IMG/VR virus record: IMGVR_UViG_2547132281_000011
Origin: a virus
Lineage: Duplodnaviria > Heunggongvirae > Uroviricota > Caudoviricetes
DNA length: 29,115 nucleotides
Direction: 5' to 3' (one strand)
Shown here: positions 1 through 29,115 of the stretch, piece by piece
How the letters are laid out: the number at the start of each line of letters is the position of its first letter
How positions within the stretch are numbered: position 1 is the stretch's first letter
Made by a program: the position numbers and the translations under genes
Notes under the pieces: generated by a model
Database searches by the model: none
The model's input: the letters and a program-made list of their open reading frames with translations, nothing else
Told to the model about the DNA's origin: nothing

Positions 1-573
1 TTACAACTTAGCTTGAGTTTGGAGTTCCTCTACAGGGTGATAACGATAAATCGTCGATATACCGATATCGTAAATAATTGCCAACTGTTTCCTGCTATAG
101 CCATTTTTGATCAGCCTTGCTATTTGTTCATGTTGCTCTTTTGTCAGTTTCGGACGGCGTCCGCCAATACGCCCCTGTGCACGTGCTGCCTCAAGTCCGG
201 CCAGTGTTCGTTCAACTATTAATTCGCGCTCCATTTCCGCTAAAGCCCCCATGACGTGAAAAAAGAAACGTCCCATGGGTGTTGACGTATCAATGCTGTC
301 TGTAAGACTACGGAAATTAACCCCTTTTCCCCGCAGTTCCTCAATAAGAGTGATAAGGTGTTTCATGCTTCTGCCCAGCCTATCCAGCTTCCAGACAACG
401 AGCGTATCTCCTTCTGATAACGTTCTGAGCAGCTTTTTCAATCCCGGTCGGGCTGACTTTGTTCCGCTGATTTTATCCTCAAAAATCAGTTCACATCCTG
501 CGCAGTTCAGTGCGTTTCGTTGTAAATCTGTATTCTGGTCATTTGTTGACACACGAATGTAGCCAATTTGCAT
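1..573 (-). CDS. gin: Serine-recombinase DNA invertase (Gin/Hin/Pin/Cin family), 190 aa
   Basis: N-terminal small serine recombinase motif GYIRVSTNDQ and C-terminal HTH in the translation; AGAGGA RBS before ATG at 573; sits beside an invertible tail-fibre segment as gin does in Mu. Confidence 0.9.
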   Translation of the reverse strand: MQIGYIRVSTNDQNTDLQRNALNCAGCELIFEDKISGTKSARPGLKKLLRTLSEGDTLVVWKLDRLGRSMKHLITLIEELRGKGVNFRSLTDSIDTSTPMGRFFFHVMGALAEMERELIVERTLAGLEAARAQGRIGGRRPKLTKEQHEQIARLIKNGYSRKQLAIIYDIGISTIYRYHPVEELQTQAKL

Positions 574-625
574 GAAAAATATCCTCTTTGTTTTGTTAAA
601 AATACATAGCTGGTATAGGTGGGAG

Positions 626-653
626 TTAAGACGAAAACGTTGGTTTGGGAGAA
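626..653. repeat. Invertase crossover site (gix/hix-like), gin-proximal copy
   Basis: TTAAGACGAAAACG-TT-GGTTTGGGAGAA; inner half-site plus flanking bases is an exact inverted copy of TTCTCCCAAACCAA at 2445-2458; lies between gin start and the segment, overlapping the likely gin promoter. Confidence 0.75.
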
Positions 654-1001
654 GCGGCGAAAAGGGATGTGGGTACAGGAGAAAATCAGATACCGGATAT
701 GTCAGCCTGGAAAAGAAATCCGAGTTCTAATCGCTGGAGAAAATTGCCTGATGGAACCATCATTCAAATGGGAATATCAGCATCAGGGCCATTAGGCTCA
801 CCTGTAAATATCACCCTGCCGATATCTTTCAGCAATACCAATTATTGTGTTGTTGCATCGTACGATAATGCACGGTCAGGTGTGTCAACAATGGTTAGTT
901 TTGCAGCATTACCTGTTTCACCATCGCAATTTTCCCTGATGTCATCTGTGACTGAGCAAGGAATAAATCCTTTTGCTTACTGGATTGCTTTTGGAGATTG
1001 A
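642..1001 (+). CDS. Alternative tail-fibre variable C-terminal domain (S'v-like); no independent start, expressed only after inversion fuses it to the constant N-terminus
   Basis: Frame reads GLGEAAKRD... directly from the crossover core (ORF track start is a TTG at 645); same GLGE junction as residues FVKNLGLGEGS of the fibre gene at 2445-2470. Confidence 0.65.
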   Translation, partial: GLGEAAKRDVGTGENQIPDMSAWKRNPSSNRWRKLPDGTIIQMGISASGPLGSPVNITLPISFSNTNYCVVASYDNARSGVSTMVSFAALPVSPSQFSLMSSVTEQGINPFAYWIAFGD

Positions 1002-1004
1002 TAA

Positions 1005-1424
1005 ATGGACAGATACTTCTATTCACAAAAAGAAAATGGTTTTTTTACCGATTTAAATAAAGCACCTTCAGATGCTGTTGAGATAACCACGGATGAATGG
1101 CTATCACTACTGGATGGACAGGATAATGGCATGAAAATAGTCAGCAATCAGGAGGGATATCCGGTTTTGACAGAGCAACCACCTTTATCAAAAGAAAACC
1201 TTATTGCATTGGCAGAGTTGAAAAAAGGAAAACTTATTAATGAAGCCAACGAGCACATGAACAGCAGGCAATGGCCTGGTAAAGCGGCTATTGGTCGTCT
1301 GAAAGGTGAGGAACTGGCGCAATATAATTTGTGGCTGGATTATCTGGACGCACTGGAACTGGTTGATTCCTCCAGTGCGCCAGATATTGAATGGCCTACG
1401 CCTCCGGCAGTTCAGGCCAGATGA
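1005..1424 (+). CDS. Tail fibre assembly protein, alternative copy (U'-like)
   Basis: 139 aa; C-terminus LWLDYLDALELVDSSSAPDIEWPTPP parallels the C-terminus of the opposite-strand assembly protein (LNAVLDYIDAVTATDTSTAPDVIWPELP); ATG 1005 follows S'v stop. Confidence 0.7.
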   Translation: MDRYFYSQKENGFFTDLNKAPSDAVEITTDEWLSLLDGQDNGMKIVSNQEGYPVLTEQPPLSKENLIALAELKKGKLINEANEHMNSRQWPGKAAIGRLKGEELAQYNLWLDYLDALELVDSSSAPDIEWPTPPAVQAR

Positions 1425-1998
1425 CATCCGGCGCGGTGCTGGTATCTGTTGCCGTCACCGCGTCAATGTAATCCAGCACAGCGTTAAGTCGGGTGGTTTC
1501 TGCCTGCGTCAGCTTCCGTCCGGCCTGTAGTTTCAGTTGAATCAGACTAATGGAAGCCATTGCTGCATCAATAAGTGACTGGCGCAGTGCTTCTGCCGCG
1601 TCTACTGCGGCATTATGCTGTGCCTCAGTATCTGTCACCCATTTCTCACCATCCCATTTATCGTATGGCGTTAACGGGGCGATAGTGGTTGTATTATCAG
1701 GGTAATCACCCGGAGCTGTGATTTCTTTTGATTCTCCTGTTTCGGTGCTAAAGACGATTTCACCGCGATGGTCTGGCACATATTCCCATGAGTTAAAATC
1801 TGCAGATCGGCAGATTGCATAACCAGTTTTGTATGAGCCAGGAGCATCTAAACAGGAACATGCCGGAATGCCGACACCCACAGCAAGATATTCAGTTGAT
1901 GTGAAAATATATTCCCGTGTTTCACCATCATAGTTATAAACCGTAATATTTCCTGCCTGGGTGGCGATAAATTCGTTATTTAATACAGCGTAATCCAT
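1396..1998 (-). CDS. Tail fibre assembly protein (U-like), currently in expressed orientation
   Basis: 200 aa immediately downstream of the tail-fibre gene (TAATG overlap at 1998); conserved Tfa-type C-terminus; 3' end overlaps U' convergently by 29 bp. Confidence 0.75.
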   Translation of the reverse strand: MDYAVLNNEFIATQAGNITVYNYDGETREYIFTSTEYLAVGVGIPACSCLDAPGSYKTGYAICRSADFNSWEYVPDHRGEIVFSTETGESKEITAPGDYPDNTTTIAPLTPYDKWDGEKWVTDTEAQHNAAVDAAEALRQSLIDAAMASISLIQLKLQAGRKLTQAETTRLNAVLDYIDAVTATDTSTAPDVIWPELPEA

Positions 1999-2945
1999 TA
2001 TGCAGCCCTCACGATATAATTAAAGGCAATGTTTCGAGGACGGTTTTCGTTTGCAGTTGGAACAACTCTGGAAGCATCAAATGTTACTCGCTTTGCATAA
2101 CCACCTTTAATTGAATCAGATGAAGCATCTCCGATGACGCTGGTTGTAAAAACGCCAGAATCAGAAGGATAGGTATTAAACCTGACATCTACTAATGCAC
2201 CAATTATATTTCGAATGGCATCGCCCTGTGATGCAAGCAAGCTACGGTTAGTATCAATTCCTCTTCCGTCATCCCAGCCACGAATAAACTCACCACGTAA
2301 ATCAGGTAATTTATTTGTCGGGTAAGCCTTTGCCAGTTCCGGGTATTCTTCAGCAGAAAAAGCCGCACCATTGCATTTCAGCCAGCCTGTTGGCGGAGTG
2401 GCTGAAGGCCACGGAACAGGGACACCAACAGGTAATGCAGAGCCTTCTCCCAAACCAAGGTTTTTGACAAACAGCGCAGGATCAGGAATATCTGCGCCGT
2501 TCTGGTCTTTAGCCAGCTTTTCCGCCAGCTTGTTCAGTACCGTAGTCGCAAAGTTTGGATCATTACCGAGAGCGTCAGCCAGCTCTTTAAGCGTATCCAG
2601 TGTCTCAGGGGCGCTGCCTGCAAGCGCCGCAAGTGCTTTGGCCACAAACTCCGTCGTCGCCAGCTTTTTGCTGTTATCGCCATTTGCAGGTGTAGGTGCT
2701 GTTGGTGTGCCGGTGAATGCCGGACTGGCTTTCGGTGCATACTGGGCATGCGGGTCTGCTGCCGCGATGTGTTTCGCAAGGTCAGCCCCGCCTTTTTCAA
2801 CCTGTTGCTTCAGGTACAGCGTGCGGCTGGCCAGTTGTTTACCCTGACGGTTAGAAATTCCGTCAGGCCCGCCCAGAACGGGGTCAGAGACCTCAATCTG
2901 GTAGATGCCGTCTTCCCACTGTGGGGTTTCAGGTAGATTTGCCAT
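1998..2945 (-). CDS. Tail fibre protein (S-like): constant N-terminal part (2945 to ~2458) plus currently joined variable C-terminal part (~2457 to 1998)
   Basis: 315 aa, Ala/Gly/Pro-rich fibre-like N-terminus; crossover site lies inside the gene at codons FVKNLGLGE; followed by assembly-protein gene. Confidence 0.8.
   Translation of the reverse strand: MANLPETPQWEDGIYQIEVSDPVLGGPDGISNRQGKQLASRTLYLKQQVEKGGADLAKHIAAADPHAQYAPKASPAFTGTPTAPTPANGDNSKKLATTEFVAKALAALAGSAPETLDTLKELADALGNDPNFATTVLNKLAEKLAKDQNGADIPDPALFVKNLGLGEGSALPVGVPVPWPSATPPTGWLKCNGAAFSAEEYPELAKAYPTNKLPDLRGEFIRGWDDGRGIDTNRSLLASQGDAIRNIIGALVDVRFNTYPSDSGVFTTSVIGDASSDSIKGGYAKRVTFDASRVVPTANENRPRNIAFNYIVRAA
2445..2470. repeat. Invertase crossover site (gix/hix-like) inside the tail-fibre gene at the constant/variable junction
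   Basis: TTCTCCCAAACC-AA-GGTTTTTGACAA: two 12-bp imperfect inverted half-sites around a 2-bp core, the organisation of hix/gix sites; 14-nt inverted match to 640-653. Confidence 0.8.
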
Positions 2946-2947
2946 AA

Positions 2948-3526
2948 TTAACTGCTCCCGTGGTTGTAACTACCGTCATAACGGGTAGTACTGTTGTATC
3001 GAATGGCGACAGACTGATATTCCAGGCTTGCCAGATGGCAGCGAGCCGGAGCAAAGGCAGCGAGCGTCTGACGTAACAGCGCTGCCTGATCATTAGTGAT
3101 GGGCTGTTGAAGGATGACCCGATAGACTGCCCAGGCTTGTGCATCGCCATGGACGAAAAGTCCGTTGTAACTGTGTTTACCGTCGTAGCCGATCTGCCCC
3201 GTACCTTCTATCAGCTCTACTTCGCCAAAGCCAAAACGGCGGATAATTTCCCGGATTGACCACGGCGTTCCTTTATAGCGGTGTAGCTCGATAGCGGATT
3301 TGATAAGCATGCGGCGTACATCGTCCGATTCCGCCAGTTCCCAGCCATCGCCGAACAACGAGAACTGCTCGCCCAGCCATGGCAGCGCGGAACTGTCGAC
3401 GATATCGACGAGACAGACCATCAGTACGCTCAGGTCGATGTTATCCAGCCGTTCGGCCAGTCTTCCCAGCGTTTTGAGACTGATATCACCCTCAAGCGGT
3501 GGCGGTAGTCGTAGCGCCTCAGCCAT
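2948..3526 (-). CDS. Tail/baseplate protein of the P2 gpI / Mu gp48 family
   Basis: 192 aa; motif SALPWLGEQFSLFGDGWELAE...HRYKGTPWSIREIIRRFGFGEV resembles the conserved LPWLAW...HR.KGT core of phage tail protein I; directly upstream of the fibre gene. Confidence 0.65.
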   Translation of the reverse strand: MAEALRLPPPLEGDISLKTLGRLAERLDNIDLSVLMVCLVDIVDSSALPWLGEQFSLFGDGWELAESDDVRRMLIKSAIELHRYKGTPWSIREIIRRFGFGEVELIEGTGQIGYDGKHSYNGLFVHGDAQAWAVYRVILQQPITNDQAALLRQTLAAFAPARCHLASLEYQSVAIRYNSTTRYDGSYNHGSS

Positions 3527-3543
3527 CGGACACCCCTGTCACG

Positions 3544-3720
3544 TTAAGAGTGATTGCCGTACAGTTTGCCCATTCGTTTTAAGGCATTCTGGCGTTCCTG
3601 CAGACGGCGGGAGGTATCACCAAGGGAATCAAGGGCGCGTCGGGTGCCACTGACGGCTGAGCGGAAGCTGCTCCCGACAATGCCGCCAATAATGACGCCG
3701 ACTGAAAATTCACTGGCCAC
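3544..3720 (-). pseudogene. Possible 5' remnant of the tape-measure gene (58 codons from GTG 3720) left by an internal deletion
   Basis: Frame after the chaperone genes reads VASEFSVGVIIGGIVGSSFRSAVSGTRRALDSLGDTSRRLQERQNALKRMGKLYGNHS, compositionally like a tape-measure N-terminus; GAGGA upstream of GTG; stops 18 bp before the gpI-like gene. Confidence 0.3.
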
Positions 3721-3812
3721 GGTGGCTATCCTCTGAAAGCAAAAAAACGGAAGGGAAGTGTCTGAACCCCATGCAGAACAGCCGCGACTGGCGGCTGTTA
3801 AGTGATACGTTG

Positions 3813-4070
3813 TTACTGATTGTCGCCGAACTCGCTTTTGATTTGCTCTTCAGCCTGCTCCAGCCACATCTCCAGATCGTCAGTATCGAGGGCATCAATC
3901 TCCCCCGGCTGAAACCTGAACCATCTCGCCAGCAGGCCCTGCGCCTGCATCAGTGTTTTTGTCGCTCTTGCCCAGCCCAGTGATTTTCTGAAATCGTTTC
4001 TGCAGCTCCATATAGTCGGCAAGATCCATGTTATCGAGGTCTTCCGGGAGGATACCGGTGCTACGGGCAA
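3813..4070 (-). CDS. Overlapping alternate-frame ORF of the tail assembly chaperone (E'/GT-type extension reached by frameshift)
   Basis: Overlaps the last 176 nt of the chaperone gene and extends 82 nt past its stop; lies in the +1 (equivalently -2) frame relative to it. Confidence 0.5.
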   Translation of the reverse strand: MPVAPVSSRKTSITWILPTIWSCRNDFRKSLGWARATKTLMQAQGLLARWFRFQPGEIDALDTDDLEMWLEQAEEQIKSEFGDNQ

Positions 4071-4236
4071 TCAGTGGTTCGTCCCAGTCTGCCGGGTCTT
4101 TGTTGATTTTGCGCACCTGCTTCAGGTCTTTTACTGTCAGGCGTTTCAGTTCAATCTGTTCAATTCTGGTACCTGCAGCAGTGGTGAAAGGATAAGACAG
4201 CGTAAAAGTATCGGACTGGGTCTGTGACATGATCAT
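3895..4236 (-). CDS. Tail assembly chaperone (P2 gpE / lambda G-like)
   Basis: 113 aa, acidic C-terminal half, positioned after sheath and tube with an overlapping alternate-frame ORF. Confidence 0.6.
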   Translation of the reverse strand: MIMSQTQSDTFTLSYPFTTAAGTRIEQIELKRLTVKDLKQVRKINKDPADWDEPLIARSTGILPEDLDNMDLADYMELQKRFQKITGLGKSDKNTDAGAGPAGEMVQVSAGGD

Positions 4237-4291
4237 ACTCCTTTGTAAATTCAGAGCAGTATGTCTGGCGGTGGACGTGACGGATATTAAA

Positions 4292-4320
4292 GGAGATTAA
4301 GAAGAAGGGGCCGGAGCCCC
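4292..4320 (-). terminator. Putative intrinsic terminator after the sheath-tube transcription unit
   Basis: GC hairpin GGGGC-tccg-GCCCC (minus-strand sense, plus-strand 4307-4320) followed on the minus strand by TTCTTCTTAATCTCC. Confidence 0.4.
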
Positions 4321-4327
4321 TGTGATG

Positions 4328-4609
4328 TCAGCAAGTGCGAAAACCCTTGCAGTTACGCAGGAAAGCGATGAGAAGCGCCTTTCCCTCAGATTTGCCGATG
4401 CCGGAGAACCAGTGGTCGGGCGGCTCCCATGCTTCAATCAAATCGGCCAGTTTGCGGGCCTTTGAACGTGTGCAGTCAATCGGGTCATTGGTTTTACGGG
4501 TATTAAAAAGGGTTTCCACCCCCGGAATATCAAGGAGGGTAAACCACGTACCATTTGACATGCCCAGTGACGCACATCGCCCTCCTTTGTCAGTCAGTTC
4601 AACACTCAC
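4328..4609 (-). CDS. Hypothetical protein downstream of the tube gene
   Basis: 93-aa ORF starting 3 nt after tube stop; no recognisable motif. Confidence 0.4.
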   Translation of the reverse strand: MSVELTDKGGRCASLGMSNGTWFTLLDIPGVETLFNTRKTNDPIDCTRSKARKLADLIEAWEPPDHWFSGIGKSEGKALLIAFLRNCKGFRTC

Positions 4610-4611
4610 CG

Positions 4612-5133
4612 TCAGCCCCCGATATTGATCCGATAGTCAGTCAGTTGATCAACGCCACCGACGCGGAAGATGTTGGCCAGATAGTCCAGTTGCAGCAACT
4701 CTTCACCATCCAGTACCTGTCTGATATACGTGCAGGTGAAGCTACTGGAGAACTCGGCGTTCTCGTGCTGTTTAAACGTCCCCAGCGGGTTCTTCTTGAA
4801 CATAATTGTCAGGAAGGTGACCAGCGGGATTTCGTCGATCAGCCCCTGCGAGCTGTAGCGCTGGACGCTGGAGCGACACTGCAGCGCCAGCGACTTGTAC
4901 GGGTTCGCGGCAGACAGCATCGCATCGCGGTAAAAGCTGTTCCATTTGATTTCGCCTTCCAGTTTGTCAAAACCAGCCGGGAGTTCCACCTTACCCACCA
5001 TCCCCAGTGCCTTGTGTTCCTGCATAATCATGGAGACATCGGGGAGTTTAACCTCCTCAGCCCGTCCCAGCAGGTTAGTACCATCCAGATAGATGTTGGC
5101 ATTCGTGATTCGGTTTATCTCAATCTTTGACAT
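4612..5133 (-). CDS. Tail tube protein
   Basis: 173 aa directly after sheath (1-nt overlap); size and position as P2 FII / Mu M. Confidence 0.7.
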   Translation of the reverse strand: MSKIEINRITNANIYLDGTNLLGRAEEVKLPDVSMIMQEHKALGMVGKVELPAGFDKLEGEIKWNSFYRDAMLSAANPYKSLALQCRSSVQRYSSQGLIDEIPLVTFLTIMFKKNPLGTFKQHENAEFSSSFTCTYIRQVLDGEELLQLDYLANIFRVGGVDQLTDYRINIGG

Positions 5134-6560
5134 CAGTTGCCCCCTTTCAGGGTTAACAGGTATTCCGAGGTGATCTCAGTCTCAAACGTCAGTCGCTCCA
5201 GCGGCGGTGGTGGCGTATATTTGTAGCTCAGCAACAGGTGCCCGGCGGCCAGCTCCGTTTCCGGATTGCGGGCCGGATCAAACCAGCAACGGAAGCCCAG
5301 TACCGCGCCATCACCAGTCATTTTGCGACCGTAGGCGTTGACCGACTCCGTCAGTGCATCAATCAGCGCCTGAGTAATCGGCATGTCGATGTACTGCTGG
5401 CTGAAGTAACGAATGGACTCATTGATCACATCACCGGTGCGGCGAACGTTCTCAAAGTTACGCATATGGGTGACCGTTGGCCATGCTGCCGTCCGGTTAC
5501 CCCACAGACGAAGGCCGCTGCCGTAACTGCTGAATACCGTGGTGATCCCCTGTTCGTTAAGCAGGTTCACCTCGCTCTGCGGATCGTCAATCATTGCCGA
5601 CAGCTGGCGCTCCACGCCGGTGATCCCCAGAATTTCCTGATTTGAGGATGACCACCAGTACCCTTTGTCCAGGTCGACTTTGGCACGCAGGCCCGCCGCA
5701 CGCTGGCTCAGTGGCTCCAGACGTTCCGTGTTCGTCACCGGGTCATATACCTTCACATGCGGGTAGCACAGGCGGACACGGTCAGAGCTGGTATTAAAGT
5801 TAATGGTGCCTTCCGGGCCTCGTCCCGCCAGAGCCTGCGCAAAAGTGGTACCAACCGGCGCATCAATATAGGTTACTGCTCCCAGTTTCTCAGCCATGGC
5901 GATAAGCTCAACCGAGACGCTGTTCTGGGTGCAGAATACCGGAGCAATCAGGATTTTGGCGAAGTAGCCAAACAGGTTAAAACTGTCGTTAAGCAGCTTC
6001 ATGCCGGTACGGTTGCCTGCAGCGTTAACGGTACCGATGATATCAGCCGGGGTGACTTTGGTCGGATCAGCATAGTTATAGCTGGCCTTCACCGTTGCAT
6101 CTGCAGCAATGCTTTTACCCAGGTTAGTAATCACCCCGGTCTGTGCATCAAGCGAGTAGTCCTGACCTTCAACATAAGGCTGACCGTCGCTGTCCGGTTT
6201 CAGTACCAGCTGCGCGACCACCGGATTAGCCAGCCGGGCTCTGCCTGTCGCCTTGTCGAACGACACATTCTCACTGACCACAGCGGTTTTATGCACAGAC
6301 GGATCGAGTACGTTAATGACCAGAACGGTGCCTGCACCATGGTCATAAATCGCATCCAGCGCCTGTGGAATGGTAAAGCCGGTGAACTGGCTGCCAAATG
6401 CCGCAGCGTCTTTCTCAGACAGGCACTGTACCAGCGTATTGACATCCCCCATTGGTGCGGTACCAATCAGGCCAATAACGGCAGATTTCACCGTTTTAAC
6501 CGGGCGGGCACCGTTTTCCACTTCAATGGTTTCCGGACCATGCAGATAGTTAGCTGACAT
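5133..6560 (-). CDS. Contractile tail sheath protein
   Basis: 475 aa, N-terminus MSANYLHGPETIEVENGARPVKTVKSAVIGLIGTA resembles the Mu L sheath N-terminus as recalled; followed by tube gene. Confidence 0.8.
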   Translation of the reverse strand: MSANYLHGPETIEVENGARPVKTVKSAVIGLIGTAPMGDVNTLVQCLSEKDAAAFGSQFTGFTIPQALDAIYDHGAGTVLVINVLDPSVHKTAVVSENVSFDKATGRARLANPVVAQLVLKPDSDGQPYVEGQDYSLDAQTGVITNLGKSIAADATVKASYNYADPTKVTPADIIGTVNAAGNRTGMKLLNDSFNLFGYFAKILIAPVFCTQNSVSVELIAMAEKLGAVTYIDAPVGTTFAQALAGRGPEGTINFNTSSDRVRLCYPHVKVYDPVTNTERLEPLSQRAAGLRAKVDLDKGYWWSSSNQEILGITGVERQLSAMIDDPQSEVNLLNEQGITTVFSSYGSGLRLWGNRTAAWPTVTHMRNFENVRRTGDVINESIRYFSQQYIDMPITQALIDALTESVNAYGRKMTGDGAVLGFRCWFDPARNPETELAAGHLLLSYKYTPPPPLERLTFETEITSEYLLTLKGGN

Positions 6561-6804
6561 GGGCGTCCTCCGTTTTCACCTCGCTGTCACCGCCGTTCCT
6601 GCGCTTTGGTGACTGCACAGCCGGTGTGCCGGCGGGTTTAATTTCTTCAGATACCGGCGTCAGATGCTTCAGCGCCACCAGTACCTTCACGTAGTCATGC
6701 TCCTCCGGCAGGGAAACAGTCTTCCCCGGCCAGAGCAGGATTTCGGTTCCGTCCGACAGCGTGACGCCGCTGGCCGGGCCGGAATAGCGGTATTCTTTCA
6801 TCAC
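6550..6804 (-). CDS. Small protein at the Mu gp38 position (head-tail region)
   Basis: 84 aa, overlaps sheath start by 11 nt; assigned by synteny only. Confidence 0.5.
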   Translation of the reverse strand: MMKEYRYSGPASGVTLSDGTEILLWPGKTVSLPEEHDYVKVLVALKHLTPVSEEIKPAGTPAVQSPKRRNGGDSEVKTEDAHVS

Positions 6805-7265
6805 TCGCTTTCCTCATAGTTCACTTCAGTTAACAGCGGGCCGGACGGTAAATCGCTGTCTTCGATAAAGACGCTTTCAGTCGCGAAGTCGAGGGCGTAC
6901 TGCCACAGCCCCCTGACTTCACCGATAAACACCTCGCGGGTCAGCCAGATACGGCGGCGGCACCCGGGCGGGGTGTAGCCACCAAGAATGCGGCGGACAG
7001 CATCCAGGACATTAATCGCCCCTTTTTTACCGTTGAGCTGTCGGAAGACCACCGTGACGCAGAGCTGGATAGTCTGAGGCTGGATCACCGCACCGGTATC
7101 ATCCGGCCTGTCGAAACGCGATCCTGCATAGCTCAGCAGCAACGCCCCGACAGAATGATTGAGGCGGTATTCGGACGGCTTTTCCGGGAAGTACTCAACC
7201 TGCAGCTGAGGCAGCTTCTCGCGCAACCGGGCCAGCACCGCATCAAGGACGGGCAGAACATTCAT
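6801..7265 (-). CDS. Mu gp37-like head-tail protein
   Basis: 154 aa, ATGA-coupled to neighbours; assigned by synteny. Confidence 0.5.
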   Translation of the reverse strand: MNVLPVLDAVLARLREKLPQLQVEYFPEKPSEYRLNHSVGALLLSYAGSRFDRPDDTGAVIQPQTIQLCVTVVFRQLNGKKGAINVLDAVRRILGGYTPPGCRRRIWLTREVFIGEVRGLWQYALDFATESVFIEDSDLPSGPLLTEVNYEESE

Positions 7266-7711
7266 CAGTATTTCTCCAGTAAGCCGTCACGACCGCCGAA
7301 AGTGGCCGGGCGGCTGCGTACACGAAACTCTCCTGGCTCAGGCATATCTTTCTGAGTGGACGGCAGCCCCAGCGTAAGCCTGTTATCACGTAACTCCTTC
7401 AGTTGCCGCAGCGCTTCTTTGTGGTCATCCTTCACCGTATCCGGGAGGTCACCTTCCGGGCGGCGGGCGTAGAGCCGGTAACGGACCAGCGTGATGGCAA
7501 TGTCCCGCAGAACGGTCGGTATCTCCGCCAGCGGCAGGATATAGCGTCCGCGCAGATGGGCATCAATCAGCTCGTCGGCATAGCGGATACAGCTCTCCAC
7601 CACACGGGTATTCACTGTCGCAGGCGAGTCGAAGTCCATCTCTTCACTGGTGAGCTCGATCAGCGTTCGTTCCGGCACCTGCTCAAGCAAATCCTCCAGG
7701 GTGCAGTACAT
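7265..7711 (-). CDS. Mu gp36-like head-tail connector protein
   Basis: 148 aa from ATG at 7711 (MYCTLEDLL...); the ORF-track upstream extension overlaps the preceding gene; assigned by synteny. Confidence 0.5.
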   Translation of the reverse strand: MYCTLEDLLEQVPERTLIELTSEEMDFDSPATVNTRVVESCIRYADELIDAHLRGRYILPLAEIPTVLRDIAITLVRYRLYARRPEGDLPDTVKDDHKEALRQLKELRDNRLTLGLPSTQKDMPEPGEFRVRSRPATFGGRDGLLEKY

Positions 7712-7712
7712 G

Positions 7713-8051
7713 TCACACCCCGCGCAGGATACGAATGACGTCGCCTTCACCCCCGGCTTCATCAAGTGCAATACCACAGGATTTACCGTCGCCGGACTGC
7801 GGCACGGCTCTGGCCTGAGCATCTGACTGAACAGCCACACCACGGCTGACCGCAGCACCGGCCTCAACAGCAATAATGCCCAGAACGCTCACCGGCGTGC
7901 TGTCGCCGGTAACAGCATCCACTTCGGCAACCCCGAGCGCTGCGGCACCGGCTTTACAGGGGGTATTATCTGCCCCGACAAAACGCTGCTGTGCCAGTTC
8001 TGCCCCTGCCGTTACGGTTGTAATCAGAATGACCTGCTGAGTGGTTCCCAT
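7713..8051 (-). CDS. Hypothetical small head protein
   Basis: 112-aa Ala/Gly/Val-rich ORF directly after the major capsid gene. Confidence 0.4.
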   Translation of the reverse strand: MGTTQQVILITTVTAGAELAQQRFVGADNTPCKAGAAALGVAEVDAVTGDSTPVSVLGIIAVEAGAAVSRGVAVQSDAQARAVPQSGDGKSCGIALDEAGGEGDVIRILRGV

Positions 8052-8060
8052 AACGCCTCC

Positions 8061-9014
8061 TTATTTACTGATACCGGTGATGAGATACCCGGCATCGCCA
8101 CCAACCACGGCGACTTTGTAGATATCGGTATAACGGCAGTACTTCACCTTGCCACCGGCACCGTCGTATTTGTCTGCAACAGGCATCCCCTTACGGCGCA
8201 GGGTGTAGCCGAAGGACGGCTCGTTCTCGTCCGCGCTGTCCGCCCCCGGCTGCGGCTTGCCGACGTAGTGCAGCATCAGGTTGTCTCCCCAGATATCCGC
8301 CGGCACGCTGTCCTTATCCATTGCCGCTTTCATGGATGGCAGGGAGACAGGGGCACCGATGACGATCTCTTCGATCTGAAAGAGGTCCTGCAGGATCTCC
8401 GTGGTGATGCGCTTGCGTTCGTTGGCTCCGATGGCAGCCTGAATCGCCGGGTGGAACTTCAGCAGCGCCATCACGCTGGCACCCATAGTCATCAGGTTAG
8501 GACGCAGCCCCGTGGCCGTACGGACCGCTTCCATACCGGCTTCAATCACCCCGATGGGGTCCCCCTTACCACCGGCCCAGCGATCACTGGCTGTCAGTTT
8601 TTTAACGTGCCCGGTACGGTAGACCTTTTCATCCTGAGCCAGACGGGCGGCGATAAGTTCACGGCGCAGATTCACGCCATTCGTGGCGCGACGGATGGCC
8701 TTGCTCTCCTCGTTAAACATGGACTCCGCCTGCTCGCGATAGTCCACCGGCGCAGCCAGATCGTGCTCACCCAGCACCAGATCAAGCGTGCCGGTTTTCT
8801 CACGGACCAGAACATTGCTGTCCGCCCCGACGGCACGCTCAGTGTCATATTCCACAAAGGCGGTTTTCCCGAAGGTCGGCACACGCACGCCTTCCTTGTC
8901 CGTCAGCACGACGGGGAAAATACGTTCGCCAATGAATGCGGCATTTTTATAGCCTCGGGCGATACTGGTCAGTACCGGATCAACGACACGTTTACCTTTT
9001 AAGTAATCAGACAT
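8061..9014 (-). CDS. Major capsid protein (Mu T-like)
   Basis: 317 aa, immediately after protease/scaffold gene; size and position as Mu major head subunit. Confidence 0.8.
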   Translation of the reverse strand: MSDYLKGKRVVDPVLTSIARGYKNAAFIGERIFPVVLTDKEGVRVPTFGKTAFVEYDTERAVGADSNVLVREKTGTLDLVLGEHDLAAPVDYREQAESMFNEESKAIRRATNGVNLRRELIAARLAQDEKVYRTGHVKKLTASDRWAGGKGDPIGVIEAGMEAVRTATGLRPNLMTMGASVMALLKFHPAIQAAIGANERKRITTEILQDLFQIEEIVIGAPVSLPSMKAAMDKDSVPADIWGDNLMLHYVGKPQPGADSADENEPSFGYTLRRKGMPVADKYDGAGGKVKYCRYTDIYKVAVVGGDAGYLITGISK

Positions 9015-9028
9015 GATTTCTCCTTAAA

Positions 9029-10144
9029 TTACAGGCAGCGTGCGACAGCAGCCTCATAGCTGATGCCTTCTTTTTTGGACAGGGCCACTGCTTTCTGATG
9101 CAGGGCCAGACGCTCAGGATCGGCTTCCGCAAACTCCGCCACATCCACCTTCACCGTGTCGCCGACACGCTCCTTTGTGGCCTGTTCGGCGAAATTCATC
9201 ACCGGCTCCCCGTCGGAGAGCAATGAACGGAAGGCGGTGGCCAGCGGCGTGCGGCTTTCCCCCTCAGCAAACTCCACCGGCTTGTCGCCACCGGCGACGG
9301 CATCCAGCAGGGCAACCACCACGGAGGAGGCGCGGGGAGCCAGACGCCCCTCTGCGACCAGTTTTTCTGCAAAGGCCACATTGTCCTTATGCAGTTGCTC
9401 CTGTCTGGCCTGTGCATCACGCGCATCGCGATCAGCAGCCTGCTGCTTCAGGCGGCGGTTCTCCTCCTGAAGGGCTTCAATCTCTTCTTTTGTCATCGAT
9501 GATTCCTCGTTACTTGCGGAAGACGGCACCTGGCCTGTCTCACTGAATTGTGCACCTGCTGCATCCTGCGACGGTGTGTCGCGGTACGCCTCTTCGCGCA
9601 GATTGTTGAGCTGCCATTCCGGCAGGACTTTTTCTGCTTCGTCCAGACTGAAGCGGGCGATCAGAAAATCGCGCAGCTTTCCCCACAGGGAGGCATTCGT
9701 GATGGCCTGCCAGTCGGCGAACTCCACCACACCTTCTTCCTGCTCACTGAAGGACACCTGTTTCAGCCCCTTGACGGAAGGTGGCTGTGCCCCGAGAAAG
9801 CCCACATGGCGCAGGTAGAGCACGCCGGGCTTCGGATTGGACGGTGAATCCGGGAGGTAGAAAGAGGCGGACACTTTTTTGAATCGTCCGTCGGTGACCA
9901 TCTCAGCAAACTGCGGGTCCAACTGGGCAGGCTCTGCCATCAGATCGACGCCGCTGAGCGACAGGGCTTTCACCCAGCCCCACGCCGGGTCTTCCGTTCT
10001 GGGATGACCAATCACGAGTGGTGCTTCATGGACGGACGGGTCATAGGCTTTCACGCAGGCGGCAAGATCGTCTGGCGTGAACGGCAGTTTTTTGCCGTGC
10101 ATATCGGTATGAGTACCGGCTTTAAAAATGTGAATGGCTGACAT
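9029..10144 (-). CDS. Head maturation protease / scaffold (Mu I-like)
   Basis: 371 aa; C-terminal half is charged and coiled-coil-like (EEIEALQEENRRLKQQAADRDARDAQARQEQLHKD), as in scaffold domains; precedes capsid gene. Confidence 0.75.
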   Translation of the reverse strand: MSAIHIFKAGTHTDMHGKKLPFTPDDLAACVKAYDPSVHEAPLVIGHPRTEDPAWGWVKALSLSGVDLMAEPAQLDPQFAEMVTDGRFKKVSASFYLPDSPSNPKPGVLYLRHVGFLGAQPPSVKGLKQVSFSEQEEGVVEFADWQAITNASLWGKLRDFLIARFSLDEAEKVLPEWQLNNLREEAYRDTPSQDAAGAQFSETGQVPSSASNEESSMTKEEIEALQEENRRLKQQAADRDARDAQARQEQLHKDNVAFAEKLVAEGRLAPRASSVVVALLDAVAGGDKPVEFAEGESRTPLATAFRSLLSDGEPVMNFAEQATKERVGDTVKVDVAEFAEADPERLALHQKAVALSKKEGISYEAAVARCL

Positions 10145-10270
10145 TTTGCTGTCCCGCGTTATGTTGTCGGAGACAGTTTGTGAGAAATGCAGGCCCGGCG
10201 ATTTTAATCTGCTTTAGAAAACATCAGGGGAGAAGGACAGGGAAAGCAATGCGGTGAACCGGAAGCGGTT

Positions 10271-10312
10271 ATAAAACAGAGGCTGTAAAGCCTTTATAAA
10301 GGTAATACAGCC
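10271..10312 (-). terminator. Hairpin plus T-tract between G-like and I-like genes (putative terminator ahead of a late promoter)
   Basis: 32-bp near-palindrome GGCTGTAAAGCCTTTATAAAGGTAATACAGCC (10281-10312) followed on the minus strand by TCTGTTTTAT. Confidence 0.35.
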
Positions 10313-10358
10313 CCTCATTCGCTGGCAATGATAAATCACCCGCCTGAAGAGAGAAAAC

Positions 10359-10817
10359 TCAGCGACGGGCCGCTGATTCAAGATGGCGGACAATGGTATC
10401 GAGGATGGGGATTACCACTTCAGGCTGTAGTTCTCCATCCCCCGTCACCGGCAGGAACGGGCGGGCCGGAAGTTCAACAGACTCATTACGCCCCGTTTTA
10501 CCCCCGAACTGGTGAATGGCACCGTAAACAACGTTGGTCCCCACAACAGCCTGCCGGTCGTCATGGTCGGTTGATACTGACCCCATCAGACGCCCGGTAT
10601 CCTGCAGTGTCTGCCCGTCACGTTCTTCCGCTGCCAGCGAGGGCATCCACCCCGGACGCCCCTCATCAAGAAAGTTAAACTGTGTTTCCGCCAGCAGGGT
10701 TCCGGCGATTTTGCGCATCGCGGGCTCCAGGTCTGTGGCAGCAAGATCCAGCGCACGGAGGCTCCGGCGCAGGGATTTATCGTTAATGGTGATACTGACC
10801 AGGTTATCGGAAGCCAT
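10359..10817 (-). CDS. Virion morphogenesis protein (Mu G-like)
   Basis: 152 aa, between F-like and I-like genes; assigned by synteny and size. Confidence 0.65.
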   Translation of the reverse strand: MASDNLVSITINDKSLRRSLRALDLAATDLEPAMRKIAGTLLAETQFNFLDEGRPGWMPSLAAEERDGQTLQDTGRLMGSVSTDHDDRQAVVGTNVVYGAIHQFGGKTGRNESVELPARPFLPVTGDGELQPEVVIPILDTIVRHLESAARR

Positions 10818-10819
10818 TG

Positions 10820-11641
10820 TTATCCTCTCAGTTCCTGTTGTGCCAGTGGCTGAAACGTACCCTGATAGCGGGCCAGGTCGGGACGGTATGCTGCCCCCGG
10901 TGCATAAGACCAGCCGACGTCGGTGGTCACCTTCGTGGTGCCGGTATTAAAGGTGGCCACGTTCCGCATTTCGCCGGTTTTCTCTGAGACCAGTTTCAGT
11001 TCCTGGCCCATGACAGAGCCGGAGCTGATAACCTTCAGGCCACGGGCACGTACATCCGCCGCACTCAGGGCAATCACACTACAGCGGCAGCGCCAGCCGT
11101 TCGGCGGGTAAAATGCCTGCCAGAACGGGTCATTCCAGCGCAGCACCAGACCATGCAGCGCCAGATGGCTCCTGCGGGTATGGCTGTCGTTGATGCCGGT
11201 ATACATCCAGTACGGCCTGTCGTCGACGTTTTCCATCTGCTCCGCCCAACGACCGGCGCTGTAGAGTACGGACATATTGGTGCGAAAGATGGTATCGAGC
11301 CGCCACGGACTGCCCTGCTGAATGGTGACCGGCTCACCCGTTACCGGGTCAGTCGTGTCACGTGGTCCCCACCATCCCTTACGCTTCAGCACCGGCTCCA
11401 GCGCCTGCCGGAACCAGCGATCGGTTTTTCCTTCATCGACAGCCTGCTGCAGTGCCCCGCGAATATCTTCCAGGATATCCAGGCGGGTCACTTTAGCGAC
11501 GGTAAAGGCGCGGGCATGGGCTTCCTGCCACATCTCCTCCCAGTCCCAGGTAATCTGATACCCTTTGGACTTCAGGTAGCTGACTGCCCGCTTCGGGGGA
11601 AGCGTCATGCAGTACGCCAGTTCAGCCGTTGTCACGCTCAT
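10820..11641 (-). CDS. Head morphogenesis protein (Mu F-like)
   Basis: Follows portal gene; start uncertain (ATG 11641 behind a GGGGG stretch, or ATG 11608); ORF track gives 11668. Confidence 0.7.
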   Translation of the reverse strand: MSVTTAELAYCMTLPPKRAVSYLKSKGYQITWDWEEMWQEAHARAFTVAKVTRLDILEDIRGALQQAVDEGKTDRWFRQALEPVLKRKGWWGPRDTTDPVTGEPVTIQQGSPWRLDTIFRTNMSVLYSAGRWAEQMENVDDRPYWMYTGINDSHTRRSHLALHGLVLRWNDPFWQAFYPPNGWRCRCSVIALSAADVRARGLKVISSGSVMGQELKLVSEKTGEMRNVATFNTGTTKVTTDVGWSYAPGAAYRPDLARYQGTFQPLAQQELRG

Positions 11642-13115
11642 GCAGACGCCCCCAGATATTTGCCACAAAGAGAATGCGGGCCAGCCGCTCCTGCAGATCG
11701 TCCGTGTTCATCTGAGGGTAGAGCTCCGCCAGTTCGCCCAGCAGCTCAGACGGGTTAACCCCGTTTTCGACCCGCCTGAACAGAGGTGCCAGGACGGGTT
11801 CCAGCGTGCCATTTAACACACCTCCGTTCATCAGAATGTCCAGCGCGTCGTCAAGCTGCTGTTGTGCATCATGATCGGCGCTTATCGCCTCGGCAAACTC
11901 CGCAGGCACTGCCCCGTCCGCAACCGGTGCATCAGAGAGGTCAATATCCCCCTCCTGCAGCTGGTACTCCCGCATGAAGTACTGCGGGGTCAGGCGTAGT
12001 CCCGCGCGGGTGAGTTTTTCGTCGCGGGTGGCACGGGTGTCATCAATGGCCTCCTGTTCCCACATGGCCCAGACTGGACACGGCACATCGCCGAAGTTCA
12101 GGGTGACCACCGTTCTGATGACCTGATTCACTGCCGCCTGAATGATGTCCGCATCCGCATCGCGGATATCAGCCGTCACCTCCAGCCCGGCCTGTGCAGA
12201 GGCCTTGTTACTGTTCGCTTCCGTGGTCTGATTCTGACCGAGTAATGCAATGGAGATCTCACTGCGTGACAGCGTGATCAGCTCGCGGAATACCTCGCTG
12301 CTGTCCGCCTTGCCATCCGCGGCTTTGAGTTCAATGCTGCTGTCATCGGGGATGGCGGCCACAGCGTCCTCCACCATCTGCTCCATGGAGTCCAGCAGTT
12401 TTTCAATCTCTGCATCATTTGCACCCCTCGGGTGCTTACCGATCACCCACGGGGAGCCAAACTTTTCGGCAAAGCGGAGCCAGAATTTCATCCCGCCTTT
12501 CTTGAAGGCGACCGGCCAGAAGCACATGGACAGGTCCGGGAAACCGTAAGGATTGTCATACGAGGCATCCTGTGCCGGCACCACGAATTTTGACGGTGAC
12601 AGCAGCTCACCCTCCACACCCGCATCACGCGCCCGGAAGCGCAGGCAGTTGTCCGTATCAAACTGAAACCACTCAGGCGGTTTGCCGACAATATCCGTCA
12701 CCGCCCACGCCCTGACCGAACGGCCCCACATGATTTCACAGGGCTGATACCCGTAGAGCACGGCATCGCTCATCTCACCGATGATGCGGGACAGATCCAG
12801 ATCGTCGAGCATGTCGCGGATGAAACGGAAGACCCGGGCAGAAGCGTGACCGCGCTCCAGTCCACGCTCCAGCGATTTGAGCGCTGCTTTACGTCTGCGG
12901 ATACAGCCTCCGACCAGCGGGTCGGTGCGCAGTTCGCGGTAGATACGGATATCCCGTCCCTGAGCCTTGAGAATGGGATCAGGATTGGGCAGATACATGC
13001 CCAGTCCGTAAAAGTCGATCGCGCGGCTGCGGGAGGCAATCTGCGCGGTCAGTGATTTCTGAGGCTCAGAAAAAGCAACAAATTCATCGGGTGAAACCCA
13101 GATACCCCTCGCCAT
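11622..13115 (-). CDS. Portal protein (Mu gp29-like)
   Basis: 497 aa directly downstream of the terminase large subunit gene (1-nt overlap). Confidence 0.8.
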   Translation of the reverse strand: MARGIWVSPDEFVAFSEPQKSLTAQIASRSRAIDFYGLGMYLPNPDPILKAQGRDIRIYRELRTDPLVGGCIRRRKAALKSLERGLERGHASARVFRFIRDMLDDLDLSRIIGEMSDAVLYGYQPCEIMWGRSVRAWAVTDIVGKPPEWFQFDTDNCLRFRARDAGVEGELLSPSKFVVPAQDASYDNPYGFPDLSMCFWPVAFKKGGMKFWLRFAEKFGSPWVIGKHPRGANDAEIEKLLDSMEQMVEDAVAAIPDDSSIELKAADGKADSSEVFRELITLSRSEISIALLGQNQTTEANSNKASAQAGLEVTADIRDADADIIQAAVNQVIRTVVTLNFGDVPCPVWAMWEQEAIDDTRATRDEKLTRAGLRLTPQYFMREYQLQEGDIDLSDAPVADGAVPAEFAEAISADHDAQQQLDDALDILMNGGVLNGTLEPVLAPLFRRVENGVNPSELLGELAELYPQMNTDDLQERLARILFVANIWGRLHERDNG

Positions 13116-14710
13116 CAGAATCCCTCCAGCATACGGGCCGCCTGACGACGACGGCGTGAGCTTGCCTTCACCGGCCCTTTGTTAATTTCACGGCTGGCGA
13201 AATACGCCAGCGCCAGTGCGATGGCTGAATCCCCGTGGCGTTTACCACCGTCAGCCTTTGCTTTTGAGCGTTGCTCCGGTACGCGGGGGACACCGTTCAC
13301 CACCTGAACGGCCCGCAGGTCATCCAGTGTGTCTTCATCCTTTGGTAAGTCCACCAGGTTACCGTCTTCCAGTGCAGCTTTGACCGGAGGCATATGCTCC
13401 CTGTACCAGCCTTCGGTTGGCATCACCTGCTGAATCCGGCTGGAGCCGTAGCGCTGCATGGCGTATTCAGCCAGATAGGCACCATTACCACGGGCATCAA
13501 ACGCTGCACCCAGCAGACCGGGCAGGCCATCCATCAGATACCAGGTGATTTGCTCCTGCTGTCTGAACGGCACGTTACGCAGCTCCAGTACGAATGGCAC
13601 GCGTCGTACCAGGTTCTTCTCCTGCAGCAGGGGATAGTCCACCGACAAATCACCGCTACGGCCAAAGTCGCGCCCCAGGAAAGAGCGGGCATCAGTGGGG
13701 AGTGCCTCCAGCAATGGTTTCAGATACTCATCAAGCCAGTCCTGCGTCTCGCGGAAGCGAACCTCATCAGACAGCAGTTCATAACCTTCCTTGCAGGTCA
13801 GACGCAATACCGGCGTATCAGCGGACATGCGGGACTCTATCAGGGCACGGGACAGCCAGGCACCGCCACCGTTGGCCGGAATACAGTCAAGCTCTTCGGA
13901 TGCGCCGGCACCGTAGAATTTGTACACCGATGCCATCCAGGCCTGCTCGGAGGCCTCCGACCATTCCTTCCCGGTGCGCAGACAGACGCGCCGGAACAGC
14001 CCCTCAGATACGGCTTCCCGGAAAGTGATGCGATGTATGCTGCCTCCCTGACGTCCGGCACGGATATCCCCGATAAGCGTATTGAACGGATTGTCGTCAC
14101 CGTTATGGGTGGAGATAACGTGTACCTTCCCCCCCCAGATAAGCATCGCCAGCGCCGCTTTCAGCAGTTCGTCCAGTTGCTCATGGAACGCCGCTTCGTC
14201 GATAACAATAATACCCTGACGGCCACGCAGGTTAGACGGGCGGCTGGAGAGCGCAACAATACGAAAGCCGGAGTCAGGAAATTTGATGGTGTAAGTCCTG
14301 ATGTGTTTGTCGTCGTCGTCCTCTTCCCAGAATCCTTCTTCAATTTCACTGGCCGCATAGTTGAATGCCCGTGCCCACATCGCACACGCCTGAATGTATT
14401 CGACGGTCATGTCCTGGTTATAAGCGATGTAATACACATTCATCCCGCCTGCTGGCGCAGAAGAGGCGGCGGTCAGTACGTTATCGGATGCCTCAGCCCA
14501 TGTAATACCGGTACGACGGCTCTTTTCTATCACCTTAAGCGGAGAGGTGTCTGCCACCCAGCGCTGCTGGTAAGGCAACAGAACGGGAGGGGCATCCAGC
14601 GCCGAGGTATCAGGCAAAACGGGAGCAAGGTTATTCCTCCCGTCCATGGGACTCATCCCTTCGGGGCCGCCGCCAGCGGCGTTTAAAATCACTCCGGATG
14701 ATTTTGTCAT
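13115..14710 (-). CDS. Terminase large subunit
   Basis: 531 aa, ATGA-coupled to the upstream small-subunit-like gene and followed by portal. Confidence 0.8.
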   Translation of the reverse strand: MTKSSGVILNAAGGGPEGMSPMDGRNNLAPVLPDTSALDAPPVLLPYQQRWVADTSPLKVIEKSRRTGITWAEASDNVLTAASSAPAGGMNVYYIAYNQDMTVEYIQACAMWARAFNYAASEIEEGFWEEDDDDKHIRTYTIKFPDSGFRIVALSSRPSNLRGRQGIIVIDEAAFHEQLDELLKAALAMLIWGGKVHVISTHNGDDNPFNTLIGDIRAGRQGGSIHRITFREAVSEGLFRRVCLRTGKEWSEASEQAWMASVYKFYGAGASEELDCIPANGGGAWLSRALIESRMSADTPVLRLTCKEGYELLSDEVRFRETQDWLDEYLKPLLEALPTDARSFLGRDFGRSGDLSVDYPLLQEKNLVRRVPFVLELRNVPFRQQEQITWYLMDGLPGLLGAAFDARGNGAYLAEYAMQRYGSSRIQQVMPTEGWYREHMPPVKAALEDGNLVDLPKDEDTLDDLRAVQVVNGVPRVPEQRSKAKADGGKRHGDSAIALALAYFASREINKGPVKASSRRRRQAARMLEGF

Positions 14711-15252
14711 GTGGCAATCCCCAGAATCTCGCGACGAAGCGCCTGTACTGCGTCGCTTGACAGTCCGCCCTTACGGGCAATTTTCTCTGCGTTGCTGGCT
14801 GCCTGCTGCGCTCTGGCCCGCACTTCAGACTGGAACTTTTTGAGGTTGACGGACGCGCGTGACAGCGTAGCCACATTCTTCGCCACCTTCGACAGCAGGG
14901 CCACGCGTTCTTTAGGATCGACTTCGCCTTCTTCCGCCTCCTGCAACTGGACAATACTCTCGAACAGCTCGGTCTGAATAAGGGCTATCACAGCCTCCGA
15001 ACGCGCATCCAGATCGTCTGCTGCGCCTTCGGTCAGCATGCGGGCCGCTTCTGTCGCCGCACGGATAGCACCATAGCGGCGCTCAATCTTCTGTCCATAG
15101 CGATGGATAGCGGATTTGCTGATGACGTACCCCCGCTCACGCAGCAGGGACTCCAGCTCGTTATACCCGCTGAAGCCGGATTCAGTCAGCGCCCGTTCAA
15201 GCCAGCGGCGCACGTCTTCCGGCAGCTTTTCTATTGTGCTGCGTCTGGCCAT
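14707..15252 (-). CDS. Terminase small subunit-like protein (Mu gp27 position)
   Basis: 181 aa, helical and charged; translationally coupled to the large subunit gene. Confidence 0.55.
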   Translation of the reverse strand: MARRSTIEKLPEDVRRWLERALTESGFSGYNELESLLRERGYVISKSAIHRYGQKIERRYGAIRAATEAARMLTEGAADDLDARSEAVIALIQTELFESIVQLQEAEEGEVDPKERVALLSKVAKNVATLSRASVNLKKFQSEVRARAQQAASNAEKIARKGGLSSDAVQALRREILGIAT

Positions 15253-15563
15253 TATTCACTCCAGTACTTTTCCGGGCGGGCAATACCCGGACCACATTCC
15301 ACGGTGTATTCCACCAGGTCTACGCCGAGGCGGGTCAGGTCAGCAAACCAGTCACCAGAAGGTTTTTTCTCCAGCTCAACCATTTTACGGTCAGCCAGAT
15401 AATCCAGTTCGCGGCGCAGCTCCAGCGGTGTGGTGTCCGGGTAGATGGCACGGGACACATCCAGCAGCAGCGTCTCGCTGGCGGTGTAAGGGCGGGTCTT
15501 GTTCAGGGCAACCAGCAGACTCCAGCGCAGGGATTCGCGGCGTACTCGGGTAATATCGACCAT
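15252..15563 (-). CDS. Hypothetical protein (Mu gp26 position)
   Basis: 103 aa, by synteny. Confidence 0.45.
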   Translation of the reverse strand: MVDITRVRRESLRWSLLVALNKTRPYTASETLLLDVSRAIYPDTTPLELRRELDYLADRKMVELEKKPSGDWFADLTRLGVDLVEYTVECGPGIARPEKYWSE

Positions 15564-15889
15564 TATTGACCTCCGGTATTGCGGTACTGCTGTACCACTT
15601 CCAGTTTGTTATAAAGCGCGTCCAGTTTGGCCTCAATGACTGTCTGGCCACGGATATAATCCTCTCGACGGACATAATTCAGCGGTAAATCCGCTTTAAA
15701 TCGCATAAATTCTTTTTCCAGCTCGCCCCAGTTGGAGGCGGATTGTTGCAGGGCCTGTTCAAGGGAGGCGAATCGTGCCGCCTGGCGTTCTTCTGTTTTA
15801 CTGAACAACCATTTGGCGAGCCCTCCCACAAACCCCATGAAGGTGAGCAGAAAACTCACCACCGTCCAGAATTCAACCTGCAGTGTCAT
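15563..15889 (-). CDS. Small membrane protein (Mu gp25 position)
   Basis: 108 aa with N-terminal hydrophobic helix (FWTVVSFLLTFMGFVGGLAKWLF). Confidence 0.5.
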   Translation of the reverse strand: MTLQVEFWTVVSFLLTFMGFVGGLAKWLFSKTEERQAARFASLEQALQQSASNWGELEKEFMRFKADLPLNYVRREDYIRGQTVIEAKLDALYNKLEVVQQYRNTGGQ

Positions 15890-16536
15890 TTCTGTAATCC
15901 TTCCCGTTCATCCAGCAGCGCGTTTATCTGGTTCCGCCAGCGACGACATTGCCATGCGTTGTCGATGATGTTGGCGAGAACGTCACGCTGGGAGACACCC
16001 GAATCGCGTAACCGGGTGTCAGTGGTTTCAGGTTGCCCGGTCGCTGTGCCAGAGCGGGTGCCAGTGGCGGCAACTGAGTCTGAATGACCGGTGTCGACGG
16101 ATGCGTTGTCATATCCGAGTGCGGCGTTGTACTGGCGCACGAAACCGCGAGTAAACACGCACTCAATGGGATGGCTCTTACCTTTTTCATCAATCCAGCG
16201 CTGTGTGACATCGTTAATTTGCCCCTGTAGTTGTTTATTCCGGCTCTCCAGTTGAGCAATCTGCTCAAGATAACCGGCTTCAGCCCGCTGCCCGGCGGCC
16301 ACCTGCTCCTGATACCGTCTGGCCCAGGCCCGCAGCGCAGCATTCTCAAGCGTTGCCTGCGCCGTTTTGTACGCGTCAAATGCTGACTGCAACTGACTGA
16401 GCGCGGTATTACCGTCACGCTTTGCAGAGTCATGACCACTTCTGTATCCCATGGCATACAGGCCGATCAGAAAGGCATTGATAAGAATGGCCAGCAGAAT
16501 GCCGCGCCACGGCAGCTTTTTAACCAGATGCCACAC
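15886..16536 (-). CDS. Inner-membrane spanin (Rz-like)
   Basis: N-terminal TM (WRGILLAILINAFLIGLYAMG) then coiled-coil periplasmic domain; probable GTG start at 16536 behind GGGAGG (ORF track start 16638 overlaps the endolysin gene). Confidence 0.6.
   Translation of the reverse strand: MWHLVKKLPWRGILLAILINAFLIGLYAMGYRSGHDSAKRDGNTALSQLQSAFDAYKTAQATLENAALRAWARRYQEQVAAGQRAEAGYLEQIAQLESRNKQLQGQINDVTQRWIDEKGKSHPIECVFTRGFVRQYNAALGYDNASVDTGHSDSVAATGTRSGTATGQPETTDTRLRDSGVSQRDVLANIIDNAWQCRRWRNQINALLDEREGLQK
15924..16190 (-). CDS. Outer-membrane lipoprotein spanin (Rz1-like) embedded in the +1 frame of Rz
   Basis: MKKVRAIPLSAC... with lipobox LSAC and proline-rich mature part; entirely inside the Rz-like gene. 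Confidence 0.6.
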   Translation of the reverse strand: MKKVRAIPLSACLLAVSCASTTPHSDMTTHPSTPVIQTQLPPLAPALAQRPGNLKPLTPGYAIRVSPSVTFSPTSSTTHGNVVAGGTR

Positions 16537-17254
16537 AACTGCTGCCTCCCCATGTGAGATATCGCGGTGCCAGTTCGCGCAGGATGCGCTGCGGATAATG
16601 GCGGTTCTCCCGCCAGCTGGCCGCATTGCGTCCGGCATTCACCGTGGCGACATGTCCGAACCAGCGGGTGCTGTCCAGACCTTTCTGTGATGCAAGCCGC
16701 CTGTCCCGTTGTACCCAGCCCAGACCACCGTTATAGCCTGACAGTGTCATGGCCATACGCTCGCAGTCGTTGGCGGCGCTGACGCGCTGCCACAGCCAGC
16801 GGTCATAGCTGACCAGCGCCCGGATGGCCCATGCCGGATTAAACGGCTCACGGCTGTTAAGTCCCGGCATCAGCTGACTTATCCAGTCGGCAGTGGCAGG
16901 CATGAACTGCGCCAGTCCCTGAGCACCAGCCGGCGAGACCGCATCAGGTCGCCAGCCGCTTTCCTGATGCAGTTGCGCGGCGAAATCTGCCACCGGCGCA
17001 GACAGTCCCCATTCAAGCCGGGCATTACGGATCACATCATCGCGATACTGCAGCGCAGCCTGCGGAGGCTGCGCTGCGCGGGCCTGACTGAAGAAGCCAC
17101 CACACCAGAGCAGCCAGACAATCACCAGGTTGCCAGCAAGCTGCCACCAGAAGCTGTATTTATCGTTACGTGGTTCGCCGTGTCTGATGGCGGTTACGCC
17201 CAGACCAAAGGCGAACAGAATAATGAGGGTGATTTGAGGCCAGTTCATGGTCAC
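16520..17254 (-). CDS. Membrane-anchored (SAR-type) endolysin with lytic transglycosylase domain
   Basis: N-terminal TM (WPQITLIILFAFGLGVTAI) then SLT motif AAQLHQESGWRPDAVSPAGAQGLAQFMPATA. Confidence 0.8.
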   Translation of the reverse strand: MTMNWPQITLIILFAFGLGVTAIRHGEPRNDKYSFWWQLAGNLVIVWLLWCGGFFSQARAAQPPQAALQYRDDVIRNARLEWGLSAPVADFAAQLHQESGWRPDAVSPAGAQGLAQFMPATADWISQLMPGLNSREPFNPAWAIRALVSYDRWLWQRVSAANDCERMAMTLSGYNGGLGWVQRDRRLASQKGLDSTRWFGHVATVNAGRNAASWRENRHYPQRILRELAPRYLTWGGSSCVASG

Positions 17255-17601
17255 AGTCCTGTTGCCACAGCCAGACAGACCGCTGCAACAATCAGTGCAC
17301 GGCGGATTAACGCAGCAGAAAATACAAGGTGAAGGCCGGTCTGCACAGGGAAACGCCCTTCAGCCATCAGCCTGTCTTCATGTTTCAGGTACTGACCGGG
17401 ACGGGCTTTGGGGAAGAGCGAACGGTCAAGCCAGTAACCCAGCACTGCTGCCAGCGTGATGAGTGCCAGCTTGTAGATCACAACAGGCAACTGCTGTGGC
17501 GAGACCAGAGCGATGGTGCCCAGCAACAGCACTGAGGTCAGCAGCCAGCCGCTGAGGCGAGGTTTTTTAACAGGGGGAATGAATTTTTTCAGGCTTTTCA
17601 T
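17251..17601 (-). CDS. Holin-like small membrane protein, first gene of the lysis/late operon
   Basis: 116 aa from ATG 17601 behind AAGGAG; multiple hydrophobic helices; ATGA overlap with endolysin gene. Confidence 0.5.
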   Translation of the reverse strand: MKSLKKFIPPVKKPRLSGWLLTSVLLLGTIALVSPQQLPVVIYKLALITLAAVLGYWLDRSLFPKARPGQYLKHEDRLMAEGRFPVQTGLHLVFSAALIRRALIVAAVCLAVATGL

Positions 17602-17687
17602 GTGTGTCTCCTTGTTTGGTGGAGACAGCATCACAAATGTGGCGGGATACGGATTTTAAAGCGCGTTATAAGTGTTCGCAGAGGGAA

Positions 17688-17704
17688 GCGACCAGAATGG
17701 TCGC
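17688..17704. promoter_or_regulatory. Perfect 7-3-7 dyad GCGACCAgaaTGGTCGC upstream of the lysis operon (candidate activator/operator site)
   Basis: Exact inverted repeat about 85 bp upstream of the holin-like start, in the divergent intergenic region. Confidence 0.3.
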
Positions 17705-17731
17705 ACACAAAACATAGGGGAGGCAAGCACA

Positions 17732-18055
17732 ATGACTGAACCGAAACAGTCTGGTATTAAAAAAGGGTTCCTCTTTGGGAGCAGAATCGGAGAGCAGAAT
17801 AAAACTTACACGCTAAGCTTGGATGCATGTTGTCCAACCGAAGCGATTATAGAGCTGAAAAACGTTCTGGTTGCACTTGAAGAGAGAAGAAGTCATTTCG
17901 CCAGCGGAGAAAACAATGTCATGCTAATTGGCGATGTGGCGGCGACATCACGATATAAAACCGCACCTAATCCTGCGATTCAGTTATCCTTCGACCAACG
18001 AATACTGGAAGCGGAATCAGCAGTTCCCAGAACGGTTCGTCCTCACCAGTCTTAA
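17732..18055 (+). CDS. Hypothetical protein
   Basis: 107 aa from ATG 17732 behind GGGGAGG; 3' end overlaps the convergent ORF 17967-18542 by 89 nt, so one of the two may be spurious. Confidence 0.35.
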   Translation: MTEPKQSGIKKGFLFGSRIGEQNKTYTLSLDACCPTEAIIELKNVLVALEERRSHFASGENNVMLIGDVAATSRYKTAPNPAIQLSFDQRILEAESAVPRTVRPHQS

Positions 18056-18542
18056 CTGGGGCTGCTTCACCCGACCAGTAAAGCCAAGCACGGTGATACA
18101 GTTCCAGCACCGGGCAATCACTGTTCAATAACCTCATATCTCCGCGATGCACCTGCTCATTTGTGATGACTTCATATATCGGTGCCGTTCTTATTTCGTC
18201 TTCGCCTCTCTCATCAGCCAGTAATTCCCTGAACTTCCTGACTTCACTCAGATGCTGACAGGCAAACAGTGACTGATAGCGGGAAGGTTTATCAGGAAAA
18301 TGGCTACGGCGAACTAACTCAAACACCAGACCGACCAGCAGACTTCTGCTGATTCCACTGTCATCTTCCATTTTAGGGCCGGGGTTATAGAGATAGTTAT
18401 ACCCGTGACTCGAAAGGCCATTGGGATACATCTGATGAAGAAAAGCGGCCAGTTCTGGCATTTCAGGCTCGTATTTTCCGGTAATTACATGACAAGGCGA
18501 AGGCAGACGACTAGCGGAATCAAGTGTGTAATACGTTCCCAT
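17967..18542 (-). CDS. Hypothetical protein, 191 aa
   Basis: Long ORF with AAGGA upstream; no motif I can recognise. Confidence 0.45.
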   Translation of the reverse strand: MGTYYTLDSASRLPSPCHVITGKYEPEMPELAAFLHQMYPNGLSSHGYNYLYNPGPKMEDDSGISRSLLVGLVFELVRRSHFPDKPSRYQSLFACQHLSEVRKFRELLADERGEDEIRTAPIYEVITNEQVHRGDMRLLNSDCPVLELYHRAWLYWSGEAAPVKTGEDEPFWELLIPLPVFVGRRITESQD

Positions 18543-18657
18543 TCAGAAAACAATCCTTATCGAACAAACACTGCACGTAGGTAATACATCCAGTAAATCG
18601 CGTTAATAGAAATCATGTATCTCAAAACTTCACTCTGAACTCTGACAGTGAAAGAAC

Positions 18658-18689
18658 GACCAGCCCGGTACCCGAACTCCGGGCTGGTC
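18658..18689 (-). terminator. Strong hairpin, putative terminator of the repressor-linked operon
   Basis: Perfect 11-bp stem GACCAGCCCGG / CCGGGCTGGTC with 10-nt loop; on the minus strand followed by GTTCTTTCACTG. Confidence 0.4.
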
Positions 18690-18951
18690 ATCGCCCCACA
18701 GGAATGCACTGTGAGCCGACCGAGGTTCAGTCAGTCTCGCGAGACCAGACTAGCCTGCCATATTTTTTATAATTATAAAAGGGTTACAGATTATGAAAAT
18801 GCAGACATTCCCCATCGCTCCATGGATTGGTTGTAAACGCCGCCATGCCAGACATATTCTGGCCGATGTTTCCTAGCACGCACGAATATGAGGCAACTGA
18901 CGAGAATAAATGATGCGTCAGAATGAACCGTCGACACCGTGCTTTCAGGTT

Positions 18952-19563
18952 TCAAAAATCTGGAGAAGGTATATCTATCTGACCGACGTTTCGTAACCAC
19001 ATCTCTTGCTTTGTTTCTTTATTGGTTCGGGCGATATCATTAGCATTGTATCTGCATGTTTTAACCGCAACCTCACGAACTCGTGCTATAGGAGTATTTG
19101 TGTAGAATTTAAGATCTTCCTCTACCGCTCGTATGGCGATAAGCCCTCCACTCTGAAAACCGCTGGTTACTTTTAAAAGATCAACTCCTTGGTTATAAAC
19201 GGCATTACATACGTTAGGGAACTCATCTTCTACAGTTTTGGGGATCATCAGCATATCAGGAAGACCCTGTAACACGTTATCTTCCTTTGGCCTCCATGCC
19301 CTTCCCAAAAAAGCTGTTATAGGTTGTGGTGTAGAAAGAAATGCCAATTCTATATAAAACAAACCACTGTAGTGATCGCGTAACGAATAGACTAGTAAAT
19401 GATCTTTTCCAGTTTTACTTGCATTGCTAAGTTTTATATCAAATGGTTTTTTCTGGTACTTAAGCAATCCATCAACTCCCGCATAATAATGCTTTGAAAC
19501 AGCAACAGAAAGTTGATGTACTTGGTTCGGATAATCTGTTCTATATCGTTTAATTAGCCCCAT
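18952..19563 (-). CDS. Hypothetical 203-aa protein, second gene of repressor-linked accessory operon
   Basis: ATG 19563 with GAGG 6-7 nt upstream, 20 nt after the upstream gene; AT-rich; no recognisable motif. Confidence 0.6.
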   Translation of the reverse strand: MGLIKRYRTDYPNQVHQLSVAVSKHYYAGVDGLLKYQKKPFDIKLSNASKTGKDHLLVYSLRDHYSGLFYIELAFLSTPQPITAFLGRAWRPKEDNVLQGLPDMLMIPKTVEDEFPNVCNAVYNQGVDLLKVTSGFQSGGLIAIRAVEEDLKFYTNTPIARVREVAVKTCRYNANDIARTNKETKQEMWLRNVGQIDIPSPDF

Positions 19564-19583
19564 AATAGCCTCGCAGTTATTTT

Positions 19584-20570
19584 CTATTTCAAAATATAAC
19601 GATATTTACTATCTGGAGTGTTTTGTTGGTCAAGTAATAGAGCTCTACATGGGGCGGTCAAAACACGGGCATAACGACCATCGGGGTTTATGTTGATGTA
19701 ACAAGTTTTCCCTTTAACACCATAAGATTCAGGTATTATTGCCTGTGTAGACACCGTGAATTTAAGGGTATGCCAGCCCGATTTTTGCTTGTAGCTTGAA
19801 ACCGAATGGAAATCATCTGAGTACTTATTTAACCCTGGAAACATGCTGCGTAATGCTGGGATGGAATCTTCTATTATTTTGTCGTTGGTTTTAATGTTAA
19901 AAACGCTGGTTTCAGTAGATGCTACTGCTTTAGCATTTCCCCATTTACCAGCGAACACAATCATTCCCACGAAAAATATTGCGACAAGAACTAACGCTCC
20001 CCCCAACACTACTACATGAGGCTTCCGGCTTCTGGTTGGTACAGTCGCGACTGATTTTGCCCCGCTGTCCGATGGAGGTGATAGAGTTTTACTCTCATCA
20101 CGAATATTCAGCAGATCATCAAAATAACCAAACACAGCCTGCAACTGCTCTTTGTCCAGGCCTTTAAGATGGGTTGTACCGAAATGCTTCAGACAGTATC
20201 TGTCACGGTCAAGACGATACCTAGGGTCAGTAAGCACCATTATTTTGCTGACCAGAAGATTACAGTCCTTCATATTCTGGATCTGTTGTGCATATCTCTG
20301 GAGGATCTCAACCGCACCATGATAATCAGCCGCAGTCATTTCATTAACTGTTTTGGTATTAAGTTTCGTGTGGATCGTCATCCATAGTTCGCGCTTACTT
20401 TCCCCCAGATCAACCAATTCATCCATCAATCTGTGTAAATCGCGTTTTTGCAGCAACGAAATTGGTTGCTGGGCAGAGGGAAGTATGTCAGCAGAATAGT
20501 TATGAATGGTAACATCACCGCTGACAACGTTACCCACATCTCCGTTAACTGTTTGCTTCTCTTTACTCAT
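19584..20570 (-). CDS. Single-pass membrane protein (cytoplasmic ~190-aa N-domain, one TM, ~115-aa C-domain), translationally coupled to repressor gene
   Basis: TM segment VVVLGGALVLVAIFFVGMIVFAG; start ATG overlaps repressor stop (ATGA at 20567-20570); N-terminus NGDVGNVVSGDVTIH echoes the repressor C-terminus. Confidence 0.65.
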   Translation of the reverse strand: MSKEKQTVNGDVGNVVSGDVTIHNYSADILPSAQQPISLLQKRDLHRLMDELVDLGESKRELWMTIHTKLNTKTVNEMTAADYHGAVEILQRYAQQIQNMKDCNLLVSKIMVLTDPRYRLDRDRYCLKHFGTTHLKGLDKEQLQAVFGYFDDLLNIRDESKTLSPPSDSGAKSVATVPTRSRKPHVVVLGGALVLVAIFFVGMIVFAGKWGNAKAVASTETSVFNIKTNDKIIEDSIPALRSMFPGLNKYSDDFHSVSSYKQKSGWHTLKFTVSTQAIIPESYGVKGKTCYININPDGRYARVLTAPCRALLLDQQNTPDSKYRYILK

Positions 20571-21028
20571 TTTCTCTTTGTATTTTTGTTCATTATTCCA
20601 CCTGTTCCTATGGTTACGTTACCTTTGATAACATTCCCCAGAACATCTCCATGAATAACCTGTTCCGCCCGTTCTCTGGAGGAGCCAGTCGTCAATGCCG
20701 ACAAAACTGAACCTTTGACTTGTAACGGTGCTTGCCGGTAGTGCTGAAGTAACTCCATTTCATCACGTGATAAAGTTATACCTGATGATTCCCCAGTAAG
20801 AATGAACTGTACGTTGGCCCCAATTCTTGCAAAGGCTGCAAGTAACTCACCTCCGGGAACTGCAACCCCTCGTTCATATTTCCCCCACATTTCTCTTGAA
20901 ACGCCACAAAGGGCTGCTACTTCAGCCTGCTTGAGTGATAACCGCGAACGCTCAGCTTTGAACCGCGACGCGCAAAGAGAATCAAAATTCACATAAACCT
21001 CATTGACAATGAGAACAATAGTTCTCAT
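20567..21028 (-). CDS. Prophage repressor, XRE/Cro-CI-type HTH (functional analogue of Mu c)
   Basis: HTH motif LSLKQAEVAALCGVSREMWGKYERG; divergent from the early operon; start codon lies within the early-promoter operator region, leader apparently very short. Confidence 0.75.
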   Translation of the reverse strand: MRTIVLIVNEVYVNFDSLCASRFKAERSRLSLKQAEVAALCGVSREMWGKYERGVAVPGGELLAAFARIGANVQFILTGESSGITLSRDEMELLQHYRQAPLQVKGSVLSALTTGSSRERAEQVIHGDVLGNVIKGNVTIGTGGIMNKNTKRK

Positions 21029-21031
21029 AAT
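21004..21031 (+). promoter_or_regulatory. Early promoter (Pe-like), sigma70-type
   Basis: TTGACA (21004-21009), 16-nt spacer, CATAAT (21026-21031), about 45 nt upstream of the ner-like ATG. Confidence 0.55.
21010..21027. promoter_or_regulatory. Operator: perfect 18-bp palindrome TGAGAACAATAGTTCTCA
   Basis: Exact 7-4-7 dyad filling the spacer of the early promoter and abutting the repressor start codon. Confidence 0.55.
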
Positions 21032-21078
21032 CTATCACATATAAAACAAACATCATTGCATCAACAAAGGAGACAACA

Positions 21079-21267
21079 ATGACTTCCGAACAAGTTAAAA
21101 CTCTCTTCCGTCAGCGTGGTATCACGTTTACCCGCTGGGCCGAAGAACACGGCTACAGCCGCAATGAGGTCTATCGTGTTCTCAATGGACAGACCAAAGC
21201 TCGTTACGGCAAAGCCCATGAAATTGCCGTAAAGCTGGGATTAAAACCCACGTCAAATGCGGCATAA
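21079..21267 (+). CDS. Small Ner/Cro-like DNA-binding protein, first gene of early operon
   Basis: 62 aa, AAGGAG RBS, HTH-like FTRWAEEHGYSRNEVYRVLNG; position as Mu ner. Confidence 0.55.
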   Translation: MTSEQVKTLFRQRGITFTRWAEEHGYSRNEVYRVLNGQTKARYGKAHEIAVKLGLKPTSNAA

Positions 21268-21319
21268 ATTTTCCATATATGCAACAGGTTATCACATATT
21301 GCAAAAATGGAAATGTGAC

Positions 21320-21628
21320 ATGAGTAAAGTAAATATCTCCAGTTCCGGGACCCGCATCCTACGTGTACTCAAAGCTCTACGCGGTCACTCTCTGAACGGT
21401 GTTTCTAACGGTGAACTGGCATCAGCCCTAGATGAGTCCCCGGCGAACATCAATCGAGCACTCAATACCCTTATCGAAGAGGGACTAGCCCTGAAACTGG
21501 AAAACGGGCGTTTCGCACCAGGCATCCAGTTGCTGCAGATCGCCATGGCCCACAGTAACGAGATGGCACGTGCACAGGATCGCATTAACGAAATCAACCA
21601 ACGTGTTATTTCAGGTAGTCGTTTGTAA
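21320..21628 (+). CDS. Winged-helix-like DNA-binding protein
   Basis: 102 aa from ATG 21320; TRILRVLKALRGHSLNGVSNGELASALDESPANINRALNTLIEEGL resembles wHTH regulators; start uncertain. Confidence 0.45.
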   Translation: MSKVNISSSGTRILRVLKALRGHSLNGVSNGELASALDESPANINRALNTLIEEGLALKLENGRFAPGIQLLQIAMAHSNEMARAQDRINEINQRVISGSRL

Positions 21629-21638
21629 GGAGTAATCA

Positions 21639-22550
21639 ATGGGACGCACCAAATCACCGGTTAGCACTGAACTGAACGTCGAGGTACCGCTGTCGGATGA
21701 TCTCAATGTCAGTCTAAACGCCATGACACAGCATCGCATGGAAATCATGCAACAGTTCGGCGATGGTCTGCCCTATGAGCGCGATCGTGTTGTCCATGAG
21801 GCACGCTTTTATATGGCACAGAGCGCTGAGGCCATGCTGGAGGCAGGTAAGCGGCTGATAATCCTTAAGGAAAATGAACCACACGGGGAGTTTATAAAGA
21901 TTCTTGAAAGTGAGTTGGGGCTGGCATACCGGACATCTGTGAGAATGATGCAAGCATCGACAAAATACTTATCCCCGGCGCTGAAACCAAATGTGCCAAC
22001 GTTGGCACATTTGGGAAAAGCCAAACTTTTCGAATTAATGACAGAAGACGACGAAGAGCTTGCCGAACTGGCCGACGGCGGCACAGTTGCCGGCATGACG
22101 CTTGACGATGTTGATCGCATGTCAGTACGTGAATTGCGTCAGGCCCTGCGTGAAGCGCGCGAAACCAACGCAGCACAACAGCGTGTTCTCGCCGATAAAA
22201 ATGAAAAAATAGACTCACTCTCCACCAGACTGGAGAAGAAATCCCGTATTCAGCCACCTGAGCCTGATGAAGAGGTGAAGAAACTGCGGGCGGAAGTGAC
22301 CGCGTTAGCGGTTGAGGCGGAATCTGCCATCGCCGTTCGACTGTCCAGCGCTTTTGAGACACTGTGCGCATATTGTGCTGAAAACATGATTGATACCCCC
22401 AGAGACTTCATGGCAGGCCTGGTCTGTCAACTGGAAAGCACAGCGCGTAGCCTGCGCTCCACATTTGACCTGCCGGACGAGCCAACAGGCGATGTCGCGC
22501 CTTCATGGCTGACTGAGCCGACGCCACAGATTAACGGGCTGGAGGCATAA
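21639..22550 (+). CDS. Hypothetical early protein, 303 aa (possibly DUF3102-like), with coiled-coil C-terminal half
   Basis: Strong AAGGAG RBS; charged helical region (RELRQALREARETNAAQQRVLADKNEKIDSL); not present at this position in Mu itself. Confidence 0.55.
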   Translation: MGRTKSPVSTELNVEVPLSDDLNVSLNAMTQHRMEIMQQFGDGLPYERDRVVHEARFYMAQSAEAMLEAGKRLIILKENEPHGEFIKILESELGLAYRTSVRMMQASTKYLSPALKPNVPTLAHLGKAKLFELMTEDDEELAELADGGTVAGMTLDDVDRMSVRELRQALREARETNAAQQRVLADKNEKIDSLSTRLEKKSRIQPPEPDEEVKKLRAEVTALAVEAESAIAVRLSSAFETLCAYCAENMIDTPRDFMAGLVCQLESTARSLRSTFDLPDEPTGDVAPSWLTEPTPQINGLEA

Positions 22551-22553
22551 CCA

Positions 22554-24323
22554 ATGAATGCTGCCCTGACTGAACGACTGGTTTATGTCGCCCGCGCGGC
22601 ACGTGACGCGGGGCATGGTAAACGCGGTGCAATATACGACGCGGCCTGTGCTGAACTTGGCATGTCCCGCGCCACTCTGCTGCGCAGGCTGAAGGAGGTA
22701 TCTGTGACTGATAAACGCAAAAAACGCGCCGATGCCGGGCGCAGCGCCCTGACCCGCGACGAAGCCGCGCTGATATCTGCCACACTGCGTGAGGCCACCC
22801 GCAAGAACGGTAAGCGTCTCTATTCCATCGCAGATGCAGTGGAAACCCTGCGGGCTAACGGCTTTATCTCCGCAGGCAGAACAGATGAAACCACCGGTGA
22901 GTTTTTCCCGTTGTCCGAAGATGCCATCAGTCGTGCCTTGCGTAACTATGGCCTGCACCCGGAACAACTGGATGCCCCTGCGCCGCATACCGAAGTGGCC
23001 AGTCTGCATCCCAATCACGTCTGGCAGATTGATGCCTCGCTCTGCACGCTTTACTACCTGAGCAATGGACACAAAGGGCTGCAGGTGATGGACAGCGCGA
23101 AGTTCTACAAGAACAAACCCGCTAACCTTGCCCGTATCGCCAGTGACCGCGTGTGGAGTTACGAGATTACCGACCATGCCAGCGGCTGGATTTACGTTGA
23201 GTATGTGACGGGTGCGGAATCCGGTGAGAACCTGTGTTCTGTGCTTATCAACGCCATGCAGGAGCGTGGCGGCGCAGACGTGCTGCACGGCGTGCCGAAA
23301 ATACTCTATCTCGACCCCGGCTCGGCAAACACCGCGGGTATGACGAAAAACATGTGCCGCTCACTGGGCATCGACCTGATAGCGCACAAGCCGCATAACG
23401 CCCGCGCCACCGGACAGGTGGAAAAGGCGCGTGACATTATCGAACGCAAGCTGGAGCCGGGTCTGAAGTTCCGGCCGGTTCACAGTCTGGAAGAACTCAA
23501 CGCGCTGGCCGCGAAATGGCGCAGCCACTTTAACGCCACGGCTGTTCACAGCCGCCACGGTAAAACCCGCACGGATATCTGGCTGAAGATTACTGCTGAG
23601 CAGCTGAAAAAAGCGCCTTCCGTTGAGGTATGTCGTGAACTGGCTGTGGCGGCACCAGAACTCCGCAAAGTCACGCCAAAACTTCGTGTCTCGTTCCGGG
23701 GCACTGAATTTGACGTATCAACGGTACCGGGCGTACTGGTTGGTGAAAAACTGATGATTACCCGTAACCCATGGCGCAGCGATGTGGCACAGGTGGTTCT
23801 GACCGGTGAGGACGGCCACGAGACGTTCTTCCTGGTCGAAGAGGTCAGAAAGAACGAGTTTGGCTTTGCTGAAGGCGCGGCGGTATTTGGCGAAAGTTAC
23901 AAAGCCCTGCCGGAAACCCCGGCACAGATGGCGGCAAAAGAAACCGAAGCGCTGGTTACCGGTACAGACAACGCCGCAGATGCAGCCGCCGCACGCAAGG
24001 CGAAGGCGCTGCCGTTCGGCGGGCGGCTTGACCCGTATAAACATATCGACGACACCACACTTCCGGCCTATATGCCGAAGCGTGGTCAGGCCTCTGACGT
24101 ACGCGGGCCGCGCACTGAACAACGTCCCATGACTCATGTGGAGGCCGCGAAAGCCCTGCGCGATAAGTTCAGCGCCGACGGCCTTACCTGGACGCCGGAA
24201 CATTACCGCCAGTTAACGGCACAGTACCCGGACGGCGTACCGGAAGCCGCACTGGATGAAGTCATGGCCACGCTGACCACACCGGCCCGCAGCAGTGTTA
24301 TCAGCATTGTTAACGGCAACTGA
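22554..24323 (+). CDS. DDE transposase, Mu-type (MuA-like)
   Basis: 589 aa; rve-type core with candidate DDE residues (HVWQIDAS ... LYLDPGSANT ... downstream Glu); GGAGG RBS; followed by overlapping AAA+ ATPase gene. Confidence 0.85.
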   Translation: MNAALTERLVYVARAARDAGHGKRGAIYDAACAELGMSRATLLRRLKEVSVTDKRKKRADAGRSALTRDEAALISATLREATRKNGKRLYSIADAVETLRANGFISAGRTDETTGEFFPLSEDAISRALRNYGLHPEQLDAPAPHTEVASLHPNHVWQIDASLCTLYYLSNGHKGLQVMDSAKFYKNKPANLARIASDRVWSYEITDHASGWIYVEYVTGAESGENLCSVLINAMQERGGADVLHGVPKILYLDPGSANTAGMTKNMCRSLGIDLIAHKPHNARATGQVEKARDIIERKLEPGLKFRPVHSLEELNALAAKWRSHFNATAVHSRHGKTRTDIWLKITAEQLKKAPSVEVCRELAVAAPELRKVTPKLRVSFRGTEFDVSTVPGVLVGEKLMITRNPWRSDVAQVVLTGEDGHETFFLVEEVRKNEFGFAEGAAVFGESYKALPETPAQMAAKETEALVTGTDNAADAAAARKAKALPFGGRLDPYKHIDDTTLPAYMPKRGQASDVRGPRTEQRPMTHVEAAKALRDKFSADGLTWTPEHYRQLTAQYPDGVPEAALDEVMATLTTPARSSVISIVNGN

Positions 24324-24333
24324 GGAGGGAAAC

Positions 24334-25500
24334 ATGCTGGTACTGAAGCAGCAACTGAAAGAGGCCCGTATTCCACAGGCGGTGGTGGCGAGAGCTGTCG
24401 ATGTTTCTGAGGCCACGCTGGCCCAGATTGTGAATCATAACGCGTGGCCCCGCACCAGCCCCGGAGAAGTGCGCCGGCGTCTTGCGTCCTGGCTGGAAAG
24501 TCAGGGGATTGATACAACGAAGAGTTTTGATGCTGTACAGGGCGCGGCCACGCCCCGTACAGCGGGTACCACAGATAAAACGAGCCTCAGTGAGGAAGAG
24601 AATATGTTACTCAAAAAACAGGTGTTATTTCCAGCAACCAAAAAAGCGTTTGGTCTTTTCCGTGACCCGTTCGCCGACGAAGCCATGCAGGGTTCTGATG
24701 ATGTGTTCACCACCCCGGACATTCGCTACGTGCGTGAGGCGCTGTACCAGACAGCCCGTCATGGTGGGTTTATGGCCGTCATCGGTGAGTCCGGTGCGGG
24801 TAAATCCACGCTGCGCCGCGACCTGACTGAACGTATCAACCGCGAGAATGCGCCGGTAATTGTTATCGAGCCATACATCATCGCTATGGAAGACAACGAT
24901 GTGAAAGGGAAAACCCTGAAGGCAGCAGCTATTGCCGAAGCCATTATCAGTACCATCGCACCACTGGAAAGCATCAGACGCAGTCAGGACGCCCGTTTTC
25001 GCCAGTTGCATCGCGTCCTGAAAGACAGCAGCCAGGCGGGGTTCAGCCACGTTCTGGTGATTGAGGAGGCCCACAGTCTGCCCATTCCGACACTGAAACA
25101 CCTCAAACGCTTTTTTGAGCTGGAGTCCGGTTTCAAAAAACTGCTGTCCATCGTGCTGATTGGCCAGCCGGAACTGGCGACAAAACTGTCTGAACGCAAT
25201 ATGGAAGTCCGTGAAGTCGTTCAGCGCTGTGAGGTGGTCGAACTTCTGCCTCTGGACAATAACCTTGAAGAATTTCTGACGTTCAAACTGCAACGGGCCG
25301 GTAAACAGCTGACGGACATTATGGACGCCGGTGCAGTGGATGCCATACGTGCCCGCCTGAGCAATCCGGGAAGTCACCGTAAAAATATGGTCAGCCTGCT
25401 GTATCCGCTGGCCGTCAGTAACCTGGTAATAGCCGCCATGAATCTGGCCGCTGAAATCGGGGTTCCACAGGTCAACGCTGACGTTGTCAAAGGGGTTTAA
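24334..25500 (+). CDS. Transposition AAA+ ATPase (MuB/TniB-like)
   Basis: Walker A GESGAGKST; start ATG 24334 behind GAGGAGGG, just after transposase stop (ORF-track start 24295 is an upstream extension). Confidence 0.85.
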   Translation: MLVLKQQLKEARIPQAVVARAVDVSEATLAQIVNHNAWPRTSPGEVRRRLASWLESQGIDTTKSFDAVQGAATPRTAGTTDKTSLSEEENMLLKKQVLFPATKKAFGLFRDPFADEAMQGSDDVFTTPDIRYVREALYQTARHGGFMAVIGESGAGKSTLRRDLTERINRENAPVIVIEPYIIAMEDNDVKGKTLKAAAIAEAIISTIAPLESIRRSQDARFRQLHRVLKDSSQAGFSHVLVIEEAHSLPIPTLKHLKRFFELESGFKKLLSIVLIGQPELATKLSERNMEVREVVQRCEVVELLPLDNNLEEFLTFKLQRAGKQLTDIMDAGAVDAIRARLSNPGSHRKNMVSLLYPLAVSNLVIAAMNLAAEIGVPQVNADVVKGV

Positions 25501-25502
25501 TA

Positions 25503-25766
25503 ATGAAATCCACCACAGGTATCAACCAGCAAATCAGCAAAGTGCAGTCAGCCATTATGGCGCTTAAGGCGACGAACACGGATGTACAAAGCATCACCAT
25601 CAGGGGTAACAAACCTGTCATCCGCGTTTCCCGGAGTGCGCATTGCATGCGCATGCTTGAGCAGGGAAAGGCCTGTTATACCGGACATGACCACAGGGGA
25701 TATTTCCGTCAGGGCGTTTTCGAACTGCACGGCTGTCGCGTCGTGTGGCCGGAATCTTTGTGGTAA
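25503..25766 (+). CDS. Hypothetical early protein (Kil position)
   Basis: 87 aa directly after the ATPase gene; function not recognisable. Confidence 0.45.
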   Translation: MKSTTGINQQISKVQSAIMALKATNTDVQSITIRGNKPVIRVSRSAHCMRMLEQGKACYTGHDHRGYFRQGVFELHGCRVVWPESLW

Positions 25767-25793
25767 TCAGCACAACTGGAGAAATCATAAGAT

Positions 25794-26324
25794 ATGGCAA
25801 AAAGTACAAAAGGGGCAAAACGTATCAAGTCCGCAGCGGCACTCTGGGTACCGGGGACACGCGAAGAGGTCATTGAGGGAATCAGACTGCTCGGTGACGC
25901 ACAACGTGAACTGGTCAGGGCTGAAACAGAAATGAATGACGCCATTGGCGATATCACCGCACGTTATGCCCCGCTCACCGAGAGCCTAAAAAAACGCATG
26001 GCCGAACTGCAGTCCGGTATTCAGACATGGTGTGAGGCACACCGTGATGAACTGACCGGCAACGGGAAGGTGAAGTTCGCTAACCTCACCACCGGCGAGG
26101 TGCAGTGGCGAAACCGTCCGCCATCAGTCAGTATCCGTGGAGCGGATAATGTTATTGAACTACTGAGACGTCTGGGGCTTGAGCGCTTTATTCGTGTAAA
26201 AGAGGAAATAAATAAAGATTCCATTCTGAATGAAAAAGAGGCCGTGAAAAATATTCCCGGTATTACCATAAAAAGTGATATTGAGGATTTTTCAATAATT
26301 CCTTTTGAGCAGGATGTGCAGTAA
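25794..26324 (+). CDS. gam: Gam-like DNA-end binding / host nuclease inhibitor protein
   Basis: 176 aa; MAKSTKGAKRIKSAAALWVP... and ...VQWRNRPPSVSIRG...IEDFSIIPFEQ closely resemble Mu Gam as recalled. Confidence 0.85.
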   Translation: MAKSTKGAKRIKSAAALWVPGTREEVIEGIRLLGDAQRELVRAETEMNDAIGDITARYAPLTESLKKRMAELQSGIQTWCEAHRDELTGNGKVKFANLTTGEVQWRNRPPSVSIRGADNVIELLRRLGLERFIRVKEEINKDSILNEKEAVKNIPGITIKSDIEDFSIIPFEQDVQ

Positions 26325-26421
26325 ACACACCACGTTAATTATTTAATAAAAACATTTTCTTTTTTATTCCGGCGTCAGCGCCGTGGGCTTCTGCACGCCG
26401 GAAACAGAGGAGAATTAAATT

Positions 26422-26616
26422 ATGATATTTAAATGTATTCAGTGCGAGAGGGATATAACAGCCCTGCGTTTTCACAGCGCCATCGCCGTGATGTCCGGTA
26501 AGTACCACGTACCTGCAGTACGTGTCACCCTGGTCTGTCCGTACTGCAGCCAGCATTTTTCGGCGGACGTGCCCGTCATGGAATTCTTCCGCCCTGACAG
26601 GGAGGACGCGCAATGA
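26422..26616 (+). CDS. Small zinc-ribbon protein
   Basis: 64 aa with CxxC ... CPYC pairs; GAGGAG RBS. Confidence 0.45.
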   Translation: MIFKCIQCERDITALRFHSAIAVMSGKYHVPAVRVTLVCPYCSQHFSADVPVMEFFRPDREDAQ

Positions 26617-26885
26617 TTACCCCACAGGACGCAGAAAAACGGACCCGCGAAATTGTCGCGGAATATATCCGTGAATGTGGTTGTAAAACCCCCAACCATA
26701 TCCGGCTGGTATTAACCAAATTAATCAGCATGGCCGCGCAGGCTATTGTGGCGACCAACGGAAAGGAGGCTGCCCTGCAGGTACTGGTGAACACACTCAC
26801 CCACACGGCAGAGCATGAGGTGCCGTACCGGATGGAAACTACTGCAGAAGGCGGCCTGCACATCACCGTCGACCGGAAGCACTGA
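26613..26885 (+). CDS. Hypothetical early protein
   Basis: 90 aa, ATGA-coupled to the upstream gene. Confidence 0.45.
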   Translation: MITPQDAEKRTREIVAEYIRECGCKTPNHIRLVLTKLISMAAQAIVATNGKEAALQVLVNTLTHTAEHEVPYRMETTAEGGLHITVDRKH

Positions 26886-26894
26886 GGGCGCGAC

Positions 26895-27200
26895 ATGACA
26901 CGAAACACCGAACTCACCCGCACCGCCCTCTACCGTCTGGCTCTGCAGCGTTTCGGGCCGGATGCACAGGCCCTGAAACTGACAGAAGAGGCCGCCGAAC
27001 TGGCGGCCAGTGCCGCCCGCAACCTGAACGGACAGGGCAGCGAAAGTGACCTCGCGGCAGAGCTGGCAGACGTGGAAATCATGACAGAGCAGTTGCGCCT
27101 TCAGGGGATGGACCGGCTGATTGACTTCCACAAACAGAAAAAACTGGAACGCCTTGCCGCACGGCTGGGCGTCATGTACACCGGAGATACTGAACAATGA
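26895..27200 (+). CDS. MazG-like nucleotide pyrophosphohydrolase-fold protein
   Basis: 101 aa with paired acidic helices LTEEAAELAASAARNL and LAAELADVEIMTEQL typical of the MazG/all-alpha NTP-PPase fold. Confidence 0.5.
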   Translation: MTRNTELTRTALYRLALQRFGPDAQALKLTEEAAELAASAARNLNGQGSESDLAAELADVEIMTEQLRLQGMDRLIDFHKQKKLERLAARLGVMYTGDTEQ

Positions 27201-27880
27201 CAGACCAGGATAAACACATTGAGAAACTGAAAAAGTTGCTGGCGCTGGCCGCATCCGGCAACCCTCACGAGGCCGCTCTGGCACTGCGCCGTGCCCGTAA
27301 ACTGATGGATGTTCACGGCATCACACATTCCGACATCGCCATGAGTGATATTGATGAAACCATCAGTCACTACTGGCCGACAGGCAGCCTCCGTCCACCG
27401 CGCTACATGCTGGGCCTGATGAACATCATCCGCGAGGCATTTGGTGTTAACTCCATCATTCACCCCGGCACATATCCGGGTGTGGGGTTCTACGGCAACC
27501 GGGAACGGGCTGCACTGGCTGCGTACACCTGGGAAGTGCTGGCCCGCCAGCTGAAAAAGGCGCGTCAGCAATATATCAGCGCACAGAACAAAAGAATAAA
27601 AACTGCCACCCGTACCAGCCGTGGTGACCAGTTTGCTGAAGGCTGGGTGCTGGCCGTTATCAGTGAAATACAGTCCTTCGCCCTGACCGATGACGAACGT
27701 GAACTGATGCAGCAGTGGCTGGAACATAAATACCCGCAAACGCAAACCACCAGGGCGCGTAAACCGGGAAGAAGCCGCAATGGCGACGCCTCGCGCTATG
27801 CGGGGTTTCGTGAAGGGCAGAACGTCAGACTGCACCGCCCGGTCAGTGGGCAGGAACAACAGAAACTGGAGGCCAGATGA
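27197..27880 (+). CDS. Early protein with DUF2786-like N-terminus
   Basis: 227 aa; HIEKLKKLLALAASGNPHEAALALRRARKLMDVHGIT matches the pattern of that family as recalled; ATGA-coupled. Confidence 0.55.
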   Translation: MTDQDKHIEKLKKLLALAASGNPHEAALALRRARKLMDVHGITHSDIAMSDIDETISHYWPTGSLRPPRYMLGLMNIIREAFGVNSIIHPGTYPGVGFYGNRERAALAAYTWEVLARQLKKARQQYISAQNKRIKTATRTSRGDQFAEGWVLAVISEIQSFALTDDERELMQQWLEHKYPQTQTTRARKPGRSRNGDASRYAGFREGQNVRLHRPVSGQEQQKLEAR

Positions 27881-28107
27881 TTACGCTATCAGGTAACAGC
27901 CGGAAATTAAAAGCCTGCCGAATATCTGCCAGATACCTTTTTGCCCGCGCCTTTTTTAAGAACGTCAGGCCGGGGATCACAATTGGTGTTATTGCCGGAC
28001 GCGAACAGGTTGAAAAATACATGTCAGGTGCATGGTGGAATAACGACCCTGTCATTGCTGCCCGTAATATTCATATCAGTTGGGGGGATATTCAGAATGA
28101 CTGCTGA
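27877..28107 (+). CDS. Hypothetical early protein
   Basis: 76 aa, ATGA-coupled. Confidence 0.4.
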   Translation: MITLSGNSRKLKACRISARYLFARAFFKNVRPGITIGVIAGREQVEKYMSGAWWNNDPVIAARNIHISWGDIQNDC

Positions 28108-28312
28108 ATCTGTTGTATGTGCCATGTTCTGGTATTGTTTTGTCGGTTGGTGTACTGCTGAACTGCACCGCCGTTCAGGGTTTTATTCACGTTACAGTGG
28201 TGCCGGCTACTGGATTAGCTGGTCGGTGATGTTCCTGTGCTGGCCTGTGGCGCTTCCTTTATATGTCGATTATATCGGTGGCGCAGGTAAAAGGAGCAAC
28301 GATGATGATTAA
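28097..28312 (+). CDS. Small hydrophobic membrane protein
   Basis: 71 aa from ATG 28097; two hydrophobic stretches rich in W/C/F. Confidence 0.4.
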   Translation: MTAESVVCAMFWYCFVGWCTAELHRRSGFYSRYSGAGYWISWSVMFLCWPVALPLYVDYIGGAGKRSNDDD

Positions 28313-28754
28313 ACAACGTCTTATCCAGCTCATTCATATTGCCCGTAATGAACTGGGTATGGATGAAGACACCTACCGCCAGATGTTACAGGGGCTGACC
28401 GGTAAAGCCTCAACCAAAGGAATGGATACCACACAACTAAACTGCGTGCTGGAATCCATGAAAAGGAAAGGCTTTCGCGTTAAGCCTGCCGGAAAAGCCA
28501 GCTCCGGTTTACCGCTGGATAACCATCCGCAGTCCAGGAAAATCCGTGCGCTATGGATTGAAATGGCTGCTGCCGGCATTGTTCGTGACCGTTCAGAAAA
28601 TGCATTAGCGCGGTGGATCAAGCGGGAAACGGGCATCAGCGCCCTGCGCTGGCTCAATACTGAACAGGCAAGCAGTGTTATTGAGAAACTGAAGAAGTGG
28701 CAGCGCAGAGCTGCGGGAGTAAAACATGAGCGACCTGAATCAGTTTCGAAGTAA
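28302..28754 (+). CDS. gemA: GemA-like early regulatory protein (Mu gp16 family)
   Basis: 150 aa from ATG 28302 behind AAGGAG; position immediately upstream of the Mor-like gene; family assignment from recall only. Confidence 0.65.
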   Translation: MMIKQRLIQLIHIARNELGMDEDTYRQMLQGLTGKASTKGMDTTQLNCVLESMKRKGFRVKPAGKASSGLPLDNHPQSRKIRALWIEMAAAGIVRDRSENALARWIKRETGISALRWLNTEQASSVIEKLKKWQRRAAGVKHERPESVSK

Positions 28755-29115
28755 AGGGCCGGAACTCCTGGTGGAACTGGCACAGCATACCTCTGAGACC
28801 GTTCGCGAGATTATTGATATTGAGCCCGCAATTGCCGACCAGATTGGTCAGGCTGTCGCGAACCGAATGATGCAGGTCTGGGGCGGGCAAAACGTTTATT
28901 TCCCAATGGGCATGGTATGGAAGGTCAGTCAGCGCGACCGGGAAATCTTCAGGGAGTTTAACGGACGCAACCACCACGAACTGGCCCGCAAATTTGGTGT
29001 TTCGCTTCAGTGGGTCTACAGCGTGGTTAAGCGGGTAAGAAAAGAAGAACTGGATCGGATGCAGGGCAAGCTATTTGCTGATGAACCCGATGCAGATACG
29101 GAGAAAAAAGAGTAA
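28726..29115 (+). CDS. mor: Mor-like middle-operon transcriptional activator (Mor/C family)
   Basis: 129 aa; C-terminal HTH ELARKFGVSLQWVYSVVKR and FNGRN motif as in Mu Mor; overlaps GemA-like gene. Confidence 0.75.
   Translation: MSDLNQFRSKGPELLVELAQHTSETVREIIDIEPAIADQIGQAVANRMMQVWGGQNVYFPMGMVWKVSQRDREIFREFNGRNHHELARKFGVSLQWVYSVVKRVRKEELDRMQGKLFADEPDADTEKKE

What the first reader, a model, noticed from the sequence alone, without database searches (positions are those of the whole stretch)
626..2470. Invertible tail-fibre (host-range) switch with crossover sites mapped to the nucleotide
Two 26-bp sites in inverted orientation (cores TT at 640-641 and AA at 2457-2458) share a 14-nt exact inverted match. 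One lies inside the fibre gene at codons FVKNL-GLGE; the other reads GLGEAAKRD into a start-less ORF on the opposite strand, so inversion would fuse the constant fibre N-terminus in frame to a different C-terminal domain. Each variable domain has its own assembly-protein gene, and the two converge with a 29-bp 3' overlap. The invertase gene sits next to the outer site. The segment is about 1.8 kb, shorter than Mu G (about 3 kb), and the two variable domains differ in length (about 153 vs 119 aa).
Basis: partly seen in the sequence, partly recalled or inferred. Interest (0 to 1): 0.5.

Follow-up and report, generated by a model that had tools for sequence, protein, structure and literature searches.

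The report
Invertible phage tail-fibre switch (e14-type)
This is a real but textbook phage "host-range switch": a 1.8-kb DNA segment that a neighbouring invertase flips to give the tail fibre one of two alternative tips, and a second E. coli isolate carries the identical prophage with the segment flipped exactly as predicted.

Summary
Two 26-bp sites (628-653 and 2445-2470) lie in inverted orientation. They match at 21 of 26 positions, 14 of them consecutive, with 0 such matches expected by chance and no third site in the window. They bracket a 1.8-kb cassette with two alternative fibre C-termini, each with its own assembly-protein gene. A 190-aa serine invertase gene sits next to the outer site. 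An in-silico flip at the predicted cores fuses the constant N-terminus in frame to the second C-terminus (315 aa becomes 282 aa). That exact flipped sequence exists in E. coli WS3294A at 100% identity over 3,491 nt in one piece. WS3294A carries the same prophage, 100% identical over 24.9 kb, at a different chromosomal site.

The system is not new. The invertase is 82% identical to e14 PinE and 74% to Mu Gin. The inner half-sites are identical to those of the e14 P segment. The segment length and the 29-bp overlap of the assembly genes equal those of e14, so "shorter than Mu G" is not a distinguishing trait. What differs is the carrier, a transposable Mu-type prophage of ETEC strain ATCC 43896. 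This is a new member of a well-known kind, of low interest. Receptors and host ranges remain untested.

The parts
1..573 (-). Serine DNA invertase gene (190 aa), Pin/Gin/Cin family
   Evidence: Pfam Resolvase (4e-51) plus HTH_7 (1e-13). It is 82% identical to e14 PinE and 74% to Mu Gin. Ser9 and 109 other columns are invariant across the window protein, PinE, Gin and Cin. RefSeq protein WP_001165549.1, annotated 'recombinase family protein'.
484..555 (-). Putative Fis-dependent recombinational enhancer (nt 19-90 of the invertase coding sequence)
   Evidence: It aligns without gaps to the 'enhancer of Cin-mediated C-segment inversion' annotated in the P1 record at nt 19-90 of cin. Identity here is 81% to cin, 86% to pinE and 79% to gin, against 69-73% for nt 91-390. 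Third-codon-position identity is 54-63% against 37-50%. This is inferred by homology; Fis binding was not tested.
628..653 (-). Outer (invertase-proximal) 26-bp crossover site, core TT at 640-641
   Evidence: TTCTCCCAAACCAACGTTTTCGTCTT on the minus strand. Its inner half-site plus core is identical to that of the e14 sites. It is the left breakpoint of the natural inversion in WS3294A.
642..1001 (+). Silent alternative fibre C-terminus (Sv'), start-less, 119 aa counted from the crossover
   Evidence: Pfam Gp53-like_C, 1e-13. The frame is closed by TAA at 627-629. It becomes the C-terminus of a 282-aa fibre after inversion, and WS3294A has that fibre annotated as an 849-nt CDS. It has no solved-structure relative by sequence.
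1005..1424 (+). Tail-fibre assembly protein gene for Sv' (U', 139 aa)
   Evidence: Pfam Caudo_TAP, 2e-25. 54% identical to e14 TfaP.
1396..1998 (-). Tail-fibre assembly protein gene for the expressed end (U, 200 aa)
   Evidence: Pfam Caudo_TAP, 4e-32. 89% identical to e14 TfaE; annotated tfaE. It overlaps U' by 29 bp (1396-1424). The same overlap is seen in e14, EPEC E2348/69, strain 503025 and CFS3292.
1998..2458 (-). Expressed variable fibre C-terminus (Sv), collar type, 152 aa counted from the crossover
   Evidence: Pfam Collar domain, 3e-15. 59% identical to e14 StfE. It matches the solved short tail fibre 9cuy (1e-27) and the T4 gp37 tip 2xgf (3e-15).
2445..2470 (+). Inner 26-bp crossover site inside the fibre gene, core AA at 2457-2458 (codon Leu163)
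   Evidence: TTCTCCCAAACCAAGGTTTTTGACAA. It encodes F-V-K-N-L-G-L-G-E. It is the right breakpoint of the natural inversion.
2459..2945 (-). Constant N-terminal part of the tail fibre (Sc, residues 1-163)
   Evidence: Identical in ATCC 43896 and WS3294A. Residues 137-167 match Mu fibre S residues 144-174 in solved structures 8ju3 and 5yvq, the conserved motif at the crossover.

Best explanation
This is a Gin/Pin-type site-specific inversion switch for a phage tail fibre. Its cassette is of the e14 P-segment type, and it sits at one end of a transposable Mu-type prophage.

Proposed mechanism. The 190-aa serine invertase binds as dimers to the two 26-bp sites. With host Fis bound to an enhancer inside the 5' part of the invertase gene, it forms an invertasome on supercoiled DNA. 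It then cuts both sites with a 2-nt stagger at the central dinucleotide (640-641 and 2457-2458), rotates one half of the tetramer by 180 degrees, and religates.

Consequence. The ~1.82-kb segment flips. The constant fibre part (residues 1-163, transcribed with the other late tail genes) is then joined in frame to one of two ends. In the orientation seen here it is the collar-type end with its chaperone U, giving a 315-aa fibre. In the flipped orientation it is the gp53-like end with its chaperone U', giving a 282-aa fibre. The non-joined end has no start codon or promoter and stays silent. A lysogen population therefore releases two kinds of virions that should bind different receptors.

What is shown: the anatomy, the in-frame fusion, the family relationships, and that the inversion has occurred in nature at these sites.

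What is inferred: Fis and enhancer dependence, the exact cleavage positions, and the change of host range.
For: - Sites and chance expectation.
- Invertase family and catalytic residues.
- Enhancer homology to the annotated P1 cin enhancer, with excess third-position conservation.
- In-frame fusion.
- Chaperone genes for each end.
- Natural inversion. The synthetic flipped sequence, joined at the predicted cores, matches WS3294A at 100% over 3,491 nt in a single piece. Flanks 1-654 and 2444-3580 are direct and the interior is reversed. The rest of the prophage is 100% identical over 24.9 kb. It is inserted at gsk/ybaL rather than beside rcsC. The fused 282-aa fibre is annotated there.
- Both junction types occur on this constant part: 28 and 6 genomes.
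- The crossover points annotated in P1 and Mu fall at the centre of the aligned 26-mers.
- Cassettes with the same repeat sequence flip in culture. The e14 P segment was 51 +/- 6% forward and the EPEC E2348/69 Mu-prophage locus 60 +/- 8% forward (PMC4272514 Table S1). PinE and PinQ invert the 1,797-bp e14 P segment between repeats TTGGTTTGGGAGAAGG (PMC12529663).
Against: - No read-level data for this strain were available, so ongoing switching in ATCC 43896 itself is not shown.
- Three assemblies of strain 8178, which carries the identical invertase protein, all have one orientation. That is a small sample and a different cassette.
- No sigma-70 promoter for the invertase was found between the gene and the segment at the scan's threshold.
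- The genome copy in ATCC 43896 carries an ISCro1 insertion among the baseplate genes. The window as given lacks 10.2 kb of tail genes. In this host the phage may therefore be defective and the switch without a working virion.
- Receptors for the two ends are unknown.
Confidence: 0.9

Rival explanations
1. The cassette is a frozen relic. It once inverted, which explains the two orientations in two isolates. In this strain it no longer switches, for example because the invertase is not expressed or the imperfect outer site is poorly used.
For: - The outer halves of the two sites differ at 5 of 12 positions.
- No promoter was detected upstream of the invertase.
- Three assemblies of a related lysogen share one orientation.
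- The prophage copy in ATCC 43896 is hit by ISCro1.
Against: - The invertase ORF is intact, with every residue that is invariant in Gin, Cin and PinE.
- Site asymmetry of the same kind is present in the functional e14 sites.
- ATCC 43896 and WS3294A differ by nothing but the inversion over more than 28 kb, so the flip is very recent.
- The EPEC locus with the e14-type sites flips at about 60:40 although its own invertase is only a 31-aa remnant.
Confidence: 0.06
2. The switch is kept for the host rather than for a phage. In a defective prophage the flipping fibre end might act as a surface or adsorption-blocking factor, as reported for e14 StfE2 against phage T2. Alternatively it might retarget a tailocin-like particle.
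For: - Inversion of the homologous e14 P segment produces a chimeric protein that blocks T2 adsorption (PMC12529663).
- The ATCC 43896 copy is disrupted by an IS element.
- The expressed end is 59% identical to StfE and its chaperone 89% identical to TfaE.
Against: - In e14 the protective protein starts from an ATG outside the segment on the invertase side. Here that frame is closed by TAA at 627-629, so no invertase-side chimera can be made.
- The same prophage is intact in WS3294A and is present at 80% coverage or more in 601 genomes, which fits an active phage.
- It sits at different chromosomal sites in different strains, as expected for a transposing phage.
Confidence: 0.08
3. The orientation difference between the two genomes is not invertase-mediated. 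It would instead be an assembly artefact or a RecA-dependent exchange between the short inverted repeats.
For: Only finished assemblies were compared, not reads.
Against: - A 14-nt identical stretch is too short for efficient RecA recombination (established knowledge).
- The breakpoints coincide with canonical 26-bp invertase sites next to an intact invertase.
- An assembler choosing one of two orientations would itself imply a mixed population.
- The same junction alternatives recur in 28 and 6 independent genomes.
Confidence: 0.02

Closest known systems
e14 P-segment / PinE inversion system of E. coli K-12 (Plasterk & van de Putte 1985; Mehta et al. 2004; Kirigo et al. 2025, PMC12529663)
   Same: - The invertase is 82% identical.
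- The inner half-site plus core, TTCTCCCAAACCAA, is identical.
- The segment length matches: 1,817 bp between crossover points here against 1,827 bp in MG1655. The published figure is 1,797 bp between the repeats.
- The gene order is the same: fibre end, tfa, convergent tfa, fibre end, invertase. The 29-bp overlap of the tfa genes is also the same.
- TfaE is 89% identical. The collar-type end is 59% identical to StfE, with nearly identical N- and C-terminal stretches.
   Different: - The carrier is a transposable Mu-type prophage, not the lambdoid e14 element at icd.
- The constant fibre part is unrelated to StfP.
- The second end and its chaperone are only 30% and 54% identical to the StfP end and TfaP.
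- The outer half-sites differ.
- The silent end has no upstream start codon, so no StfE2-like invertase-side chimera can form.
Phage Mu G segment / Gin
   Same: - Same mechanism class and layout: Sc | Sv-U / U'-Sv' | invertase at the phage end, with the invertase transcribed away from the segment.
- The invertase is 74% identical.
- The fibre motif at the crossover is conserved: AKD.NGADIP...F[VI][KQ]NLGL.E.
- Both are on a transposable phage with a DDE transposase, MuB-like ATPase, Gam, GemA and Mor.
   Different: - G is 3,058 bp.
- The gix sequence differs at 7 of 26 positions.
- The variable fibre parts and chaperones are unrelated in sequence.
- Here the early genes are transcribed divergently from the late genes, and the tail module is P2-like, with gpI, gpJ, gpW, gpV and gpD.
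Phage P1 C segment / Cin and the plasmid p15B Min multiple-inversion system
   Same: - The invertase family is the same, 74% identical to Cin.
- The enhancer lies in the 5' coding part of the invertase gene.
- The crossover lies in the centre of a 26-bp site within fibre gene S.
- A near-identical prophage in strain 8178 carries a four-site cassette reminiscent of Min.
   Different: - C is 4,256 bp.
- cin lies on the other side and is transcribed towards the segment.
- The window's cassette has only two sites.
Invertible locus in the Mu prophage of EPEC E2348/69 (Goldberg et al. 2014, PMC4272514)
   Same: - Same repeat, AAACCTTGGTTTGGGAGAA, and about 1.9 kb.
- Same cassette layout with the 29-bp tfa overlap.
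- Experimentally shown to coexist in both orientations, 60 +/- 8% forward.
   Different: - It belongs to a different prophage family, with YmfQ and GP46 baseplate genes.
- Its own invertase is reduced to a 31-aa remnant, so flipping must be driven in trans.
- Only 286 nt of the cassette (92% identity) and about 105 nt of the invertase remnant (79%) align with the window.

Membership tests
Fis/enhancer-dependent serine DNA invertase systems (Hin/Gin/Cin/Pin) | Small serine recombinase: N-terminal catalytic domain with the nucleophilic serine (Ser9/10), and a C-terminal helix-turn-helix | tested here: met
   Pfam Resolvase 4e-51 and HTH_7 1e-13. Ser9, Arg7, Asp64, Arg65 and Arg68 are invariant in the alignment with PinE, Gin and Cin. 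74-82% identity to Gin and PinE.
Fis/enhancer-dependent serine DNA invertase systems (Hin/Gin/Cin/Pin) | Two 26-bp imperfectly symmetric recombination sites in inverted orientation, with identical central dinucleotides | tested here: met
   Sites at 628-653 and 2445-2470 with cores TT/AA, 21/26 matching. 0.00 expected by chance. They align with gix, cix and the e14 sites, whose annotated crossover is at the centre.
Fis/enhancer-dependent serine DNA invertase systems (Hin/Gin/Cin/Pin) | Recombinational enhancer located in cis, in this subgroup within the 5' coding part of the invertase gene | tested here: met
   Window 555-484 aligns without gaps to the enhancer annotated at nt 19-90 of P1 cin, at 81% identity. 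This stretch is more conserved than the rest of the gene, including at third codon positions. This is a homology test only.
Fis/enhancer-dependent serine DNA invertase systems (Hin/Gin/Cin/Pin) | Dependence on host Fis and on DNA supercoiling; inversion only, not deletion | not testable with these tools
   His106 and Met114 are present and invariant in the alignment. From my own knowledge, substitutions at these positions make Gin Fis-independent, which suggests normal Fis dependence here. No experiment is possible with these tools.
Fis/enhancer-dependent serine DNA invertase systems (Hin/Gin/Cin/Pin) | The segment is actually found in both orientations | tested here: met
   WS3294A carries the exact predicted flipped form in an otherwise 100% identical prophage. 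Across genomes the two junctions occur in 28 and 6 genomes.
Phage tail-fibre host-range inversion cassettes (Mu G, P1 C, e14 P type) | The crossover site lies inside the fibre ORF, so that a constant N-terminus is joined in frame to either of two C-termini | tested here: met
   Translation of both orientations gives 315 aa and 282 aa, with the junction at Leu163-GLGE. The fused CDS is annotated in WS3294A.
Phage tail-fibre host-range inversion cassettes (Mu G, P1 C, e14 P type) | Each variable end is followed by its own tail-fibre assembly (chaperone) gene, and the two sets converge | tested here: met
   Two Caudo_TAP genes, 1005-1424 (+) and 1396-1998 (-).
Phage tail-fibre host-range inversion cassettes (Mu G, P1 C, e14 P type) | The two orientations give different receptor specificity or host range | not testable with these tools
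   The two ends belong to different domain families, Collar and Gp53-like_C, and are unrelated in sequence. No receptor assignment is possible.
e14 P segment proper (pinE locus of E. coli K-12) | Site sequence, ~1.8-kb size and cassette architecture of the P segment | tested here: met
   The inner half-site plus core is identical. Crossover-to-crossover length is 1,817 against 1,827 bp. The 29-bp tfa overlap is identical.
e14 P segment proper (pinE locus of E. coli K-12) | Residence in the lambdoid e14 element at icd, with StfP as the constant part | tested here: not met
   The carrier is a transposable Mu-type prophage next to rcsC, or next to gsk in WS3294A. The constant fibre part has no similarity to StfP beyond the 12-aa site motif. 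It is therefore a homologous cassette, not the e14 locus itself.

The most novel reading that the evidence does not exclude
The 26-bp site may serve not only as the inversion point but also as the exchange point for whole cassettes between co-resident prophages. The evidence that leaves this open:
- Prophages 97.6-100% identical in the flanking DNA that was compared, two of them (ATCC 43896 and strain 8178) encoding the very same invertase protein, carry different cassettes. There is a two-site 1.8-kb cassette here, a two-site cassette with other ends in strain 503025, and a four-site cassette with four collar-type ends in strain 8178.
- Homology of the fibre ends to more than 1,500 other E. 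coli genomes stops within or at the edge of the site.

If invertases catalyse this exchange in trans, the switch would also be a site-specific engine for shuffling modules between phages. In IS-damaged copies such as the one in ATCC 43896, it might instead be retained for host benefit, as with e14 StfE2.
Probability: 0.12. Interest if true: 0.4.

Novelty: new member of a known kind. Interest (0 to 1): 0.12.

Why it matters
It matters little beyond annotation. The locus shows that RefSeq's generic labels hide a complete and evidently recently active host-range switch. Those labels are "recombinase family protein", "phage tail protein", and a 100-aa "gp53-like domain-containing protein" that is really the silent cassette end. 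The switch belongs to a transposable prophage family that matches in 648 of 5,426 complete E. coli genomes (601 of them covering at least 80% of the query). The ATCC 43896 / WS3294A pair is a clean natural demonstration of the inversion, and it could serve as a test case for tools that call invertible regions. For phage-therapy or tailocin engineering, the two ends (collar-type and gp53-like) with their matched chaperones are ready-made exchangeable receptor-binding modules. Nothing here challenges current understanding of Gin/Pin-type systems.

Tried and rejected
- I looked for a third crossover site, which would indicate a shufflon or Min-like system. A full 26-mer scan at up to 8 mismatches and a half-site scan at up to 3 mismatches found only the two sites. 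The other half-site hits lack the palindromic partner.
- I looked for within-strain orientation differences in three independent assemblies of strain 8178. All three have the same orientation.
- I looked for a sigma-70 promoter for the invertase between 574 and about 700. None was found at the scan's threshold, and the overall promoter count did not exceed the shuffled expectation.
- I tried to find the Hin/Gin enhancer sequence in open-access text. Only figure legends were available, and a review requested by PMC id was not held. I used the enhancer feature in the P1 GenBank record instead. A strict Fis-motif scan found only one conserved match, at nt 71-85. A looser G-N13-C scan gave a second, at nt 22-36, that is absent in cin. 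I therefore do not claim mapped Fis sites.
- I searched the gp53-like end against solved structures: no hit at E<=0.1.
- I scanned the whole window against Rfam: nothing reached threshold.
- I considered that the cassette might be the e14 element itself. This was rejected on context and on the constant part.
- I considered that the EPEC E2348/69 Mu prophage might be the same phage. This was rejected: only 286 nt of the cassette and about 105 nt of the invertase remnant align.
Full report
**1. The observation**

The region was read directly and its ORFs listed. The longest inverted repeat in the first 4 kb is 634-654 / 2444-2464: 21 nt, 95% complementary, with 1,789 nt between the arms.
- TTCTCCCAAACCAACGTTTTCGTCTT (628-653, minus strand)
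- TTCTCCCAAACCAAGGTTTTTGACAA (2445-2470, plus strand)

They agree at 21 of 26 positions, the first 14 consecutively. A 20-nt pattern covering both arms occurs exactly twice in the 29,115-base window, against 0.00 expected in dinucleotide-preserving shuffles. Scans for further full or half sites found no third site.

The right site lies in a 315-aa ORF (1998-2945, minus strand) at codons F159-V-K-N-L-G-L-G-E167. The left site reads GLGEAAKRD into a plus-strand ORF with no start codon, whose frame is closed by TAA at 627-629. The two downstream ORFs, 1005-1424 (+) and 1396-1998 (-), overlap by 29 bp. A 190-aa ORF (1-573, minus strand) begins 55 bp from the outer site.

Two refinements are needed. 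Counted from the crossover, the variable parts are 152 and 119 aa; beyond the shared GLGE they are 148 and 115 aa. And the single-nucleotide placement of the crossover rests on homology, as explained in section 3.

**2. What the parts are**

Pfam gives the following:

| ORF | Pfam match |
|---|---|
| 1-573 (-), 190 aa | Resolvase 4e-51 plus HTH_7 1e-13 |
| Expressed fibre C-terminus | phage tail Collar domain |
| Silent C-terminus | Gp53-like_C |
| 1005-1424 (+) and 1396-1998 (-) | Caudo_TAP (tail-fibre assembly proteins) |
| ORF upstream of the fibre | P2 gpI-type tail protein |

The invertase is 82% identical to e14 PinE and 74% to Mu Gin. In a four-way alignment with PinE, Gin and Cin, 110 columns are invariant. 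These include the nucleophile Ser9 and the FFFHVMGALAEMEREL helix.

The last constant residues of the fibre, AKDQNGADIPDPALFVKNLGLGE, match Mu S residues 144-174, AKDRNGADIPNKPLFIQNLGLQE. This appears both in a direct comparison and against the solved Mu S structures 8ju3 and 5yvq. The collar-type end resembles solved short and long fibre tips: 9cuy at 1e-27 and T4 gp37 2xgf at 3e-15. The gp53-like end has no solved relative by sequence.

**3. Does it invert?**

I built the flipped form in silico: window 1-639, then the reverse complement of 640-2458, then 2459 onward. The constant part then runs in frame into GLGEAAKRD...IAFGD, giving a 282-aa fibre followed by the second assembly gene.

Searching that synthetic sequence against 5,426 complete E. 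coli genomes gave one full-length hit. It was E. coli WS3294A, at 100% identity over all 3,491 nt in a single aligned piece. The window as it stands has one full-length hit of its own, E. coli ATCC 43896, at 100%. The rest of the prophage (window 3400-28300) is 100% identical in both strains.

Pairwise BLAST against WS3294A shows the flanks 1-654 and 2444-3580 direct at 100% and the interior reversed. The only mismatches are the three that distinguish the repeat arms. In WS3294A the prophage lies beside gsk/ybaL rather than rcsC, and the fused fibre is annotated as an 849-nt CDS. So two independent lysogens of one phage differ by this inversion and nothing else.

The comparison confines the exchange to the 14-nt identical stretch, 640-653 / 2445-2458. 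The first differing base (639 versus 2459) lies immediately outside the core and stays with its flank. That is what a staggered cut at the central dinucleotide predicts. In the annotated P1 and Mu records the crossover or segment boundary falls exactly at the centre of the homologous 26-mers.

For a population view I used 201-nt junction queries. This constant part is joined to the collar-type end in 28 genomes and to the gp53-like end in 6.

**4. Enhancer**

The P1 record annotates the "enhancer of Cin-mediated C-segment inversion" at nt 19-90 of cin. The window's invertase gene aligns to cin, gin and pinE without gaps there.

| Compared with | Identity, nt 19-90 |
|---|---|
| P1 cin | 81% |
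| e14 pinE | 86% |
| Mu gin | 79% |

For nt 91-390 of the same genes the identity is 69-73%. Third-codon-position identity is 54-63% in the enhancer stretch against 37-50% in the rest of the gene. This fits an extra DNA-level constraint, but it is only a homology argument. I could not map the two Fis sites with confidence, and Fis dependence is untestable here.

**5. Context**

The window is a transposable Mu-type prophage. It encodes a DDE transposase, an AAA+ MuB-like protein, Gam, GemA and Mor on the plus strand. Head genes and P2-like tail genes lie on the minus strand. The invertase sits at the extreme end, next to host DNA. Relatives match in 648 of 5,426 E. coli genomes, 601 of them at 80% coverage or more. 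They also include the isolated phages PhiKM and Klebsiella phage KP12, the latter with an annotated DNA invertase.

**6. Comparison with what is known**

The cassette is a close homologue of the e14 P segment of E. coli K-12.
- In MG1655 the sites are TTCTCCCAAACCAAGGTTTTCGAGAG and TTCTCCCAAACCAACGTTTATGAAAA. They share the window's inner half-site and core.
- The crossover-to-crossover distance is 1,827 bp in MG1655 and 1,817 bp here.
- tfaP and tfaE overlap by the same 29 bp.
- TfaE is 89% identical to the window's U, and StfE is 59% identical to the expressed end.
- Kirigo et al. 2025 describe the P segment as 1,797 bp between repeats TTGGTTTGGGAGAAGG / CCTTCTCCCAAACCAA, inverted by PinE and PinQ (PMC12529663).
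- Goldberg et al. 2014 measured coexisting orientations for e14 (51 +/- 6% forward). They found the same for a locus with the same repeat in the Mu prophage of EPEC E2348/69 (60 +/- 8% forward) (PMC4272514).

What differs from e14 is the following. The carrier phage is different. The constant fibre part is unrelated to StfP. The second end and its chaperone are only 30% and 54% identical to their e14 counterparts. And there is no start codon on the invertase side, so the StfE2-type chimera reported to block T2 cannot be made here.

**7. Rivals**

- *Frozen relic.* Unlikely, given an intact invertase and two genomes that differ only by the flip. Read-level data for this strain are lacking, though. 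Three assemblies of strain 8178 (same invertase protein, different cassette) share one orientation.
- *Host-benefit role.* A defence or tailocin role cannot be excluded for the ATCC 43896 copy, which carries ISCro1 among its baseplate genes. It is not needed to explain the anatomy.
- *Assembly artefact or RecA exchange.* Very unlikely for a 14-nt repeat that coincides with canonical sites.

**8. Verdict**

The finding is real and correctly interpreted. It is a textbook Gin/Pin-type tail-fibre switch with an e14-type cassette on a Mu-type transposable prophage: a new member of a known kind, of low interest (0.12). Shown here are the anatomy, the in-frame exchange, the family membership by sequence, and the natural occurrence of the predicted inversion. 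Inferred are the Fis/enhancer dependence, the exact cleavage chemistry, and the change of host range.

Noticed in passing
window 3580/3581: The window is not colinear with its source genome here. Window 3001-3580 equals NZ_CP024278.1 1186830-1186251, and window 3579-4600 equals 1176064-1175043. So 10,186 bp are absent: most of the tape-measure gene, tail protein, X, D, V, ISCro1, a hypothetical gene, W and most of J. The junction has a 2-nt overlap. All the best-matching genomes listed for window 3400-28300 align in two separate pieces spanning about 32-35 kb of the record, so they carry extra DNA at this point. Either the window was spliced when it was made, or it comes from a deletion variant that would be tail-defective.
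   Followed up: partly
L001 11814-14429 (NZ_CP024278.1 1181402-1184017), outside the window as given: In ATCC 43896 an IS66-family element (ISCro1: tnpA, tnpB and the transposase) interrupts a baseplate-region gene. That gene is 876 nt in WS3294A and only 660 nt here. The prophage copy in the source strain is probably defective, while the WS3294A copy looks intact.
   Followed up: partly
L009 1397-3945 (E. coli strain 8178, NZ_CP151934.1): A prophage 99.7% identical to the window over 24.9 kb encodes the identical invertase protein (WP_001165549.1) but carries a four-site cassette. Three sites lie in one orientation (1397-1422, 1869-1894, 2308-2333) and one in the other (3920-3945). Each heads a different collar-type fibre end, and there is only one assembly gene. 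This looks like a Min/shufflon-like multiple-inversion variant.
   Followed up: partly
L012 2972-5053 (EPEC E2348/69, NC_011601.1): The Mu-prophage invertible locus that Goldberg et al. measured at 60:40 has sites identical to those of e14. Its own invertase is only a 31-aa N-terminal remnant next to eutC. Its flipping must therefore be driven in trans by an invertase encoded elsewhere in the genome.
   Followed up: partly
window 2445-2470, and the 201-nt junction queries: Sequence similarity of either fibre end to hundreds or thousands of other E. coli genomes stops at query positions 92-102, that is, within or at the outer edge of the 26-bp site. For the collar-type end there were 1,579 matching genomes, and for the gp53-like end 287. 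The site is therefore also a mosaic module boundary between unrelated fibres: e14, HK97-like and P2-like.
   Followed up: no
window 699-1001 (+): RefSeq annotates a free-standing 100-aa 'gp53-like domain-containing protein' starting at an internal ATG. In strain 503025 the same feature is marked as a pseudogene missing its N-terminus. It is really the silent cassette end. This is an annotation artefact typical of invertible fibre loci.
   Followed up: yes
window 1396-1424: The 29-bp convergent overlap of the two assembly-protein genes recurs exactly in e14, EPEC E2348/69, strain 503025 and CFS3292, even where the genes themselves differ. The inverted repeat 1334-1351 / 1460-1477 appears to reflect the conserved LDY[LI]DA motif near both C-termini.
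   Followed up: no
window 20567-29115: The early genes run on the plus strand, away from the late genes: a Ner-like HTH protein, DUF3102, DDE transposase, MuB-like ATPase, Gam, GemA and Mor. A repressor-like HTH gene at 20567-21028 lies on the minus strand. This divergent layout differs from Mu itself and, from memory, resembles BcepMu-type phages. The window begins exactly at the invertase stop codon and ends at the stop codon of the Mor gene.
   Followed up: no

What the first reader, a model, noticed from the sequence alone, without database searches (positions are those of the whole stretch)
3527..3894. Tail module lacks tape-measure and baseplate genes: probable large internal deletion
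Only about 370 bp separate the tail chaperone ORFs from the P2 gpI / Mu gp48-like gene. A contractile tail requires a tape-measure protein and baseplate hub/wedge proteins (Mu Y, N, P, Q, V, W; roughly 7-8 kb) at exactly this position. The remaining open frame encodes only a 58-codon tape-measure-like N-terminus. The late arm therefore appears unable to build a tail, although the fibre switch and head genes look intact.
Basis: partly seen in the sequence, partly recalled or inferred. Interest (0 to 1): 0.55.

Follow-up and report, generated by a model that had tools for sequence, protein, structure and literature searches.

The report
Tail-gene deletion in a Mu-like prophage
A BcepMu-type transposable prophage of an enterotoxigenic E. 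coli lineage has lost its tape-measure and baseplate genes in one clean deletion of 7.5-10 kb, which makes it an ordinary defective prophage that should be unable to build tails.

Summary
The window is a BcepMu-like transposable prophage with a P2-type tail module on the minus strand. It runs from the invertase stop to the Mor stop.

- **What is missing.** In every intact relative examined, the genes T-U-X-D-V-(accessory)-W-J (6.5-7.5 kb) lie between chaperone E/E' and gpI. Here they are absent.
- **The junction.** It lies at window 3579/3580. It joins codon 47 of the tape-measure gene, out of frame, to the last ~20 codons of gpJ, and gives the 58-codon ORF at 3544-3720. The only homology at the junction is TT.
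- **Size.** Relative to the nearest complete genome (E. coli ATCC 43896, >99.9% identical on both flanks), 10,188 bp are gone, including a 2.7-kb ISCro1.
- **Not an artefact.** The exact fusion ORF occurs on four contigs, including the draft genome of ETEC TW14425, a second assembly and a 4.94-Mb chromosome.
- **Arose in place.** Sister strains with the same insertion in agaD still carry J, W and upstream DNA.
- **Not relocated.** No T, U, X, D, V, W or J homologue lies elsewhere in the window.
- **Rare.** None of 5,426 complete E. coli genomes has the junction.

This is recent prophage decay in one lineage. It is correct but ordinary, and of low interest.

The parts
3579..3580 (.). Deletion junction, with TT as the only shared bases between the two parental sequences
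   Evidence: Base-by-base comparison with ATCC 43896. Window 1-3580 equals L005 6001-9580, and window 3579-29115 equals L005 19767-45309.
3544..3720 (-). 58-codon fusion ORF: tape-measure codons 1-47 (3580-3720, GTG start) followed by 11 out-of-frame codons read from the 3' end of gpJ
   Evidence: Translation. tblastn of the ATCC 43896 tape-measure protein. Same 90% cluster as 821-aa tape-measure proteins, accession WP_157909038.1. No Pfam or NCBIfam domain.
3519..3580 (-). Remnant of baseplate gene J: its last ~20 codons and stop, overlapping the gpI start by 8 nt as in intact relatives
   Evidence: tblastn places J residues 349-366 at window 3578-3525 with 100% identity. J and I overlap in L005 at 9519-9526.
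2948..3526 (-). gpI (P2 I / BcepMu gp51), the only baseplate wedge gene retained
   Evidence: PF09684, E=1.5e-24. TIGR01634.
3721..3812 (-). Native spacer between E' and the tape-measure gene, with a 9-bp stem-loop (3777-3785 / 3791-3799)
   Evidence: Read from the sequence and folded. Window 3579-8000 is 99.955% identical to the 503025 prophage, so the spacer is not a product of the deletion.
3813..3950 (-). E' reading frame (frameshift extension of chaperone E)
   Evidence: Called as a 45-aa gene in L007. Annotated 'GpE family phage tail protein' in RefSeq relatives. My own HMM scans gave no hit.
3895..4236 (-). Tail assembly chaperone E, intact but without its tape-measure client
   Evidence: PF10109, E=1.5e-22.
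4612..6560 (-). Tail tube (4612-5133) and sheath (5133-6560), both intact
   Evidence: PF04985, PF04984 and PF17482.
1..2945 (-). Fibre module: fibre H 1998-2945, Tfa 1396-1998, alternative fibre tip and Tfa on the + strand (645-1424), invertase 1-573, and 26-bp crossover sites at 629-654 and 2445-2470
   Evidence: Pfam. Inverted repeat I1.

Best explanation
The window is a BcepMu-type transposable prophage with a Mu-style life cycle and a P2-style tail. It is inserted in agaD of an ETEC lineage that includes strain TW14425.

After it integrated there, one illegitimate recombination event with only 2 bp (TT) of microhomology removed everything from codon 48 of the tape-measure gene T to about 60 nt before the end of baseplate gene J. 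The lost genes are T, U, X, D (hub), V (spike), a DpnII/MboI-like accessory gene, W and J. The ISCro1 found inside that interval in the closest relatives was probably lost as well.

What remains is a 58-codon out-of-frame T'-'J fusion ORF with no expected function. The element still encodes a repressor, transposase and B-like ATPase, Gam, GemA, Mor, a lysis cassette, terminase, portal, head proteins, sheath, tube, E/E', gpI, fibres and the fibre invertase.

On induction it should therefore still transpose, fill heads and lyse the cell. It should not nucleate a baseplate or tail, and so should release non-infectious tailless heads. It is a recently formed defective prophage.

Shown here: the deletion, its endpoints, its inheritance, its origin in place and the absence of the genes elsewhere in the element. 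Inferred: a single-step mechanism and the tailless phenotype.
For: **Deletion and endpoints.**
- The endpoints are mapped to the base, and 10,188 bp are missing relative to ATCC 43896. The flanks are 99.97% and 99.96% identical to that genome.
- In relatives without an insertion sequence the same interval is 6.5 kb (KP12, A33).
- It is about 7.5 kb with the accessory gene. ISCro1 plus its target duplication is 2,707 bp.
- BcepMu has gp44-50 (T-U-X-D-V-W-J) between the chaperones and gp51.
- Only J residues 349-366 and tape-measure residues 1-47 survive in the window.

**Real and inherited.**
- The fusion ORF is encoded on 4 contigs. They include AELE01000007.1 (TW14425), NJYM01000022.1 and a 4.94-Mb chromosome.
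- The window is identical, or differs by one mismatch, over 12.6-13.7 kb of these contigs.

**Origin in place.**
- L017 and L018 share the same prophage/agaD junction and 8 kb of host flank, at 99.97-99.99% identity. They still carry J, W and upstream DNA.

**Transposable-phage identity.**
- The transposase is 68.5% identical to that of BcepMu.
- The ends are TG...CA, with 6-bp target duplications at two different sites.
- The other insertion sites seen are ppiD/ybaV, yicL and rcsC/yfaP.

**Remaining genes.** They are intact by Pfam.
Against: - No experiment shows the phenotype.
- A second related prophage in the same genome could supply tails in trans. I could not search the whole source genome.
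- The single-step mechanism is an inference. Sister strains show ISCro1-adjacent rearrangements in the same interval, so an IS-provoked or multi-step route is possible.
- The ancestor's exact content, with or without the IS, is not known, so the deleted length is 7.5-10.2 kb.
Confidence: 0.9

Rival explanations
1. Assembly artefact: the tail genes exist in the real genome but were collapsed or dropped during assembly or prophage extraction.
For: No complete RefSeq E. coli genome (0 of 5,426) and no viral, metagenome or species-representative contig contains the junction.
Against: The exact junction ORF is present in at least three separately produced assemblies, including a 434-kb draft contig from TW14425, a 73-kb contig of another assembly and a 4.94-Mb chromosome. 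The endpoints share only 2 bp, and no repeat lies nearby that could cause a collapse.
Confidence: 0.02
2. IS-driven deletion: the ISCro1 (IS66 family) sitting between V and W in the ancestor caused the loss. This could have happened through transposase-induced breaks or successive adjacent deletions, followed by loss of the IS itself.
For: The interval is an IS hotspot: IS2, IS100, ISCro1 and ISEc43 are found there in different strains. In sister strains at the same agaD site, the ISCro1 ends abut different phage positions (L015 7394 in L017; the inverted IS end at 7933 in L018). This shows ongoing IS-adjacent rearrangement.
Against: No IS sequence or IS end remains at the junction. Both sides are pure J and tape-measure gene sequence. 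Classic IS-adjacent deletions keep the IS, so removing it needs an extra event.
Confidence: 0.15
3. Deletion by the element's own serine invertase acting on quasi-crossover sites, since the 2-bp overlap matches the 2-bp staggered cut of Gin/Hin/Cin-type enzymes.
For: The junction overlap is TT. The genuine crossover sites (629-654 and 2445-2470) have a central AA/TT dinucleotide.
Against: The 26-mers centred on the two endpoints match the real sites at only 7/26 and 9/26 positions. This is no better than the background for the prophage, which has a mean of 8.5. From general knowledge, these invertases strongly favour inversion over deletion.
Confidence: 0.03
4. A functional tail-less derivative: the element persists and spreads as a head-only mobile element that borrows tails from a co-resident BcepMu-like or P2-like prophage, analogous to capsid-forming PICIs.
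For: Head, packaging, lysis and transposition genes are all intact. Related prophages are common: 638 of 5,426 complete genomes match, so helpers are plausible.
Against: - The element keeps sheath, tube, chaperones, gpI and fibres, so it is not streamlined.
- It is more than 99.9% identical to undeleted copies, so the loss is recent.
- All deletion-bearing contigs whose flank is visible share one chromosomal site. That fits vertical inheritance, and nothing indicates spread.
- The breakpoints cut two genes out of frame.
Confidence: 0.04

Closest known systems
Burkholderia phage BcepMu and phiE255 (Bcepmuvirus); E. coli/Klebsiella relatives PhiKM and the KP12_2 clone
   Same: - The transposase is of the same Tn552/IS1604-related rve type, 68.5-69.4% identical.
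- The ends are TG...CA.
- Early and late gene clusters are divergent.
- The lysis cassette is followed by Mu-like head genes and a P2-like tail module in the same order (PMC2771037).
   Different: - The window lacks the equivalents of BcepMu gp44 (all but 47 codons) to gp50 (all but ~20 codons).
- It has a fibre invertase and an invertible segment, which BcepMu lacks (PMC2771037).
- Its total length is 29,356 bp, against 36,748 bp for BcepMu.
Prophage of E. coli ATCC 43896 (NZ_CP024278.1, 1150359-1189908 approx.) and sister copies in agaD (GCA_001912305.1, GCA_049978725.1)
   Same: More than 99.9% nucleotide identity over all 29.1 kb of the window. The agaD copies share the same insertion site and target duplication.
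   Different: They retain T-U-X-D-V-accessory gene-W-J, with ISCro1 inserted. The window has a 10,188-bp gap at that position.
Classical defective (cryptic) prophages formed by internal deletion, such as E. coli K-12 Rac, DLP12, Qin and e14 (general knowledge)
   Same: Loss of essential virion genes by deletion while other phage genes remain.
   Different: Those are old and heavily eroded. This one has a single recent lesion, and every other gene is intact.
Capsid-forming PICIs and other tail-pirating satellites (general knowledge)
   Same: They encode capsid and packaging functions but not a complete tail.
   Different: Satellites are small, lack all tail genes by design and have their own integrase and replication modules. 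This is a full-size transposable phage with a random-looking break inside two tail genes.

Membership tests
BcepMu-like transposable phages | Transposase of the Tn552/IS1604-related rve type, homologous to the BcepMu transposase and not to MuA (PMC2771037) | tested here: met
   Window 22554-24323 has PF00665. It is 68.5% identical over 98% of its length to the BcepMu transposase and 69.4% identical to that of phiE255.
BcepMu-like transposable phages | TG...CA termini, and insertion at varied chromosomal sites with a short target duplication | tested here: met
   The ends are TGATGCG... and ...CTAATCA, lying 78 bp and 163 bp outside the window. The 6-bp duplications are GGTAAA (agaD) and TCTGCC (ATCC 43896). 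Other sites are ppiD/ybaV and yicL.
BcepMu-like transposable phages | Two divergent clusters: early genes on one strand, and lysis, head and tail genes on the other | tested here: met
   Minus-strand late genes run from 1 to about 21028 and plus-strand early genes from 21257 to 29115.
BcepMu-like transposable phages | Complete P2-type tail cassette FI-FII-E/E'-T-U-X-D-V-W-J-I-H | tested here: not met
   T (after codon 47), U, X, D, V, W and J (except its last ~20 codons) are absent from the window. The order of the remaining genes is conserved.
BcepMu-like transposable phages | Replicative transposition, with virion DNA carrying random host DNA at both ends | not testable with these tools
   Requires sequencing of packaged DNA.
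Defective prophage | Loss of at least one essential virion gene relative to intact close relatives | tested here: met
   The essentiality of P2 T, U, D, V, W and J comes from established P2/Mu genetics (general knowledge).
Defective prophage | No infectious particles on induction | not testable with these tools
   Needs induction, electron microscopy and plaque assay.
Tape-measure protein (P2 gpT, PF10145) | Long helical protein carrying the PhageMin_Tail domain | tested here: not met
   The 58-aa ORF has no Pfam or NCBIfam hit. It keeps only residues 1-47 of an 821-aa protein.
Capsid-forming PICI / tail-pirating satellite | Small island with capsid genes, no tail genes at all and satellite-type integration and replication genes | tested here: not met
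   Sheath, tube, E, gpI, fibres and a Mu-type transposition module are present. The element is 29.4 kb long.

The most novel reading that the evidence does not exclude
The shortened element may be more than debris. Its genome is 7.5-10 kb short of a headful, so each head it fills would carry that much extra adjacent host DNA, here the aga/yra region. If a co-resident related prophage supplies tails, the lineage would own a transposable, tail-pirating, high-frequency transducing element.
Probability: 0.03. Interest if true: 0.5.

Novelty: new member of a known kind. Interest (0 to 1): 0.1.

Why it matters
The biological importance is small.

- It is a cleanly documented example of the first step of prophage decay. 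There is one lesion, and undeleted sister copies sit at the same chromosomal site.
- Prophage predictors would wrongly call this element 'intact'.
- Any phage induced from TW14425-lineage ETEC should not be expected to come from this locus.

No open question is addressed.

Tried and rejected
- **Junction searches.** An exact 37-nt junction sequence found nothing in viral contigs, genome contigs or metagenome contigs. Megablast of the junction against 5,426 complete E. coli genomes gave no spanning hit. The source was found only through an exact look-up of the fusion ORF.
- **Relocated genes.** tblastn of all eight deleted proteins against the window gave nothing beyond the two remnants.
- **Invertase quasi-site hypothesis.** Rejected, because the endpoints score at background level.
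- **Homology between endpoint neighbourhoods.** Only chance words of 8 nt or fewer were found.
- **Confirmation of E'.** Pfam and NCBIfam scans gave no hits, and no X XXY YYZ slippery heptamer lies inside E. The status of E' therefore rests on gene calls and annotation in relatives.
- **Spacer between E' and the tape-measure gene.** The fold contains one hairpin, but the overall energy is not unusual, with z = -0.65. The terminator scan found nothing there.
- **Other scans.** Rfam and tRNA scans of the whole window were empty. PADLOC on the accessory ORFs was empty.
- **TW10573.** Its match starts exactly at window 3579, which looked suspicious. It simply has three IS insertions that push the two halves too far apart to be joined.

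Full report
**What the window is.** Almost all genes from 1 to about 21,000 are on the minus strand, apart from the invertible fibre segment at 645-1424. Pfam assigns them as follows:
- a serine invertase (1-573);
- an invertible fibre-tip/Tfa segment, Tfa (1396-1998), fibre H (1998-2945) and gpI (2948-3526);
- chaperone E (3895-4236), a DUF7739 ORF, tube (4612-5133) and sheath (5133-6560);
- Gp37, Mu gp36, a cement protein, major capsid protein, protease/scaffold, Mu G, Mu F, Mu portal and both terminase subunits;
- a lysis cassette (holin, SLT endolysin, spanin-sized ORFs), three accessory ORFs and an HTH repressor.

From 21,257 the plus strand carries DNA-binding proteins, an rve transposase, an AAA+ B-like protein, Gam, GemA and Mor. 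This is the BcepMu layout described in PMC2771037. The transposase is 68.5% identical to that of BcepMu over 98% of its length.

**Checking the observation.** The stretch 3527-3894 is indeed all that separates chaperone E from gpI. It holds:
- the end of the E' frame (3813-3894);
- a 92-bp spacer;
- a 58-codon ORF (3544-3720, GTG start);
- a 17-bp spacer.

In every relative I examined, the genes T, U, X, D, V, W and J lie at this position. These relatives are Klebsiella KP12_2, Escherichia PhiKM, the E. coli strains A33, 503025, ATCC 43896, TW10573 and B7A, and BcepMu itself.

**Mapping the deletion.** The closest complete genome is E. coli ATCC 43896.
- Window 1-3580 equals L005 6001-9580, with 1 mismatch.
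- Window 3579-29115 equals L005 19767-45309, with 5 mismatches and one 6-bp indel.
- The two alignments overlap by only the dinucleotide TT at 3579-3580.
- The missing 10,188 bp contain most of J, then W, a DpnII/MboI-like accessory gene interrupted by ISCro1, then V, D, X, U and all of T after codon 47.
- ISCro1 plus its 8-bp duplication accounts for 2,707 bp, so about 7.5 kb of phage DNA was lost. In relatives without the accessory gene the interval is 6.5 kb.
- The fusion is out of frame. The ORF reads 47 tape-measure codons and then 11 unrelated codons before a stop, 17 nt upstream of the gpI ATG.
- tblastn of the eight deleted proteins against the whole window found only these two remnants, so the genes have not moved elsewhere in the element.

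**Real or artefact.** No complete RefSeq E. coli genome spans the junction (0 of 5,426; 638 match at least one half of the junction query). No viral, metagenomic or species-representative contig contains it either. An exact look-up of the 58-aa product changed the picture.
- The product is encoded on four contigs.
- One is AELE01000007.1, from ETEC strain TW14425, Guinea-Bissau 1996 (PMC4309559).
- Another is NJYM01000022.1.
- It also appears as WNT88682.1 / WP_157909038.1 on a 4.94-Mb chromosome.
- The window matches these contigs with 0 or 1 mismatch over 12.6-13.7 kb, straight across the junction.

Independent assemblies agree and no repeat lies at the endpoints. This rules out a collapsed assembly.

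**Where and when it happened.**
- The prophage ends lie just outside the window: TG... 78 bp to the left and ...CA 163 bp to the right.
- The element sits inside agaD with a 6-bp target duplication, GGTAAA.
- The ATCC 43896 copy sits elsewhere with the duplication TCTGCC. B7A and TW10573 have it at ppiD/ybaV and A33 next to yicL. This is the signature of transposition.
- Two other assemblies (L017, L018) have the same prophage/agaD junction and the same 8 kb of host flank at 99.97-99.99% identity. Both still carry J, W and the accessory gene upstream of gpI.

The deletion therefore arose in place, after integration, in one sublineage. The element is now 29,356 bp long, against 36,748 bp for BcepMu.

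**Mechanism of the deletion (inferred).**
- The endpoints share only TT. There is no flanking homology beyond chance 8-mers, and no IS end remains. The simplest reading is one illegitimate, microhomology-level joining event.
- I tested whether the element's own invertase might have used quasi-sites, because its true crossover sites (629-654 and 2445-2470) have a central AA/TT. The endpoints match those sites at 7/26 and 9/26 positions, against a background mean of 8.5. I rejected this idea.
- An IS-provoked route remains possible. The interval is an IS hotspot, and the agaD-site sister strains show ISCro1 ends abutting different phage positions. However, IS-adjacent deletions keep the IS, and none remains here.

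**Consequence (inferred from established P2 and Mu genetics, not tested).**
- The lost proteins are the tape measure, the hub (D), the spike (V), the gp25-like (W) and gp6-like (J) wedge proteins, and U and X.
- Without a hub and tape measure there is no platform on which tube and sheath can polymerise. The intact sheath, tube, E/E', gpI and fibre genes therefore cannot produce a tail.
- Everything needed for derepression, transposition, packaging and lysis looks intact. Induction should still kill the cell and release tailless heads, unless another prophage in the same genome supplies tails. I could not check that.
- Because packaging in this group is by headful, the shortened genome would be packaged together with more adjacent host DNA.

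**Comparison and verdict.**
- The element meets the defining features of BcepMu-like transposable phages: transposase type, TG...CA ends with target duplication at varied sites, and divergent gene clusters. The exception is the complete P2-type tail cassette, and that gap is the finding itself.
- It differs from BcepMu in having a fibre inversion system (PMC2771037).
- It does not resemble a tail-pirating satellite. It is full size, it keeps half of its tail genes, and the breakpoints cut two genes out of frame.
- Another strain (L016) carries a different large internal deletion of the same phage, so such decay is commonplace in this family.

The feature is an ordinary, recent, lineage-restricted defective prophage, and interest is low.

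Noticed in passing
window 1-2470 (crossover sites 629-654 and 2445-2470; invertase 1-573): This is a Gin/Hin-type fibre switch. 26-bp inverted crossover sites (TTCTCCCAAACCAAGGTTTTTGACAA) flank a 1.8-kb segment that holds an alternative fibre tip (645-1001) and Tfa (1005-1424). BcepMu itself has no inversion system. Strain A33 carries a multi-cassette version with several alternative tips.
   Followed up: partly
outside the window: L005 11032-14600, L003 2678-6848, L006 10241-16960, L016 7039-7914: In relatives, a DpnII/MboI-like (PF18742, also annotated PD-(D/E)XK) accessory gene sits between baseplate genes V and W. It is intact (291 aa) only in L016. Elsewhere it is hit by IS2, IS100, ISCro1 or ISEc43, so it is a marked IS hotspot inside the tail operon.
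   Followed up: partly
L016 (GCA_049980705.1, JAAPMY010000061.1) 2085-4810: This is an independent, different large deletion of the same phage in another strain. The early region (equivalent to window 29115-26426) is joined directly to the 3' part of gene U. That removes the transposase, repressor, lysis, head, sheath, tube, E and T genes but keeps the baseplate and fibres.
   Followed up: partly
just outside the window: 78 bp left of position 1 and 163 bp right of position 29115 (L014, L010): The prophage termini are TG...CA with a 6-bp target duplication, GGTAAA, and the insertion splits the host gene agaD. The window was cut at the CDS boundaries (invertase stop, Mor stop) and so lacks the transposon ends.
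   Followed up: yes
window 25676 (in ORF 25503-25766, +): There is a 6-bp in-frame deletion relative to ATCC 43896 and B7A in a small early gene of unknown function (87 aa against 89 aa). The 87-aa form is present on 23 contigs, most of them at the agaD site.
   Followed up: partly
window 3777-3799 (minus strand, between the E' stop and the tape-measure start): A perfect 9-bp stem with a 5-nt loop (AACAGCCGC/GCGGCTGTT) is followed about 30 nt later by T7G. It lies in a stretch (3579-8000) that is 99.955% identical to the 503025 prophage. It is not a canonical terminator, and the fold energy of the spacer is not unusual.
   Followed up: partly
window 17967-20570 (minus strand): Three accessory ORFs lie between the lysis cassette and the repressor: a DUF2441 protein (191 aa), a 203-aa ORF and a 328-aa ORF with a weak Flk_N hit. 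They have no PADLOC match and their function is unknown.
   Followed up: partly
L017 1-684 and L018 1-77 (sister strains with the agaD insertion): The ISCro1 ends abut different phage positions than in ATCC 43896: L015 coordinate 7394 in L017, and the inverted IS end at 7933 in L018. This indicates IS-adjacent deletion or inversion events in the same tail interval.
   Followed up: partly

What the first reader, a model, noticed from the sequence alone, without database searches (positions are those of the whole stretch)
3813..4236. Tail chaperone extension ORF lies in the +1/-2 frame, not the canonical -1 frame
The overlapping alternate-frame ORF typical of tail chaperone genes (P2 E/E', lambda G/GT) is present, but the -1 frame is closed by a stop within 12 codons of the overlap while the +1 frame is open for 85 codons. 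The fusion product would need a +1 or -2 shift, which is less common.
Basis: partly seen in the sequence, partly recalled or inferred. Interest (0 to 1): 0.4.

Follow-up and report, generated by a model that had tools for sequence, protein, structure and literature searches.

The report
Phage tail chaperone +1 frameshift site
A prophage tail-assembly chaperone gene carries its usual hidden extension in the +1 reading frame rather than the common -1 frame, apparently reached by a one-base forward ribosome slip at a strictly conserved CGA-UUU-C; this is an unannotated but expected variant of a well-known phage trick.

Summary
On the minus strand, a P2-E/Mu-gp41-type tail assembly chaperone gene (4236..3895) lies between the tail tube and tape-measure genes. 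It is overlapped by an ORF (4070..3813) in the +1/-2 frame that encodes a P2 E'-like domain.

Among 120 related loci, the E' domain sits in the +1 frame in 113. All 113 have TTT_C at the same codon (window 3993..3990), and nearly all have the rare codon CGA just before it. Other Phe and Arg codons in the gene vary freely. Codon-position variability changes phase exactly at this site. Alternate-frame stop codons in homologues confine the shift to between 3 codons upstream and 10 codons downstream. No downstream RNA structure is conserved.

The most likely mechanism is a +1 ribosomal slip of tRNA-Phe from UUU to UUC. This would give a 140-aa fusion collinear with the 142-aa P2 E+E'. UUU_Y is a documented +1 shift-prone site. 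Shifts of -1, -2 (Mu) and +1 are all already known for phage tail chaperones, so this is a new member of a known kind.

Public annotations miss the fusion: PGAP calls two separate genes, and the BcepMu record uses a different model. In this window the tape-measure-to-baseplate region is deleted, so the system is probably inactive here. There is no protein-level evidence.

The parts
3895..4236 (-). Tail assembly chaperone gene (P2 gpE / Mu gp41 / lambda gpG analogue), 113 aa plus TGA stop. Only residues 1-82 would be shared with the fusion product.
   Evidence: PF10109 Phage_TAC_7 E=1.5e-22, residues 10-84. phrog_166 'tail protein' E=1.7e-32. PGAP names it 'phage tail assembly protein' in identical E. 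coli loci.
3990..3996 (-). Proposed +1 shift site CGA_TTT_C. It comprises Arg81 codon CGA 3996..3994, Phe82 codon TTT 3993..3991, and C at 3990.
   Evidence: TTT_C is present in 113/113 loci with the +1 arrangement. Among 85 unique DNAs, TTT occurs in 85/85 and CGA in 81/82, while another conserved Phe is TTC 62/TTT 17 and another invariant Arg is CGC 65/CGT 14/CGG 3/CGA 3. CGA is 5.7% of Arg codons in the window's ORFs. The phase of codon variability switches here.
3813..3989 (-). E'-like extension in the +1 frame, read after the shift: 58 codons (RKSLGW...EFGDNQ) plus TAA stop 3815..3813.
   Evidence: PF06528 Phage_P2_GpE, profile positions 4-36 of 37, E=0.003-0.006 for the window and 6e-6 for the best homologue. 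phrog_8286 E=3e-32. W88 is invariant 6 residues after the shift. The frame is open in all homologues.
3813..4070 (-). The mechanical +1-frame ORF as listed (85 codons from TTG). The part upstream of 3989 is probably not translated.
   Evidence: In homologues the +1 frame upstream of TTT carries stops as close as 3 codons away.
3902..3906 (-). G5 run (GCC_GGG_GGA) just before the chaperone stop. It resembles Mu's CGG_GGG_CGA site, but it is a mutational indel hot spot rather than the conserved shift site.
   Evidence: Many homologues have a 0-frame TAG upstream of it, or lack the run (CCG AGT GAG). One-base deletions here give in-frame fusions in databases.
3544..3720 (-). Remnant of the tape measure gene (58-aa ORF). 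The chaperone's client protein is truncated by a deletion in this window.
   Evidence: Homology to the intact prophage stops at 3579. The intact tape-measure gene is 2466 nt.
4612..5133 (-). Tail tube gene, upstream neighbour that defines the canonical gene order.
   Evidence: PF04985 Phage_tube E=2e-53.
5133..6560 (-). Tail sheath gene.
   Evidence: PF04984 and PF17482.

Best explanation
This is the tail assembly chaperone pair of a Bcepmuvirus-like (Mu-type head, P2-type tail) prophage. It is homologous to P2 E/E+E'.

Most ribosomes would translate the 113-aa chaperone in frame 0. A minority would shift +1 at CGA_UUU_C (window 3996..3990). In that event the peptidyl-tRNA-Phe (anticodon GAA), or the incoming Phe-tRNA, pairs with UUC instead of UUU, and translation continues with AGA AAA UCA... 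The product would be a 140-aa fusion of chaperone residues 1-82 and a 58-residue E' domain.

By analogy with lambda G/GT and P2 E/E+E', the shared N-terminal part would bind the tape measure protein and the E' part would recruit tube subunits. The slip frequency would set the ratio of the two products.

What is shown: gene identity, frame, conservation of the site, and selection on the +1 frame starting at the site. What is inferred: that the event is ribosomal, that it is +1 rather than -2, its efficiency, and the role of CGA (a weak I:A wobble codon sitting in the E or P site). In this particular window the tape-measure-to-baseplate genes are deleted, so the product probably has no function here.
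For: **Context and homology**
- The gene order is sheath, tube, chaperone, tape measure.
- The chaperone matches PF10109.
- The predicted +1 fusion matches PF10109 over residues 10-86 and PF06528 over 102-134. This is collinear with P2 E+E' (PF10109 7-85, PF06528 104-139) and nearly the same length, 140 versus 142 aa.

**Frame conservation**
- An E' HMM hits the +1 frame in 113 of 120 loci from Enterobacterales, Burkholderia, Ralstonia, Pandoraea, Pseudomonas and others.

**Locating the site**
- All 113 loci have TTT_C at the Phe82 column.
- Synonymous codons are frozen only there: TTT 85/85 and CGA 81/82, against free variation at other Phe and Arg codons and against background usage.
- A +1-frame TGA lies 3 codons upstream of TTT in six homologues: Ralstonia phage YO107_2, Pseudomonas phage Komp_PAO1_1, and four betaproteobacterial prophage loci (L116, Undibacterium, Pandoraea, Verminephrobacter). 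The earliest 0-frame stop lies 10 codons downstream.
- The position of the 0-frame stop varies among relatives while the +1 sequence stays constant.
- Nucleotide diversity by codon position switches at the site. Upstream, 0-frame position 3 is highest (0.32 versus 0.12 and 0.07). Downstream, +1-frame position 3 is highest (0.19 versus 0.07 and 0.08).
- An invariant Trp occurs 6 residues after the site in the +1 frame.

**Mechanism**
- UUU_Ynn is described as especially prone to +1 frameshifting in bacteria, and UCC_UUU_CGU is the influenza PA-X +1 cassette (PMC5009743). BcepMu itself has TCC_TTT_CGC.
- tRNA-Phe re-pairs perfectly with UUC. No re-pairing is possible 2 nt back, at GAU.
Against: - There is no protein, ribosome-profiling or reporter evidence. 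Everything rests on comparative sequence analysis.
- No stimulatory element was found. There is no conserved downstream structure (z=-0.04), no Shine-Dalgarno-like sequence just upstream, and the 0-frame A-site codon CAG is not rare.
- In the window, the first +1 codon is the rare AGA.
- The window's own PF06528 score is below Pfam's cutoff (16.5-17.4 bits against 23).
- No database protein has a hard-wired fusion at this junction.
- The 113 loci are phylogenetically related: 23 clusters at 90% identity, 8 at 70% and 3 at 50%. The counts overstate independence.
- CGA is not universal. BcepMu has TCC, phiE255 has GCC and Komp_PAO1_1 has GTG.
Confidence: 0.75

Rival explanations
1. Mu-like shift on the G5 run. 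Ribosomes slip -2 or +1 on GCC_GGG_GGA (3909..3901) just before the stop, as phage Mu does on CGG_GGG_CGA. The product would join nearly the whole 113-aa chaperone to only the last ~27 residues of the +1 ORF.
For: - The window has a G5 run four codons before the stop. Mu gp41 has G5 in the same frame relation, and Mu's extension is also in the +1/-2 frame (-2 in Mu per PMC5009743).
- Database variants with a 1-nt deletion in this run encode exactly such fusions (VSAG|EIDALD), so this product can exist.
Against: - Many close homologues have a 0-frame TAG 7 or about 21 codons upstream of the run, so frame-0 ribosomes never reach it.
- More distant homologues have CCG AGT GAG, with no run.
- The most conserved part of the +1 product (LLARWFRFQP, the start of the PF06528 match) lies upstream of the run. 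It shows +1-frame selection, which this model leaves untranslated.
Confidence: 0.06
2. No recoding. E' is translated independently as a small protein from an internal start in the +1 frame. This matches PGAP's annotation of a 45-aa 'GpE family phage tail protein' from ATG 3950, and the way phage genomes call phrog_8286.
For: PGAP annotates it as a separate CDS. A PHROG family of about 54-aa proteins matches it. An ATG exists at 3950 in the window.
Against: - The ATG is not conserved. It is shifted or absent in L072, L078 and the betaproteobacterial loci.
- No Shine-Dalgarno sequence precedes it.
- +1-frame conservation, including invariant W88, begins right after TTT_C, about 14 codons upstream of that ATG.
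- Synonymous freezing of CGA_TTT_C is unexplained by this model.
- The homologous P2 E' is made only as an E+E' fusion (PMC3091744).
Confidence: 0.08
3. Transcriptional slippage. RNA polymerase deletes one base (or adds two) to yield an mRNA subpopulation with the two frames fused.
For: It would give the same protein. Homopolymer indels do occur at the A5 and G5 runs in database variants.
Against: - The conserved element is only T3. Known transcriptional slippage needs runs of about 6-9 bases or more (established knowledge; PMC5009743).
- The A5 and G5 runs are not conserved, and in many homologues they lie downstream of 0-frame stops.
Confidence: 0.03
4. The overlapping ORF is a chance open frame or a decaying relic with no expressed product.
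For: Alternate-frame ORFs of this length are common in the window. This prophage copy has lost the tape measure and baseplate genes.
Against: The ORF is conserved with +1-frame purifying selection across 113 loci down to 26-50% chaperone identity. It is homologous to P2 E'. The chaperone region here is 100% identical to that of intact prophages.
Confidence: 0.03

Closest known systems
Phage P2 E / E+E' (-1 frameshift at T_TTT_TTG)
   Same: - Same Pfam families in the same order (PF10109 then PF06528).
- Same position between the tube and tape-measure genes.
- Near-identical product lengths: 113/140 aa here against 91/142 aa in P2.
- The shift lies at the C-terminal edge of the PF10109 domain.
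- No downstream RNA structure (PMC3091744).
   Different: - The direction is +1, not -1.
- The slip motif is CGA_TTT_C, not TTTTTTG.
- The site lies about 3 profile positions earlier (PF10109 position 74 against 77-78).
- Pairwise identity is low. BLASTP aligns only the E' core (E=0.023).
Phage Mu gp41 (-2 frameshift)
   Same: The extension lies in the same +1/-2 frame relative to the chaperone. Mu gp41 gives a just-sub-threshold PF10109 match (23.8 bits vs cutoff 25; its own Pfam family is PF23746 Gp41_Mu); the gene position is the same (PMC5009743).
   Different: - Mu slips on CGG_GGG_CGA near the end of the gene and is reported to shift -2.
- Here the conserved site is UUU_C, far from the stop, and -2 re-pairing is impossible there.
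- Mu's extension shows no PF06528 match.
Lambda G/GT
   Same: The logic is the same: two chaperone forms in a fixed ratio, produced by a programmed shift between the major tail gene and the tape measure gene (PMC5009743).
   Different: Lambda uses -1 at G_GGA_AAG. There is no detectable sequence homology, and lambda is a siphovirus.
UUU_Y +1 shift-prone sites (E. coli argI error site, Yersinia YopN-TyeA, influenza A PA-X UCC_UUU_CGU)
   Same: A UUU codon followed by a pyrimidine. tRNA-Phe can re-pair to UUC/UUU in the +1 frame without a stop codon or RNA structure (PMC5009743). BcepMu's TCC_TTT_CGC matches the first 8 nt of the PA-X cassette.
   Different: - The gene context is different.
- In PA-X a rare A-site codon is thought to help. 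Here the A-site codon (CAG, CAA, CTG, CGC or CGG) is not rare.
- The conserved feature here is instead the preceding CGA.
BcepMu gp41/gp42/gp43 as annotated (NC_005882)
   Same: gp41 is the homologue of the window chaperone, and gp42 is the homologue of the +1 ORF. Both have the same +1 frame relation and TTT_C.
   Different: The record treats gp42 as the lambda-G analogue and gp43 as its slippage extension. It does not model gp41+gp42 as a +1 fusion. The window has no gp43 equivalent, with only about 90 nt between the E' stop and the tape-measure start.

Membership tests
Frameshift-extended tail assembly chaperone pair (lambda G/GT, P2 E/E+E', Mu gp41 class) | Located between the major tail/tube gene and the tape measure gene | tested here: met
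   Tube 5133..4612, chaperone 4236..3895, tape-measure N-terminus 3720..3544. The intact relative shows a full tape-measure gene immediately downstream.
Frameshift-extended tail assembly chaperone pair (lambda G/GT, P2 E/E+E', Mu gp41 class) | Upstream ORF is a recognised tail assembly chaperone | tested here: met
   PF10109 E=1.5e-22, 79.8 bits against a cutoff of 25.
Frameshift-extended tail assembly chaperone pair (lambda G/GT, P2 E/E+E', Mu gp41 class) | Overlapping alternate-frame ORF that is conserved, lacks a conserved start of its own, and is homologous to a known extension domain | tested here: met
   - The +1 ORF is conserved in 113/120 loci.
- PF06528 is matched by 7/13 diverse members, best E=6e-6. 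The window copy is sub-threshold at 16.5-17.4 bits.
- The ATG is not conserved.
Frameshift-extended tail assembly chaperone pair (lambda G/GT, P2 E/E+E', Mu gp41 class) | Conserved slippery sequence within the overlap | tested here: met
   CGA_TTT_C is invariant or near-invariant, with frozen synonymous positions.
Frameshift-extended tail assembly chaperone pair (lambda G/GT, P2 E/E+E', Mu gp41 class) | Two proteins sharing an N-terminus are actually made, in a set ratio, and both are needed for tail assembly | not testable with these tools
   This needs proteomics, reporter assays or genetics.
Canonical -1 tail-chaperone frameshift (X_XXY_YYZ heptamer) | Extension lies in the -1 frame and is reached via a tandem-slippage heptamer | tested here: not met
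   The extension is in the +1 frame. The -1 frame has a stop 14 codons after the site, and its later open stretch has no homology. Relatives that do use -1 have G_GGT_TTT or A_AAG-type sites.
Mu-type -2 frameshift | Shift on a G-run near the end of the chaperone gene, adding one extra residue | tested here: not met
   The window has a G5 run, but homologues terminate frame 0 before it or lack it. +1-frame selection starts far upstream. Whether one residue is added cannot be tested here.
UUU_Y-type +1 ribosomal frameshift site | UUU in frame 0 followed by a pyrimidine, allowing tRNA-Phe to pair in the +1 frame | tested here: met
   TTT_C in 113/113 loci.
UUU_Y-type +1 ribosomal frameshift site | Slow or rare 0-frame A-site codon, or another stimulator | tested here: inconclusive
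   - The A-site codon is CAG, CAA, CTG, CAT, CGC or CGG and is not conserved as rare.
- No conserved structure was found.
- The conserved rare CGA upstream might be the stimulator, but this is inference.

The most novel reading that the evidence does not exclude
CGA_UUU_C could be a self-sufficient, structure-free +1 frameshift cassette in which the preceding CGA codon is itself the stimulator. CGA is decoded through a weak inosine:adenosine wobble. This would be a bacterial and phage counterpart of CGA-induced +1 frameshifting in yeast. The cassette would have replaced the -1 heptamer used by P2-type relatives at almost the same place, showing that frameshift direction can flip within one chaperone family while the protein products stay the same.
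Probability: 0.25. Interest if true: 0.5.

Novelty: new member of a known kind. Interest (0 to 1): 0.3.

Why it matters
- **Annotation.** Matching DNA is present in 636 of 5426 complete E. coli genomes. It also occurs in Bcepmuvirus-type phages of Burkholderia, Ralstonia and Pseudomonas. In every annotated record inspected (E. coli PGAP annotation and the KP12, PhiKM, phiE255, BcepMu and Komp_PAO1_1 records) the extension is called as a separate small gene (or not called at all), or modelled differently, as in BcepMu; no join or ribosomal slippage is annotated. A defined site (CGA_TTT_C) and junction (…KRF|RKS…) allow correct annotation.
- **Experiment.** The site offers a compact natural +1 cassette, without a stop codon or RNA structure, for testing what sets low-level +1 frameshifting in bacteria.
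- **Evolution.** It documents that homologous chaperones reach the same two-product outcome by -1 (P2, Vibrio and Pasteurella phages), +1 (this group) and -2 (Mu).

It does not change the general picture, which already allows all three directions.

Tried and rejected
- **G5 run as the slip site.** My first guess was the G5 run next to the stop, as in Mu. I rejected it after seeing that homologues terminate frame 0 before the run, and that substitutions upstream of it are synonymous in the +1 frame.
- **Downstream RNA stimulator.** RNAalifold on 18 diverse sequences found only a weak 6-pair helix about 60 nt downstream, with no covariation. The single-sequence fold gave z=-0.04.
- **Shine-Dalgarno-like stimulator just upstream.** None is conserved (read from the alignments).
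- **Natural hard-wired fusions to confirm the junction.** In-frame 138-aa proteins exist, but their junctions lie at A5 or G5 homopolymers or elsewhere, not at TTT_C. They look like indel variants or sequencing errors.
- **Independent start codon for E'.** It is not conserved.
- **-1 frame open stretch 3949..3710.** It has no Pfam or PHROG match.
- **Technical and literature dead ends.** The broad alignment A1 was too divergent for the genome scan, so I used A2 instead. Xu et al. 2004 and Christie et al. 2002 are not held in the library, so statements about them come through citing papers. NCBIfam gave no hits for either ORF.
- **Mu to P2 alignment of the extension region.** It is only marginal (E=0.049) and I did not rely on it.

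Full report
**1. What is at the coordinates**

On the minus strand the window encodes, in order:
- a tail sheath gene (6560..5133; PF04984 and PF17482);
- a tail tube gene (5133..4612; PF04985);
- a 93-aa DUF7739-like ORF (4609..4328);
- a 113-aa ORF at 4236..3895;
- a 58-aa ORF that is the N-terminus of a tape measure protein (3720..3544).

The 113-aa ORF matches Pfam PF10109, 'Phage tail assembly chaperone proteins, E, or 41 or 14', at E=1.5e-22. A second ORF at 4070..3813 overlaps it. The offsets 4236-4070=166 and 3895-3813=82 both equal 1 mod 3, so this ORF is in the +1 (equivalently -2) frame.

One detail is incomplete. The -1 frame has stops early in the overlap and at 3951..3949, but it is then open for 79 codons to 3710, past the chaperone stop. 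That stretch has no Pfam or PHROG match.

**2. What the +1 ORF is**

- Its C-terminal 45 residues match Pfam PF06528 (Phage_P2_GpE, the E' part of P2 E+E') over profile positions 4-36 of 37. The score is E=0.006, below the curated cutoff.
- Of 13 diverse homologous extensions, 7 match PF06528 at E<=0.01, and the best scores 6e-6.
- PGAP names the identical ORF 'GpE family phage tail protein' in E. coli genomes, but as a separate 45-aa gene.
- PHROGs holds it as phrog_8286, function unknown.

The locus belongs to a Mu-head/P2-tail prophage type. The close phage relatives are Klebsiella phage KP12 and Escherichia phage PhiKM, the latter classified as Bcepmuvirus. DNA matching the region is present in 636 of 5426 complete E. 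coli genomes.

**3. Where the frame change happens**

I collected 78 IMG/VR loci, 31 loci from GTDB species genomes, and annotated phages including phiE255, BcepMu, Komp_PAO1_1, a Ralstonia phage, a Salmonella prophage, a Vibrio phage and a Pasteurella phage.

*Frame of the extension.* An HMM of the E' core finds it in the +1 frame relative to the chaperone in 113 loci. It is in the -1 frame in 3 loci (Pasteurella phage AFS-2018a, Vibrio phage Valp1 and Volucribacter). It is in frame in 4 loci, which are indel variants.

*The 0-frame stop moves while the +1 sequence does not.* In the window the stop is TGA at 3895. In many relatives it is a TAG 7 codons earlier, and in L047/L048 a TAG about 21 codons earlier. 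The +1-frame sequence stays the same throughout. The shift therefore cannot be at the end of the gene.

*Stop codons bound the shift.* In six homologues (the Ralstonia phage, Pseudomonas phage Komp_PAO1_1 and four betaproteobacterial prophage loci) a +1-frame TGA lies only 3 codons upstream of the Phe82 codon. The earliest 0-frame stop is 10 codons downstream of it.

*Only one element in this interval is invariant.* That element is TTT_C at window 3993..3990. It is present in 113 of 113 loci and is preceded by CGA in 109.

*Synonymous positions are frozen only there.*

| Codon, among 85 unique DNAs | Usage |
|---|---|
| Phe82 | TTT 85/85 |
| Arg81 | CGA 81/82 |
| Another conserved Phe | TTC 62, TTT 17 |
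| Another invariant Arg | CGC 65, CGT 14, CGG 3, CGA 3 |

In the window's 28 long ORFs, CGA is 5.7% of Arg codons and TTT:TTC is 116:121.

*Codon-position diversity switches phase at the site (52 ungapped sequences).*

| Region | Most variable position | Diversity | Other two positions |
|---|---|---|---|
| Upstream of TTT_C | 0-frame position 3 | 0.32 | 0.12, 0.07 |
| Downstream of TTT_C | 0-frame position 1 (= +1-frame position 3) | 0.19 | 0.07, 0.08 |

The change occurs between 0 and +15 nt. In addition, a Trp six residues after the site in the +1 frame is invariant across all groups.

**4. Mechanism**

Joining frame 0 through Phe82 to the +1 frame gives a 140-aa protein. It carries PF10109 at residues 10-86 and PF06528 at 102-134. 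P2 E+E' is 142 aa, with PF10109 at 7-85 and PF06528 at 104-139. The two products are therefore collinear.

At CGA_UUU_C, tRNA-Phe (anticodon GAA) pairs with UUC at least as well as with UUU, so a one-base forward shift re-pairs perfectly. This could be either a P-site slip or out-of-frame A-site binding after CGA. A -2 shift would require pairing with GAU and is implausible. The two +1 routes give the same protein.

[quoted passage not shown] It names it as the apparent YopN-TyeA site and gives UCC_UUU_CGU as the influenza PA-X cassette. BcepMu has TCC_TTT_CGC.

I found no conserved downstream RNA structure and no upstream Shine-Dalgarno-like element. This fits a low-efficiency shift, which is what chaperone ratios require. 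The conserved rare CGA codon may weaken E- or P-site pairing through its I:A wobble; that is inference.

**5. Rivals**

- **Mu-like slip on the G5 run.** A slip on the G5 run at 3906..3902 is contradicted by homologues that stop before the run or lack it, and by +1-frame selection upstream of it.
- **Independent initiation.** The start codon is not conserved, and this model does not explain the frozen CGA_TTT_C.
- **Transcriptional slippage.** A T3 run is too short.
- **In-frame 138-aa database proteins.** These exist, but their junctions are at A5 or G5 homopolymers, not at TTT_C. They neither support nor refute the model.

**6. Comparison with what is known**

- The phenomenon is established. 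Tailed phages use -1, -2 or +1 shifts for the G/GT-type pair, and Mu uses -2 (PMC5009743).
- I confirmed in the Mu sequence that the extension lies in the +1/-2 frame after CGG_GGG_CGA.
- P2 uses -1 at TTTTTTG (PMC3091744).
- Among annotated SEA-PHAGES slippery sites (almost all in tail assembly chaperone genes), 2368 are backward and 350 forward (PMC10885494).
- In PF10109 profile coordinates, the +1 site here (position 74) lies about three positions before the -1 sites of P2 (77-78) and Vibrio phage Valp1 (G_GGT_TTT). Related chaperones thus shift in opposite directions at nearly the same place.
- I found no annotation of a +1 fusion for this lineage. PGAP lists two genes. The BcepMu record calls gp42 (our E' ORF) the lambda-G analogue, with gp43 as its slippage product. 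I could not read Xu et al. 2004 or Summer et al. 2004, so prior description cannot be excluded.

**7. Local caveat**

This copy of the prophage is deleted. Homology to an intact prophage runs from 9000 to 3579 and then resumes at the gpJ/gpI boundary about 7.5-8 kb further on. That removes nearly all of the tape measure gene together with the U, X, D, V, W and J homologues. The junction is in none of the 5426 complete E. coli genomes. The chaperone region itself is 100% identical to that of intact prophages, but here it has lost its client.

**8. Verdict**

The observation and interpretation are supported. The feature is a real, conserved +1-frame tail-chaperone extension with a well-defined putative shift site. 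It is a new, apparently unannotated member of a known kind. Confidence in the +1 UUU_C mechanism is about 0.75. Interest is 0.3.

Noticed in passing
window 3544-3720 and junction near 3579/3580: The prophage is a deletion derivative. The tape measure gene is reduced to a 58-aa ORF and is joined directly to the gpJ/gpI boundary region, with about 7.5-8 kb missing relative to the intact prophage in NZ_CP155528. No complete E. coli genome among 5426 contains this junction.
   Followed up: partly
window 3902-3906 (minus strand GCC_GGG_GGA); loci L076, L080; proteins P0003-P0005, P0007-P0009: The G5 run just before the chaperone stop recurs as a site of 1-nt deletions in public assemblies. These create in-frame chaperone-E' fusions with the junction VSAG|EIDALD. 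P0001 and P0002 are fused further upstream (...SDK|TLMQAQ at the A5 run in P0001...ESNQ|ALTQAQ in P0002). I did not resolve whether these are real variants or sequencing errors.
   Followed up: partly
window 3779-3797: A hairpin (CAGCCGC-loop-GCGGCTG) lies between the E' stop and the tape-measure start and is conserved in position across homologues. The loop varies, and in some loci (L046, L062, L066, L072) a different hairpin takes its place. It may be an attenuator or an RNA-stability element.
   Followed up: no
L087 (BcepMu NC_005882) 24602-25363: The GenBank record models gp42 (the homologue of the +1 E' ORF) as the lambda-G analogue and gp43 as its ribosomal-slippage extension. The comparative data here instead indicate a gp41+gp42 +1 fusion at TCC_TTT_CGC.
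   Followed up: partly
window 1-2000: A Gin/Pin/Hin-type serine invertase gene (573..1, minus strand) sits next to oppositely oriented ORFs resembling tail-fibre C-terminal and assembly genes (645..1424 plus strand; 1998..1396 minus strand). This suggests an invertible host-range segment. No convincing crossover inverted repeats were found with default settings.
   Followed up: partly
window 4328-4609 and 4306-4321: A 93-aa ORF with a weak DUF7739 match (E=1.7e-5, below cutoff) lies between the tube and chaperone genes. It is conserved in relatives as a 'hypothetical protein' and is followed by a terminator-like GC hairpin.
   Followed up: no
L085 (Pasteurella phage AFS-2018a), L090 (Vibrio phage Valp1), L120 (Volucribacter): These more distant PF10109 relatives keep the E' domain in the -1 frame. 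Their slip sites are canonical-looking: G_GGT_TTT in Valp1 and CAA_AAG_GGA_AAG in AFS-2018a. The records do not annotate a fusion.
   Followed up: partly
L106 (Apirhabdus apintestini), L102 (Erwinia tracheiphila): In these genomes the chaperone and E' parts are in the same frame because of indels. L106 has an indel upstream of the TTT_C position. They may be pseudogenes or hard-wired fusions and were not examined further.
   Followed up: no

What the first reader, a model, noticed from the sequence alone, without database searches (positions are those of the whole stretch)
17732..18542. Convergent, 3'-overlapping pair of unknown ORFs between the lysis cassette and the repressor operon
A 107-aa plus-strand ORF with a strong GGGGAGG RBS and a 191-aa minus-strand ORF overlap by 89 nt at their 3' ends. 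Neither resembles anything I recognise, and they sit exactly where the two prophage arms meet. Either one is spurious or this is a compact antisense-overlapping pair (for example a toxin-antitoxin-like or regulatory arrangement).
Basis: seen in the sequence. Interest (0 to 1): 0.45.

Follow-up and report, generated by a model that had tools for sequence, protein, structure and literature searches.

The report
Phage ADP-ribosyltransferase-like gene with tail-to-tail partner
Both reading frames are real genes: together they form a roughly 1-kb cassette carried by several kinds of temperate phage, in which an enzyme-like protein of the ADP-ribosyltransferase fold (DUF2441) always sits tail-to-tail with a small, undescribed and usually unannotated protein, most likely as an effector and the factor that controls it.

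Summary
In detail: ORF 17732-18055 (+, 107 aa, GGGGAGG ribosome-binding site) and ORF 17967-18542 (-, 191 aa) overlap by 89 nt.

Neither ORF is spurious.
- **The 107-aa protein.** It matches no described family. Its non-overlapping core is under purifying selection (dN/dS about 0.17-0.19, with synonymous sites saturated). RefSeq leaves it unannotated in 31 of 32 complete E. coli genomes.

The two genes travel together as a cassette (about 17675-18648) in BcepMu-like, Mu-like and lambdoid or 186-like prophages. They are always convergent, with stop codons between -107 and +20 nt apart. The coding overlap itself is not conserved: several lineages have a 77-85-aa partner with no overlap, so the 29-aa tail here is a lineage-specific extension.

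A second DUF2441 clade has an unrelated small partner in the same tail-to-tail position.

My best reading, which is inferred and not shown, is an ART-fold effector plus a cognate small controlling protein (antidote-like), whose transcripts must overlap at their 3' ends. It is a new variant of ART toxin-antidote modules, and its function is untested.

The parts
17732..18055 (+). Small partner gene (107 aa). The conserved core is about aa 12-77 (17765-17962). Residues 79-107 are a lineage-specific tail read antisense through the end of DUF2441.
   Evidence: ORF. Homologues: 16 then 59 proteins. NG86 dN/dS 0.17-0.19 on the core. 77-85-aa forms lack the tail. No family hit in Pfam, PADLOC, PHROGs, NCBIfam or PDB. 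AlphaFold2 (AF2): beta-hairpin 12-31 plus helix 35-51, pLDDT 54.
17717..17723 (+). Shine-Dalgarno sequence GGGGAGG, 8 nt before the ATG.
   Evidence: Sequence. SD-like sequences precede the start in divergent relatives: GAGGAAA, CGGAG, AGGAGG.
17967..18542 (-). DUF2441 / BC2332-like protein of the ADP-ribosyltransferase fold (191 aa).
17967..18055 (.). 89-nt coding overlap of the two 3' ends. Plus-strand codon position 2 lies opposite minus-strand position 3.
   Evidence: Stop-to-stop distance in relatives runs from -107 to +20 nt. Synonymous-site depression in DUF2441 is seen only among overlapping lineages and is weak, with best p 0.029.
17675..18648 (.). Extent of the two-gene cassette, defined against a related prophage (L034) that has 30 nt at this place.
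   Evidence: blastn of L034 against the window: homology stops at 17674 and resumes at 18649. GC is 47-49% here against 54-63% in the late genes.
17688..17704 (.). Short inverted repeat GCGACC-AGAAT-GGTCGC at the left cassette edge. It resembles the arms of the terminator at 18658-18689 and may be a recombination scar. It is not kept in close relatives.
   Evidence: Sequence. Alignment. Comparison with the terminator sequence. Inference.
17635..17674 (-). Conserved block upstream of the holin gene. It contains CTTTAAAATCC on the minus strand and is the probable late (lysis operon) promoter region. It forms the left neighbour of the cassette.
   Evidence: Invariant across divergent loci, including L026, L030, L032 and L034. 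The promoter assignment is inferred.
18648..18689 (-). Intrinsic terminator in the DUF2441/holin sense: an 11-bp stem (18658-18668 / 18679-18689) followed by GTTCTTTCAC. It lies immediately upstream of the cassette, so DUF2441 is not simply co-transcribed with the repressor operon.
   Evidence: scan; four pairs with compensatory changes, and G-U changes that only pair in the minus sense.

Best explanation
**Shown.** The locus is a self-contained two-gene accessory cassette of about 1 kb. It lies between the late (lysis) promoter and the immunity region of a BcepMu/Mu-like transposable prophage of E. coli. It encodes a DUF2441 (BC2332-like) protein with the ADP-ribosyltransferase fold, and, convergently, a small protein of a narrow, undescribed family. 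Both are genuine genes under purifying selection. They move together between unrelated temperate-phage backbones. Their stop codons are never more than 20 nt apart, which leaves no room for a terminator between them.

**Inferred.** The DUF2441 protein is an NAD+-using effector or toxin acting on a still unknown target. It is probably kept by prophages as a conflict (exclusion, defence or addiction) function. The small protein is its cognate controlling factor, most likely an antidote that binds and neutralises it. Because each transcript must run antisense into the other gene, the relative strength of the two promoters adds an RNA-level layer of mutual control (transcriptional interference or duplex RNA).

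The 89-nt overlap of the reading frames in this window is a lineage-specific C-terminal extension of the small protein. The module does not need it.
For: - **Both genes are real.** DUF2441 is supported by Pfam, PHROG and structure. The small-gene core has dN/dS 0.17-0.19 with saturated synonymous sites and a third-position excess.
- **The genes are linked.** The pair is present in every related locus, including Arsenophonus Mu-like and Pseudomonas CII/S24-repressor phages where the flanks are unrelated. The same 32 of 5,426 complete E. coli genomes carry both. Cassette edges are defined against L034.
- **The tail-to-tail junction is conserved.** Stop-to-stop distances are -107, -89, -80, -77, -4, +4, +8, +9, +15 and +20 nt.
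- **A second partner family occupies the same position.** DUF2441 proteins at 37-39% identity have an unrelated small all-beta partner at gap 0 to +22.
- **Presence and absence are asymmetric, as expected for an antidote.** Partner homologues occur without DUF2441 (L034/L035) and next to a DUF2441 gene split by an insertion (L005/L013). No clade-A DUF2441 was seen without a partner.
- **The partner evolves faster than DUF2441.** Identities are 80-86% against 93-95%, and 29% against 71% in Yersinia.
- **Fold neighbours.** After 2AUA, the nearest structures are mostly ART toxins that have protein antidotes: DarT, MbcT, RES and ParT, plus Rhs TreX, which pairs with an immunity protein.
- **ART classification.** DUF2441 is placed in the Pfam ART clan and in SCOP d.166.1.6 (PMC7955679, PMC3000352).
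Against: - The genes are convergent, unlike nearly all protein-protein toxin-antitoxin pairs.
- The small protein has no recognisable DNA-binding or antitoxin domain. Its model is poor (pLDDT 54) and gives no meaningful fold match.
- Partner subtypes have been exchanged between DUF2441 lineages (L030), which argues against a very tight cognate interface.
- More distant DUF2441 proteins (33-35% identity) have no such partner, so the fold is not necessarily toxic.
- There is no hit to any PADLOC defence model.
- The transcripts, promoters and antisense overlap are inferred. The consensus scan found no sigma-70 promoter for either gene.
Confidence: 0.45

Rival explanations
1. The pair is functionally linked, but the small protein is not an inhibitor. 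It could be a positive partner (activator, specificity or stability factor, or target mimic). Alternatively both proteins could act together as a phage counter-defence or host-takeover module, for example an ART that modifies a host immunity protein as AcrIF11 does.
For: - Co-occurrence and the conserved junction fit any functional partnership.
- Partner subtypes are exchangeable between DUF2441 lineages.
- In Salmonella the partner domain is fused to an N-terminal region with a Walker A motif (GPTGSGKS), which suggests an activity of its own.
- Distant DUF2441 proteins do without a partner.
Against: - Partner homologues persist where DUF2441 is lost or disrupted. That is easier to explain for an antidote than for a cofactor.
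- Convergent arrangement with obligatory antisense overlap suggests antagonistic rather than coordinated expression.
- The cassette lies next to the immunity region and co-oriented with the repressor, where lysogen-expressed exclusion genes usually sit.
Confidence: 0.27
2. The two genes are independent morons that share a hot spot, with no functional connection. The tight junction is only compaction.
For: - The site is an accessory-gene hot spot. Relatives carry Dam methylase, lipoprotein-like or other genes here.
- The small-protein homologue occurs next to Dam without DUF2441 in L034.
Against: - The pair is kept together in three unrelated backbones, and in all 32 E. coli genomes that carry either gene.
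- The junction geometry holds across pairs whose DUF2441 is 52-95% identical (small core 26-86%) to this window's.
- A second, unrelated partner family occupies the same tail-to-tail position in another DUF2441 clade.
Confidence: 0.1
3. What matters is transcription of the plus strand rather than its protein. Convergent transcription silences DUF2441 or insulates the lysis operon from read-through, and the small ORF is secondary.
For: - No terminator can fit between the genes.
- DUF2441 is co-oriented with and upstream of the holin operon, and no strong terminator lies between them.
- There is a weak depression of synonymous change in the overlapped end of DUF2441 in overlapping lineages.
Against: - The protein sequence of the core is clearly under purifying selection while synonymous sites are saturated.
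- The core domain is kept in a fusion protein.
- The Shine-Dalgarno sequence is maintained.
Confidence: 0.08
4. The 107-aa plus-strand ORF is a chance open frame and is spurious.
For: - RefSeq does not annotate it in 31 of 32 complete E. coli genomes.
- It has no family match.
- The last 29 codons are antisense to a conserved gene.
Against: - The frame, its start and a Shine-Dalgarno sequence are kept down to 26-60% identity.
- dN/dS is 0.17-0.19 in the non-overlapping part, with differences by codon position of 19/18/51.
- Homologous domains occur in proteins of other architectures.
Confidence: 0.03

Closest known systems
BC2332 of Bacillus cereus (PDB 2AUA), Pfam DUF2441 / SCOP d.166.1.6 'BC2332-like' in the ADP-ribosylation superfamily
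   Different: Sequence identity is only 20%. The phage clade has extra conserved N- and C-terminal elements (Y4, D8, S44-x-H46-G47, WE173xLIPLP) outside the Pfam model. No function is known for any member, so membership says nothing about activity.
ART-fold toxin / protein antitoxin pairs: DarT-DarG, ParT-ParS, MbcT-MbcA, RES-Xre, CmdTAC
   Same: Each is a two-component module built on an ART-fold protein plus a cognate neutralising partner. They are often prophage-borne and act in phage defence (DarTG and CmdTAC: PMC9503650, PMC9519451). These toxins are the fold neighbours after 2AUA. The partner evolves faster and can occur as an orphan.
   Different: The genes here are convergent rather than in one operon. 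The partner is not a macrodomain, Xre or HTH protein, or any known antitoxin. The DUF2441 family is distinct from DarT and RES. There is no PADLOC hit. Toxicity and neutralisation are untested.
Type I toxin-antitoxin systems with convergent, 3'-overlapping transcripts on prophages (bsrG/SR4, yonT/SR6 of B. subtilis SPbeta)
   Same: Both are prophage-borne gene pairs in a tail-to-tail arrangement where the two RNAs are complementary at their 3' ends (yonT/SR6: PMC5848175). Here a spacer of at most 20 nt forces such overlap, which is an inference.
   Different: There the toxin is a small membrane peptide and the antitoxin a non-coding RNA. Here the putative toxin is a 191-aa soluble enzyme-like protein, and the antisense partner is itself a protein-coding gene under purifying selection.
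Phage ADP-ribosyltransferases used against the host (T4 Alt/ModA/ModB; anti-CRISPR AcrIF11)
   Different: There is no sequence relationship. Those proteins act alone or are packaged in the virion, and they have no conserved convergent partner.

Membership tests
Pfam DUF2441 (PF10386) / BC2332-like | Score above the Pfam gathering threshold | tested here: met
   31.8 bits against a cut-off of 25, E 1.7e-7, residues 71-158. All 27 homologues carry PF10386.
Pfam DUF2441 (PF10386) / BC2332-like | Same fold as the family's solved structure, 2AUA | tested here: met
ADP-ribosyltransferase superfamily (active enzyme) | ART beta-sandwich fold | tested here: met
ADP-ribosyltransferase superfamily (active enzyme) | Catalytic H-Y-E or R-S-E type triad in the NAD+ pocket | tested here: inconclusive
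   Invariant H46-G47, R88, D135 and E173 exist.
ADP-ribosyltransferase superfamily (active enzyme) | NAD+ binding and ADP-ribose transfer or NAD+ cleavage | not testable with these tools
   Needs biochemistry.
Type II toxin-antitoxin system | Toxin and antitoxin genes co-transcribed as one operon | tested here: not met
   The genes are convergent in every locus.
Type II toxin-antitoxin system | Antitoxin has a DNA-binding domain or belongs to a known antitoxin family | tested here: not met
   No Pfam, NCBIfam, PADLOC, PHROG or PDB match. The low-confidence model gives no fold match.
Type II toxin-antitoxin system | Toxin arrests growth and the antitoxin protein neutralises it by binding | not testable with these tools
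   Indirect support only: strict co-occurrence, orphan partners, and a faster-evolving partner.
Type I toxin-antitoxin system (3'-overlapping convergent type) | Antitoxin is a non-coding antisense RNA | tested here: not met
   The antisense partner is a protein-coding gene with dN/dS 0.17-0.19.
Type I toxin-antitoxin system (3'-overlapping convergent type) | Toxin is a small hydrophobic peptide | tested here: not met
   It is a 191-aa globular alpha/beta protein.
Type I toxin-antitoxin system (3'-overlapping convergent type) | The two transcripts are complementary at their 3' ends | not testable with these tools
   Inferred from a stop-to-stop distance of -107 to +20 nt and the absence of a terminator between the genes. 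Needs strand-specific RNA-seq or Term-seq.
Known or candidate anti-phage defence systems (PADLOC-DB v2) | Match to a system's protein models | tested here: not met
   No hit at E <= 0.1 for either protein.

The most novel reading that the evidence does not exclude
The cassette is a new kind of phage-borne conflict module. It combines an ART-fold (DUF2441) toxin or effector with a new family of small protein antidotes. Instead of sharing an operon, the two genes are wired tail-to-tail, so that their mRNAs silence each other as well. That makes it a hybrid of protein-level (type II-like) and antisense (type I-like) control. It switches between lysogeny and induction, or fires on superinfection.
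Probability: 0.3. Interest if true: 0.7.

Novelty: new variant of a known kind. Interest (0 to 1): 0.55.

Why it matters
DUF2441 has had a crystal structure since 2005 but no function. A strictly conserved partner gene and a defined, mobile 1-kb cassette give a direct experimental handle: co-expression, toxicity, phage challenge and ADP-ribosylation assays.

The partner gene is systematically missed by genome annotation, so this linkage cannot be seen in databases.

If the effector/antidote reading holds, it would add an ART family to the repertoire of prophage conflict systems. It would also give an example of a toxin-antidote pair controlled through convergent transcription. If it fails, the pair is still a clean case of a conserved, unannotated small gene overlapping a known one.

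Tried and rejected
- **Family searches for the small protein.** Pfam, PADLOC, PHROGs, NCBIfam and a PDB profile search found nothing.
- **Domain fusions of the small-protein core.** Longer homologues and the Salmonella 243-aa protein gave only Walker-A-level hits and no informative domain.
- **Viral structure library for DUF2441.** It returned only uncharacterised phage proteins.
- **Rfam on 17200-21400.** No credible hit.
- **Consensus promoter scan.** No sigma-70 promoter was found for either gene, so promoters remain unassigned.
- **The 190-aa gene that replaces DUF2441 in L034.** It is not a divergent DUF2441 (hhalign probability 0.1%).
- **Literature.** DUF2441, BC2332 and PF10386 appear only in lists of ART-clan families. 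The phage-sRNA paper PMC13502914 is unrelated.
- **Is the overlapping tail itself selected?** The result is inconclusive. DUF2441 synonymous change in its last 28 codons is lower only among overlapping lineages, with small counts and best p 0.029.
- **Idea that the small protein regulates the late promoter.** Rejected, because it travels with DUF2441 into phages with other lysis and late regions.

Full report
**1. The observation**

- An ATG at 17732 is preceded by GGGGAGG (17717-17723). It opens a 107-codon frame ending at 18055.
- A 191-codon frame on the minus strand runs from 18542 to 17967.
- The two frames share 89 nt (17967-18055).

The window is 100% identical over this stretch to the chromosome of E. 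coli ATCC 43896. It is a transposable, Mu/BcepMu-like prophage.
- The late genes (tail, head, terminase, SLT endolysin, holin) run leftwards up to 17634.
- A leftward repressor operon lies at 18952-21028.
- A rightward early operon follows, with an rve transposase, a MuB-like AAA protein, Gam and GemA.

The pair does sit at the junction of the two arms.

**2. Both ORFs are genes**

*The minus-strand ORF.*
- RefSeq annotates it as a DUF2441 domain-containing protein.
- It scores above the Pfam threshold for PF10386 and matches phrog_5663 at 2e-65.
- It has 27 homologues, all carrying that domain.

*The plus-strand ORF.* It matches no family in Pfam, PADLOC, PHROGs or NCBIfam. It is nevertheless a real gene.
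- It has protein homologues down to about 30% identity: 16 with a single-sequence query and 59 with a profile.
- The family is narrow: 19 representative clusters among 1.84 billion proteins.
- Start codon, reading frame and a Shine-Dalgarno sequence are kept although the nucleotide sequence diverges.
- In the 78 codons that do not overlap DUF2441, window against L006 gives dN/dS 0.17 and L006 against L016 gives 0.19.
- Window against L016 has pS 0.89 with pN 0.24, and differences by codon position of 19/18/51.

This is the signature of a translated gene, not of an antisense artefact. Even so, RefSeq leaves it unannotated in 31 of the 32 complete E. coli genomes that contain it.

**3. The overlap is not the conserved feature, but the tail-to-tail junction is**

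In every related locus the small gene and DUF2441 are convergent. The distance between their stop codons varies by lineage.

| Lineage | Stop-to-stop distance (nt) |
|---|---|
| E. coli P0022 type | -107 |
| This clade | -89 / -80 |
| Arsenophonus / Pantoea | -77 |
| One Arsenophonus endosymbiont | -4 |
| Pseudomonas (partner 77 aa) | +4 |
| L042 | +8 |
| Salmonella | +9 |
| Yersinia (partner 85 aa) | +15 |
| Proteus and others | +20 |

- The conserved core of the small protein ends at about residue 77, exactly where the overlap begins in this window.
- One close relative (P0011, 82 aa) also lacks the tail.
- In the overlap, plus-strand codon position 2 lies opposite DUF2441 codon position 3. 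The tail's sequence is therefore dictated largely by DUF2441.
- DUF2441 has invariant residues there (E173, P177-L178-P179).

I tested whether the tail imposes extra constraint.
- Among overlapping lineages, synonymous change in the last 28 DUF2441 codons is lower than in the rest of the gene (0.25-0.40 against 0.49-0.57).
- Among non-overlapping lineages it is not lower (0.43-0.90 against 0.50-0.59).
- Counts are small and the best uncorrected p is 0.029, so this is inconclusive.

What is conserved is that no more than 20 nt ever separates the two genes. No terminator fits between them, so the two transcripts must be complementary at their 3' ends. That step is inferred, not shown.

**4. A mobile two-gene cassette**

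A related Enterobacter prophage (L034) has 30 nt where this window has 17675-18648.
- To the left, homology ends just after a conserved block upstream of the holin gene. I take that block to be the late promoter.
- To the right, homology resumes at an intrinsic terminator.

The 974-nt insert contains only the two genes and their flanks. Its GC content (47-49%) differs from that of the late genes (54-63%).

The same pair occurs in several backbones.
- In BcepMu-like prophages of many Enterobacterales, between holin and Dam or the repressor.
- In an Arsenophonus Mu-like element, directly after Mor.
- In Pseudomonas phages with a CII (CP76) protein and an S24-type repressor, where none of the flanking genes is related.

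In complete E. coli genomes, the same 32 of 5,426 carry both genes.

**5. Further patterns in the pairing**

- *A second partner family.* DUF2441 proteins at 37-39% identity lie in a lambdoid prophage between the lysis genes and terminase, and on two viral contigs. They have a different, unrelated small all-beta partner in the same tail-to-tail position, at gap 0 and +22.
- *Distant members lack a partner.* DUF2441 proteins at 33-35% identity have no such partner.
- *Orphan partners.* Partner homologues survive without DUF2441 (L034/L035, downstream of Dam). They also survive beside a DUF2441 gene split by a 1.2-kb insertion in Erwinia tracheiphila. I found no clade-A DUF2441 without a partner.
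- *Different rates.* The partner evolves faster than DUF2441: 80-86% against 93-95% in close relatives.
- *Partner exchange.* The Yersinia DUF2441 is 71% identical to this one, but its partner is only 29% identical. That partner is 92% identical to the partner of a different DUF2441 lineage.
- *A fusion.* In one Salmonella lineage the partner core is the C-terminal 64 residues of a 243-aa protein. Its N-terminus carries a Walker A motif, GPTGSGKS.

**6. What the proteins are**

*DUF2441.*
- The model is confident (pLDDT 89).
- This agrees with the placement of DUF2441 in Pfam's ART clan and of BC2332 in SCOP d.166.1.6.
- Invariant residues (H46-G47, E75, R78, R88, D135, E173) suggest an active site. 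I could not assign them to the canonical triads.
- No function has been published for any member.

*The small protein.* It is predicted only as a beta-hairpin, a helix and probably one or two further strands. Confidence is low and there is no fold match.

**7. Mechanism**

*Shown.* A conserved, mobile, tail-to-tail pair of genuine genes, one of which has the ART fold.

*Inferred.* DUF2441 is an NAD+-dependent effector or toxin, and the small protein is its cognate controlling factor, most likely an antidote. The forced 3' complementarity of the two mRNAs adds antagonistic RNA-level control. Four observations support this.
- The asymmetry of presence and absence.
- The faster-evolving and exchangeable partner.
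- The existence of two unrelated partner families.
- The location beside the immunity region, and fold neighbours that are mostly toxins with protein antidotes.

I give this reading about 0.45.

The main rival, at about 0.27, is that the small protein is a positive partner, or that the pair is a counter-defence module. Mere adjacency (0.1), an RNA-only role for the plus strand (0.08) and a spurious ORF (0.03) are disfavoured.

**8. Comparison with known systems**

The pair works most like ART toxin/antitoxin modules (DarTG, ParST, MbcTA, RES-Xre, CmdTAC). It is not a member of any of them.
- The family is different.
- The partner is unrelated to any known antitoxin.
- The genes are not in an operon.
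- There is no PADLOC model hit.

Its geometry recalls the convergent type I systems of B. subtilis prophages, such as yonT/SR6 (PMC5848175). Here, however, both strands encode proteins and the putative toxin is not a membrane peptide.

I therefore rate it a new variant of a known kind, with function untested.

**9. Context seen along the way**

- DUF2441 lies directly downstream of a conserved intrinsic terminator (18648-18689, minus sense), so it is probably not co-transcribed with the repressor operon.
- That terminator closes a highly conserved, strongly folding stretch of about 120 nt. This stretch also occurs in L034, where the cassette is absent. It therefore belongs to the phage backbone, not to the cassette.

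Noticed in passing
window 18648-18762, minus strand (promoter-like TTTTCA-16-TATAAT at 18799-18772): A non-coding stretch of about 120 nt that is more conserved (92% mean identity) than the neighbouring genes across BcepMu-like prophages. It contains a 12-nt palindrome GTCTCGCGAGAC, a CACAG/CTGTG hairpin, and an 11-bp terminator hairpin followed by a T-run in the minus sense. RNAalifold gives -59.8 kcal/mol with four compensatory pairs, and the G-U changes pair only in the minus sense. The single-sequence z-score is -2.5. There is no Rfam hit. It is also present in L034, which lacks the DUF2441 cassette. It is a candidate phage sRNA or leader/terminator insulating the late operon.
   Followed up: partly
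window 17732-18055 (+) and the same place in 32 complete E. coli genomes: NCBI's annotation leaves the conserved small gene unannotated in 31 of 32 RefSeq genomes. It is called 'hypothetical protein' only in NZ_CP061764.1. In ATCC 43896 the locus-tag series skips RS06015 and RS06005 around it.
   Followed up: yes
window 18952-19563 (-), compared with the transposase at 22554-24323 (+): The 203-aa 'hypothetical protein' in the repressor operon is a paralogue of the rve catalytic core of the phage's own transposase (residues 152-345; 23% identity, E 4e-11). The first catalytic Asp position is replaced (QID becomes QLS). It is possibly a transposase-derived regulator or inhibitor expressed with the repressor.
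   Followed up: partly
window 18793-18870 (+): Remnant of the 5' end of a Dam (MethyltransfD12) gene. Relatives (KP12, L023, L030, L032, L034) have a full Dam gene starting at this ATG. Here the homology stops after about 70-80 nt, and the hyp203/hyp328 genes follow. This marks a recombination junction in the immunity region.
   Followed up: partly
L034 4001-4276 and L035 239-514: A close homologue (80% identical to the Yersinia-type partner) of the small protein without any DUF2441 gene. It lies directly downstream of and co-oriented with Dam, followed by an unrelated convergent 190-aa gene. It is either an orphan partner or a hint of a link to Dam.
   Followed up: partly
L026 5577-6308 (-) (protein P0097; also P0095): In a Salmonella BcepMu-like prophage the partner domain is the C-terminus of a 243-aa protein. 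Its N-terminus has a Walker A motif (GPTGSGKS) but no assignable family.
   Followed up: partly
L005 4352-5563 (Erwinia tracheiphila) and L013: The DUF2441 gene is interrupted by an insertion of about 1.2 kb, while the small partner gene stays intact. The insertion was not characterised.
   Followed up: no
window 19584-20570 (-): The 328-aa protein of the repressor operon (phrog_10002) has an N-terminal region resembling the flagellar regulator Flk (NCBIfam E 1.6e-11, far below the cut-off). It also has a predicted membrane segment. Its C-terminal part is shared with smaller lipoprotein-like genes at the same place in relatives.
   Followed up: no
window 17635-17674: A block upstream of the holin start codon, GGAGACAGCATCAC ... 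GGATTTTAAAGCGCGTTATAAGTG, is conserved even in prophages with divergent neighbours. It is probably the activator-dependent late promoter of the lysis-morphogenesis operon.
   Followed up: partly

What the first reader, a model, noticed from the sequence alone, without database searches (positions are those of the whole stretch)
18543..18951. 409-bp non-coding gap with a perfect 11-bp-stem hairpin and a 12-bp palindrome
The interval contains GACCAGCCCGG-(10 nt)-CCGGGCTGGTC at 18658-18689 and the palindrome GTCTCGCGAGAC at 18734-18745, and no convincing ORF. It may hold the terminator of the repressor operon, a promoter for the 191-aa ORF, a small RNA, or the boundary between two mobile elements.
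Basis: seen in the sequence. Interest (0 to 1): 0.35.

Follow-up and report, generated by a model that had tools for sequence, protein, structure and literature searches.

The report
Orphaned phage small-RNA gene beside dead dam

Summary
Both features are present at the stated coordinates. The 11-bp hairpin is well above chance. The 12-bp palindrome alone is not.

The window is a BcepMu-like transposable prophage of E. coli. The gap is a decayed "dam cassette". Related phages carry an intact D12-class DNA adenine methylase starting at 18793. Here only about 100 bp survive, frameshifted.

Immediately upstream lies a roughly 100-nt structured element, matched by the model at 18644-18760. It folds on the minus strand:
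- 92.7% of cells paired across 89 sequences, with 23 of 28 pairs showing compensatory changes.
- 132 G·U against 21 A·C cells across 30 sequences.

A conserved sigma-70 promoter points into it, with a TAnnnT -10 box. A U-rich tail follows it.

It lies beside 71 of 80 Dam-homologue loci across Beta-, Gamma- and Deltaproteobacteria. It is also in phages phiE125, VP882, Bise and Aval, and in 555 of 5,426 complete E. coli genomes. No Rfam family matches it, and Mu lacks it.

The palindrome is the predicted 5' hairpin. The 11-bp hairpin is the 3' terminator-like stem.

The likely role, which is inferred, is control of the neighbouring com/methylase genes. No transcript has been shown.

The left part of the gap carries a late-type promoter motif for the DUF2441 gene.

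The parts
18543..18593 (-). 5' untranslated region of the DUF2441 gene (start codon at 18542)
   Evidence: The ORF and the Pfam DUF2441 hit are. The SD-like AAGGA aligns with the holin leaders of relatives. The role is inferred.
18594..18609 (-). Late-promoter-type motif CTATTAACGCGATTTA, the probable promoter or activator site for the DUF2441 gene
   Evidence: A 2-mismatch twin lies at 17657-17672 upstream of the holin gene. The same motif, followed by TTTAAAAT, lies upstream of holin in Mixta (L059), Photorhabdus and Symbiopectobacterium relatives.
18648..18745 (-). Predicted small RNA of about 98 nt. The covariance-model match spans 18644-18760 and includes the -10 box.
   Evidence: Model R1 scores 90.6 bits, E=6e-22, full length, on the minus strand. 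The minus strand folds better in 27 of 30 relatives. Covariation is shown. The 5' and 3' ends are inferred from the promoter and the tail, not measured.
18734..18745 (-). The predicted start site is G18745/18746, 6-7 nt after the -10 box.
   Evidence: Every relative has a different palindrome at this position, for example GTCATCGATGAC, CCGTAGCTACGG and GCCTACGTAGGC. The hairpin begins 5-8 nt after the -10 box in 59 of 84 sequences.
18694..18717 (-). Middle hairpin P2' (GGCUCACAG / CUGUGGGG). Its + strand copy CTGTGAGCC (18709-18717) is the anti-SD segment 'c'.
   Evidence: P2' has 9 pairs, 91-93% paired, with 54 G·U and 1 A·C on the minus strand. The c:f helix is shown.
18656..18691 (-). With the tail GUUCUUUCA (18657-18649) it looks like a terminator.
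   Evidence: P1' has 14 pairs, 12 of them with compensatory changes, 92% paired. The minus strand averages -25.0 kcal/mol against -20.0 for the plus strand. The terminator scan flags a shorter stem (18662-18678) inside this hairpin. The tail is U-rich across the family.
18654..18728 (-). Closing helix P0' (plus-strand GAAC 18654-18657 with GTTC 18725-18728), which makes a three-way junction with P2' and P1'
   Evidence: The helix has 5-7 pairs, 97.5% paired in 89 sequences, and 4 of 5 pairs show compensatory changes. It is only 4 bp long in this window.
18752..18757 (-). -10 box of the small-RNA promoter (CAGGCT here, TAGGCT in most relatives)
   Evidence: At positions 1, 2 and 6 the counts are T 65/77, A 76/77 and T 77/77, while positions 3-5 vary (TAGAAT, TACAAT, TATGAT and others) without compensation in the supposed pairing partner.
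18765..18780 (.). AT palindrome TTTTATAATTATAAAA. It holds the -35 box TTTATA (18779-18774, minus strand, 16-nt spacer). It also holds the -10 box of a second, stronger minus-strand promoter, TTTTCA(18799-18794)-16-TATAAT(18777-18772).
   Evidence: In relatives the -35 region 16-18 nt upstream of the -10 box is TT(T/G)(C)CA-like, better than controls at p=7e-12.
18780..18792 (+). Shine-Dalgarno and spacer of the former dam gene (segment 'f', AGGGTTACAG), complementary to 'c'
   Evidence: The window carries a C-to-G change that introduces one mismatch.
18793..18893 (+). Pseudogene: the 5' remnant of a D12-class DNA adenine methylase (ORF 18793-18876, MKMQTFPIAPWIGCKRRHARHILADVS*)
   Evidence: It aligns to the Dam N-termini of phages PhiKM and KP12. 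There is one extra G near 18861, substitutions at conserved residues, and the homology fades by about 18893.
18894..18951 (.). Lineage-specific junction and 3' flank of the 203-aa gene
   Evidence: This sequence and the 203-aa gene occur only in the same 26 E. coli genomes, always with this junction.

Best explanation
The gap is the remnant of a mobile 'small RNA + DNA methylase' cassette inside a BcepMu-like prophage. The main surviving feature is a minus-strand small-RNA gene. It has a sigma-70 promoter: a -35 box inside the AT palindrome and a -10 box, CAGGCT, at 18757-18752. The transcript is predicted to start at about 18745 with the 12-bp palindrome as a 5' hairpin. It then folds into a three-way junction (P0', P2', P1') and ends after the long GC-rich hairpin 18656-18691 and a U-rich tail, at about 18648.

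In intact cassettes the RNA is transcribed away from, and its promoter overlaps, the leader of the adjacent com/DNA-methylase gene. Plus-strand transcripts that cross the element carry a segment (CUGUGAGCC) that can pair with the ribosome-binding region of that gene (GGCUUACAG).

My inferred mechanism is that the RNA and its promoter control methylase expression. This could work by antisense pairing with read-through leaders, which would open, process or mimic the SD-sequestering helix. It could also work by competing for RNA polymerase with the methylase promoter, as momP2 does in phage Mu.

In this window the methylase is dead. The RNA gene is therefore an orphan, and its terminator-like hairpin probably also ends the repressor-operon transcript.

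Shown: the sequence family, the minus-strand structure with covariation, the promoter signature and the linkage to methylase genes. Inferred: that the RNA is transcribed, where its ends lie, and what it regulates.
For: Identity of the locus: 100% match to the E. coli ATCC 43896 chromosome, with a gene order like BcepMu. Relatives KP12 and PhiKM have an intact dam at the equivalent of 18793.

Strand: the minus strand folds better in 27 of 30 sequences (mean -64.2 against -53.4 kcal/mol, p=5e-7). There are 132 G·U against 21 A·C cells on the minus strand.

Structure: 92.8% of cells paired and 17 of 28 pairs compensatory in 30 sequences. In 89 sequences, 92.7% are paired, 23 of 28 pairs are compensatory, and 409 compensatory cells compare with 100 in shuffles (0 of 500 shuffles as high). 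Slid controls pair at 24-57%. RNAalifold recovers the same helices independently.

Promoter: the TAnnnT -10 box is nearly invariant, the -35 region beats controls at p=7e-12, and the -10 core varies without compensation.

Tail: 48% U in the 12 nt after P0'.

Linkage: full-length hits lie next to 71 of 80 Dam-homologue loci. In a dam-independent search, 67 of 77 loci have Dam 10-56 nt away, or about 180 nt away with com between. Most of the rest have com and/or another DNA methylase family. The element is also present in phiE125, VP882, Bise and Aval.

The c:f helix: 88.5% paired, one compensatory pair (UA 18, CG 9, UG 3), and it favours the plus strand in 25 of 30 sequences. An independently changed version is seen in phiE125.
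Against: There is no transcript evidence of any kind; the RNA's existence, start and end are predictions.

The -10 box in this window and its E. coli relatives is CAGGCT, which lacks the first T, and the -35 matches are weak.

The U-tract is not adjacent to P1' in many lineages, and only 58% of sequences have a run of three or more U.

The 5' hairpins are perfect palindromes including the loop. That would also fit a DNA-level site or quasi-palindrome correction.

No conserved plus-strand promoter was found, so it is unclear which methylase transcripts contain segment c.

Support for the c:f helix rests mostly on one covarying pair plus G·U pairs.

In this window the c:f helix has a mismatch and P1' has a weakened apex, so the local copy may be decaying.
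Confidence: 0.68

Rival explanations
1. The hairpin is simply the intrinsic terminator of the repressor operon (and the insulator in front of the late genes), and the palindrome is an unrelated operator. No separate RNA gene exists.
For: The hairpin with its UUCUUUC tail lies on the same strand as, and downstream of, the repressor-328aa-203aa genes, and the scan flags it.
Against: The same hairpin, with covarying stems, is found in phiE125, VP882, Aval and many prophages where nothing on that strand lies upstream except the methylase leader. A conserved promoter points into it. It is embedded in a conserved three-way junction. The palindrome sequence is not conserved, only its symmetry and position. 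Terminating the repressor transcript can be an added local role.
Confidence: 0.12
2. The element is a plus-strand mRNA leader (a riboswitch-like or Com-type translational switch) of the methylase gene, and the minus-strand signals are incidental.
For: Helices involving the ribosome-binding region (c:f and e:f) favour the plus strand and covary. Upstream plus-strand genes end exactly at the element's left edge in phiE125, VP882 and Aval, so read-through transcripts would contain it. Mu's com-mom operon uses a translation-inhibiting structure.
Against: P0, P1 and P2 carry 132 C·A mismatches on the plus strand that are G·U pairs on the minus strand. The plus-strand folds are 5-10 kcal/mol weaker. 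The segment that would close P3 on the plus strand behaves as a -10 box, not as a helix strand. No Rfam riboswitch matches. This reading is probably complementary rather than exclusive.
Confidence: 0.12
3. The constraint acts at the DNA level only. Overlapping divergent promoters and palindromic protein-binding sites regulate the methylase gene as at Mu Pmom, and the divergent transcript has no function of its own.
For: The -10 and -35 boxes are conserved. The 5' hairpins are perfect palindromes including their central 4 nt. Mu has a divergent promoter, momP2, that holds RNA polymerase.
Against: The strand-specific G·U excess and the 23 of 28 covarying pairs, spread over 100 nt of transcribed sequence, are not expected for protein sites. 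The stem sequences differ completely between lineages, while the cassette moves between unrelated phages that would not share a regulator.
Confidence: 0.06
4. The hairpin and palindrome are chance features in decaying junk left by a deletion.
For: The dam gene is dead, and 12-bp palindromes occur at the chance rate.
Against: The covariance model scores E=6e-22. The element is conserved in at least 150 loci from three proteobacterial classes and in 555 E. coli genomes.
Confidence: 0.01

Closest known systems
Phage Mu com-mom regulatory region (divergent promoters momP1/momP2; Com-relieved translation-inhibiting structure)
   Same: It sits immediately upstream of a late, potentially harmful DNA-modification module, which in several relatives begins with a Com-like zinc-finger gene. 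A promoter fires away from the module and overlaps its control region, like momP2. An RNA helix can hide the ribosome-binding site.
   Different: There is no sequence or structure match in Mu itself. The divergent transcript here is a conserved, highly structured RNA, whereas no function is known for the momP2 transcript (my own knowledge; one search says only that the promoters are divergent). The enzyme is a D12 Dam-type or other methylase, not Mom. No C-protein site or GATC cluster was identified.
Phage and mobile-element cis-antisense RNAs (P22 sar, lambda OOP, IS10 RNA-OUT, plasmid countertranscripts)
   Same: It is a short RNA with its own promoter, made of stem-loops and ending in a terminator-like hairpin. 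It is encoded opposite the leader of the gene it would control.
   Different: It does not overlap the start codon; it covers the region 45-145 nt upstream. It has a three-way junction rather than one or two hairpins. The best Rfam countertranscript hit (ctRNA_pGA1) scores 29.5 bits against a threshold of 45, in one relative only.
Com + DNA adenine methylase modules of Mu-like prophages (B3, FluMu hin1523, Pnm1, Hia5)
   Same: The gene module is the same: com, then a DNA adenine methylase in the place of mom. Several cassettes found here have exactly this arrangement.
   Different: That paper mentions possible Com-binding sites at the 5' end of hin1523 but does not describe an upstream small RNA. 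Whether FluMu or Pnm1 carry the element was not tested. The 3.4 kb at the right end of B3 (positions 35000-38439) shows no com or methylase gene.
Retron non-coding RNA (msr-msd)
   Same: A closing inverted repeat encloses one short hairpin and one long stable hairpin.
   Different: The family has no reverse-transcriptase partner. The one adjacent RT gene, in phage Bise, is convergent rather than downstream. A promoter-proximal extra hairpin precedes the junction.

Membership tests
Rfam families (any of 4227) | Score at or above the family's gathering threshold | tested here: not met
   Window 17500-21400 gave no relevant hit at E<=5. Eight diverse relatives gave only tRNAs and a sub-threshold ctRNA_pGA1 hit (29.5 bits against 45) on the minus strand of L075.
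Intrinsic (Rho-independent) terminator | GC-rich stem-loop on the transcribed strand | tested here: met
   P1' has 13 bp in the window and 14-17 bp in relatives, averaging -25 kcal/mol on the minus strand.
Intrinsic (Rho-independent) terminator | U-tract directly after the stem | tested here: inconclusive
   In the window the tail is GUUCUUUCA, flagged by the scan. Across the family the tail is 48% U. The run often follows the closing helix P0' rather than P1', and only 58% of sequences have three or more consecutive U.
Intrinsic (Rho-independent) terminator | Mapped RNA 3' ends at the site | not testable with these tools
   This needs Term-seq or 3' RACE.
Independently transcribed small RNA gene | Own promoter in the right orientation and distance | tested here: met
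   The -10 box TAnnnT (65/77, 76/77, 77/77 at positions 1, 2 and 6) has a TTtcCA-like -35 box 16-18 nt upstream, p=7e-12 against controls. In the window the boxes are CAGGCT and TTTATA, with a second promoter TTTTCA-16-TATAAT.
Independently transcribed small RNA gene | Conserved secondary structure supported by covariation on the transcribed strand | tested here: met
Independently transcribed small RNA gene | Detected transcript | not testable with these tools
   No RNA data are available, and literature searches found no report.
cis-antisense regulator of the adjacent gene | Overlap with a transcript of the target gene | tested here: inconclusive
   The c:f helix implies that plus-strand transcripts cross the element. 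No conserved plus-strand promoter was found, so overlap depends on read-through from upstream genes.
Mu com-mom control region | Homology to the Mu sequence or structure upstream of com | tested here: not met
   The covariance model finds nothing in Mu 34300-36717 at E<=5 with filters off.
Mu com-mom control region | com gene followed by a DNA-modification gene | tested here: not met
   The window has no com and only a dam stub. Some relatives do have com followed by a methylase.
Retron msr-msd | Reverse transcriptase encoded immediately downstream on the same strand | tested here: not met
   Neighbours of the element are holin, DUF2441, tail or lysis genes. The single RT neighbour, in Bise, is on the opposite strand.
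Plus-strand riboswitch or leader | Structure conserved on the mRNA strand | tested here: not met
   For P0, P1 and P2 the plus strand carries C·A mismatches where the minus strand has G·U (132 against 21). Only the helices that touch the ribosome-binding site favour the plus strand.

The most novel reading that the evidence does not exclude
This is a previously unrecognised, widespread family of structured phage small RNAs. Each has a three-way junction, its own promoter and its own terminator. The family is the constant partner of mobile anti-restriction DNA-methylase (com/dam, Mom-like) cassettes across Beta-, Gamma- and Deltaproteobacteria and in about 10% of complete E. coli genomes. It would act as the master switch of those cassettes, or even have a separate trans-acting or anti-defence role that explains why it survives here after the methylase was lost.
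Probability: 0.35. Interest if true: 0.8.

Novelty: new variant of a known kind. Interest (0 to 1): 0.62.

Why it matters
Phage-borne Dam-type methylases protect phage DNA from restriction and can reprogramme host methylation, yet outside Mu's mom operon almost nothing is known about how they are controlled. A conserved RNA gene welded to these cassettes gives a concrete, testable regulator, and it is present in hundreds of sequenced E. coli strains, including ABU 83972, and in model phages (phiE125, VP882). It is also a ready candidate for a new RNA family with unusually rich covariation. It corrects annotation as well: Dam CDSs in PhiKM-type prophages are called 30 codons too long and run into the RNA gene. 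For this window specifically, it turns an "empty" gap into a dissected regulatory junction made of a late-type promoter, an orphan small-RNA gene and a dam pseudogene.

Tried and rejected
1. My first idea was a minus-strand promoter in the AT-rich hairpin next to the dam start. It is not conserved in relatives. It was replaced by the TAGGCT -10 box found in an unbiased position scan.
2. I treated AGGCU/AGCCU as the base of a plus-strand hairpin. This was rejected because the 3' strand varies like a -10 box without compensation.
3. A SAM/SAH or other riboswitch upstream of a methylase: no Rfam hit, and the strand is wrong.
4. A retron-like RNA: the family has no RT partner.
5. A small protein (the 62-aa plus-strand ORF, recalling the 62-aa Com as I remember it): loop indels break the frame and there is no zinc-finger motif.
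6. The palindrome as a shared operator: there is no second copy in the window.
7. A leader of the late operon with an antitermination site: rejected because in many hosts the downstream genes are on the other strand.
8. Homology to Mu's mom region: none. BcepMu itself has no dam gene annotated (I did not run the RNA model on it), and the right end of B3 shows no com or methylase gene.
9. Literature searches for a described RNA found only unrelated items, such as HnrS.
10. A conserved plus-strand promoter for dam: not found.
11. mafft-qinsi structural alignment was unavailable.

Full report
**Observation.** The sequence contains GACCAGCCCGG-N10-CCGGGCTGGTC at 18658-18689 and GTCTCGCGAGAC at 18734-18745, as stated. 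RefSeq annotates nothing between the DUF2441 gene (17967-18542, minus strand) and a 203-aa gene (18952-19563, minus strand). Perfect 11-bp inverted repeats are rare: 3 in the window against 0.145 per shuffle. Perfect 12-bp palindromes are not: 7 against 7.5.

**Context.** The window is 100% identical to a chromosomal prophage of ETEC strain ATCC 43896. The gap and its flanks are at least 99% identical in 25 other complete E. coli genomes. Gene order and Pfam hits match BcepMu: holin, SLT lysin and late genes lie on the minus strand, and a Ner-like gene, DUF3102, the transposase, ExeA and GemA lie on the plus strand. The gap lies in the variable region between the repressor operon (HTH repressor, 328-aa and 203-aa genes, minus strand) and the late genes.

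**What the right half is.** Klebsiella phage KP12 and Escherichia phage PhiKM match 18649-18873 at 85-89%. There an intact D12-class DNA adenine methylase gene starts at the equivalent of 18793. In the window the reading frame runs MKMQTFPIAPWIGCKRRHARHILADVS and then stops. It has one extra G, substitutions at conserved residues, and loses homology by about 18893. This is a dam pseudogene joined to a module (the 203-aa gene) that exists only in the same 26 genomes.

**A conserved block more constrained than the gene.**
- In 44 distinct relatives, recovered with an 18-mer anchor (54 IMG/VR loci plus KP12 and PhiKM), 18647-18792 is more conserved than the dam coding sequence. The stems are kept and the loops vary, including indels.
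- To escape the anchoring bias, I fetched 80 loci through the Dam protein from one genome per species. The block lies upstream of dam in Enterobacterales, Betaproteobacteria and Deltaproteobacteria.
- No Rfam family matches, either in the window or in eight diverse relatives.

**Which strand.** The hairpins form on either strand, but the wobble pairs do not.
- Per-sequence folding favours the minus strand for P1 (25 of 30), P2 (27 of 30), P3 (23 of 30) and the whole element (27 of 30; -64.2 against -53.4 kcal/mol; p=5e-7).
- On a minus-strand alignment, the closing helix P0', the 9-bp P2' and the 14-bp P1' give 92.8% standard pairs, and 17 of 28 pairs show double changes. No shuffle reaches this, and slid controls pair at 36-46%.
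- Those helices contain 132 G·U cells on the minus strand but only 21 A·C cells, which is what G·U on the plus strand would look like.
- A covariance model built from this alignment finds a full-length minus-strand match next to 71 of 80 Dam loci, and in the window at 18644-18760 (90.6 bits, E=6e-22).
- With 89 distinct sequences the figures are 92.7% paired, 23 of 28 pairs compensatory, and 409 compensatory cells against 100 in shuffles. RNAalifold recovers the same three-way junction plus a covarying 2-bp helix.

**Promoter and ends.**
- A position-free sigma-70 scan of the minus strand put the best -10 box at one and the same place in 43 of 77 sequences: the conserved TAGGCT at the 5' edge of the element.
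- That hexamer is T 65/77, A 76/77 and T 77/77 at positions 1, 2 and 6, with a free core (TAGAAT, TACAAT, TATGAT, TAAACT). The sequence it would pair with in a plus-strand hairpin does not compensate.
- A TT(T/G)CCA-like -35 box lies 16-18 nt upstream, better than controls at p=7e-12.
- In the window the boxes are TTTATA (18779-18774) and CAGGCT (18757-18752).
- The window also has a stronger tandem promoter, TTTTCA-16-TATAAT (18799-18772).
- In relatives a hairpin, usually a perfect palindrome of unrelated sequence, begins 5-8 nt after the -10 box in 59 of 84 cases.
- Downstream of P1'/P0' the minus strand is 48% U. In the window the tail GUUCUUUCA is flagged as terminator-like.
None of this has been confirmed by RNA data.

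**Linkage.** A search keyed on P2 alone, independent of dam, returned 77 IMG/VR loci with the element.
- 67 have a Dam homologue on the other strand 10-56 nt from the promoter, or about 180 nt away with a Com-like zinc-finger ORF between.
- 3 have no room to judge.
- Most of the remaining 7 carry com and/or a different DNA methylase family.
- Two look like orphans, as here.

The element is also upstream of the methylase in Burkholderia phage phiE125, Vibrio phage VP882, Pseudomonas phage Bise and Acidovorax phage Aval. These phages have quite different architectures, and in phiE125, VP882 and Aval the preceding plus-strand gene stops at the element's left edge. Mu's own com-mom region lacks it. 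BcepMu has no dam gene annotated, and I did not search it with the model. In E. coli the element occurs in 555 of 5,426 complete genomes and is never annotated.

**The plus strand also carries a signal.** The plus-strand segment CUGUGAGCC (18709-18717) is complementary to GGCUUACAG, next to the Shine-Dalgarno sequence of dam or com.
- The helix is 88.5% paired, against 21-41% when slid.
- One pair covaries clearly (UA 18, CG 9, UG 3).
- It uses G·U pairs that would be mismatches on the minus strand. The plus strand is favoured in 25 of 30 sequences.
- phiE125 shows an independently altered but still complementary version.

This implies that plus-strand transcripts crossing the element exist and can hide the ribosome-binding site. 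No conserved plus-strand promoter was found.

**Mechanism (inferred).** The cassette resembles Mu's mom control region in logic. A DNA-modification module, often headed by com, sits behind a control region with a promoter firing the other way (momP2) and an RNA structure that blocks translation. Here the divergent transcript is itself a conserved structured RNA, perfectly complementary to the upstream part of any read-through leader, including the anti-SD segment. I consider antisense or promoter-competition control of methylase expression the most likely function. I put about 0.7 on a real minus-strand RNA family with this anatomy, and about 0.4-0.5 on the specific regulatory role.

**In this window.** The target gene is dead. 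The c:f helix and the P1' apex each carry a defect. The surviving hairpin probably also terminates the repressor operon.

**Left half of the gap.** CTATTAACGCGATTTA (18594-18609, minus strand) has a twin at 17657-17672 upstream of the holin gene. It matches the motif, followed by TTTAAAAT, that precedes holin in relatives. It is probably a late-type promoter serving the DUF2441 gene.

**Limits.** The covariance-model alignment is fitted to the model. The independent MAFFT and RNAalifold results agree with it. Related sequences inflate shuffle statistics; the slid controls and the G·U asymmetry do not depend on that. Quasi-palindrome correction could mimic covariation in the perfect 5' palindromes, but it cannot explain the strand-specific wobble pairs elsewhere. 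Literature coverage is partial.

Noticed in passing
window 18793-18893: The 5' remnant of a D12-class DNA adenine methylase gene (27 codons then a stop, one inserted G, decayed conserved residues). It is not annotated as a pseudogene in RefSeq.
   Followed up: yes
window 17657-17672 and 18594-18609 (minus strand): Two copies of a motif CT(A/T)(T/A)TAACGCG(A/C)TTTA lie 52-71 nt upstream of the holin and DUF2441 start codons. The same motif precedes holin in Photorhabdus and Symbiopectobacterium prophages. It is probably the late promoter or activator site of this phage group.
   Followed up: partly
window 17050-17077 and 21987-22014: Two further perfect 11-bp inverted repeats lie inside the SLT-lysin and DUF3102 genes. 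Such repeats are expected 0.145 times per window by chance.
   Followed up: no
L138 (Pseudomonas phage Bise) 43-1074, 1120-1239, about 1277-1440: A reverse-transcriptase-family gene ends 45 nt from the 3' end of the small RNA, in convergent orientation. An unannotated Com-like zinc-finger ORF (MTEIRCAACSRKLGEGEF...) lies between the RNA promoter and dam.
   Followed up: partly
L003 (phage PhiKM) 3913-4767, and RefSeq E. coli genomes: The Dam CDS is annotated about 30 codons too long. It starts at an ATG inside the small-RNA gene, and this extension is interrupted by stops in other relatives. The conserved start, with its SD sequence, is the internal ATG.
   Followed up: partly
L180/L204 and L165/L228 (IMG/VR): The same RNA element precedes com plus a DPPY-type DNA methylase in one pair of loci, and a divergent Dam-like methylase in the other. 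It is therefore tied to the module rather than to one enzyme family.
   Followed up: partly
L107 4953-5024 and L114 5844-5916: In two deltaproteobacterial MAG loci a tRNA gene lies 200-1100 nt beyond the dam gene on the opposite strand. This suggests that dam sits at the prophage end next to a tRNA attachment site.
   Followed up: no
window 18765-18780: The perfect AT palindrome TTTTATAATTATAAAA creates a consensus TATAAT on both strands. This is specific to the truncated-dam lineage; relatives have TTTTCACTGATTGCAAAA or similar. It gives a stronger minus-strand promoter (TTTTCA-16-TATAAT) than the family's usual one.
   Followed up: partly
alignment A6 columns 51-52 with 100-101 (window about 18719-18720 with 18692-18693): A 2-bp helix bridging the junction strands covaries strongly (CG 47, UA 25, GC 7) and extends P2' across an internal loop. 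The adjacent CC-UUGG junction sequence is nearly invariant.
   Followed up: partly

What the first reader, a model, noticed from the sequence alone, without database searches (positions are those of the whole stretch)
18900..21300. Compositional island: AT-rich block embedded in GC-rich prophage
Sampled 60-nt stretches are about 30% GC around 19.4-19.9 kb and 43-50% GC across the repressor and ner-like genes, against about 65% in the head region (for example near 12.0 kb). This indicates separate evolutionary origin of the immunity/accessory region.
Basis: seen in the sequence. Interest (0 to 1): 0.35.

Follow-up and report, generated by a model that had tools for sequence, protein, structure and literature searches.

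The report
AT-rich immunity and cargo slot of Mu-like prophage
The AT-rich block is real, but it is the ordinary swappable immunity-and-accessory slot of a Mu-like E. coli prophage; the one unusual thing in it is a gene for a copy of the phage's own transposase core that has lost all three catalytic residues.

Summary
The low-GC block is real and larger than reported. Segmentation places it at 17561-21335 (43.7% GC), against 57.2% and 54.2% on either side. No 2.4-kb window reached 42.1% in 2000 block shuffles, and GC3 falls to 0.29-0.46.

The window is a BcepMu-type transposable prophage of E. coli. The block lies between the leftward lysis/head/tail arm and the rightward early operon. Comparison with relatives shows a mosaic of four independently distributed pieces:
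- a DUF2441 gene;
- a truncated dam stub with a conserved hairpin;
- a 203-aa gene (hyp203);
- a repressor plus a 328-aa membrane protein (hyp328).

The repressor pair is about as diverged from Salmonella and Yersinia relatives as the backbone, and it is AT-rich in every genus examined. Low GC is therefore a standing property of this slot, not proof of recent import.

The kind of feature is known; phage KS10 has a published example at the same position.

The new part is hyp203. It is homologous to the prophage's own DDE transposase core, and all three catalytic residues are replaced across its family. Its function is unknown. A role as a transposase decoy is speculative.

The parts
17561..21335 (.). 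Low-GC segment (43.7% GC) as defined by entropy segmentation. This is the true extent of the compositional island.
   Evidence: Flanks are 57.2% (2361-17560) and 54.2% (21336-29115). 0 of 2000 block shuffles reach the observed minimum.
17251..17601 (-). Holin, the first gene of the leftward late lysis/head/tail arm. It is conserved backbone and forms the left flank of the slot.
   Evidence: Pfam Holin_2-3, E 1.5e-40. RefSeq annotation. Homology with all variants runs to about 17668-17674.
17675..18648 (.). Sub-block A: cargo cassette carrying the DUF2441 gene.
   Evidence: Shared only with the L004 type, at 90%. Present in 32 of 5426 E. coli genomes.
17967..18542 (-). DUF2441 protein (191 aa). 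Pfam places the family in the ADP-ribosyltransferase clan. Function unknown.
   Evidence: Pfam PF10386, 31.8 bits against a cutoff of 25. phrog_5663, E 2e-65. Clan membership from PMC7955679. GC3 0.46.
18649..18792 (.). Conserved non-coding element that lies upstream of dam in relatives. It includes the hairpin at 18659-18690, which looks like a terminator on the - strand.
   Evidence: 80-92% identical in L003, L004, L005 and L015 while the flanks differ. Hairpin -32.6 kcal/mol, z -3.0. Terminator-like scan hit. No Rfam family.
18793..18876 (+). 5' stub of a DNA adenine methylase (dam) gene: 27 codons, a frameshift after '...HIL', then a stop. It is the scar of a cargo replacement.
   Evidence: Alignment with intact dam genes of L003 and L004. 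Homology ends at 18873. Sequence read.
18952..19563 (-). hyp203: a standalone homologue of the DDE transposase catalytic core that lacks the D, D and E residues. It is the most AT-rich gene in the island (38.9% GC, GC3 0.29).
   Evidence: AF2 pLDDT 91.7. Foldseek hits to TnsB, IstA, retroviral integrases and MuA cores, E down to 1e-7. hhalign to the window's TnpA residues 148-347, 96% probability, E 3.7e-9. Catalytic columns non-acidic in all 42 members. tblastn finds only phage transposase A genes. Present in 26 E. coli genomes.
19584..20570 (-). hyp328: a single-pass membrane protein. It has a cytoplasmic helical N-domain with weak similarity to Flk, a variable linker, a TM helix at about 193-216, and a C-terminal alpha/beta domain with two invariant Cys. 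Its start overlaps the repressor stop (ATGA).
   Evidence: Alignment A1. AF2 model. NCBIfam Flk, E 1.6e-11, far below the cutoff. phrog_10002. Junction sequence. Always directly downstream of the repressor in 6 loci.
20567..21028 (-). HTH (Cro/CI-type) repressor. This allele has a C-terminal G-D-V-x-GNV-x-x-G-x-V-T tail that mirrors the hyp328 N-terminus.
   Evidence: Pfam HTH_31 and HTH_3. Alignments A4 and A5. GC3 0.37.
21003..21031 (+). Sigma-70 promoter-like site (TTGACA-17-CATAAT, 11 of 12 matches) facing the early operon. The right-hand homology boundary of the slot lies here.
   Evidence: Sequence. L003 and L005 homology resumes at 21026/21027.
21079..21267 (+). ner/cro-like small DNA-binding protein of the BcepMu gp16 family, the first gene of the early operon.
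   Evidence: TIGR04111, 93.9 bits against a cutoff of 34. phrog_925.
22554..24323 (+). DDE (rve) transposase TnpA of the prophage, the parent-type protein of hyp203. The triad is read as D160, D254 and E290.
   Evidence: Pfam rve. Motifs VWQIDAS, ILYLDPGS and TGQVEKARD are conserved in 5 transposases.

Best explanation
The AT-rich block is the lysogeny/immunity-plus-cargo slot of a BcepMu-type transposable prophage. It sits where the leftward late arm (holin, endolysin, head, tail) and the rightward early arm (ner-like, wHTH, DUF3102, DDE transposase, MuB-like ATPase, Gam ... Mor) diverge.

It is a mosaic of four pieces, each with its own distribution among relatives:
(A) a DUF2441 cassette;
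(B) a conserved hairpin element with the 5' stub of a dam gene destroyed by a replacement;
(C) hyp203;
(D) the repressor with hyp328.

Inferred mechanism: in the lysogen, a leftward promoter next to the early promoter transcribes repressor, hyp328 and hyp203 as one operon. The first two genes overlap by ATGA. The third follows after 20 nt and has a GAGG ribosome-binding site. The transcript would end at the hairpin at 18690-18659. The block would then hold the genes the prophage expresses while dormant: immunity plus accessory genes.

The low GC is a long-standing property of this slot in the whole phage family, kept in every genus and every cargo variant examined. It probably reflects a shared pool of AT-rich accessory genes and constraints of a regulatory, lysogen-expressed region, rather than one recent import.

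hyp203 is a catalytically dead derivative of a Mu/Tn552/TnsB-type transposase core. My preferred guess, which is inference only, is that it binds partners or substrates of such transposases without cutting.
For: Identity and layout:
- 100% DNA match to an E. coli chromosomal prophage, with its annotation.
- BcepMu gp16-family protein above the curated cutoff.
- rve transposase, holin and SLT.
- Sequenced phages KP12 and PhiKM are relatives.

The island is real.

Slot boundaries and sub-blocks:
- Breakpoints at about 17674, 18649, 18873, 18950, 19573 and 21026.
- Sub-block counts in E. coli genomes are 32, 26 and 126, against 635 with any part.
- dam stub.

Unrelated alternative cargo in the variants.

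Old residence and persistent low GC of the module:
- Identities are close to those of the backbone.
- GC is 0.42-0.48 in five hosts, against 0.55-0.63 for the backbone.
- Every variant shows a GC dip.

Operon reading:
- ATGA overlap, and a 20-nt gap with GAGG.
- Conserved gene order in Salmonella, Serratia and Yersinia.
- Hairpin.

Published precedent: in phage KS10, genes 11 and 12, immediately downstream of the repressor gene 13, have lower GC and were judged to be later acquisitions (PMC2628397).

Dead-DDE reading of hyp203.
Against: - No expression data. The leftward repressor promoter was not picked up by the consensus scan, so the operon and its terminator are inferred from spacing and a hairpin only.
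- The dinucleotide test is underpowered on 3.4 kb. The island does differ more from the right arm (delta* 94) than the two arms differ from each other (60).
- Why the slot stays AT-rich was not tested. H-NS/IHF binding, expression level and a shared donor pool are all untested possibilities.
- Loss of the hyp203 catalytic residues is read from two sequence alignments, not from a structural superposition.
- Distant homologues of hyp203 are not next to Mu-like transposases.
Confidence: 0.8

Rival explanations
1. This is the reader's strict reading: one genomic island recently acquired as a unit from an AT-rich donor and inserted into a GC-rich phage.
For: There is a large, significant drop in GC and GC3 with sharp change points. 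The full block is rare, in 26 of the 635 genomes that match some part of 17400-21400. hyp203 at 38.9% GC is far below both phage and host.
Against: The sub-blocks have different distributions and separate breakpoints. The repressor-hyp328 stretch is about as diverged from Salmonella and Yersinia relatives as the backbone, and it is equally AT-rich there. All alternative cargos in the slot are also GC-poor. The dinucleotide signature is not distinct from the left arm. No integrase, tRNA or repeats flank the block.
Confidence: 0.07
2. The low GC is functional rather than historical. The region would be AT-rich because it is the regulatory switch and the lysogen-expressed segment. AT-rich DNA carries promoters and operators and binds nucleoid proteins such as IHF and H-NS, as is established for the Mu early regulatory region. 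Weakly expressed accessory genes are also under little pressure on codon GC.
For: The GC dip persists in every genus and every cargo variant, including unrelated repressor alleles. A strong promoter-like site sits at the right boundary. The dip tapers into the first early genes, with GC3 of 0.48 for the ner-like gene, 0.51 for the wHTH gene and 0.54 for DUF3102.
Against: The dip is strongest inside coding sequence at third codon positions (hyp203 GC3 0.29), not in the intergenic operator DNA. Clear recombinational replacement of cargo is seen. No binding or expression data are available. This reading is compatible with, and not exclusive of, the best explanation.
Confidence: 0.35
3. The block is a dedicated anti-phage defence island. 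On this reading DUF2441 (ADP-ribosyltransferase clan), hyp203 and hyp328 are defence or superinfection-exclusion effectors expressed from the prophage.
For: The position next to the repressor is typical of prophage exclusion genes (general knowledge, for example lambda rexAB). Distant hyp203 homologues sit among HipA, ParE, Mrr, DndB, RhuM and SNF2 genes on mobile elements. hyp328 is a membrane protein. DUF2441 belongs to the clan that contains DarT.
Against: There are no PADLOC hits apart from generic HTH matches of the repressor. No known defence domain was found in Pfam or NCBIfam. hyp203 lacks a catalytic triad. The neighbourhood evidence rests on five loci and is anecdotal.
Confidence: 0.25
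4. The GC drop is chance fluctuation or an artefact.
For: None.
Against: 0 of 2000 block shuffles reach the observed value. The same region is identical in 26 independent complete genomes.
Confidence: 0.01

Closest known systems
Burkholderia transposable phage KS10: low-GC genes 11 and 12 next to the repressor gene 13 (PMC2628397); BcepMu family in general
   Same: The architecture is the same: repressor on one strand, gp16-type ner-like gene and transposase on the other. Low-GC genes of unknown function lie immediately downstream of the repressor, and the authors read them as later acquisitions.
   Different: The host and the cargo differ. Here the slot has four separable sub-blocks and a dam scar. 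Here the repressor-linked gene (hyp328) is conserved across four genera rather than being a recent addition.
Phage 'morons' and lysogenic-conversion or exclusion genes next to the immunity region (for example lambda rexAB downstream of cI); general knowledge
   Same: These are accessory genes of deviant composition placed beside the repressor, and presumably expressed in the lysogen.
   Different: Classic morons carry their own promoter and terminator. Here hyp328 and hyp203 appear to ride on the repressor transcript. No function has been shown for any of the cargo.
N-terminally truncated transposase inhibitors such as Tn5 Inh (own knowledge, not tested here)
   Same: Both are transposase-related proteins that lack the DNA-binding N-terminus. 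Such a protein could form non-productive complexes with the active enzyme.
   Different: Inh is translated from the transposase gene itself and keeps the catalytic residues. hyp203 is a separate, highly diverged gene (about 23% identity to TnpA). It has lost D, D and E, lacks the C-terminal domains, and belongs to a family of about 550 clusters found mostly outside Mu-like elements.
DDE transposase / retroviral integrase catalytic cores (TnsB, IstA, MuA, RSV IN; Pfam rve)
   Same: hyp203 has the same RNase H-like fold (TM about 0.55-0.64, Foldseek probability 1.00). It shares the non-catalytic motifs PNxVxQ, DHxSG, GxP, RDI and TKxxxW with BcepMu-type transposases.
   Different: There is no catalytic triad, no DNA-binding domain and no beta-barrel or C-terminal domain. 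The sequence gets no hit from the Pfam rve model.
[quoted passage not shown]
   Same: hyp328 residues 19-147 match the N-terminal part of the Flk model (E 1.6e-11). Both are membrane-anchored with a cytoplasmic N-domain.
   Different: The score is 44 bits against a cutoff of 353. [quoted passage not shown]

Membership tests
BcepMu-type transposable (Mu-like) prophage | DDE (rve) transposase followed by a MuB-like AAA+ protein, Gam and Mor in an early operon | tested here: met
   Pfam rve on 22554-24323. RefSeq annotation lists ExeA-family ATPase, Gam and Mor downstream.
BcepMu-type transposable (Mu-like) prophage | BcepMu gp16-family small DNA-binding protein divergent from an HTH repressor | tested here: met
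   TIGR04111, 93.9 bits against a cutoff of 34, for 21079-21267. HTH repressor at 20567-21028 on the opposite strand.
BcepMu-type transposable (Mu-like) prophage | Mu-type head genes (portal DUF935/Portal_Mu, Mu F, gp27-like small terminase) and a holin/SLT lysis cassette on the other arm | tested here: met
   Annotation. Pfam holin and SLT. Pfam labels on orthologous loci.
BcepMu-type transposable (Mu-like) prophage | 5'-TG...CA-3' termini, terminal transposase-binding repeats and a target-site duplication | not tested
   The window ends inside Mor on the right and at the invertase on the left, so the prophage ends were not examined.
Horizontally acquired genomic island (compositional definition) | Significant deviation of GC and GC3 from the surrounding DNA | tested here: met
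   43.7% against 54-57%. GC3 0.29-0.46 against 0.55-0.70. 0 of 2000 shuffles.
Horizontally acquired genomic island (compositional definition) | Distinct GC-normalised oligonucleotide signature | tested here: not met
   delta* to the left arm is 53. The null for backbone pieces is 44 +/- 9, and 17% are at least as different. The test has low power on 3.4 kb.
Horizontally acquired genomic island (compositional definition) | Presence/absence polymorphism among close relatives, with sharp homology breakpoints | tested here: met
   26 of 635 genomes carry the full block. Breakpoints at about 17674 and 21026.
Horizontally acquired genomic island (compositional definition) | Acquisition as one unit, more recent than the flanks | tested here: not met
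   Four sub-blocks with different distributions. Divergence of the repressor-hyp328 stretch is close to that of the backbone.
DDE transposase / integrase (rve) - for hyp203 | RNase H-like catalytic-core fold and sequence homology to bona fide transposases | tested here: met
   Foldseek E down to 1e-7, probability 1.00. hhalign 96% to the window's TnpA. The profile hits transposase-architecture proteins of about 565 aa at E 1e-20. tblastn hits phage transposase A genes.
DDE transposase / integrase (rve) - for hyp203 | Catalytic Asp-Asp-Glu triad | tested here: not met
   The aligned columns are I/S/T/A/V/M, then P (39 of 42) or T/S, then G. No acidic residue occurs there in any of the 42 members. 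The same holds in a joint alignment with 5 transposases that all keep D, D and E.
DDE transposase / integrase (rve) - for hyp203 | Site-specific DNA-binding domain(s) for the element ends | tested here: not met
   hyp203 begins at the core (it aligns to TnpA 148-347) and ends with it. There is no N- or C-terminal extension.
Flk family - for hyp328 | Full-length match above the NCBIfam equivalog cutoff | tested here: not met
   44.1 bits against a cutoff of 353. Only residues 19-147 align.
DUF2441 (Pfam ADP-ribosyltransferase clan) - for the 191-aa protein | Pfam model match above the gathering threshold | tested here: met
   31.8 bits against 25. Weak match to PDB 2aua. The catalytic motif was not examined.
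Known anti-phage defence systems (PADLOC-DB 2.0) | Match of any cargo protein to a defence-system model | tested here: not met
   DUF2441, hyp203 and hyp328 have no hits at E <= 0.1. Only generic HTH matches were found, for the repressor.

The most novel reading that the evidence does not exclude
hyp203 and its family of about 550 clusters are transposase-core pseudoenzymes that act as decoys. By keeping the non-catalytic surfaces of a Mu/Tn552/TnsB-type core while lacking D, D and E, they would enter or cap transpososomes, or titrate the MuB-like partner, and block transposition.

In this prophage the gene would be expressed with the repressor. It would damp leaky self-transposition or exclude superinfecting transposable phages. 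Elsewhere, on defence-island-like cargo and fused to TPR sensors, it would be a defence against transposing elements.

A second untested idea concerns hyp328. Through the motif it shares with the repressor tail, it might couple an envelope signal to repressor activity.
Probability: 0.12. Interest if true: 0.7.

Novelty: new member of a known kind. Interest (0 to 1): 0.33.

Why it matters
As a compositional island the finding is ordinary. AT-rich, swappable immunity and accessory regions are a textbook feature of temperate phage mosaicism, and one has been described at this very position in a relative (KS10).

There are two useful outcomes:
- A caution: here low GC marks a slot that has stayed AT-rich across four genera, so GC alone over-calls "recent foreign origin".
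- A lead: a widespread, unannotated family of catalytically dead transposase-core proteins, one of which lies in the inferred lysogeny operon of a phage that replicates by transposition. If these proteins turn out to inhibit transposases, they would be a new class of regulator of, or defence against, transposable phages and transposons.

The conserved pairing of the repressor with hyp328, and their shared motif, is a second testable lead on prophage control.

Tried and rejected
- Rfam scan of 17300-21700 at E <= 1 gave only two chance-level hits to eukaryotic and archaeal families. The conserved hairpin element belongs to no known RNA family.
- PADLOC gave nothing for the three cargo proteins.
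- hyp203 had no hit in Pfam, PHROGs or NCBIfam. Only the structure model and profile-profile comparison revealed what it is.
- Profile searches of hyp328 and hyp203 against PDB sequences gave nothing below E 0.5.
- Foldseek of the hyp328 model against PDB and BFVD gave no match at E <= 0.001. The two-domain model with a disordered linker (pTM 0.37) probably limits sensitivity, and the domains could not be searched separately.
- I tested whether the genes occupying the hyp203 position in variants (193 aa in L002, 175 aa in L004) are divergent homologues. They are not; hhalign probability is about 0.1%.
- I looked for a conserved partner gene of distant hyp203 homologues in five loci and found none.
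- The ORF at 18648-18836 across the conserved element was compared with Dam and is not related. The real dam remnant is the 27-codon stub at 18793-18876.
- Literature searches for a dead or dominant-negative transposase in transposable phages found nothing relevant.
- Two scripts failed at first because several loci are stored as records inside one file. This was solved.
Full report
**Observation**

The composition profile shows a trough centred on 19-20 kb. The lowest of all 2401-nt windows (41.9%) starts at 18941. None of 2000 shuffles of 100-nt blocks produced a 2.4-kb window that low.

Recursive entropy segmentation gives four segments:
- 1-2360: 44.3%
- 2361-17560: 57.2%
- 17561-21335: 43.7%
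- 21336-29115: 54.2%

The drop also holds at third codon positions. GC3 is 0.29 for hyp203, 0.37 for the repressor, 0.40 for hyp328 and 0.46 for DUF2441, against 0.55-0.70 for the structural genes.

19.4-19.9 kb is 36.9%, not about 30%. The head region near 12 kb is 59.5%, not about 65%. The island also begins about 1.3 kb further left than stated. The observation itself stands.

**What the window is**

Window 17400-21400 is 100% identical to the chromosome of E. coli ATCC 43896 and at least 99.9% identical to the other full-length matches listed; 26 complete genomes carry the whole stretch. The annotation and family scans show a BcepMu-type transposable prophage.
- On the - strand, running leftwards: holin (17251-17601), SLT endolysin, Mu-type head genes and contractile-tail genes.
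- On the + strand, running rightwards: a BcepMu gp16-family ner-like gene (21079-21267; TIGR04111, 93.9 bits against a cutoff of 34), a winged-helix regulator, DUF3102, a DDE/rve transposase (22554-24323), an ExeA/MuB-like ATPase, Gam and Mor.

Sequenced phages KP12 (Klebsiella) and PhiKM (E. coli) are relatives. The island is exactly the stretch between the two divergent arms.

**Anatomy of the island**

From left to right:
- A DUF2441 protein at 17967-18542 (-).
- A conserved non-coding element at 18649-18792 with a strong hairpin at 18659-18690 (-32.6 kcal/mol, z -3.0).
- A 27-codon stub of a dam gene at 18793-18876 (+). It matches intact dam genes of relatives up to '...HIL', then frameshifts and stops.
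- hyp203 at 18952-19563 (-).
- hyp328 at 19584-20570 (-).
- An HTH repressor at 20567-21028 (-).
- A strong early-promoter-like site at 21003-21031 (+).

The repressor stop and the hyp328 start overlap (ATGA). hyp203 follows 20 nt after hyp328 and has a GAGG ribosome-binding site. I infer a leftward lysogenic operon of repressor, hyp328 and hyp203 that ends at the hairpin. No expression data were available, and the consensus scan did not find the leftward promoter.

**Comparison with relatives**

635 of 5426 complete E. coli genomes match some part of 17400-21400, but only 26 carry the whole block.

Backbone homology with every variant runs to about 17668-17674. It resumes at 21026/21027 in L003 and L005, or at 21319 in L004. 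In between, the variants carry unrelated genes:
- an 'ABC transporter ATPase' plus a 193-aa protein (L002);
- three or four hypothetical proteins plus an intact Dam and a different repressor (L003, L005);
- DUF2441 plus Dam, a 175-aa protein and yet another repressor (L004).

Within the window's version, four sub-blocks have separate distributions:
- A, 17675-18648 (DUF2441): shared with L004 only; 32 E. coli genomes.
- B, 18649-18873 (dam element and stub): shared with L003, L004, L005 and L015.
- C, 18950-19572 (hyp203): 26 E. coli genomes, plus Salmonella and Serratia.
- D, 19573-21026 (hyp328 and repressor): 126 E. coli genomes, plus Salmonella, Serratia and Yersinia.

The region is therefore modular and recombinogenic. 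It is not one island.

**Is low GC evidence of a separate origin?**

Only partly, for four reasons.
- In Salmonella the contiguous match covering hyp203, hyp328, the repressor and the first early genes is 78.8% identical to the window. In Yersinia the match covering hyp328, the repressor and the early genes is 76.5% identical. The adjacent lysis backbone is 81.8% and 80.7% identical. This implies long co-residence with the backbone.
- The orthologous repressor, hyp328 and hyp203 genes are 42-48% GC in E. coli, Salmonella, two Serratia and Yersinia. Their backbones are 55-63%.
- Every cargo variant of the slot shows a GC dip.
- Karlin's dinucleotide signature of the island differs from the left arm by delta* 53. 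Random backbone pieces of the same size give 44 +/- 9, and 17% are at least as different.

Low GC is thus a persistent property of the slot. It is compatible with a shared AT-rich accessory gene pool and with regulatory or expression constraints. It is not a marker of one recent import.

A published parallel exists. In phage KS10, the two genes immediately downstream of the repressor have lower GC and were interpreted as later acquisitions (PMC2628397).

**hyp203 (most AT-rich gene)**

hyp203 had no hit in Pfam, PHROGs, NCBIfam or PADLOC. A 42-sequence alignment gave a confident model (pLDDT 91.7, pTM 0.88). Its best PDB neighbours are catalytic cores of DDE transposases and integrases: TnsB at E about 1e-7 and TM about 0.6, then IstA, RSV and PFV integrases, and MuA.

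Several sequence comparisons point the same way:
- Profile-profile comparison aligns hyp203 residues 7-195 to residues 148-347 of the prophage's own transposase (96% probability, E 3.7e-9). Shared motifs are PNxVxQ, DHxSGxxYxE, GxP, RDI and TKxxxW.
- A plain tblastn against 50,697 phage records finds only transposase A genes of transposable phages such as PhiKM, KP12 and B3.
- The family profile hits proteins of about 565 aa at residues 147-350, which is the layout of the window's transposase, at E 1e-20. They keep D, D and E at the catalytic columns.

At the three catalytic columns, five real transposases have D, D and E (D160, D254 and E290 in the window's enzyme). The 42 hyp203-family members have I/S/T/A/V/M at the first column, P in 39 of 42 (otherwise T or S) at the second, and G at the third. 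None ever has an acidic residue there. hyp203 also lacks the DNA-binding N-terminus and the C-terminal domains.

hyp203 is therefore a transposase-core pseudoenzyme, not a transposase.

The family has about 550 clusters at 50% identity. Most members are standalone proteins of about 200 aa. Some are fused to TPR repeats. Distant members sit among ParE, HipA, Mrr, DndB, RhuM, SNF2 and conjugation genes.

Function is unknown. A decoy or inhibitor role towards Mu-type transposases is attractive but untested. I give it about 12%.

**hyp328 and the repressor**

hyp328 has these parts:
- a confidently modelled helical N-domain (residues 31-160) that weakly resembles the N-terminal part of Flk (E 1.6e-11; 44 bits against a cutoff of 353);
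- a variable linker;
- one TM helix;
- a conserved C-terminal alpha/beta domain with two invariant cysteines, consistent with a periplasmic location.

No structural neighbours were found.

hyp328 directly follows the repressor in every locus examined in E. coli, Salmonella, Serratia and Yersinia. All of those repressors end in a G-D-V-x-GNV-x-x-G-x-V-T motif that mirrors the invariant N-terminus of hyp328. Three repressor alleles without hyp328 lack the motif. This suggests a physical or evolutionary link between the two proteins. I did not test it further.

**Verdict**

The kind of feature is known, and this is a new instance with uncharacterised cargo. Interest is modest and is raised only by the dead-transposase-core gene and the repressor-hyp328 pairing.

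Noticed in passing
window 3579-3580: Window 1-3580 and 3579-29115 are each about 100% identical to ATCC 43896 but lie 10.2 kb apart there. The window lacks most of the tape-measure gene, several tail and baseplate genes and an IS66 copy. None of 5426 complete E. coli genomes contains this junction, so it is a deletion derivative (a defective prophage) or an assembly join.
   Followed up: partly
window 1-2360: A second low-GC segment (44.3%) holds a Gin/Cin-type serine invertase (1-573, -) and opposed pairs of tail-fibre C-terminus and tail-fibre-assembly genes. This is an invertible host-range module like the Mu G segment.
   Followed up: partly
window 20567-20650 (repressor C-terminus) and 20500-20570 (hyp328 N-terminus): The repressor tail (HGDVLGNVIKGNVTIG) and the hyp328 N-terminus (NGDVGNVVSGDVTIHN) share a motif. 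It is present in all six repressors that are followed by hyp328, including one only 42% identical, and absent from three repressor alleles without hyp328. It could be an interaction motif or a local duplication.
   Followed up: partly
window 18649-18876: A conserved element of about 145 nt with a perfect 11-bp core hairpin (14 pairs in the predicted fold) lies upstream of dam in several prophage variants. Loop and stem-top changes between variants keep the pairing. It has no Rfam family. Here it is followed by a 27-codon frameshifted dam stub.
   Followed up: partly
proteins P0086, P0126, P0152, P0158 (relatives of window 18952-19563): In some metagenomic proteins the dead-DDE core domain forms the N-terminus of TPR-repeat proteins of about 500 and about 730 aa. 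One 1184-aa member has GLUG repeats.
   Followed up: partly
window 17967-18542: The DUF2441 protein belongs to a family that Pfam places in the ADP-ribosyltransferase clan, alongside DarT and RES. It is a standalone gene with no obvious partner. The catalytic residues were not examined.
   Followed up: no
window 25800-26620 and 27883-28760: There are smaller GC dips inside the early operon. Gam is 49% GC and two small hypothetical genes are 46-48%. These may be further accessory insertions.
   Followed up: no
window 17672-18055 (+): An unannotated 127-aa ORF starts at the left breakpoint of the slot and overlaps the 3' end of the DUF2441 gene. It has no PHROG or PADLOC hit. In variants L002, L003 and L005 a + strand gene starts at the equivalent position.
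   Followed up: no

What the first reader, a model, noticed from the sequence alone, without database searches (positions are those of the whole stretch)
18952..21028. Repressor-coupled, AT-rich two-gene operon (membrane protein + 203-aa protein): candidate undescribed lysogeny-expressed exclusion/defence module
The repressor gene ends in an ATGA overlap with a 328-aa ORF (cytoplasmic N-domain, one TM helix, C-terminal domain), which is followed after 20 nt and a GAGG RBS by a 203-aa ORF, then a strong hairpin. Both downstream genes are markedly AT-richer (about 30-42% GC) than the phage backbone (about 55-65%), which suggests a horizontally acquired moron. Genes co-transcribed with the lysogeny repressor are, by established precedent (lambda rexAB, P22 sieA, P2 old/tin), usually superinfection-exclusion or abortive-infection functions. 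I recognise neither protein and the architecture does not match any two-gene defence system I know, so it may be new.
Basis: partly seen in the sequence, partly recalled or inferred. Interest (0 to 1): 0.8.

Follow-up and report, generated by a model that had tools for sequence, protein, structure and literature searches.

The report
Repressor operon: matched-tail partner, dead transposase
The lysogeny operon of this Mu-like E. coli prophage holds a repressor and a membrane protein whose tail and head carry the same co-evolving short motif, so they probably touch, followed by a swappable gene for a catalytically dead copy of a phage transposase core; neither feature appears to have been described.

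Summary
The three co-directional genes, the ATGA overlap, the 20-nt gap with GAGG and the low GC are real. The "strong hairpin" is not better than chance. The window is a BcepMu-like transposable prophage of E. coli.

The two downstream genes are not one system.

(1) Repressor plus 328-aa protein is a fixed pair, at the position of BcepMu gp17/gp18. Related pairs occur in BcepMu-like, B3-like and P2-like phages. The 328-aa protein has a disordered head, a Flk-N-like helical domain, one TM helix and a periplasmic domain. The repressor's C-tail and the partner's N-head share a ~17-aa G/N/Q/V-rich motif. It differs between eight lineages but matches within each pair (2 of 40,320 permutations score as well). 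I infer direct contact: a tethered modulator of the lysogeny switch.

The parts
20567..21028 (-). HTH (XRE/cI-type) lysogeny repressor, positional orthologue of BcepMu gp17; the true start is probably GTG 20992 (141 aa)
   Evidence: ORF. Pfam HTH_31 and HTH_3. tblastn 39% identity to BcepMu gp17. The KS10 paper calls gp17 the lysogenic repressor. Start-site conservation.
20609..20671 (-). Repressor C-tail motif RAEQVIHGDVLGNVIKGNVTI (residues 120-140 of the annotated ORF)
   Evidence: BLASTP against residues 3-22 of the 328-aa protein, E 4e-4. Beats composition shuffles in 0 of 1000. Identical residues often use different synonymous codons.
20505..20564 (-). N-head motif of the 328-aa protein, KEKQTVNGDVGNVVSGDVTI (residues 3-22), in a segment AF2 predicts as disordered
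   Evidence: pLDDT about 43 for residues 1-28. Nearly invariant across the family.
20088..20483 (-). Cytoplasmic all-helical Flk-N-like domain (residues about 30-161)
   Evidence: AF2 pLDDT above 87. NCBIfam Flk model, E 1.6e-11 over residues 19-147. hhalign to E. coli Flk residues 22-144, 87%. hhalign to the P2-like 216-aa protein, 98%. Precomputed PF27202 Flk_N. phrog_10002 and phrog_5825.
19947..20015 (-). Single transmembrane helix (residues 186-208)
   Evidence: Kyte-Doolittle maximum 2.9. Short relatives end just after this helix, i.e. are tail-anchored like Flk.
19587..19907 (-). Periplasmic alpha/beta domain (residues about 222-328) with two conserved Cys (C290, C308)
   Evidence: AF2 pLDDT above 90. 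Homologous to a separate 177-aa lipoprotein in prophages whose partner gene is short, E 6e-15. Conserved Cys.
19569..19572 (-). GAGG ribosome-binding site of the 203-aa gene
   Evidence: Sequence.
18952..19563 (-). 203-aa soluble protein: stand-alone Mu/BcepMu-type transposase catalytic-core (RNase H-like) fold that has lost the DDE triad; swappable cargo
18793..18897 (+). Remnant of a dam methylase gene (27 codons, then a stop): scar of the cargo replacement
   Evidence: 81-85% identity to the start of dam in phages PhiKM and KP12.
20993..21078 (.). Divergent control region: palindrome GAGAAC-TATT-GTTCTC (21011-21026) overlapping a plus-strand TTGACA-17-CATAAT promoter for the ner-like early operon
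   Evidence: highly conserved in E. coli, Salmonella and Serratia loci.

Best explanation
This is the lysogeny (immunity) operon of a BcepMu-like transposable prophage, and it holds two separable things.

(1) The repressor and the 328-aa protein form an old, translationally coupled pair. The partner is an N-in, single-pass membrane protein: disordered head, Flk-N-like helical cytoplasmic domain, TM helix, periplasmic domain. The repressor's C-terminal tail and the partner's N-terminal head carry the same ~17-residue G/N/Q/V-rich motif, and this motif co-varies between phage lineages. I infer that the two proteins contact each other through these motifs, either by a homotypic beta-type contact or through a shared docking site. 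On this reading the partner tethers, titrates or senses for the repressor. It is a built-in modulator of the lysis-lysogeny switch, not a stand-alone defence effector.

(2) The 203-aa gene is interchangeable cargo placed behind the pair. It encodes the catalytic-core fold of a BcepMu-type transposase with all three DDE residues replaced. A conserved basic, glycine-rich pocket appears to occupy the old active site, judged from sequence position only. It most likely acts without catalysis, by binding Mu-type transposase or transposition DNA intermediates. That would interfere with transposition of incoming transposable phages, or damp the resident transposase.

Shown here: architecture, homologies, fold, loss of the triad, covariation and the distribution. 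Inferred: physical contact, the direction of regulation, co-transcription, and any phage-exclusion phenotype.
For: Pair.
- The repressor and partner keep a 4-nt overlap or a short gap in E. coli, Salmonella, Serratia, BcepMu, phiE255, Ps59, AP3 and KS10. RSA1 and RsoM1USA keep the pair with larger separations: an IS between the genes, and a 158-nt gap.
- Tail-head similarity holds in each of 8 lineages against composition shuffles (p <= 0.022; five at <= 0.001).
- The cognate sum is 345 against a permutation mean of 221 +/- 30; only 2 of 40,320 permutations reach it. Tails scored against internal partner segments give 152.
- At least three motif alleles exist: GDVGNVxxGDVTI, NNR(V/I)AGRD(F/Y)xE and ASGxGIxQV.
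- Many identical residues use different synonymous codons, so the match is kept at protein level.
- The head is disordered in the AF2 model.
- KS10's partner has the head and the helical domain but no TM helix. The constant feature is therefore motif plus domain, which points at the repressor rather than at the membrane.

Cargo.
- Fold and homology.
- D/D/E map to S19 (I/S/T/A/V/M in the family, never acidic), P108 (P in 39 of 42) and Q137-G140.
- The family is large and conserved: 550 clusters at E <= 1e-3 and 15 invariant residues.
- The nearest active relatives (P0203, P0221) keep DDE. P0203 sits in a BcepMu-like early-operon context.
- Neighbours are defence and toxin genes.
- The third slot is variable, and a dam scar remains.
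- In the B3-like phage Fc02, RNA-seq of a lysogen places the gene downstream of the repressor on the repressor transcript (PMC9936078).
Against: - No experiment or complex prediction supports contact.
- Covariation among co-inherited genes could also arise if both tails bind a third, co-evolving surface or a common protease or adaptor.
- Komp_PAO1_1 has a motif-bearing repressor followed by an unrelated secreted protein.
- The Flk homology offers a repressor-independent role in flagellar type III secretion.
- The 203-aa protein is only 23% identical to the resident transposase, and the family is about 40% identical across phyla. That fits poorly with a decoy that must co-assemble with one specific transposase.
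- The 203-aa protein lacks the DNA-binding and C-terminal domains that recruit MuA to its ends.
- One genome carrying the 203-aa gene holds three BcepMu-like regions.
- Defence association is guilt by association from about 15 loci. No promoter or terminator was demonstrated.
Confidence: 0.45

Rival explanations
1. One reading: the 328-aa membrane protein and the 203-aa protein work together as one new two-gene exclusion or abortive-infection system driven from the repressor promoter (Rex-like logic).
For: Same strand, 20-nt spacing, own RBS and no intervening terminator. The same trio recurs in Serratia prophages. No known defence model matches.
Against: 100 of the 127 E. coli genomes with the pair lack the 203-aa gene. 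Other genes fill the third slot. Distant 203-aa homologues follow RhuM, HipA, ParE, type IIG R-M or unknown genes, never a 328-like gene. A dam scar marks recent insertion of the 203-aa gene.
Confidence: 0.07
2. The 328-aa protein is a lysogenic-conversion or exclusion factor that acts on the host envelope. One version is a prophage Flk mimic that locks the flagellar type III export switch through FlhA, or otherwise blocks entry of superinfecting phages. The shared motif would then serve only common regulation, such as degradation by the same protease.
For: Domain homology to Flk: NCBIfam E 1.6e-11 for the 328-aa protein and 8.9e-16 for the P2-like 216-aa relative; hhalign 87%. Short relatives are tail-anchored like Flk. 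Flk is a membrane-anchored inhibitor of the flagellar secretion switch (PMC13344023). The protein has a periplasmic domain, or a separate periplasmic partner.
Against: The scores lie far below the Flk family cut-off (44 against 353 bits). Flk lacks the head motif. Pair-specific covariation with the repressor tail is not explained by a host target. The KS10 partner has no membrane anchor.
Confidence: 0.2
3. The 203-aa protein is an enzyme or ligand-binding effector with a remodelled active site. The RNase H fold would be reused for a new activity or as a sensor, as dead PIWI is in short Argonautes. It would work as a single-gene defence or abortive-infection factor unrelated to transposition.
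For: Family-specific invariant or near-invariant residues are S23, K24, H25, R62, P108, K109 and T133-S-G-F-Q-G-G. I place them around the former active site by sequence position alone; model coordinates were not inspectable. Conservation is high across phyla. Some members are fused to TPR/ST7 repeats. Neighbours are defence islands.
Against: No acidic cluster replaces DDE. D63 and E148 are also present in active transposases, so metal-dependent nuclease chemistry is unlikely. No match to any defence model. No effector partner is conserved.
Confidence: 0.25
4. The 203-aa ORF is merely a decaying fragment of a transposase gene with no function.
For: It covers only the core domain and has lost the catalytic residues.
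Against: Intact ORFs of about 200 aa occur in 550 clusters from Proteobacteria, Bacteroidota, Chlamydiota, WOR-3 and Aminicenantes, with 15 invariant residues. The AF2 model is very confident. All 27 E. coli copies are at least 99% identical and intact. It has its own RBS.
Confidence: 0.03

Closest known systems
BcepMu gp17/gp18 (also phiE255 gp46/gp47 and KS10 gp13/gp12)
   Same: Same position, between the ner-like gene and the lysis genes. HTH repressor with a 4-nt overlap or short gap to a protein that has a motif head and a helical domain. 39% identity for the repressor. The tail-head match is present in these pairs too.
   Different: gp18 and gp12 are annotated only as membrane or hypothetical proteins. 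I found no functional work on them in the library searched. The head motifs, C-terminal parts and the presence of a TM helix differ.
Bab/Agp BASS11 amyloid-signalling pair of E. coli, and fungal HET-S/NWD2
   Same: Adjacent genes in which the C-terminus of the upstream product and the N-terminus of the downstream product share a ~20-residue G/N-rich motif in disordered tails (bioRxiv 10.1101/2024.11.07.622273).
   Different: There the partners are a TPR-GreA/B-C-PIN sensor (Agp; an NLR in the fungal system) and a pore-forming death effector. Here they are a transcriptional repressor and a Flk-N-like protein. Amyloid formation is untested, and no sequence relationship to BASS11 was tested.
Flk (RflH, 'Fluke') of Salmonella and E. 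coli
   Same: Homologous helical N-domain, with a cytoplasmic orientation held by a C-proximal membrane anchor.
   Different: Flk has two domain copies, no head motif and no periplasmic domain. It acts on the flagellar export switch and is a chromosomal housekeeping gene.
Truncated or inactive transposase derivatives that inhibit transposition (Tn5 Inh, P-element KP repressor) — from my own knowledge
   Same: A transposase-derived protein that cannot catalyse transposition and is encoded by, or beside, a transposing element.
   Different: Those derive from the element's own gene and keep the catalytic core. The 203-aa protein is a distant paralogue (23% identity), is core-only, has lost DDE, and belongs to a widely dispersed family found mostly outside transposable phages.
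Lambda rexAB, and olg1/e4 of the B3-like phage Fc02 (genes on the repressor transcript)
   Same: Genes placed with the repressor and, in Fc02, shown by RNA-seq to be transcribed in the lysogen. Olg1 excludes phages (PMC9936078).
   Different: No sequence relationship. Homology between e4 and the proteins here was not tested. Rex proteins do not share motifs with cI.
Short prokaryotic Argonautes (catalytically dead PIWI) — from my own knowledge
   Same: An RNase H-fold domain that has lost its catalytic residues, retained in defence contexts.

Membership tests
rve / DDE (retroviral integrase-type) transposases, Mu/BcepMu branch | RNase H-like catalytic-core fold | tested here: met
rve / DDE (retroviral integrase-type) transposases, Mu/BcepMu branch | Sequence homology to bona fide members | tested here: met
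   BLASTP to the window transposase: E 4e-11, residues 11-191 against 152-345. hhalign 96% to the window transposase and 99.3% to P0203. No Pfam rve hit for any of 42 members.
rve / DDE (retroviral integrase-type) transposases, Mu/BcepMu branch | Catalytic D, D, E triad | tested here: not met
   The aligned positions are S19 (I/S/T/A/V/M in the family), P108 (P in 39 of 42) and Q137-G140. P0203 and P0221 keep HQLD/HQYD, IIDND/ILDHD and GSVEG/GTVEG.
rve / DDE (retroviral integrase-type) transposases, Mu/BcepMu branch | N-terminal end-binding domains and a C-terminal (Mu-transpos_C, domain III) region | tested here: not met
   The 203 aa cover only the core. Full-length relatives are 563-589 aa.
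Flk (NF007987 / PF27202 Flk_N) | Flk-type N-terminal helical domain | tested here: met
   NCBIfam E 1.6e-11 over residues 19-147. hhalign 87%, E 3.7e-6. Precomputed PF27202 hit, marked weak.
Flk (NF007987 / PF27202 Flk_N) | Full-length equivalog: score above the curated cut-off, two domain copies, tail anchor as the C-terminus | tested here: not met
   44 bits against a cut-off of 353. One domain copy, and the TM helix is followed by a 120-aa periplasmic domain.
Known anti-phage defence systems (PADLOC-DB 2.0) | Match to any system protein model | tested here: not met
   No hits for the 328-aa, 203-aa or DUF2441 proteins at E <= 1. No hits for relatives and the other proteins tested at E <= 0.01, apart from a weak P-loop match (SngB, E 0.0073) for the 158-aa ORF and a weak 2TM match for BcepMu gp19.
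Amyloid-signalling motif pairs (BASS/FASS) | Adjacent genes; the same short motif at the C-terminus of one product and the N-terminus of the other, in disordered regions | tested here: met
   head pLDDT about 43.
Amyloid-signalling motif pairs (BASS/FASS) | Association with an NLR/STAND or comparable sensor and a membrane-targeting death effector | tested here: not met
   The partners are an HTH repressor and a Flk-N-like protein.
Amyloid-signalling motif pairs (BASS/FASS) | Motif forms a transmissible amyloid fold | not testable with these tools
   Needs peptide fibrillation, ThT and GFP-foci assays, as in bioRxiv 10.1101/2024.11.07.622273.
Lambda Rex-type repressor-linked exclusion | Co-transcription with the repressor in the lysogen | not testable with these tools
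   Only gene order, the overlap and the lack of a terminator support it. The analogous transcript in Fc02 was shown by RNA-seq.
Lambda Rex-type repressor-linked exclusion | Homology to RexA/RexB or another known exclusion protein | tested here: not met
   No Pfam, PHROG-function or PADLOC match.

The most novel reading that the evidence does not exclude
The matched tail and head are a self-templating, amyloid-like or beta-solenoid signalling motif. On this reading a Flk-N-like protein, usually membrane-anchored and often linked to a periplasmic domain, converts the phage repressor into an inactive, sequestered state, or holds it in an active one. That would be a prion-like or co-aggregation switch governing lysogeny in BcepMu-like, B3-like and P2-like phages, including a prophage present in about 9% of complete E. 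coli genomes. Separately, the 203-aa family would be a widespread anti-transposable-phage immune protein made from a dead transposase core.
Probability: 0.15. Interest if true: 0.92.

Novelty: new variant of a known kind. Interest (0 to 1): 0.72.

Why it matters
Many Mu-like and P2-like phages have repressors without a RecA-cleavable domain, and how they sense when to leave lysogeny is poorly understood. A partner protein is hard-wired to the repressor by a co-evolving motif. It is usually anchored in the membrane and linked to a periplasmic domain, which gives a concrete and testable route for envelope or periplasmic signals to reach the switch. The same cassette is common: it occurs in 127 complete E. 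coli genomes in the BcepMu-like form and in 504 in the P2-like form, including O157:H7.

If the motif works by templated beta-assembly, it would extend amyloid-type signalling from cell-death systems to gene regulation.

The 203-aa family adds a case of a replication enzyme of a mobile element being stripped of catalysis and kept under selection in defence islands of many phyla. It is a candidate specific countermeasure against transposable phages, and a new unannotated protein family (no Pfam, PHROG, NCBIfam or PADLOC model).

Tried and rejected
- Pfam, PHROGs, PADLOC and NCBIfam scans of the 203-aa protein and of all 42 aligned relatives gave nothing.
- Profile searches of PDB sequences gave only noise for both proteins.
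- Foldseek against BFVD gave nothing at E <= 0.001. The afdb50 library was unavailable.
- tblastn of the 328-aa N-domain against phage genomes found only phage 520873. That hit nevertheless led to the P2-like cassette.
- An Rfam scan of 18400-21400 found no RNA family.
- The hairpin or terminator idea was rejected.
- A DNA-level repeat as the cause of the tail-head similarity was rejected on synonymous-codon differences.
- No further copy of the full motif exists elsewhere in the window.
- The pseudogene reading of the 203-aa ORF was rejected on family conservation.
- Literature searches found nothing on BcepMu gp18, on membrane-anchored antirepressors of this type, or on dead-transposase defence proteins.
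- The alternative genes tested from the variable region gave no convincing PADLOC hit (weak P-loop matches only), so 'this slot always holds defence genes' is not shown.
Full report
**What the window is.** The stretch matches at 99.8-100% a chromosomal prophage present in 27 complete E. coli genomes, among them ATCC 43896, B7A and TW14425. RefSeq and phage records place it among BcepMu-like transposable phages (Bcepmuvirus). Lysis genes (holin, SLT transglycosylase, spanin) lie on one arm. The other arm runs divergently: BcepMu_gp16/ner-like gene, IclR-type HTH, DUF3102, a 589-aa rve transposase, an ExeA/MuB-like ATPase and Gam. The finding lies between the two arms.

**Check of the observation.**
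- The three minus-strand ORFs are present as described, as are the ATGA overlap at 20567-20570 and the 20-nt spacer with GAGG 5 nt before the ATG.
- The 328-aa protein has a single hydrophobic helix at residues 186-208.
- GC is 38.9% for the 203-aa gene, 42.6% for the 328-aa gene and 44.8% for the repressor, against about 57% for the structural arm.
- The "strong hairpin" fails. Its minimum free energy is -23 kcal/mol against -22.2 +/- 2.9 for shuffles, and there is no T-run. No terminator-like site occurs before 18678-18662.
- That spacer is a scar. Positions 18793-~18897 on the plus strand are the first 27 codons of a dam methylase gene, 81-85% identical to dam of phages PhiKM and KP12. The remnant is then broken by a stop, and homology ends about 55 nt from the stop of the 203-aa gene.
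- The annotated repressor ATG (21028) is followed directly by a stop codon in the Salmonella and Serratia loci. The conserved start is GTG 20992, with GAGG upstream.

**The 203-aa protein.**
- It has no Pfam, PHROG, PADLOC or NCBIfam match, alone or across 42 aligned relatives.
- Homologues of 36-82% identity exist. An exhaustive HMMER search finds 550 clusters at E <= 1e-3, of which 98 are at E <= 1e-30. Most are stand-alone proteins of about 200 aa.
- The alignment has 15 invariant residues: Y7, N13, H16, S23, Q37, K39, L45, R62, D63, H64, S66, P102, G135, K185 and W189.
- AlphaFold2 gives a very confident model (pLDDT 91.7, pTM 0.88).
- The relationship is visible in sequence too. BLASTP against the prophage's own transposase gives E 4e-11, aligning residues 11-191 to 152-345. 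hhalign gives 96%.
- Two full-length relatives of 563-568 aa (P0203, P0221) align at 99.3%. They keep HQLD/HQYD, IIDND/ILDHD and GSVEG/GTVEG. P0203 lies in a BcepMu-like early-operon context: small HTH, a 279-aa protein, then the transposase.

**Loss of the catalytic triad.**
- In these alignments the DDE positions fall on S19, P108 and Q137-G140. In the family, position 19 is I/S/T/A/V/M and never acidic, and position 108 is P in 39 of 42 sequences.
- D63 and E148 are also present in the active enzymes, so they are inherited rather than new.
- Family-specific conserved residues are S23, K24, H25, R62, P108, K109 and T133-S-G-F-Q-G-G. I place them around the former active site by sequence position only, because the model coordinates could not be inspected.
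- The protein is therefore a catalytically dead, core-only derivative of a Mu/BcepMu-type transposase that is kept under selection.

**Distribution of the 203-aa gene.**
- Only 27 of 5,426 complete E. coli genomes carry it, all at >= 99% identity. The repressor plus 328-aa pair is in 127 genomes.
- The 98 genomes with the 94.8% variant of the pair were not among the 27 hits for the 203-aa gene; the locus I inspected carries an unrelated 193-aa gene in that slot.
- Salmonella, Serratia and other loci carry a 94-aa gene, a 175- or 177-aa lipoprotein, or dam on the other strand.
- Serratia prophages do repeat the trio of repressor, partner and 203-aa homologue.
- Elsewhere the family appears in Oleiagrimonas, Alcanivorax, Methylophaga, Flagellatimonas, Chryseobacterium, Parachlamydia, WOR-3, Aminicenantes and others.
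- There it typically lies just downstream of unrelated genes. Examples are ParE, HTH-HipA, RhuM (PADLOC candidate PDC-S05, with a 4-nt overlap) and a type IIG R-M enzyme. Nearby genes include SoFic, a ZorD/DpdE-like SNF2 helicase, HNH and RelE.
- Some members are fused to C-terminal TPR/ST7 repeats.
- This is the signature of accessory cargo in defence islands and mobile elements. It is not the signature of a fixed partner of the 328-aa protein.

**The 328-aa protein.**
- It is full-length phrog_10002, of unknown function, with relatives in Salmonella, Yersinia, Serratia and Morganella.
- The AF2 model has a disordered head (residues 1-28, pLDDT about 43) and a helical domain at 31-161 (pLDDT above 87). 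A disordered linker and the TM helix follow, then an alpha/beta domain at 222-328 (pLDDT above 90).
- Sequence profiles are clearer. The helical domain is homologous to the N-domain of host Flk: NCBIfam E 1.6e-11, hhalign 87%, and a precomputed PF27202 Flk_N hit.
- The score is far below the Flk cut-off (44 against 353 bits), so the 328-aa protein is not an Flk orthologue.
- The C-domain has two conserved cysteines. It is homologous (E 6e-15) to a separate lipoprotein encoded right after short, tail-anchored versions of the partner. The topology is therefore N-in, C-out.

**The unexpected part: a matched tail and head.**
- The repressor ends ...RAEQVIHGDVLGNVIKGNVTIGTGG..., and the partner begins MSKEKQTVNGDVGNVVSGDVTIHNY (BLASTP E 4e-4).
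- The same relation holds in other pairs, each with a different motif:
  - Serratia: HGKVGNVVQGDMT / KGDVGNVAGRDVI.
  - BcepMu gp17/gp18 and phiE255: FHGSVGQAVKVEGN / FNKPVGQAIQAGEAN.
  - Pseudomonas Ps59: ITVTGNGNRTAGQVYHE / IEVTGSNNKVAGRDFIE.
  - Ralstonia RSA1 and RsoM1USA.
  - Burkholderia AP3.
  - KS10: MVASGSGITQVG / MSASGFGIIQVAG.
  - A P2-like E. coli prophage: NISGGNNRIAGRDYNE / NSNGSNNRVAGRDFHE.
- In that P2-like prophage the module is repressor, 216-aa tail-anchored Flk-N-like protein, periplasmic DUF2511 protein, then integrase. It occurs in 504 of 5,426 E. coli genomes, including O157:H7.
- Each cognate tail-head score beats composition-shuffled tails (p <= 0.022; five at <= 0.001).
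- Over eight lineages the cognate sum is 345, against 221 +/- 30 for all permutations of partners. Only 2 of 40,320 permutations reach it. Tails scored against internal partner segments give 152.
- At identical residues the codons often differ at synonymous sites, so the match is maintained at protein level and is not a DNA repeat.
- No other gene in the window carries the full motif.
- KS10's partner has the head and the helical domain but no TM helix. The invariant core is therefore head plus Flk-N-like domain next to the repressor.
- One exception was seen: Komp_PAO1_1 has a motif-bearing repressor but an unrelated downstream gene.

**Mechanism.**
- Shown: the architecture, the homologies and the covariation.
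- Inferred: the repressor tail and the partner head contact each other, or both bind a co-evolving site. The partner would then modulate repressor availability: tethering at the membrane, titration, or signal-dependent inactivation. The periplasmic domain or protein is a possible input.
- The closest logic in the literature is the Bab/Agp BASS11 pair of E. coli. There, adjacent genes share a terminal amyloid motif that transmits activation (bioRxiv 10.1101/2024.11.07.622273). The G/N/Q-plus-alternating-hydrophobic make-up of the present motifs is compatible with such a fold, but this is untested.
- For the 203-aa protein I favour non-catalytic interference with Mu-type transposition, as a decoy or poison, or as a damper of the resident transposase. 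Arguments for: its ancestry, its placement in a transposable prophage's lysogeny operon, and its defence-island neighbours.
- Arguments against: 23% identity to the resident transposase, about 40% identity across phyla, missing recruitment domains, and a genome carrying it alongside three BcepMu-like regions. A remodelled ligand- or DNA-binding function unrelated to transposition is a serious rival.
- Co-transcription with the repressor is inferred from gene order. In the B3-like phage Fc02, the gene downstream of the repressor (e4) is on the lysogen transcript (PMC9936078). Homology of e4 to the proteins here was not checked.

**Verdict.**
- This is not a single two-gene defence module. It is a conserved repressor-partner cassette with a previously unremarked co-evolving tail-head motif, plus a swappable gene for a dead transposase core from an unannotated, widely dispersed family.
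- I found nothing on either feature in the paper library searched.
- All functional statements remain inference.

Noticed in passing
window 20992-21078: The annotated repressor start (ATG 21028) is not conserved: in the Salmonella and Serratia loci it reads ATG-TGA. The conserved start is GTG 20992, with GAGG 6 nt upstream. This leaves an 86-bp control region with the palindrome GAGAAC-TATT-GTTCTC (21011-21026), a candidate operator, overlapping a near-consensus plus-strand promoter (TTGACA-17-CATAAT, 21003-31).
   Followed up: partly
window 18793-18897 (+): Remnant of a dam methylase gene: 27 codons and then a stop, 81-85% identical to the start of dam in phages PhiKM and KP12. Related prophages have intact dam here. 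It marks the boundary of the event that brought in the 203-aa gene.
   Followed up: yes
window 17967-18542 (-): A 191-aa DUF2441 protein (phrog_5663, no PADLOC hit) lies between the dam scar and the holin. It is another variable cargo gene; in the common E. coli variant a 158-aa P-loop ORF on the other strand replaces it.
   Followed up: partly
L043 1547-4001 (E. coli 2010C_3902; same module in O157:H7 TW14359): A P2-like prophage next to yecA carries repressor, a 216-aa tail-anchored Flk-N-like protein, a periplasmic DUF2511/YebY-family protein and an integrase. It is present in 504 of 5,426 complete E. coli genomes. Its repressor tail and partner head share NNR(I/V)AGRD(Y/F)xE.
   Followed up: partly
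L038 2784-3396 (phage 520873, NC_049344): In this deposited phage genome the Flk-N-like gene after repressor gp04 is split by a frameshift into 55-aa and 115-aa ORFs, and it is not annotated.
   Followed up: no
L046 2580-3800 (RSA1) and L052 196-1430 (RsoM1USA): In RSA1 a transposase gene (an apparent IS) lies between the repressor and its partner; in RsoM1USA an IS2 element lies just upstream of the repressor, which is annotated only as a misc_feature. The tail-head match persists in both.
   Followed up: no
L050 1360-2505 (Pseudomonas phage Komp_PAO1_1): The repressor homologue ends with the motif (SFHGPVGQAAQGDIKNG), but the next gene encodes a signal-peptide protein without it. This is an exception to the pairing, or the partner lies elsewhere.
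   Followed up: no
L054 151-1810 (KS10 gp13, gp12, gp11): The KS10 partner (gp12) has the matched head and the helical domain but no TM helix. The following gene, gp11, encodes a lipoprotein. This suggests that the membrane and periplasmic parts are modular add-ons.
   Followed up: partly
L044 5951-6946 (E. coli K-12 flk): Host Flk gives a weak, sub-threshold Pfam hit to phage Mu GemA (E 7e-4). This hints that Flk-N-like domains and the GemA regulators of Mu-like phages may be related.
   Followed up: no
P0089, P0129, P0141, P0155, P0157, P0158 (relatives of the 203-aa protein): Longer family members (485-1184 aa) carry the dead transposase core at the N-terminus, fused to TPR/ST7-like repeats; one also has GLUG repeats.
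   Followed up: partly
L045 3884-4420 (BcepMu gp19): The gene after gp18 in BcepMu gives a weak PADLOC hit to a '2TM effector' model (E 6.7e-5).
   Followed up: no
NZ_OZ547152.1 (hit H16): A genome carrying the exact 203-aa-gene prophage has three BcepMu-like regions matching parts of the query. The gene therefore does not absolutely prevent co-residence of related prophages.
   Followed up: no
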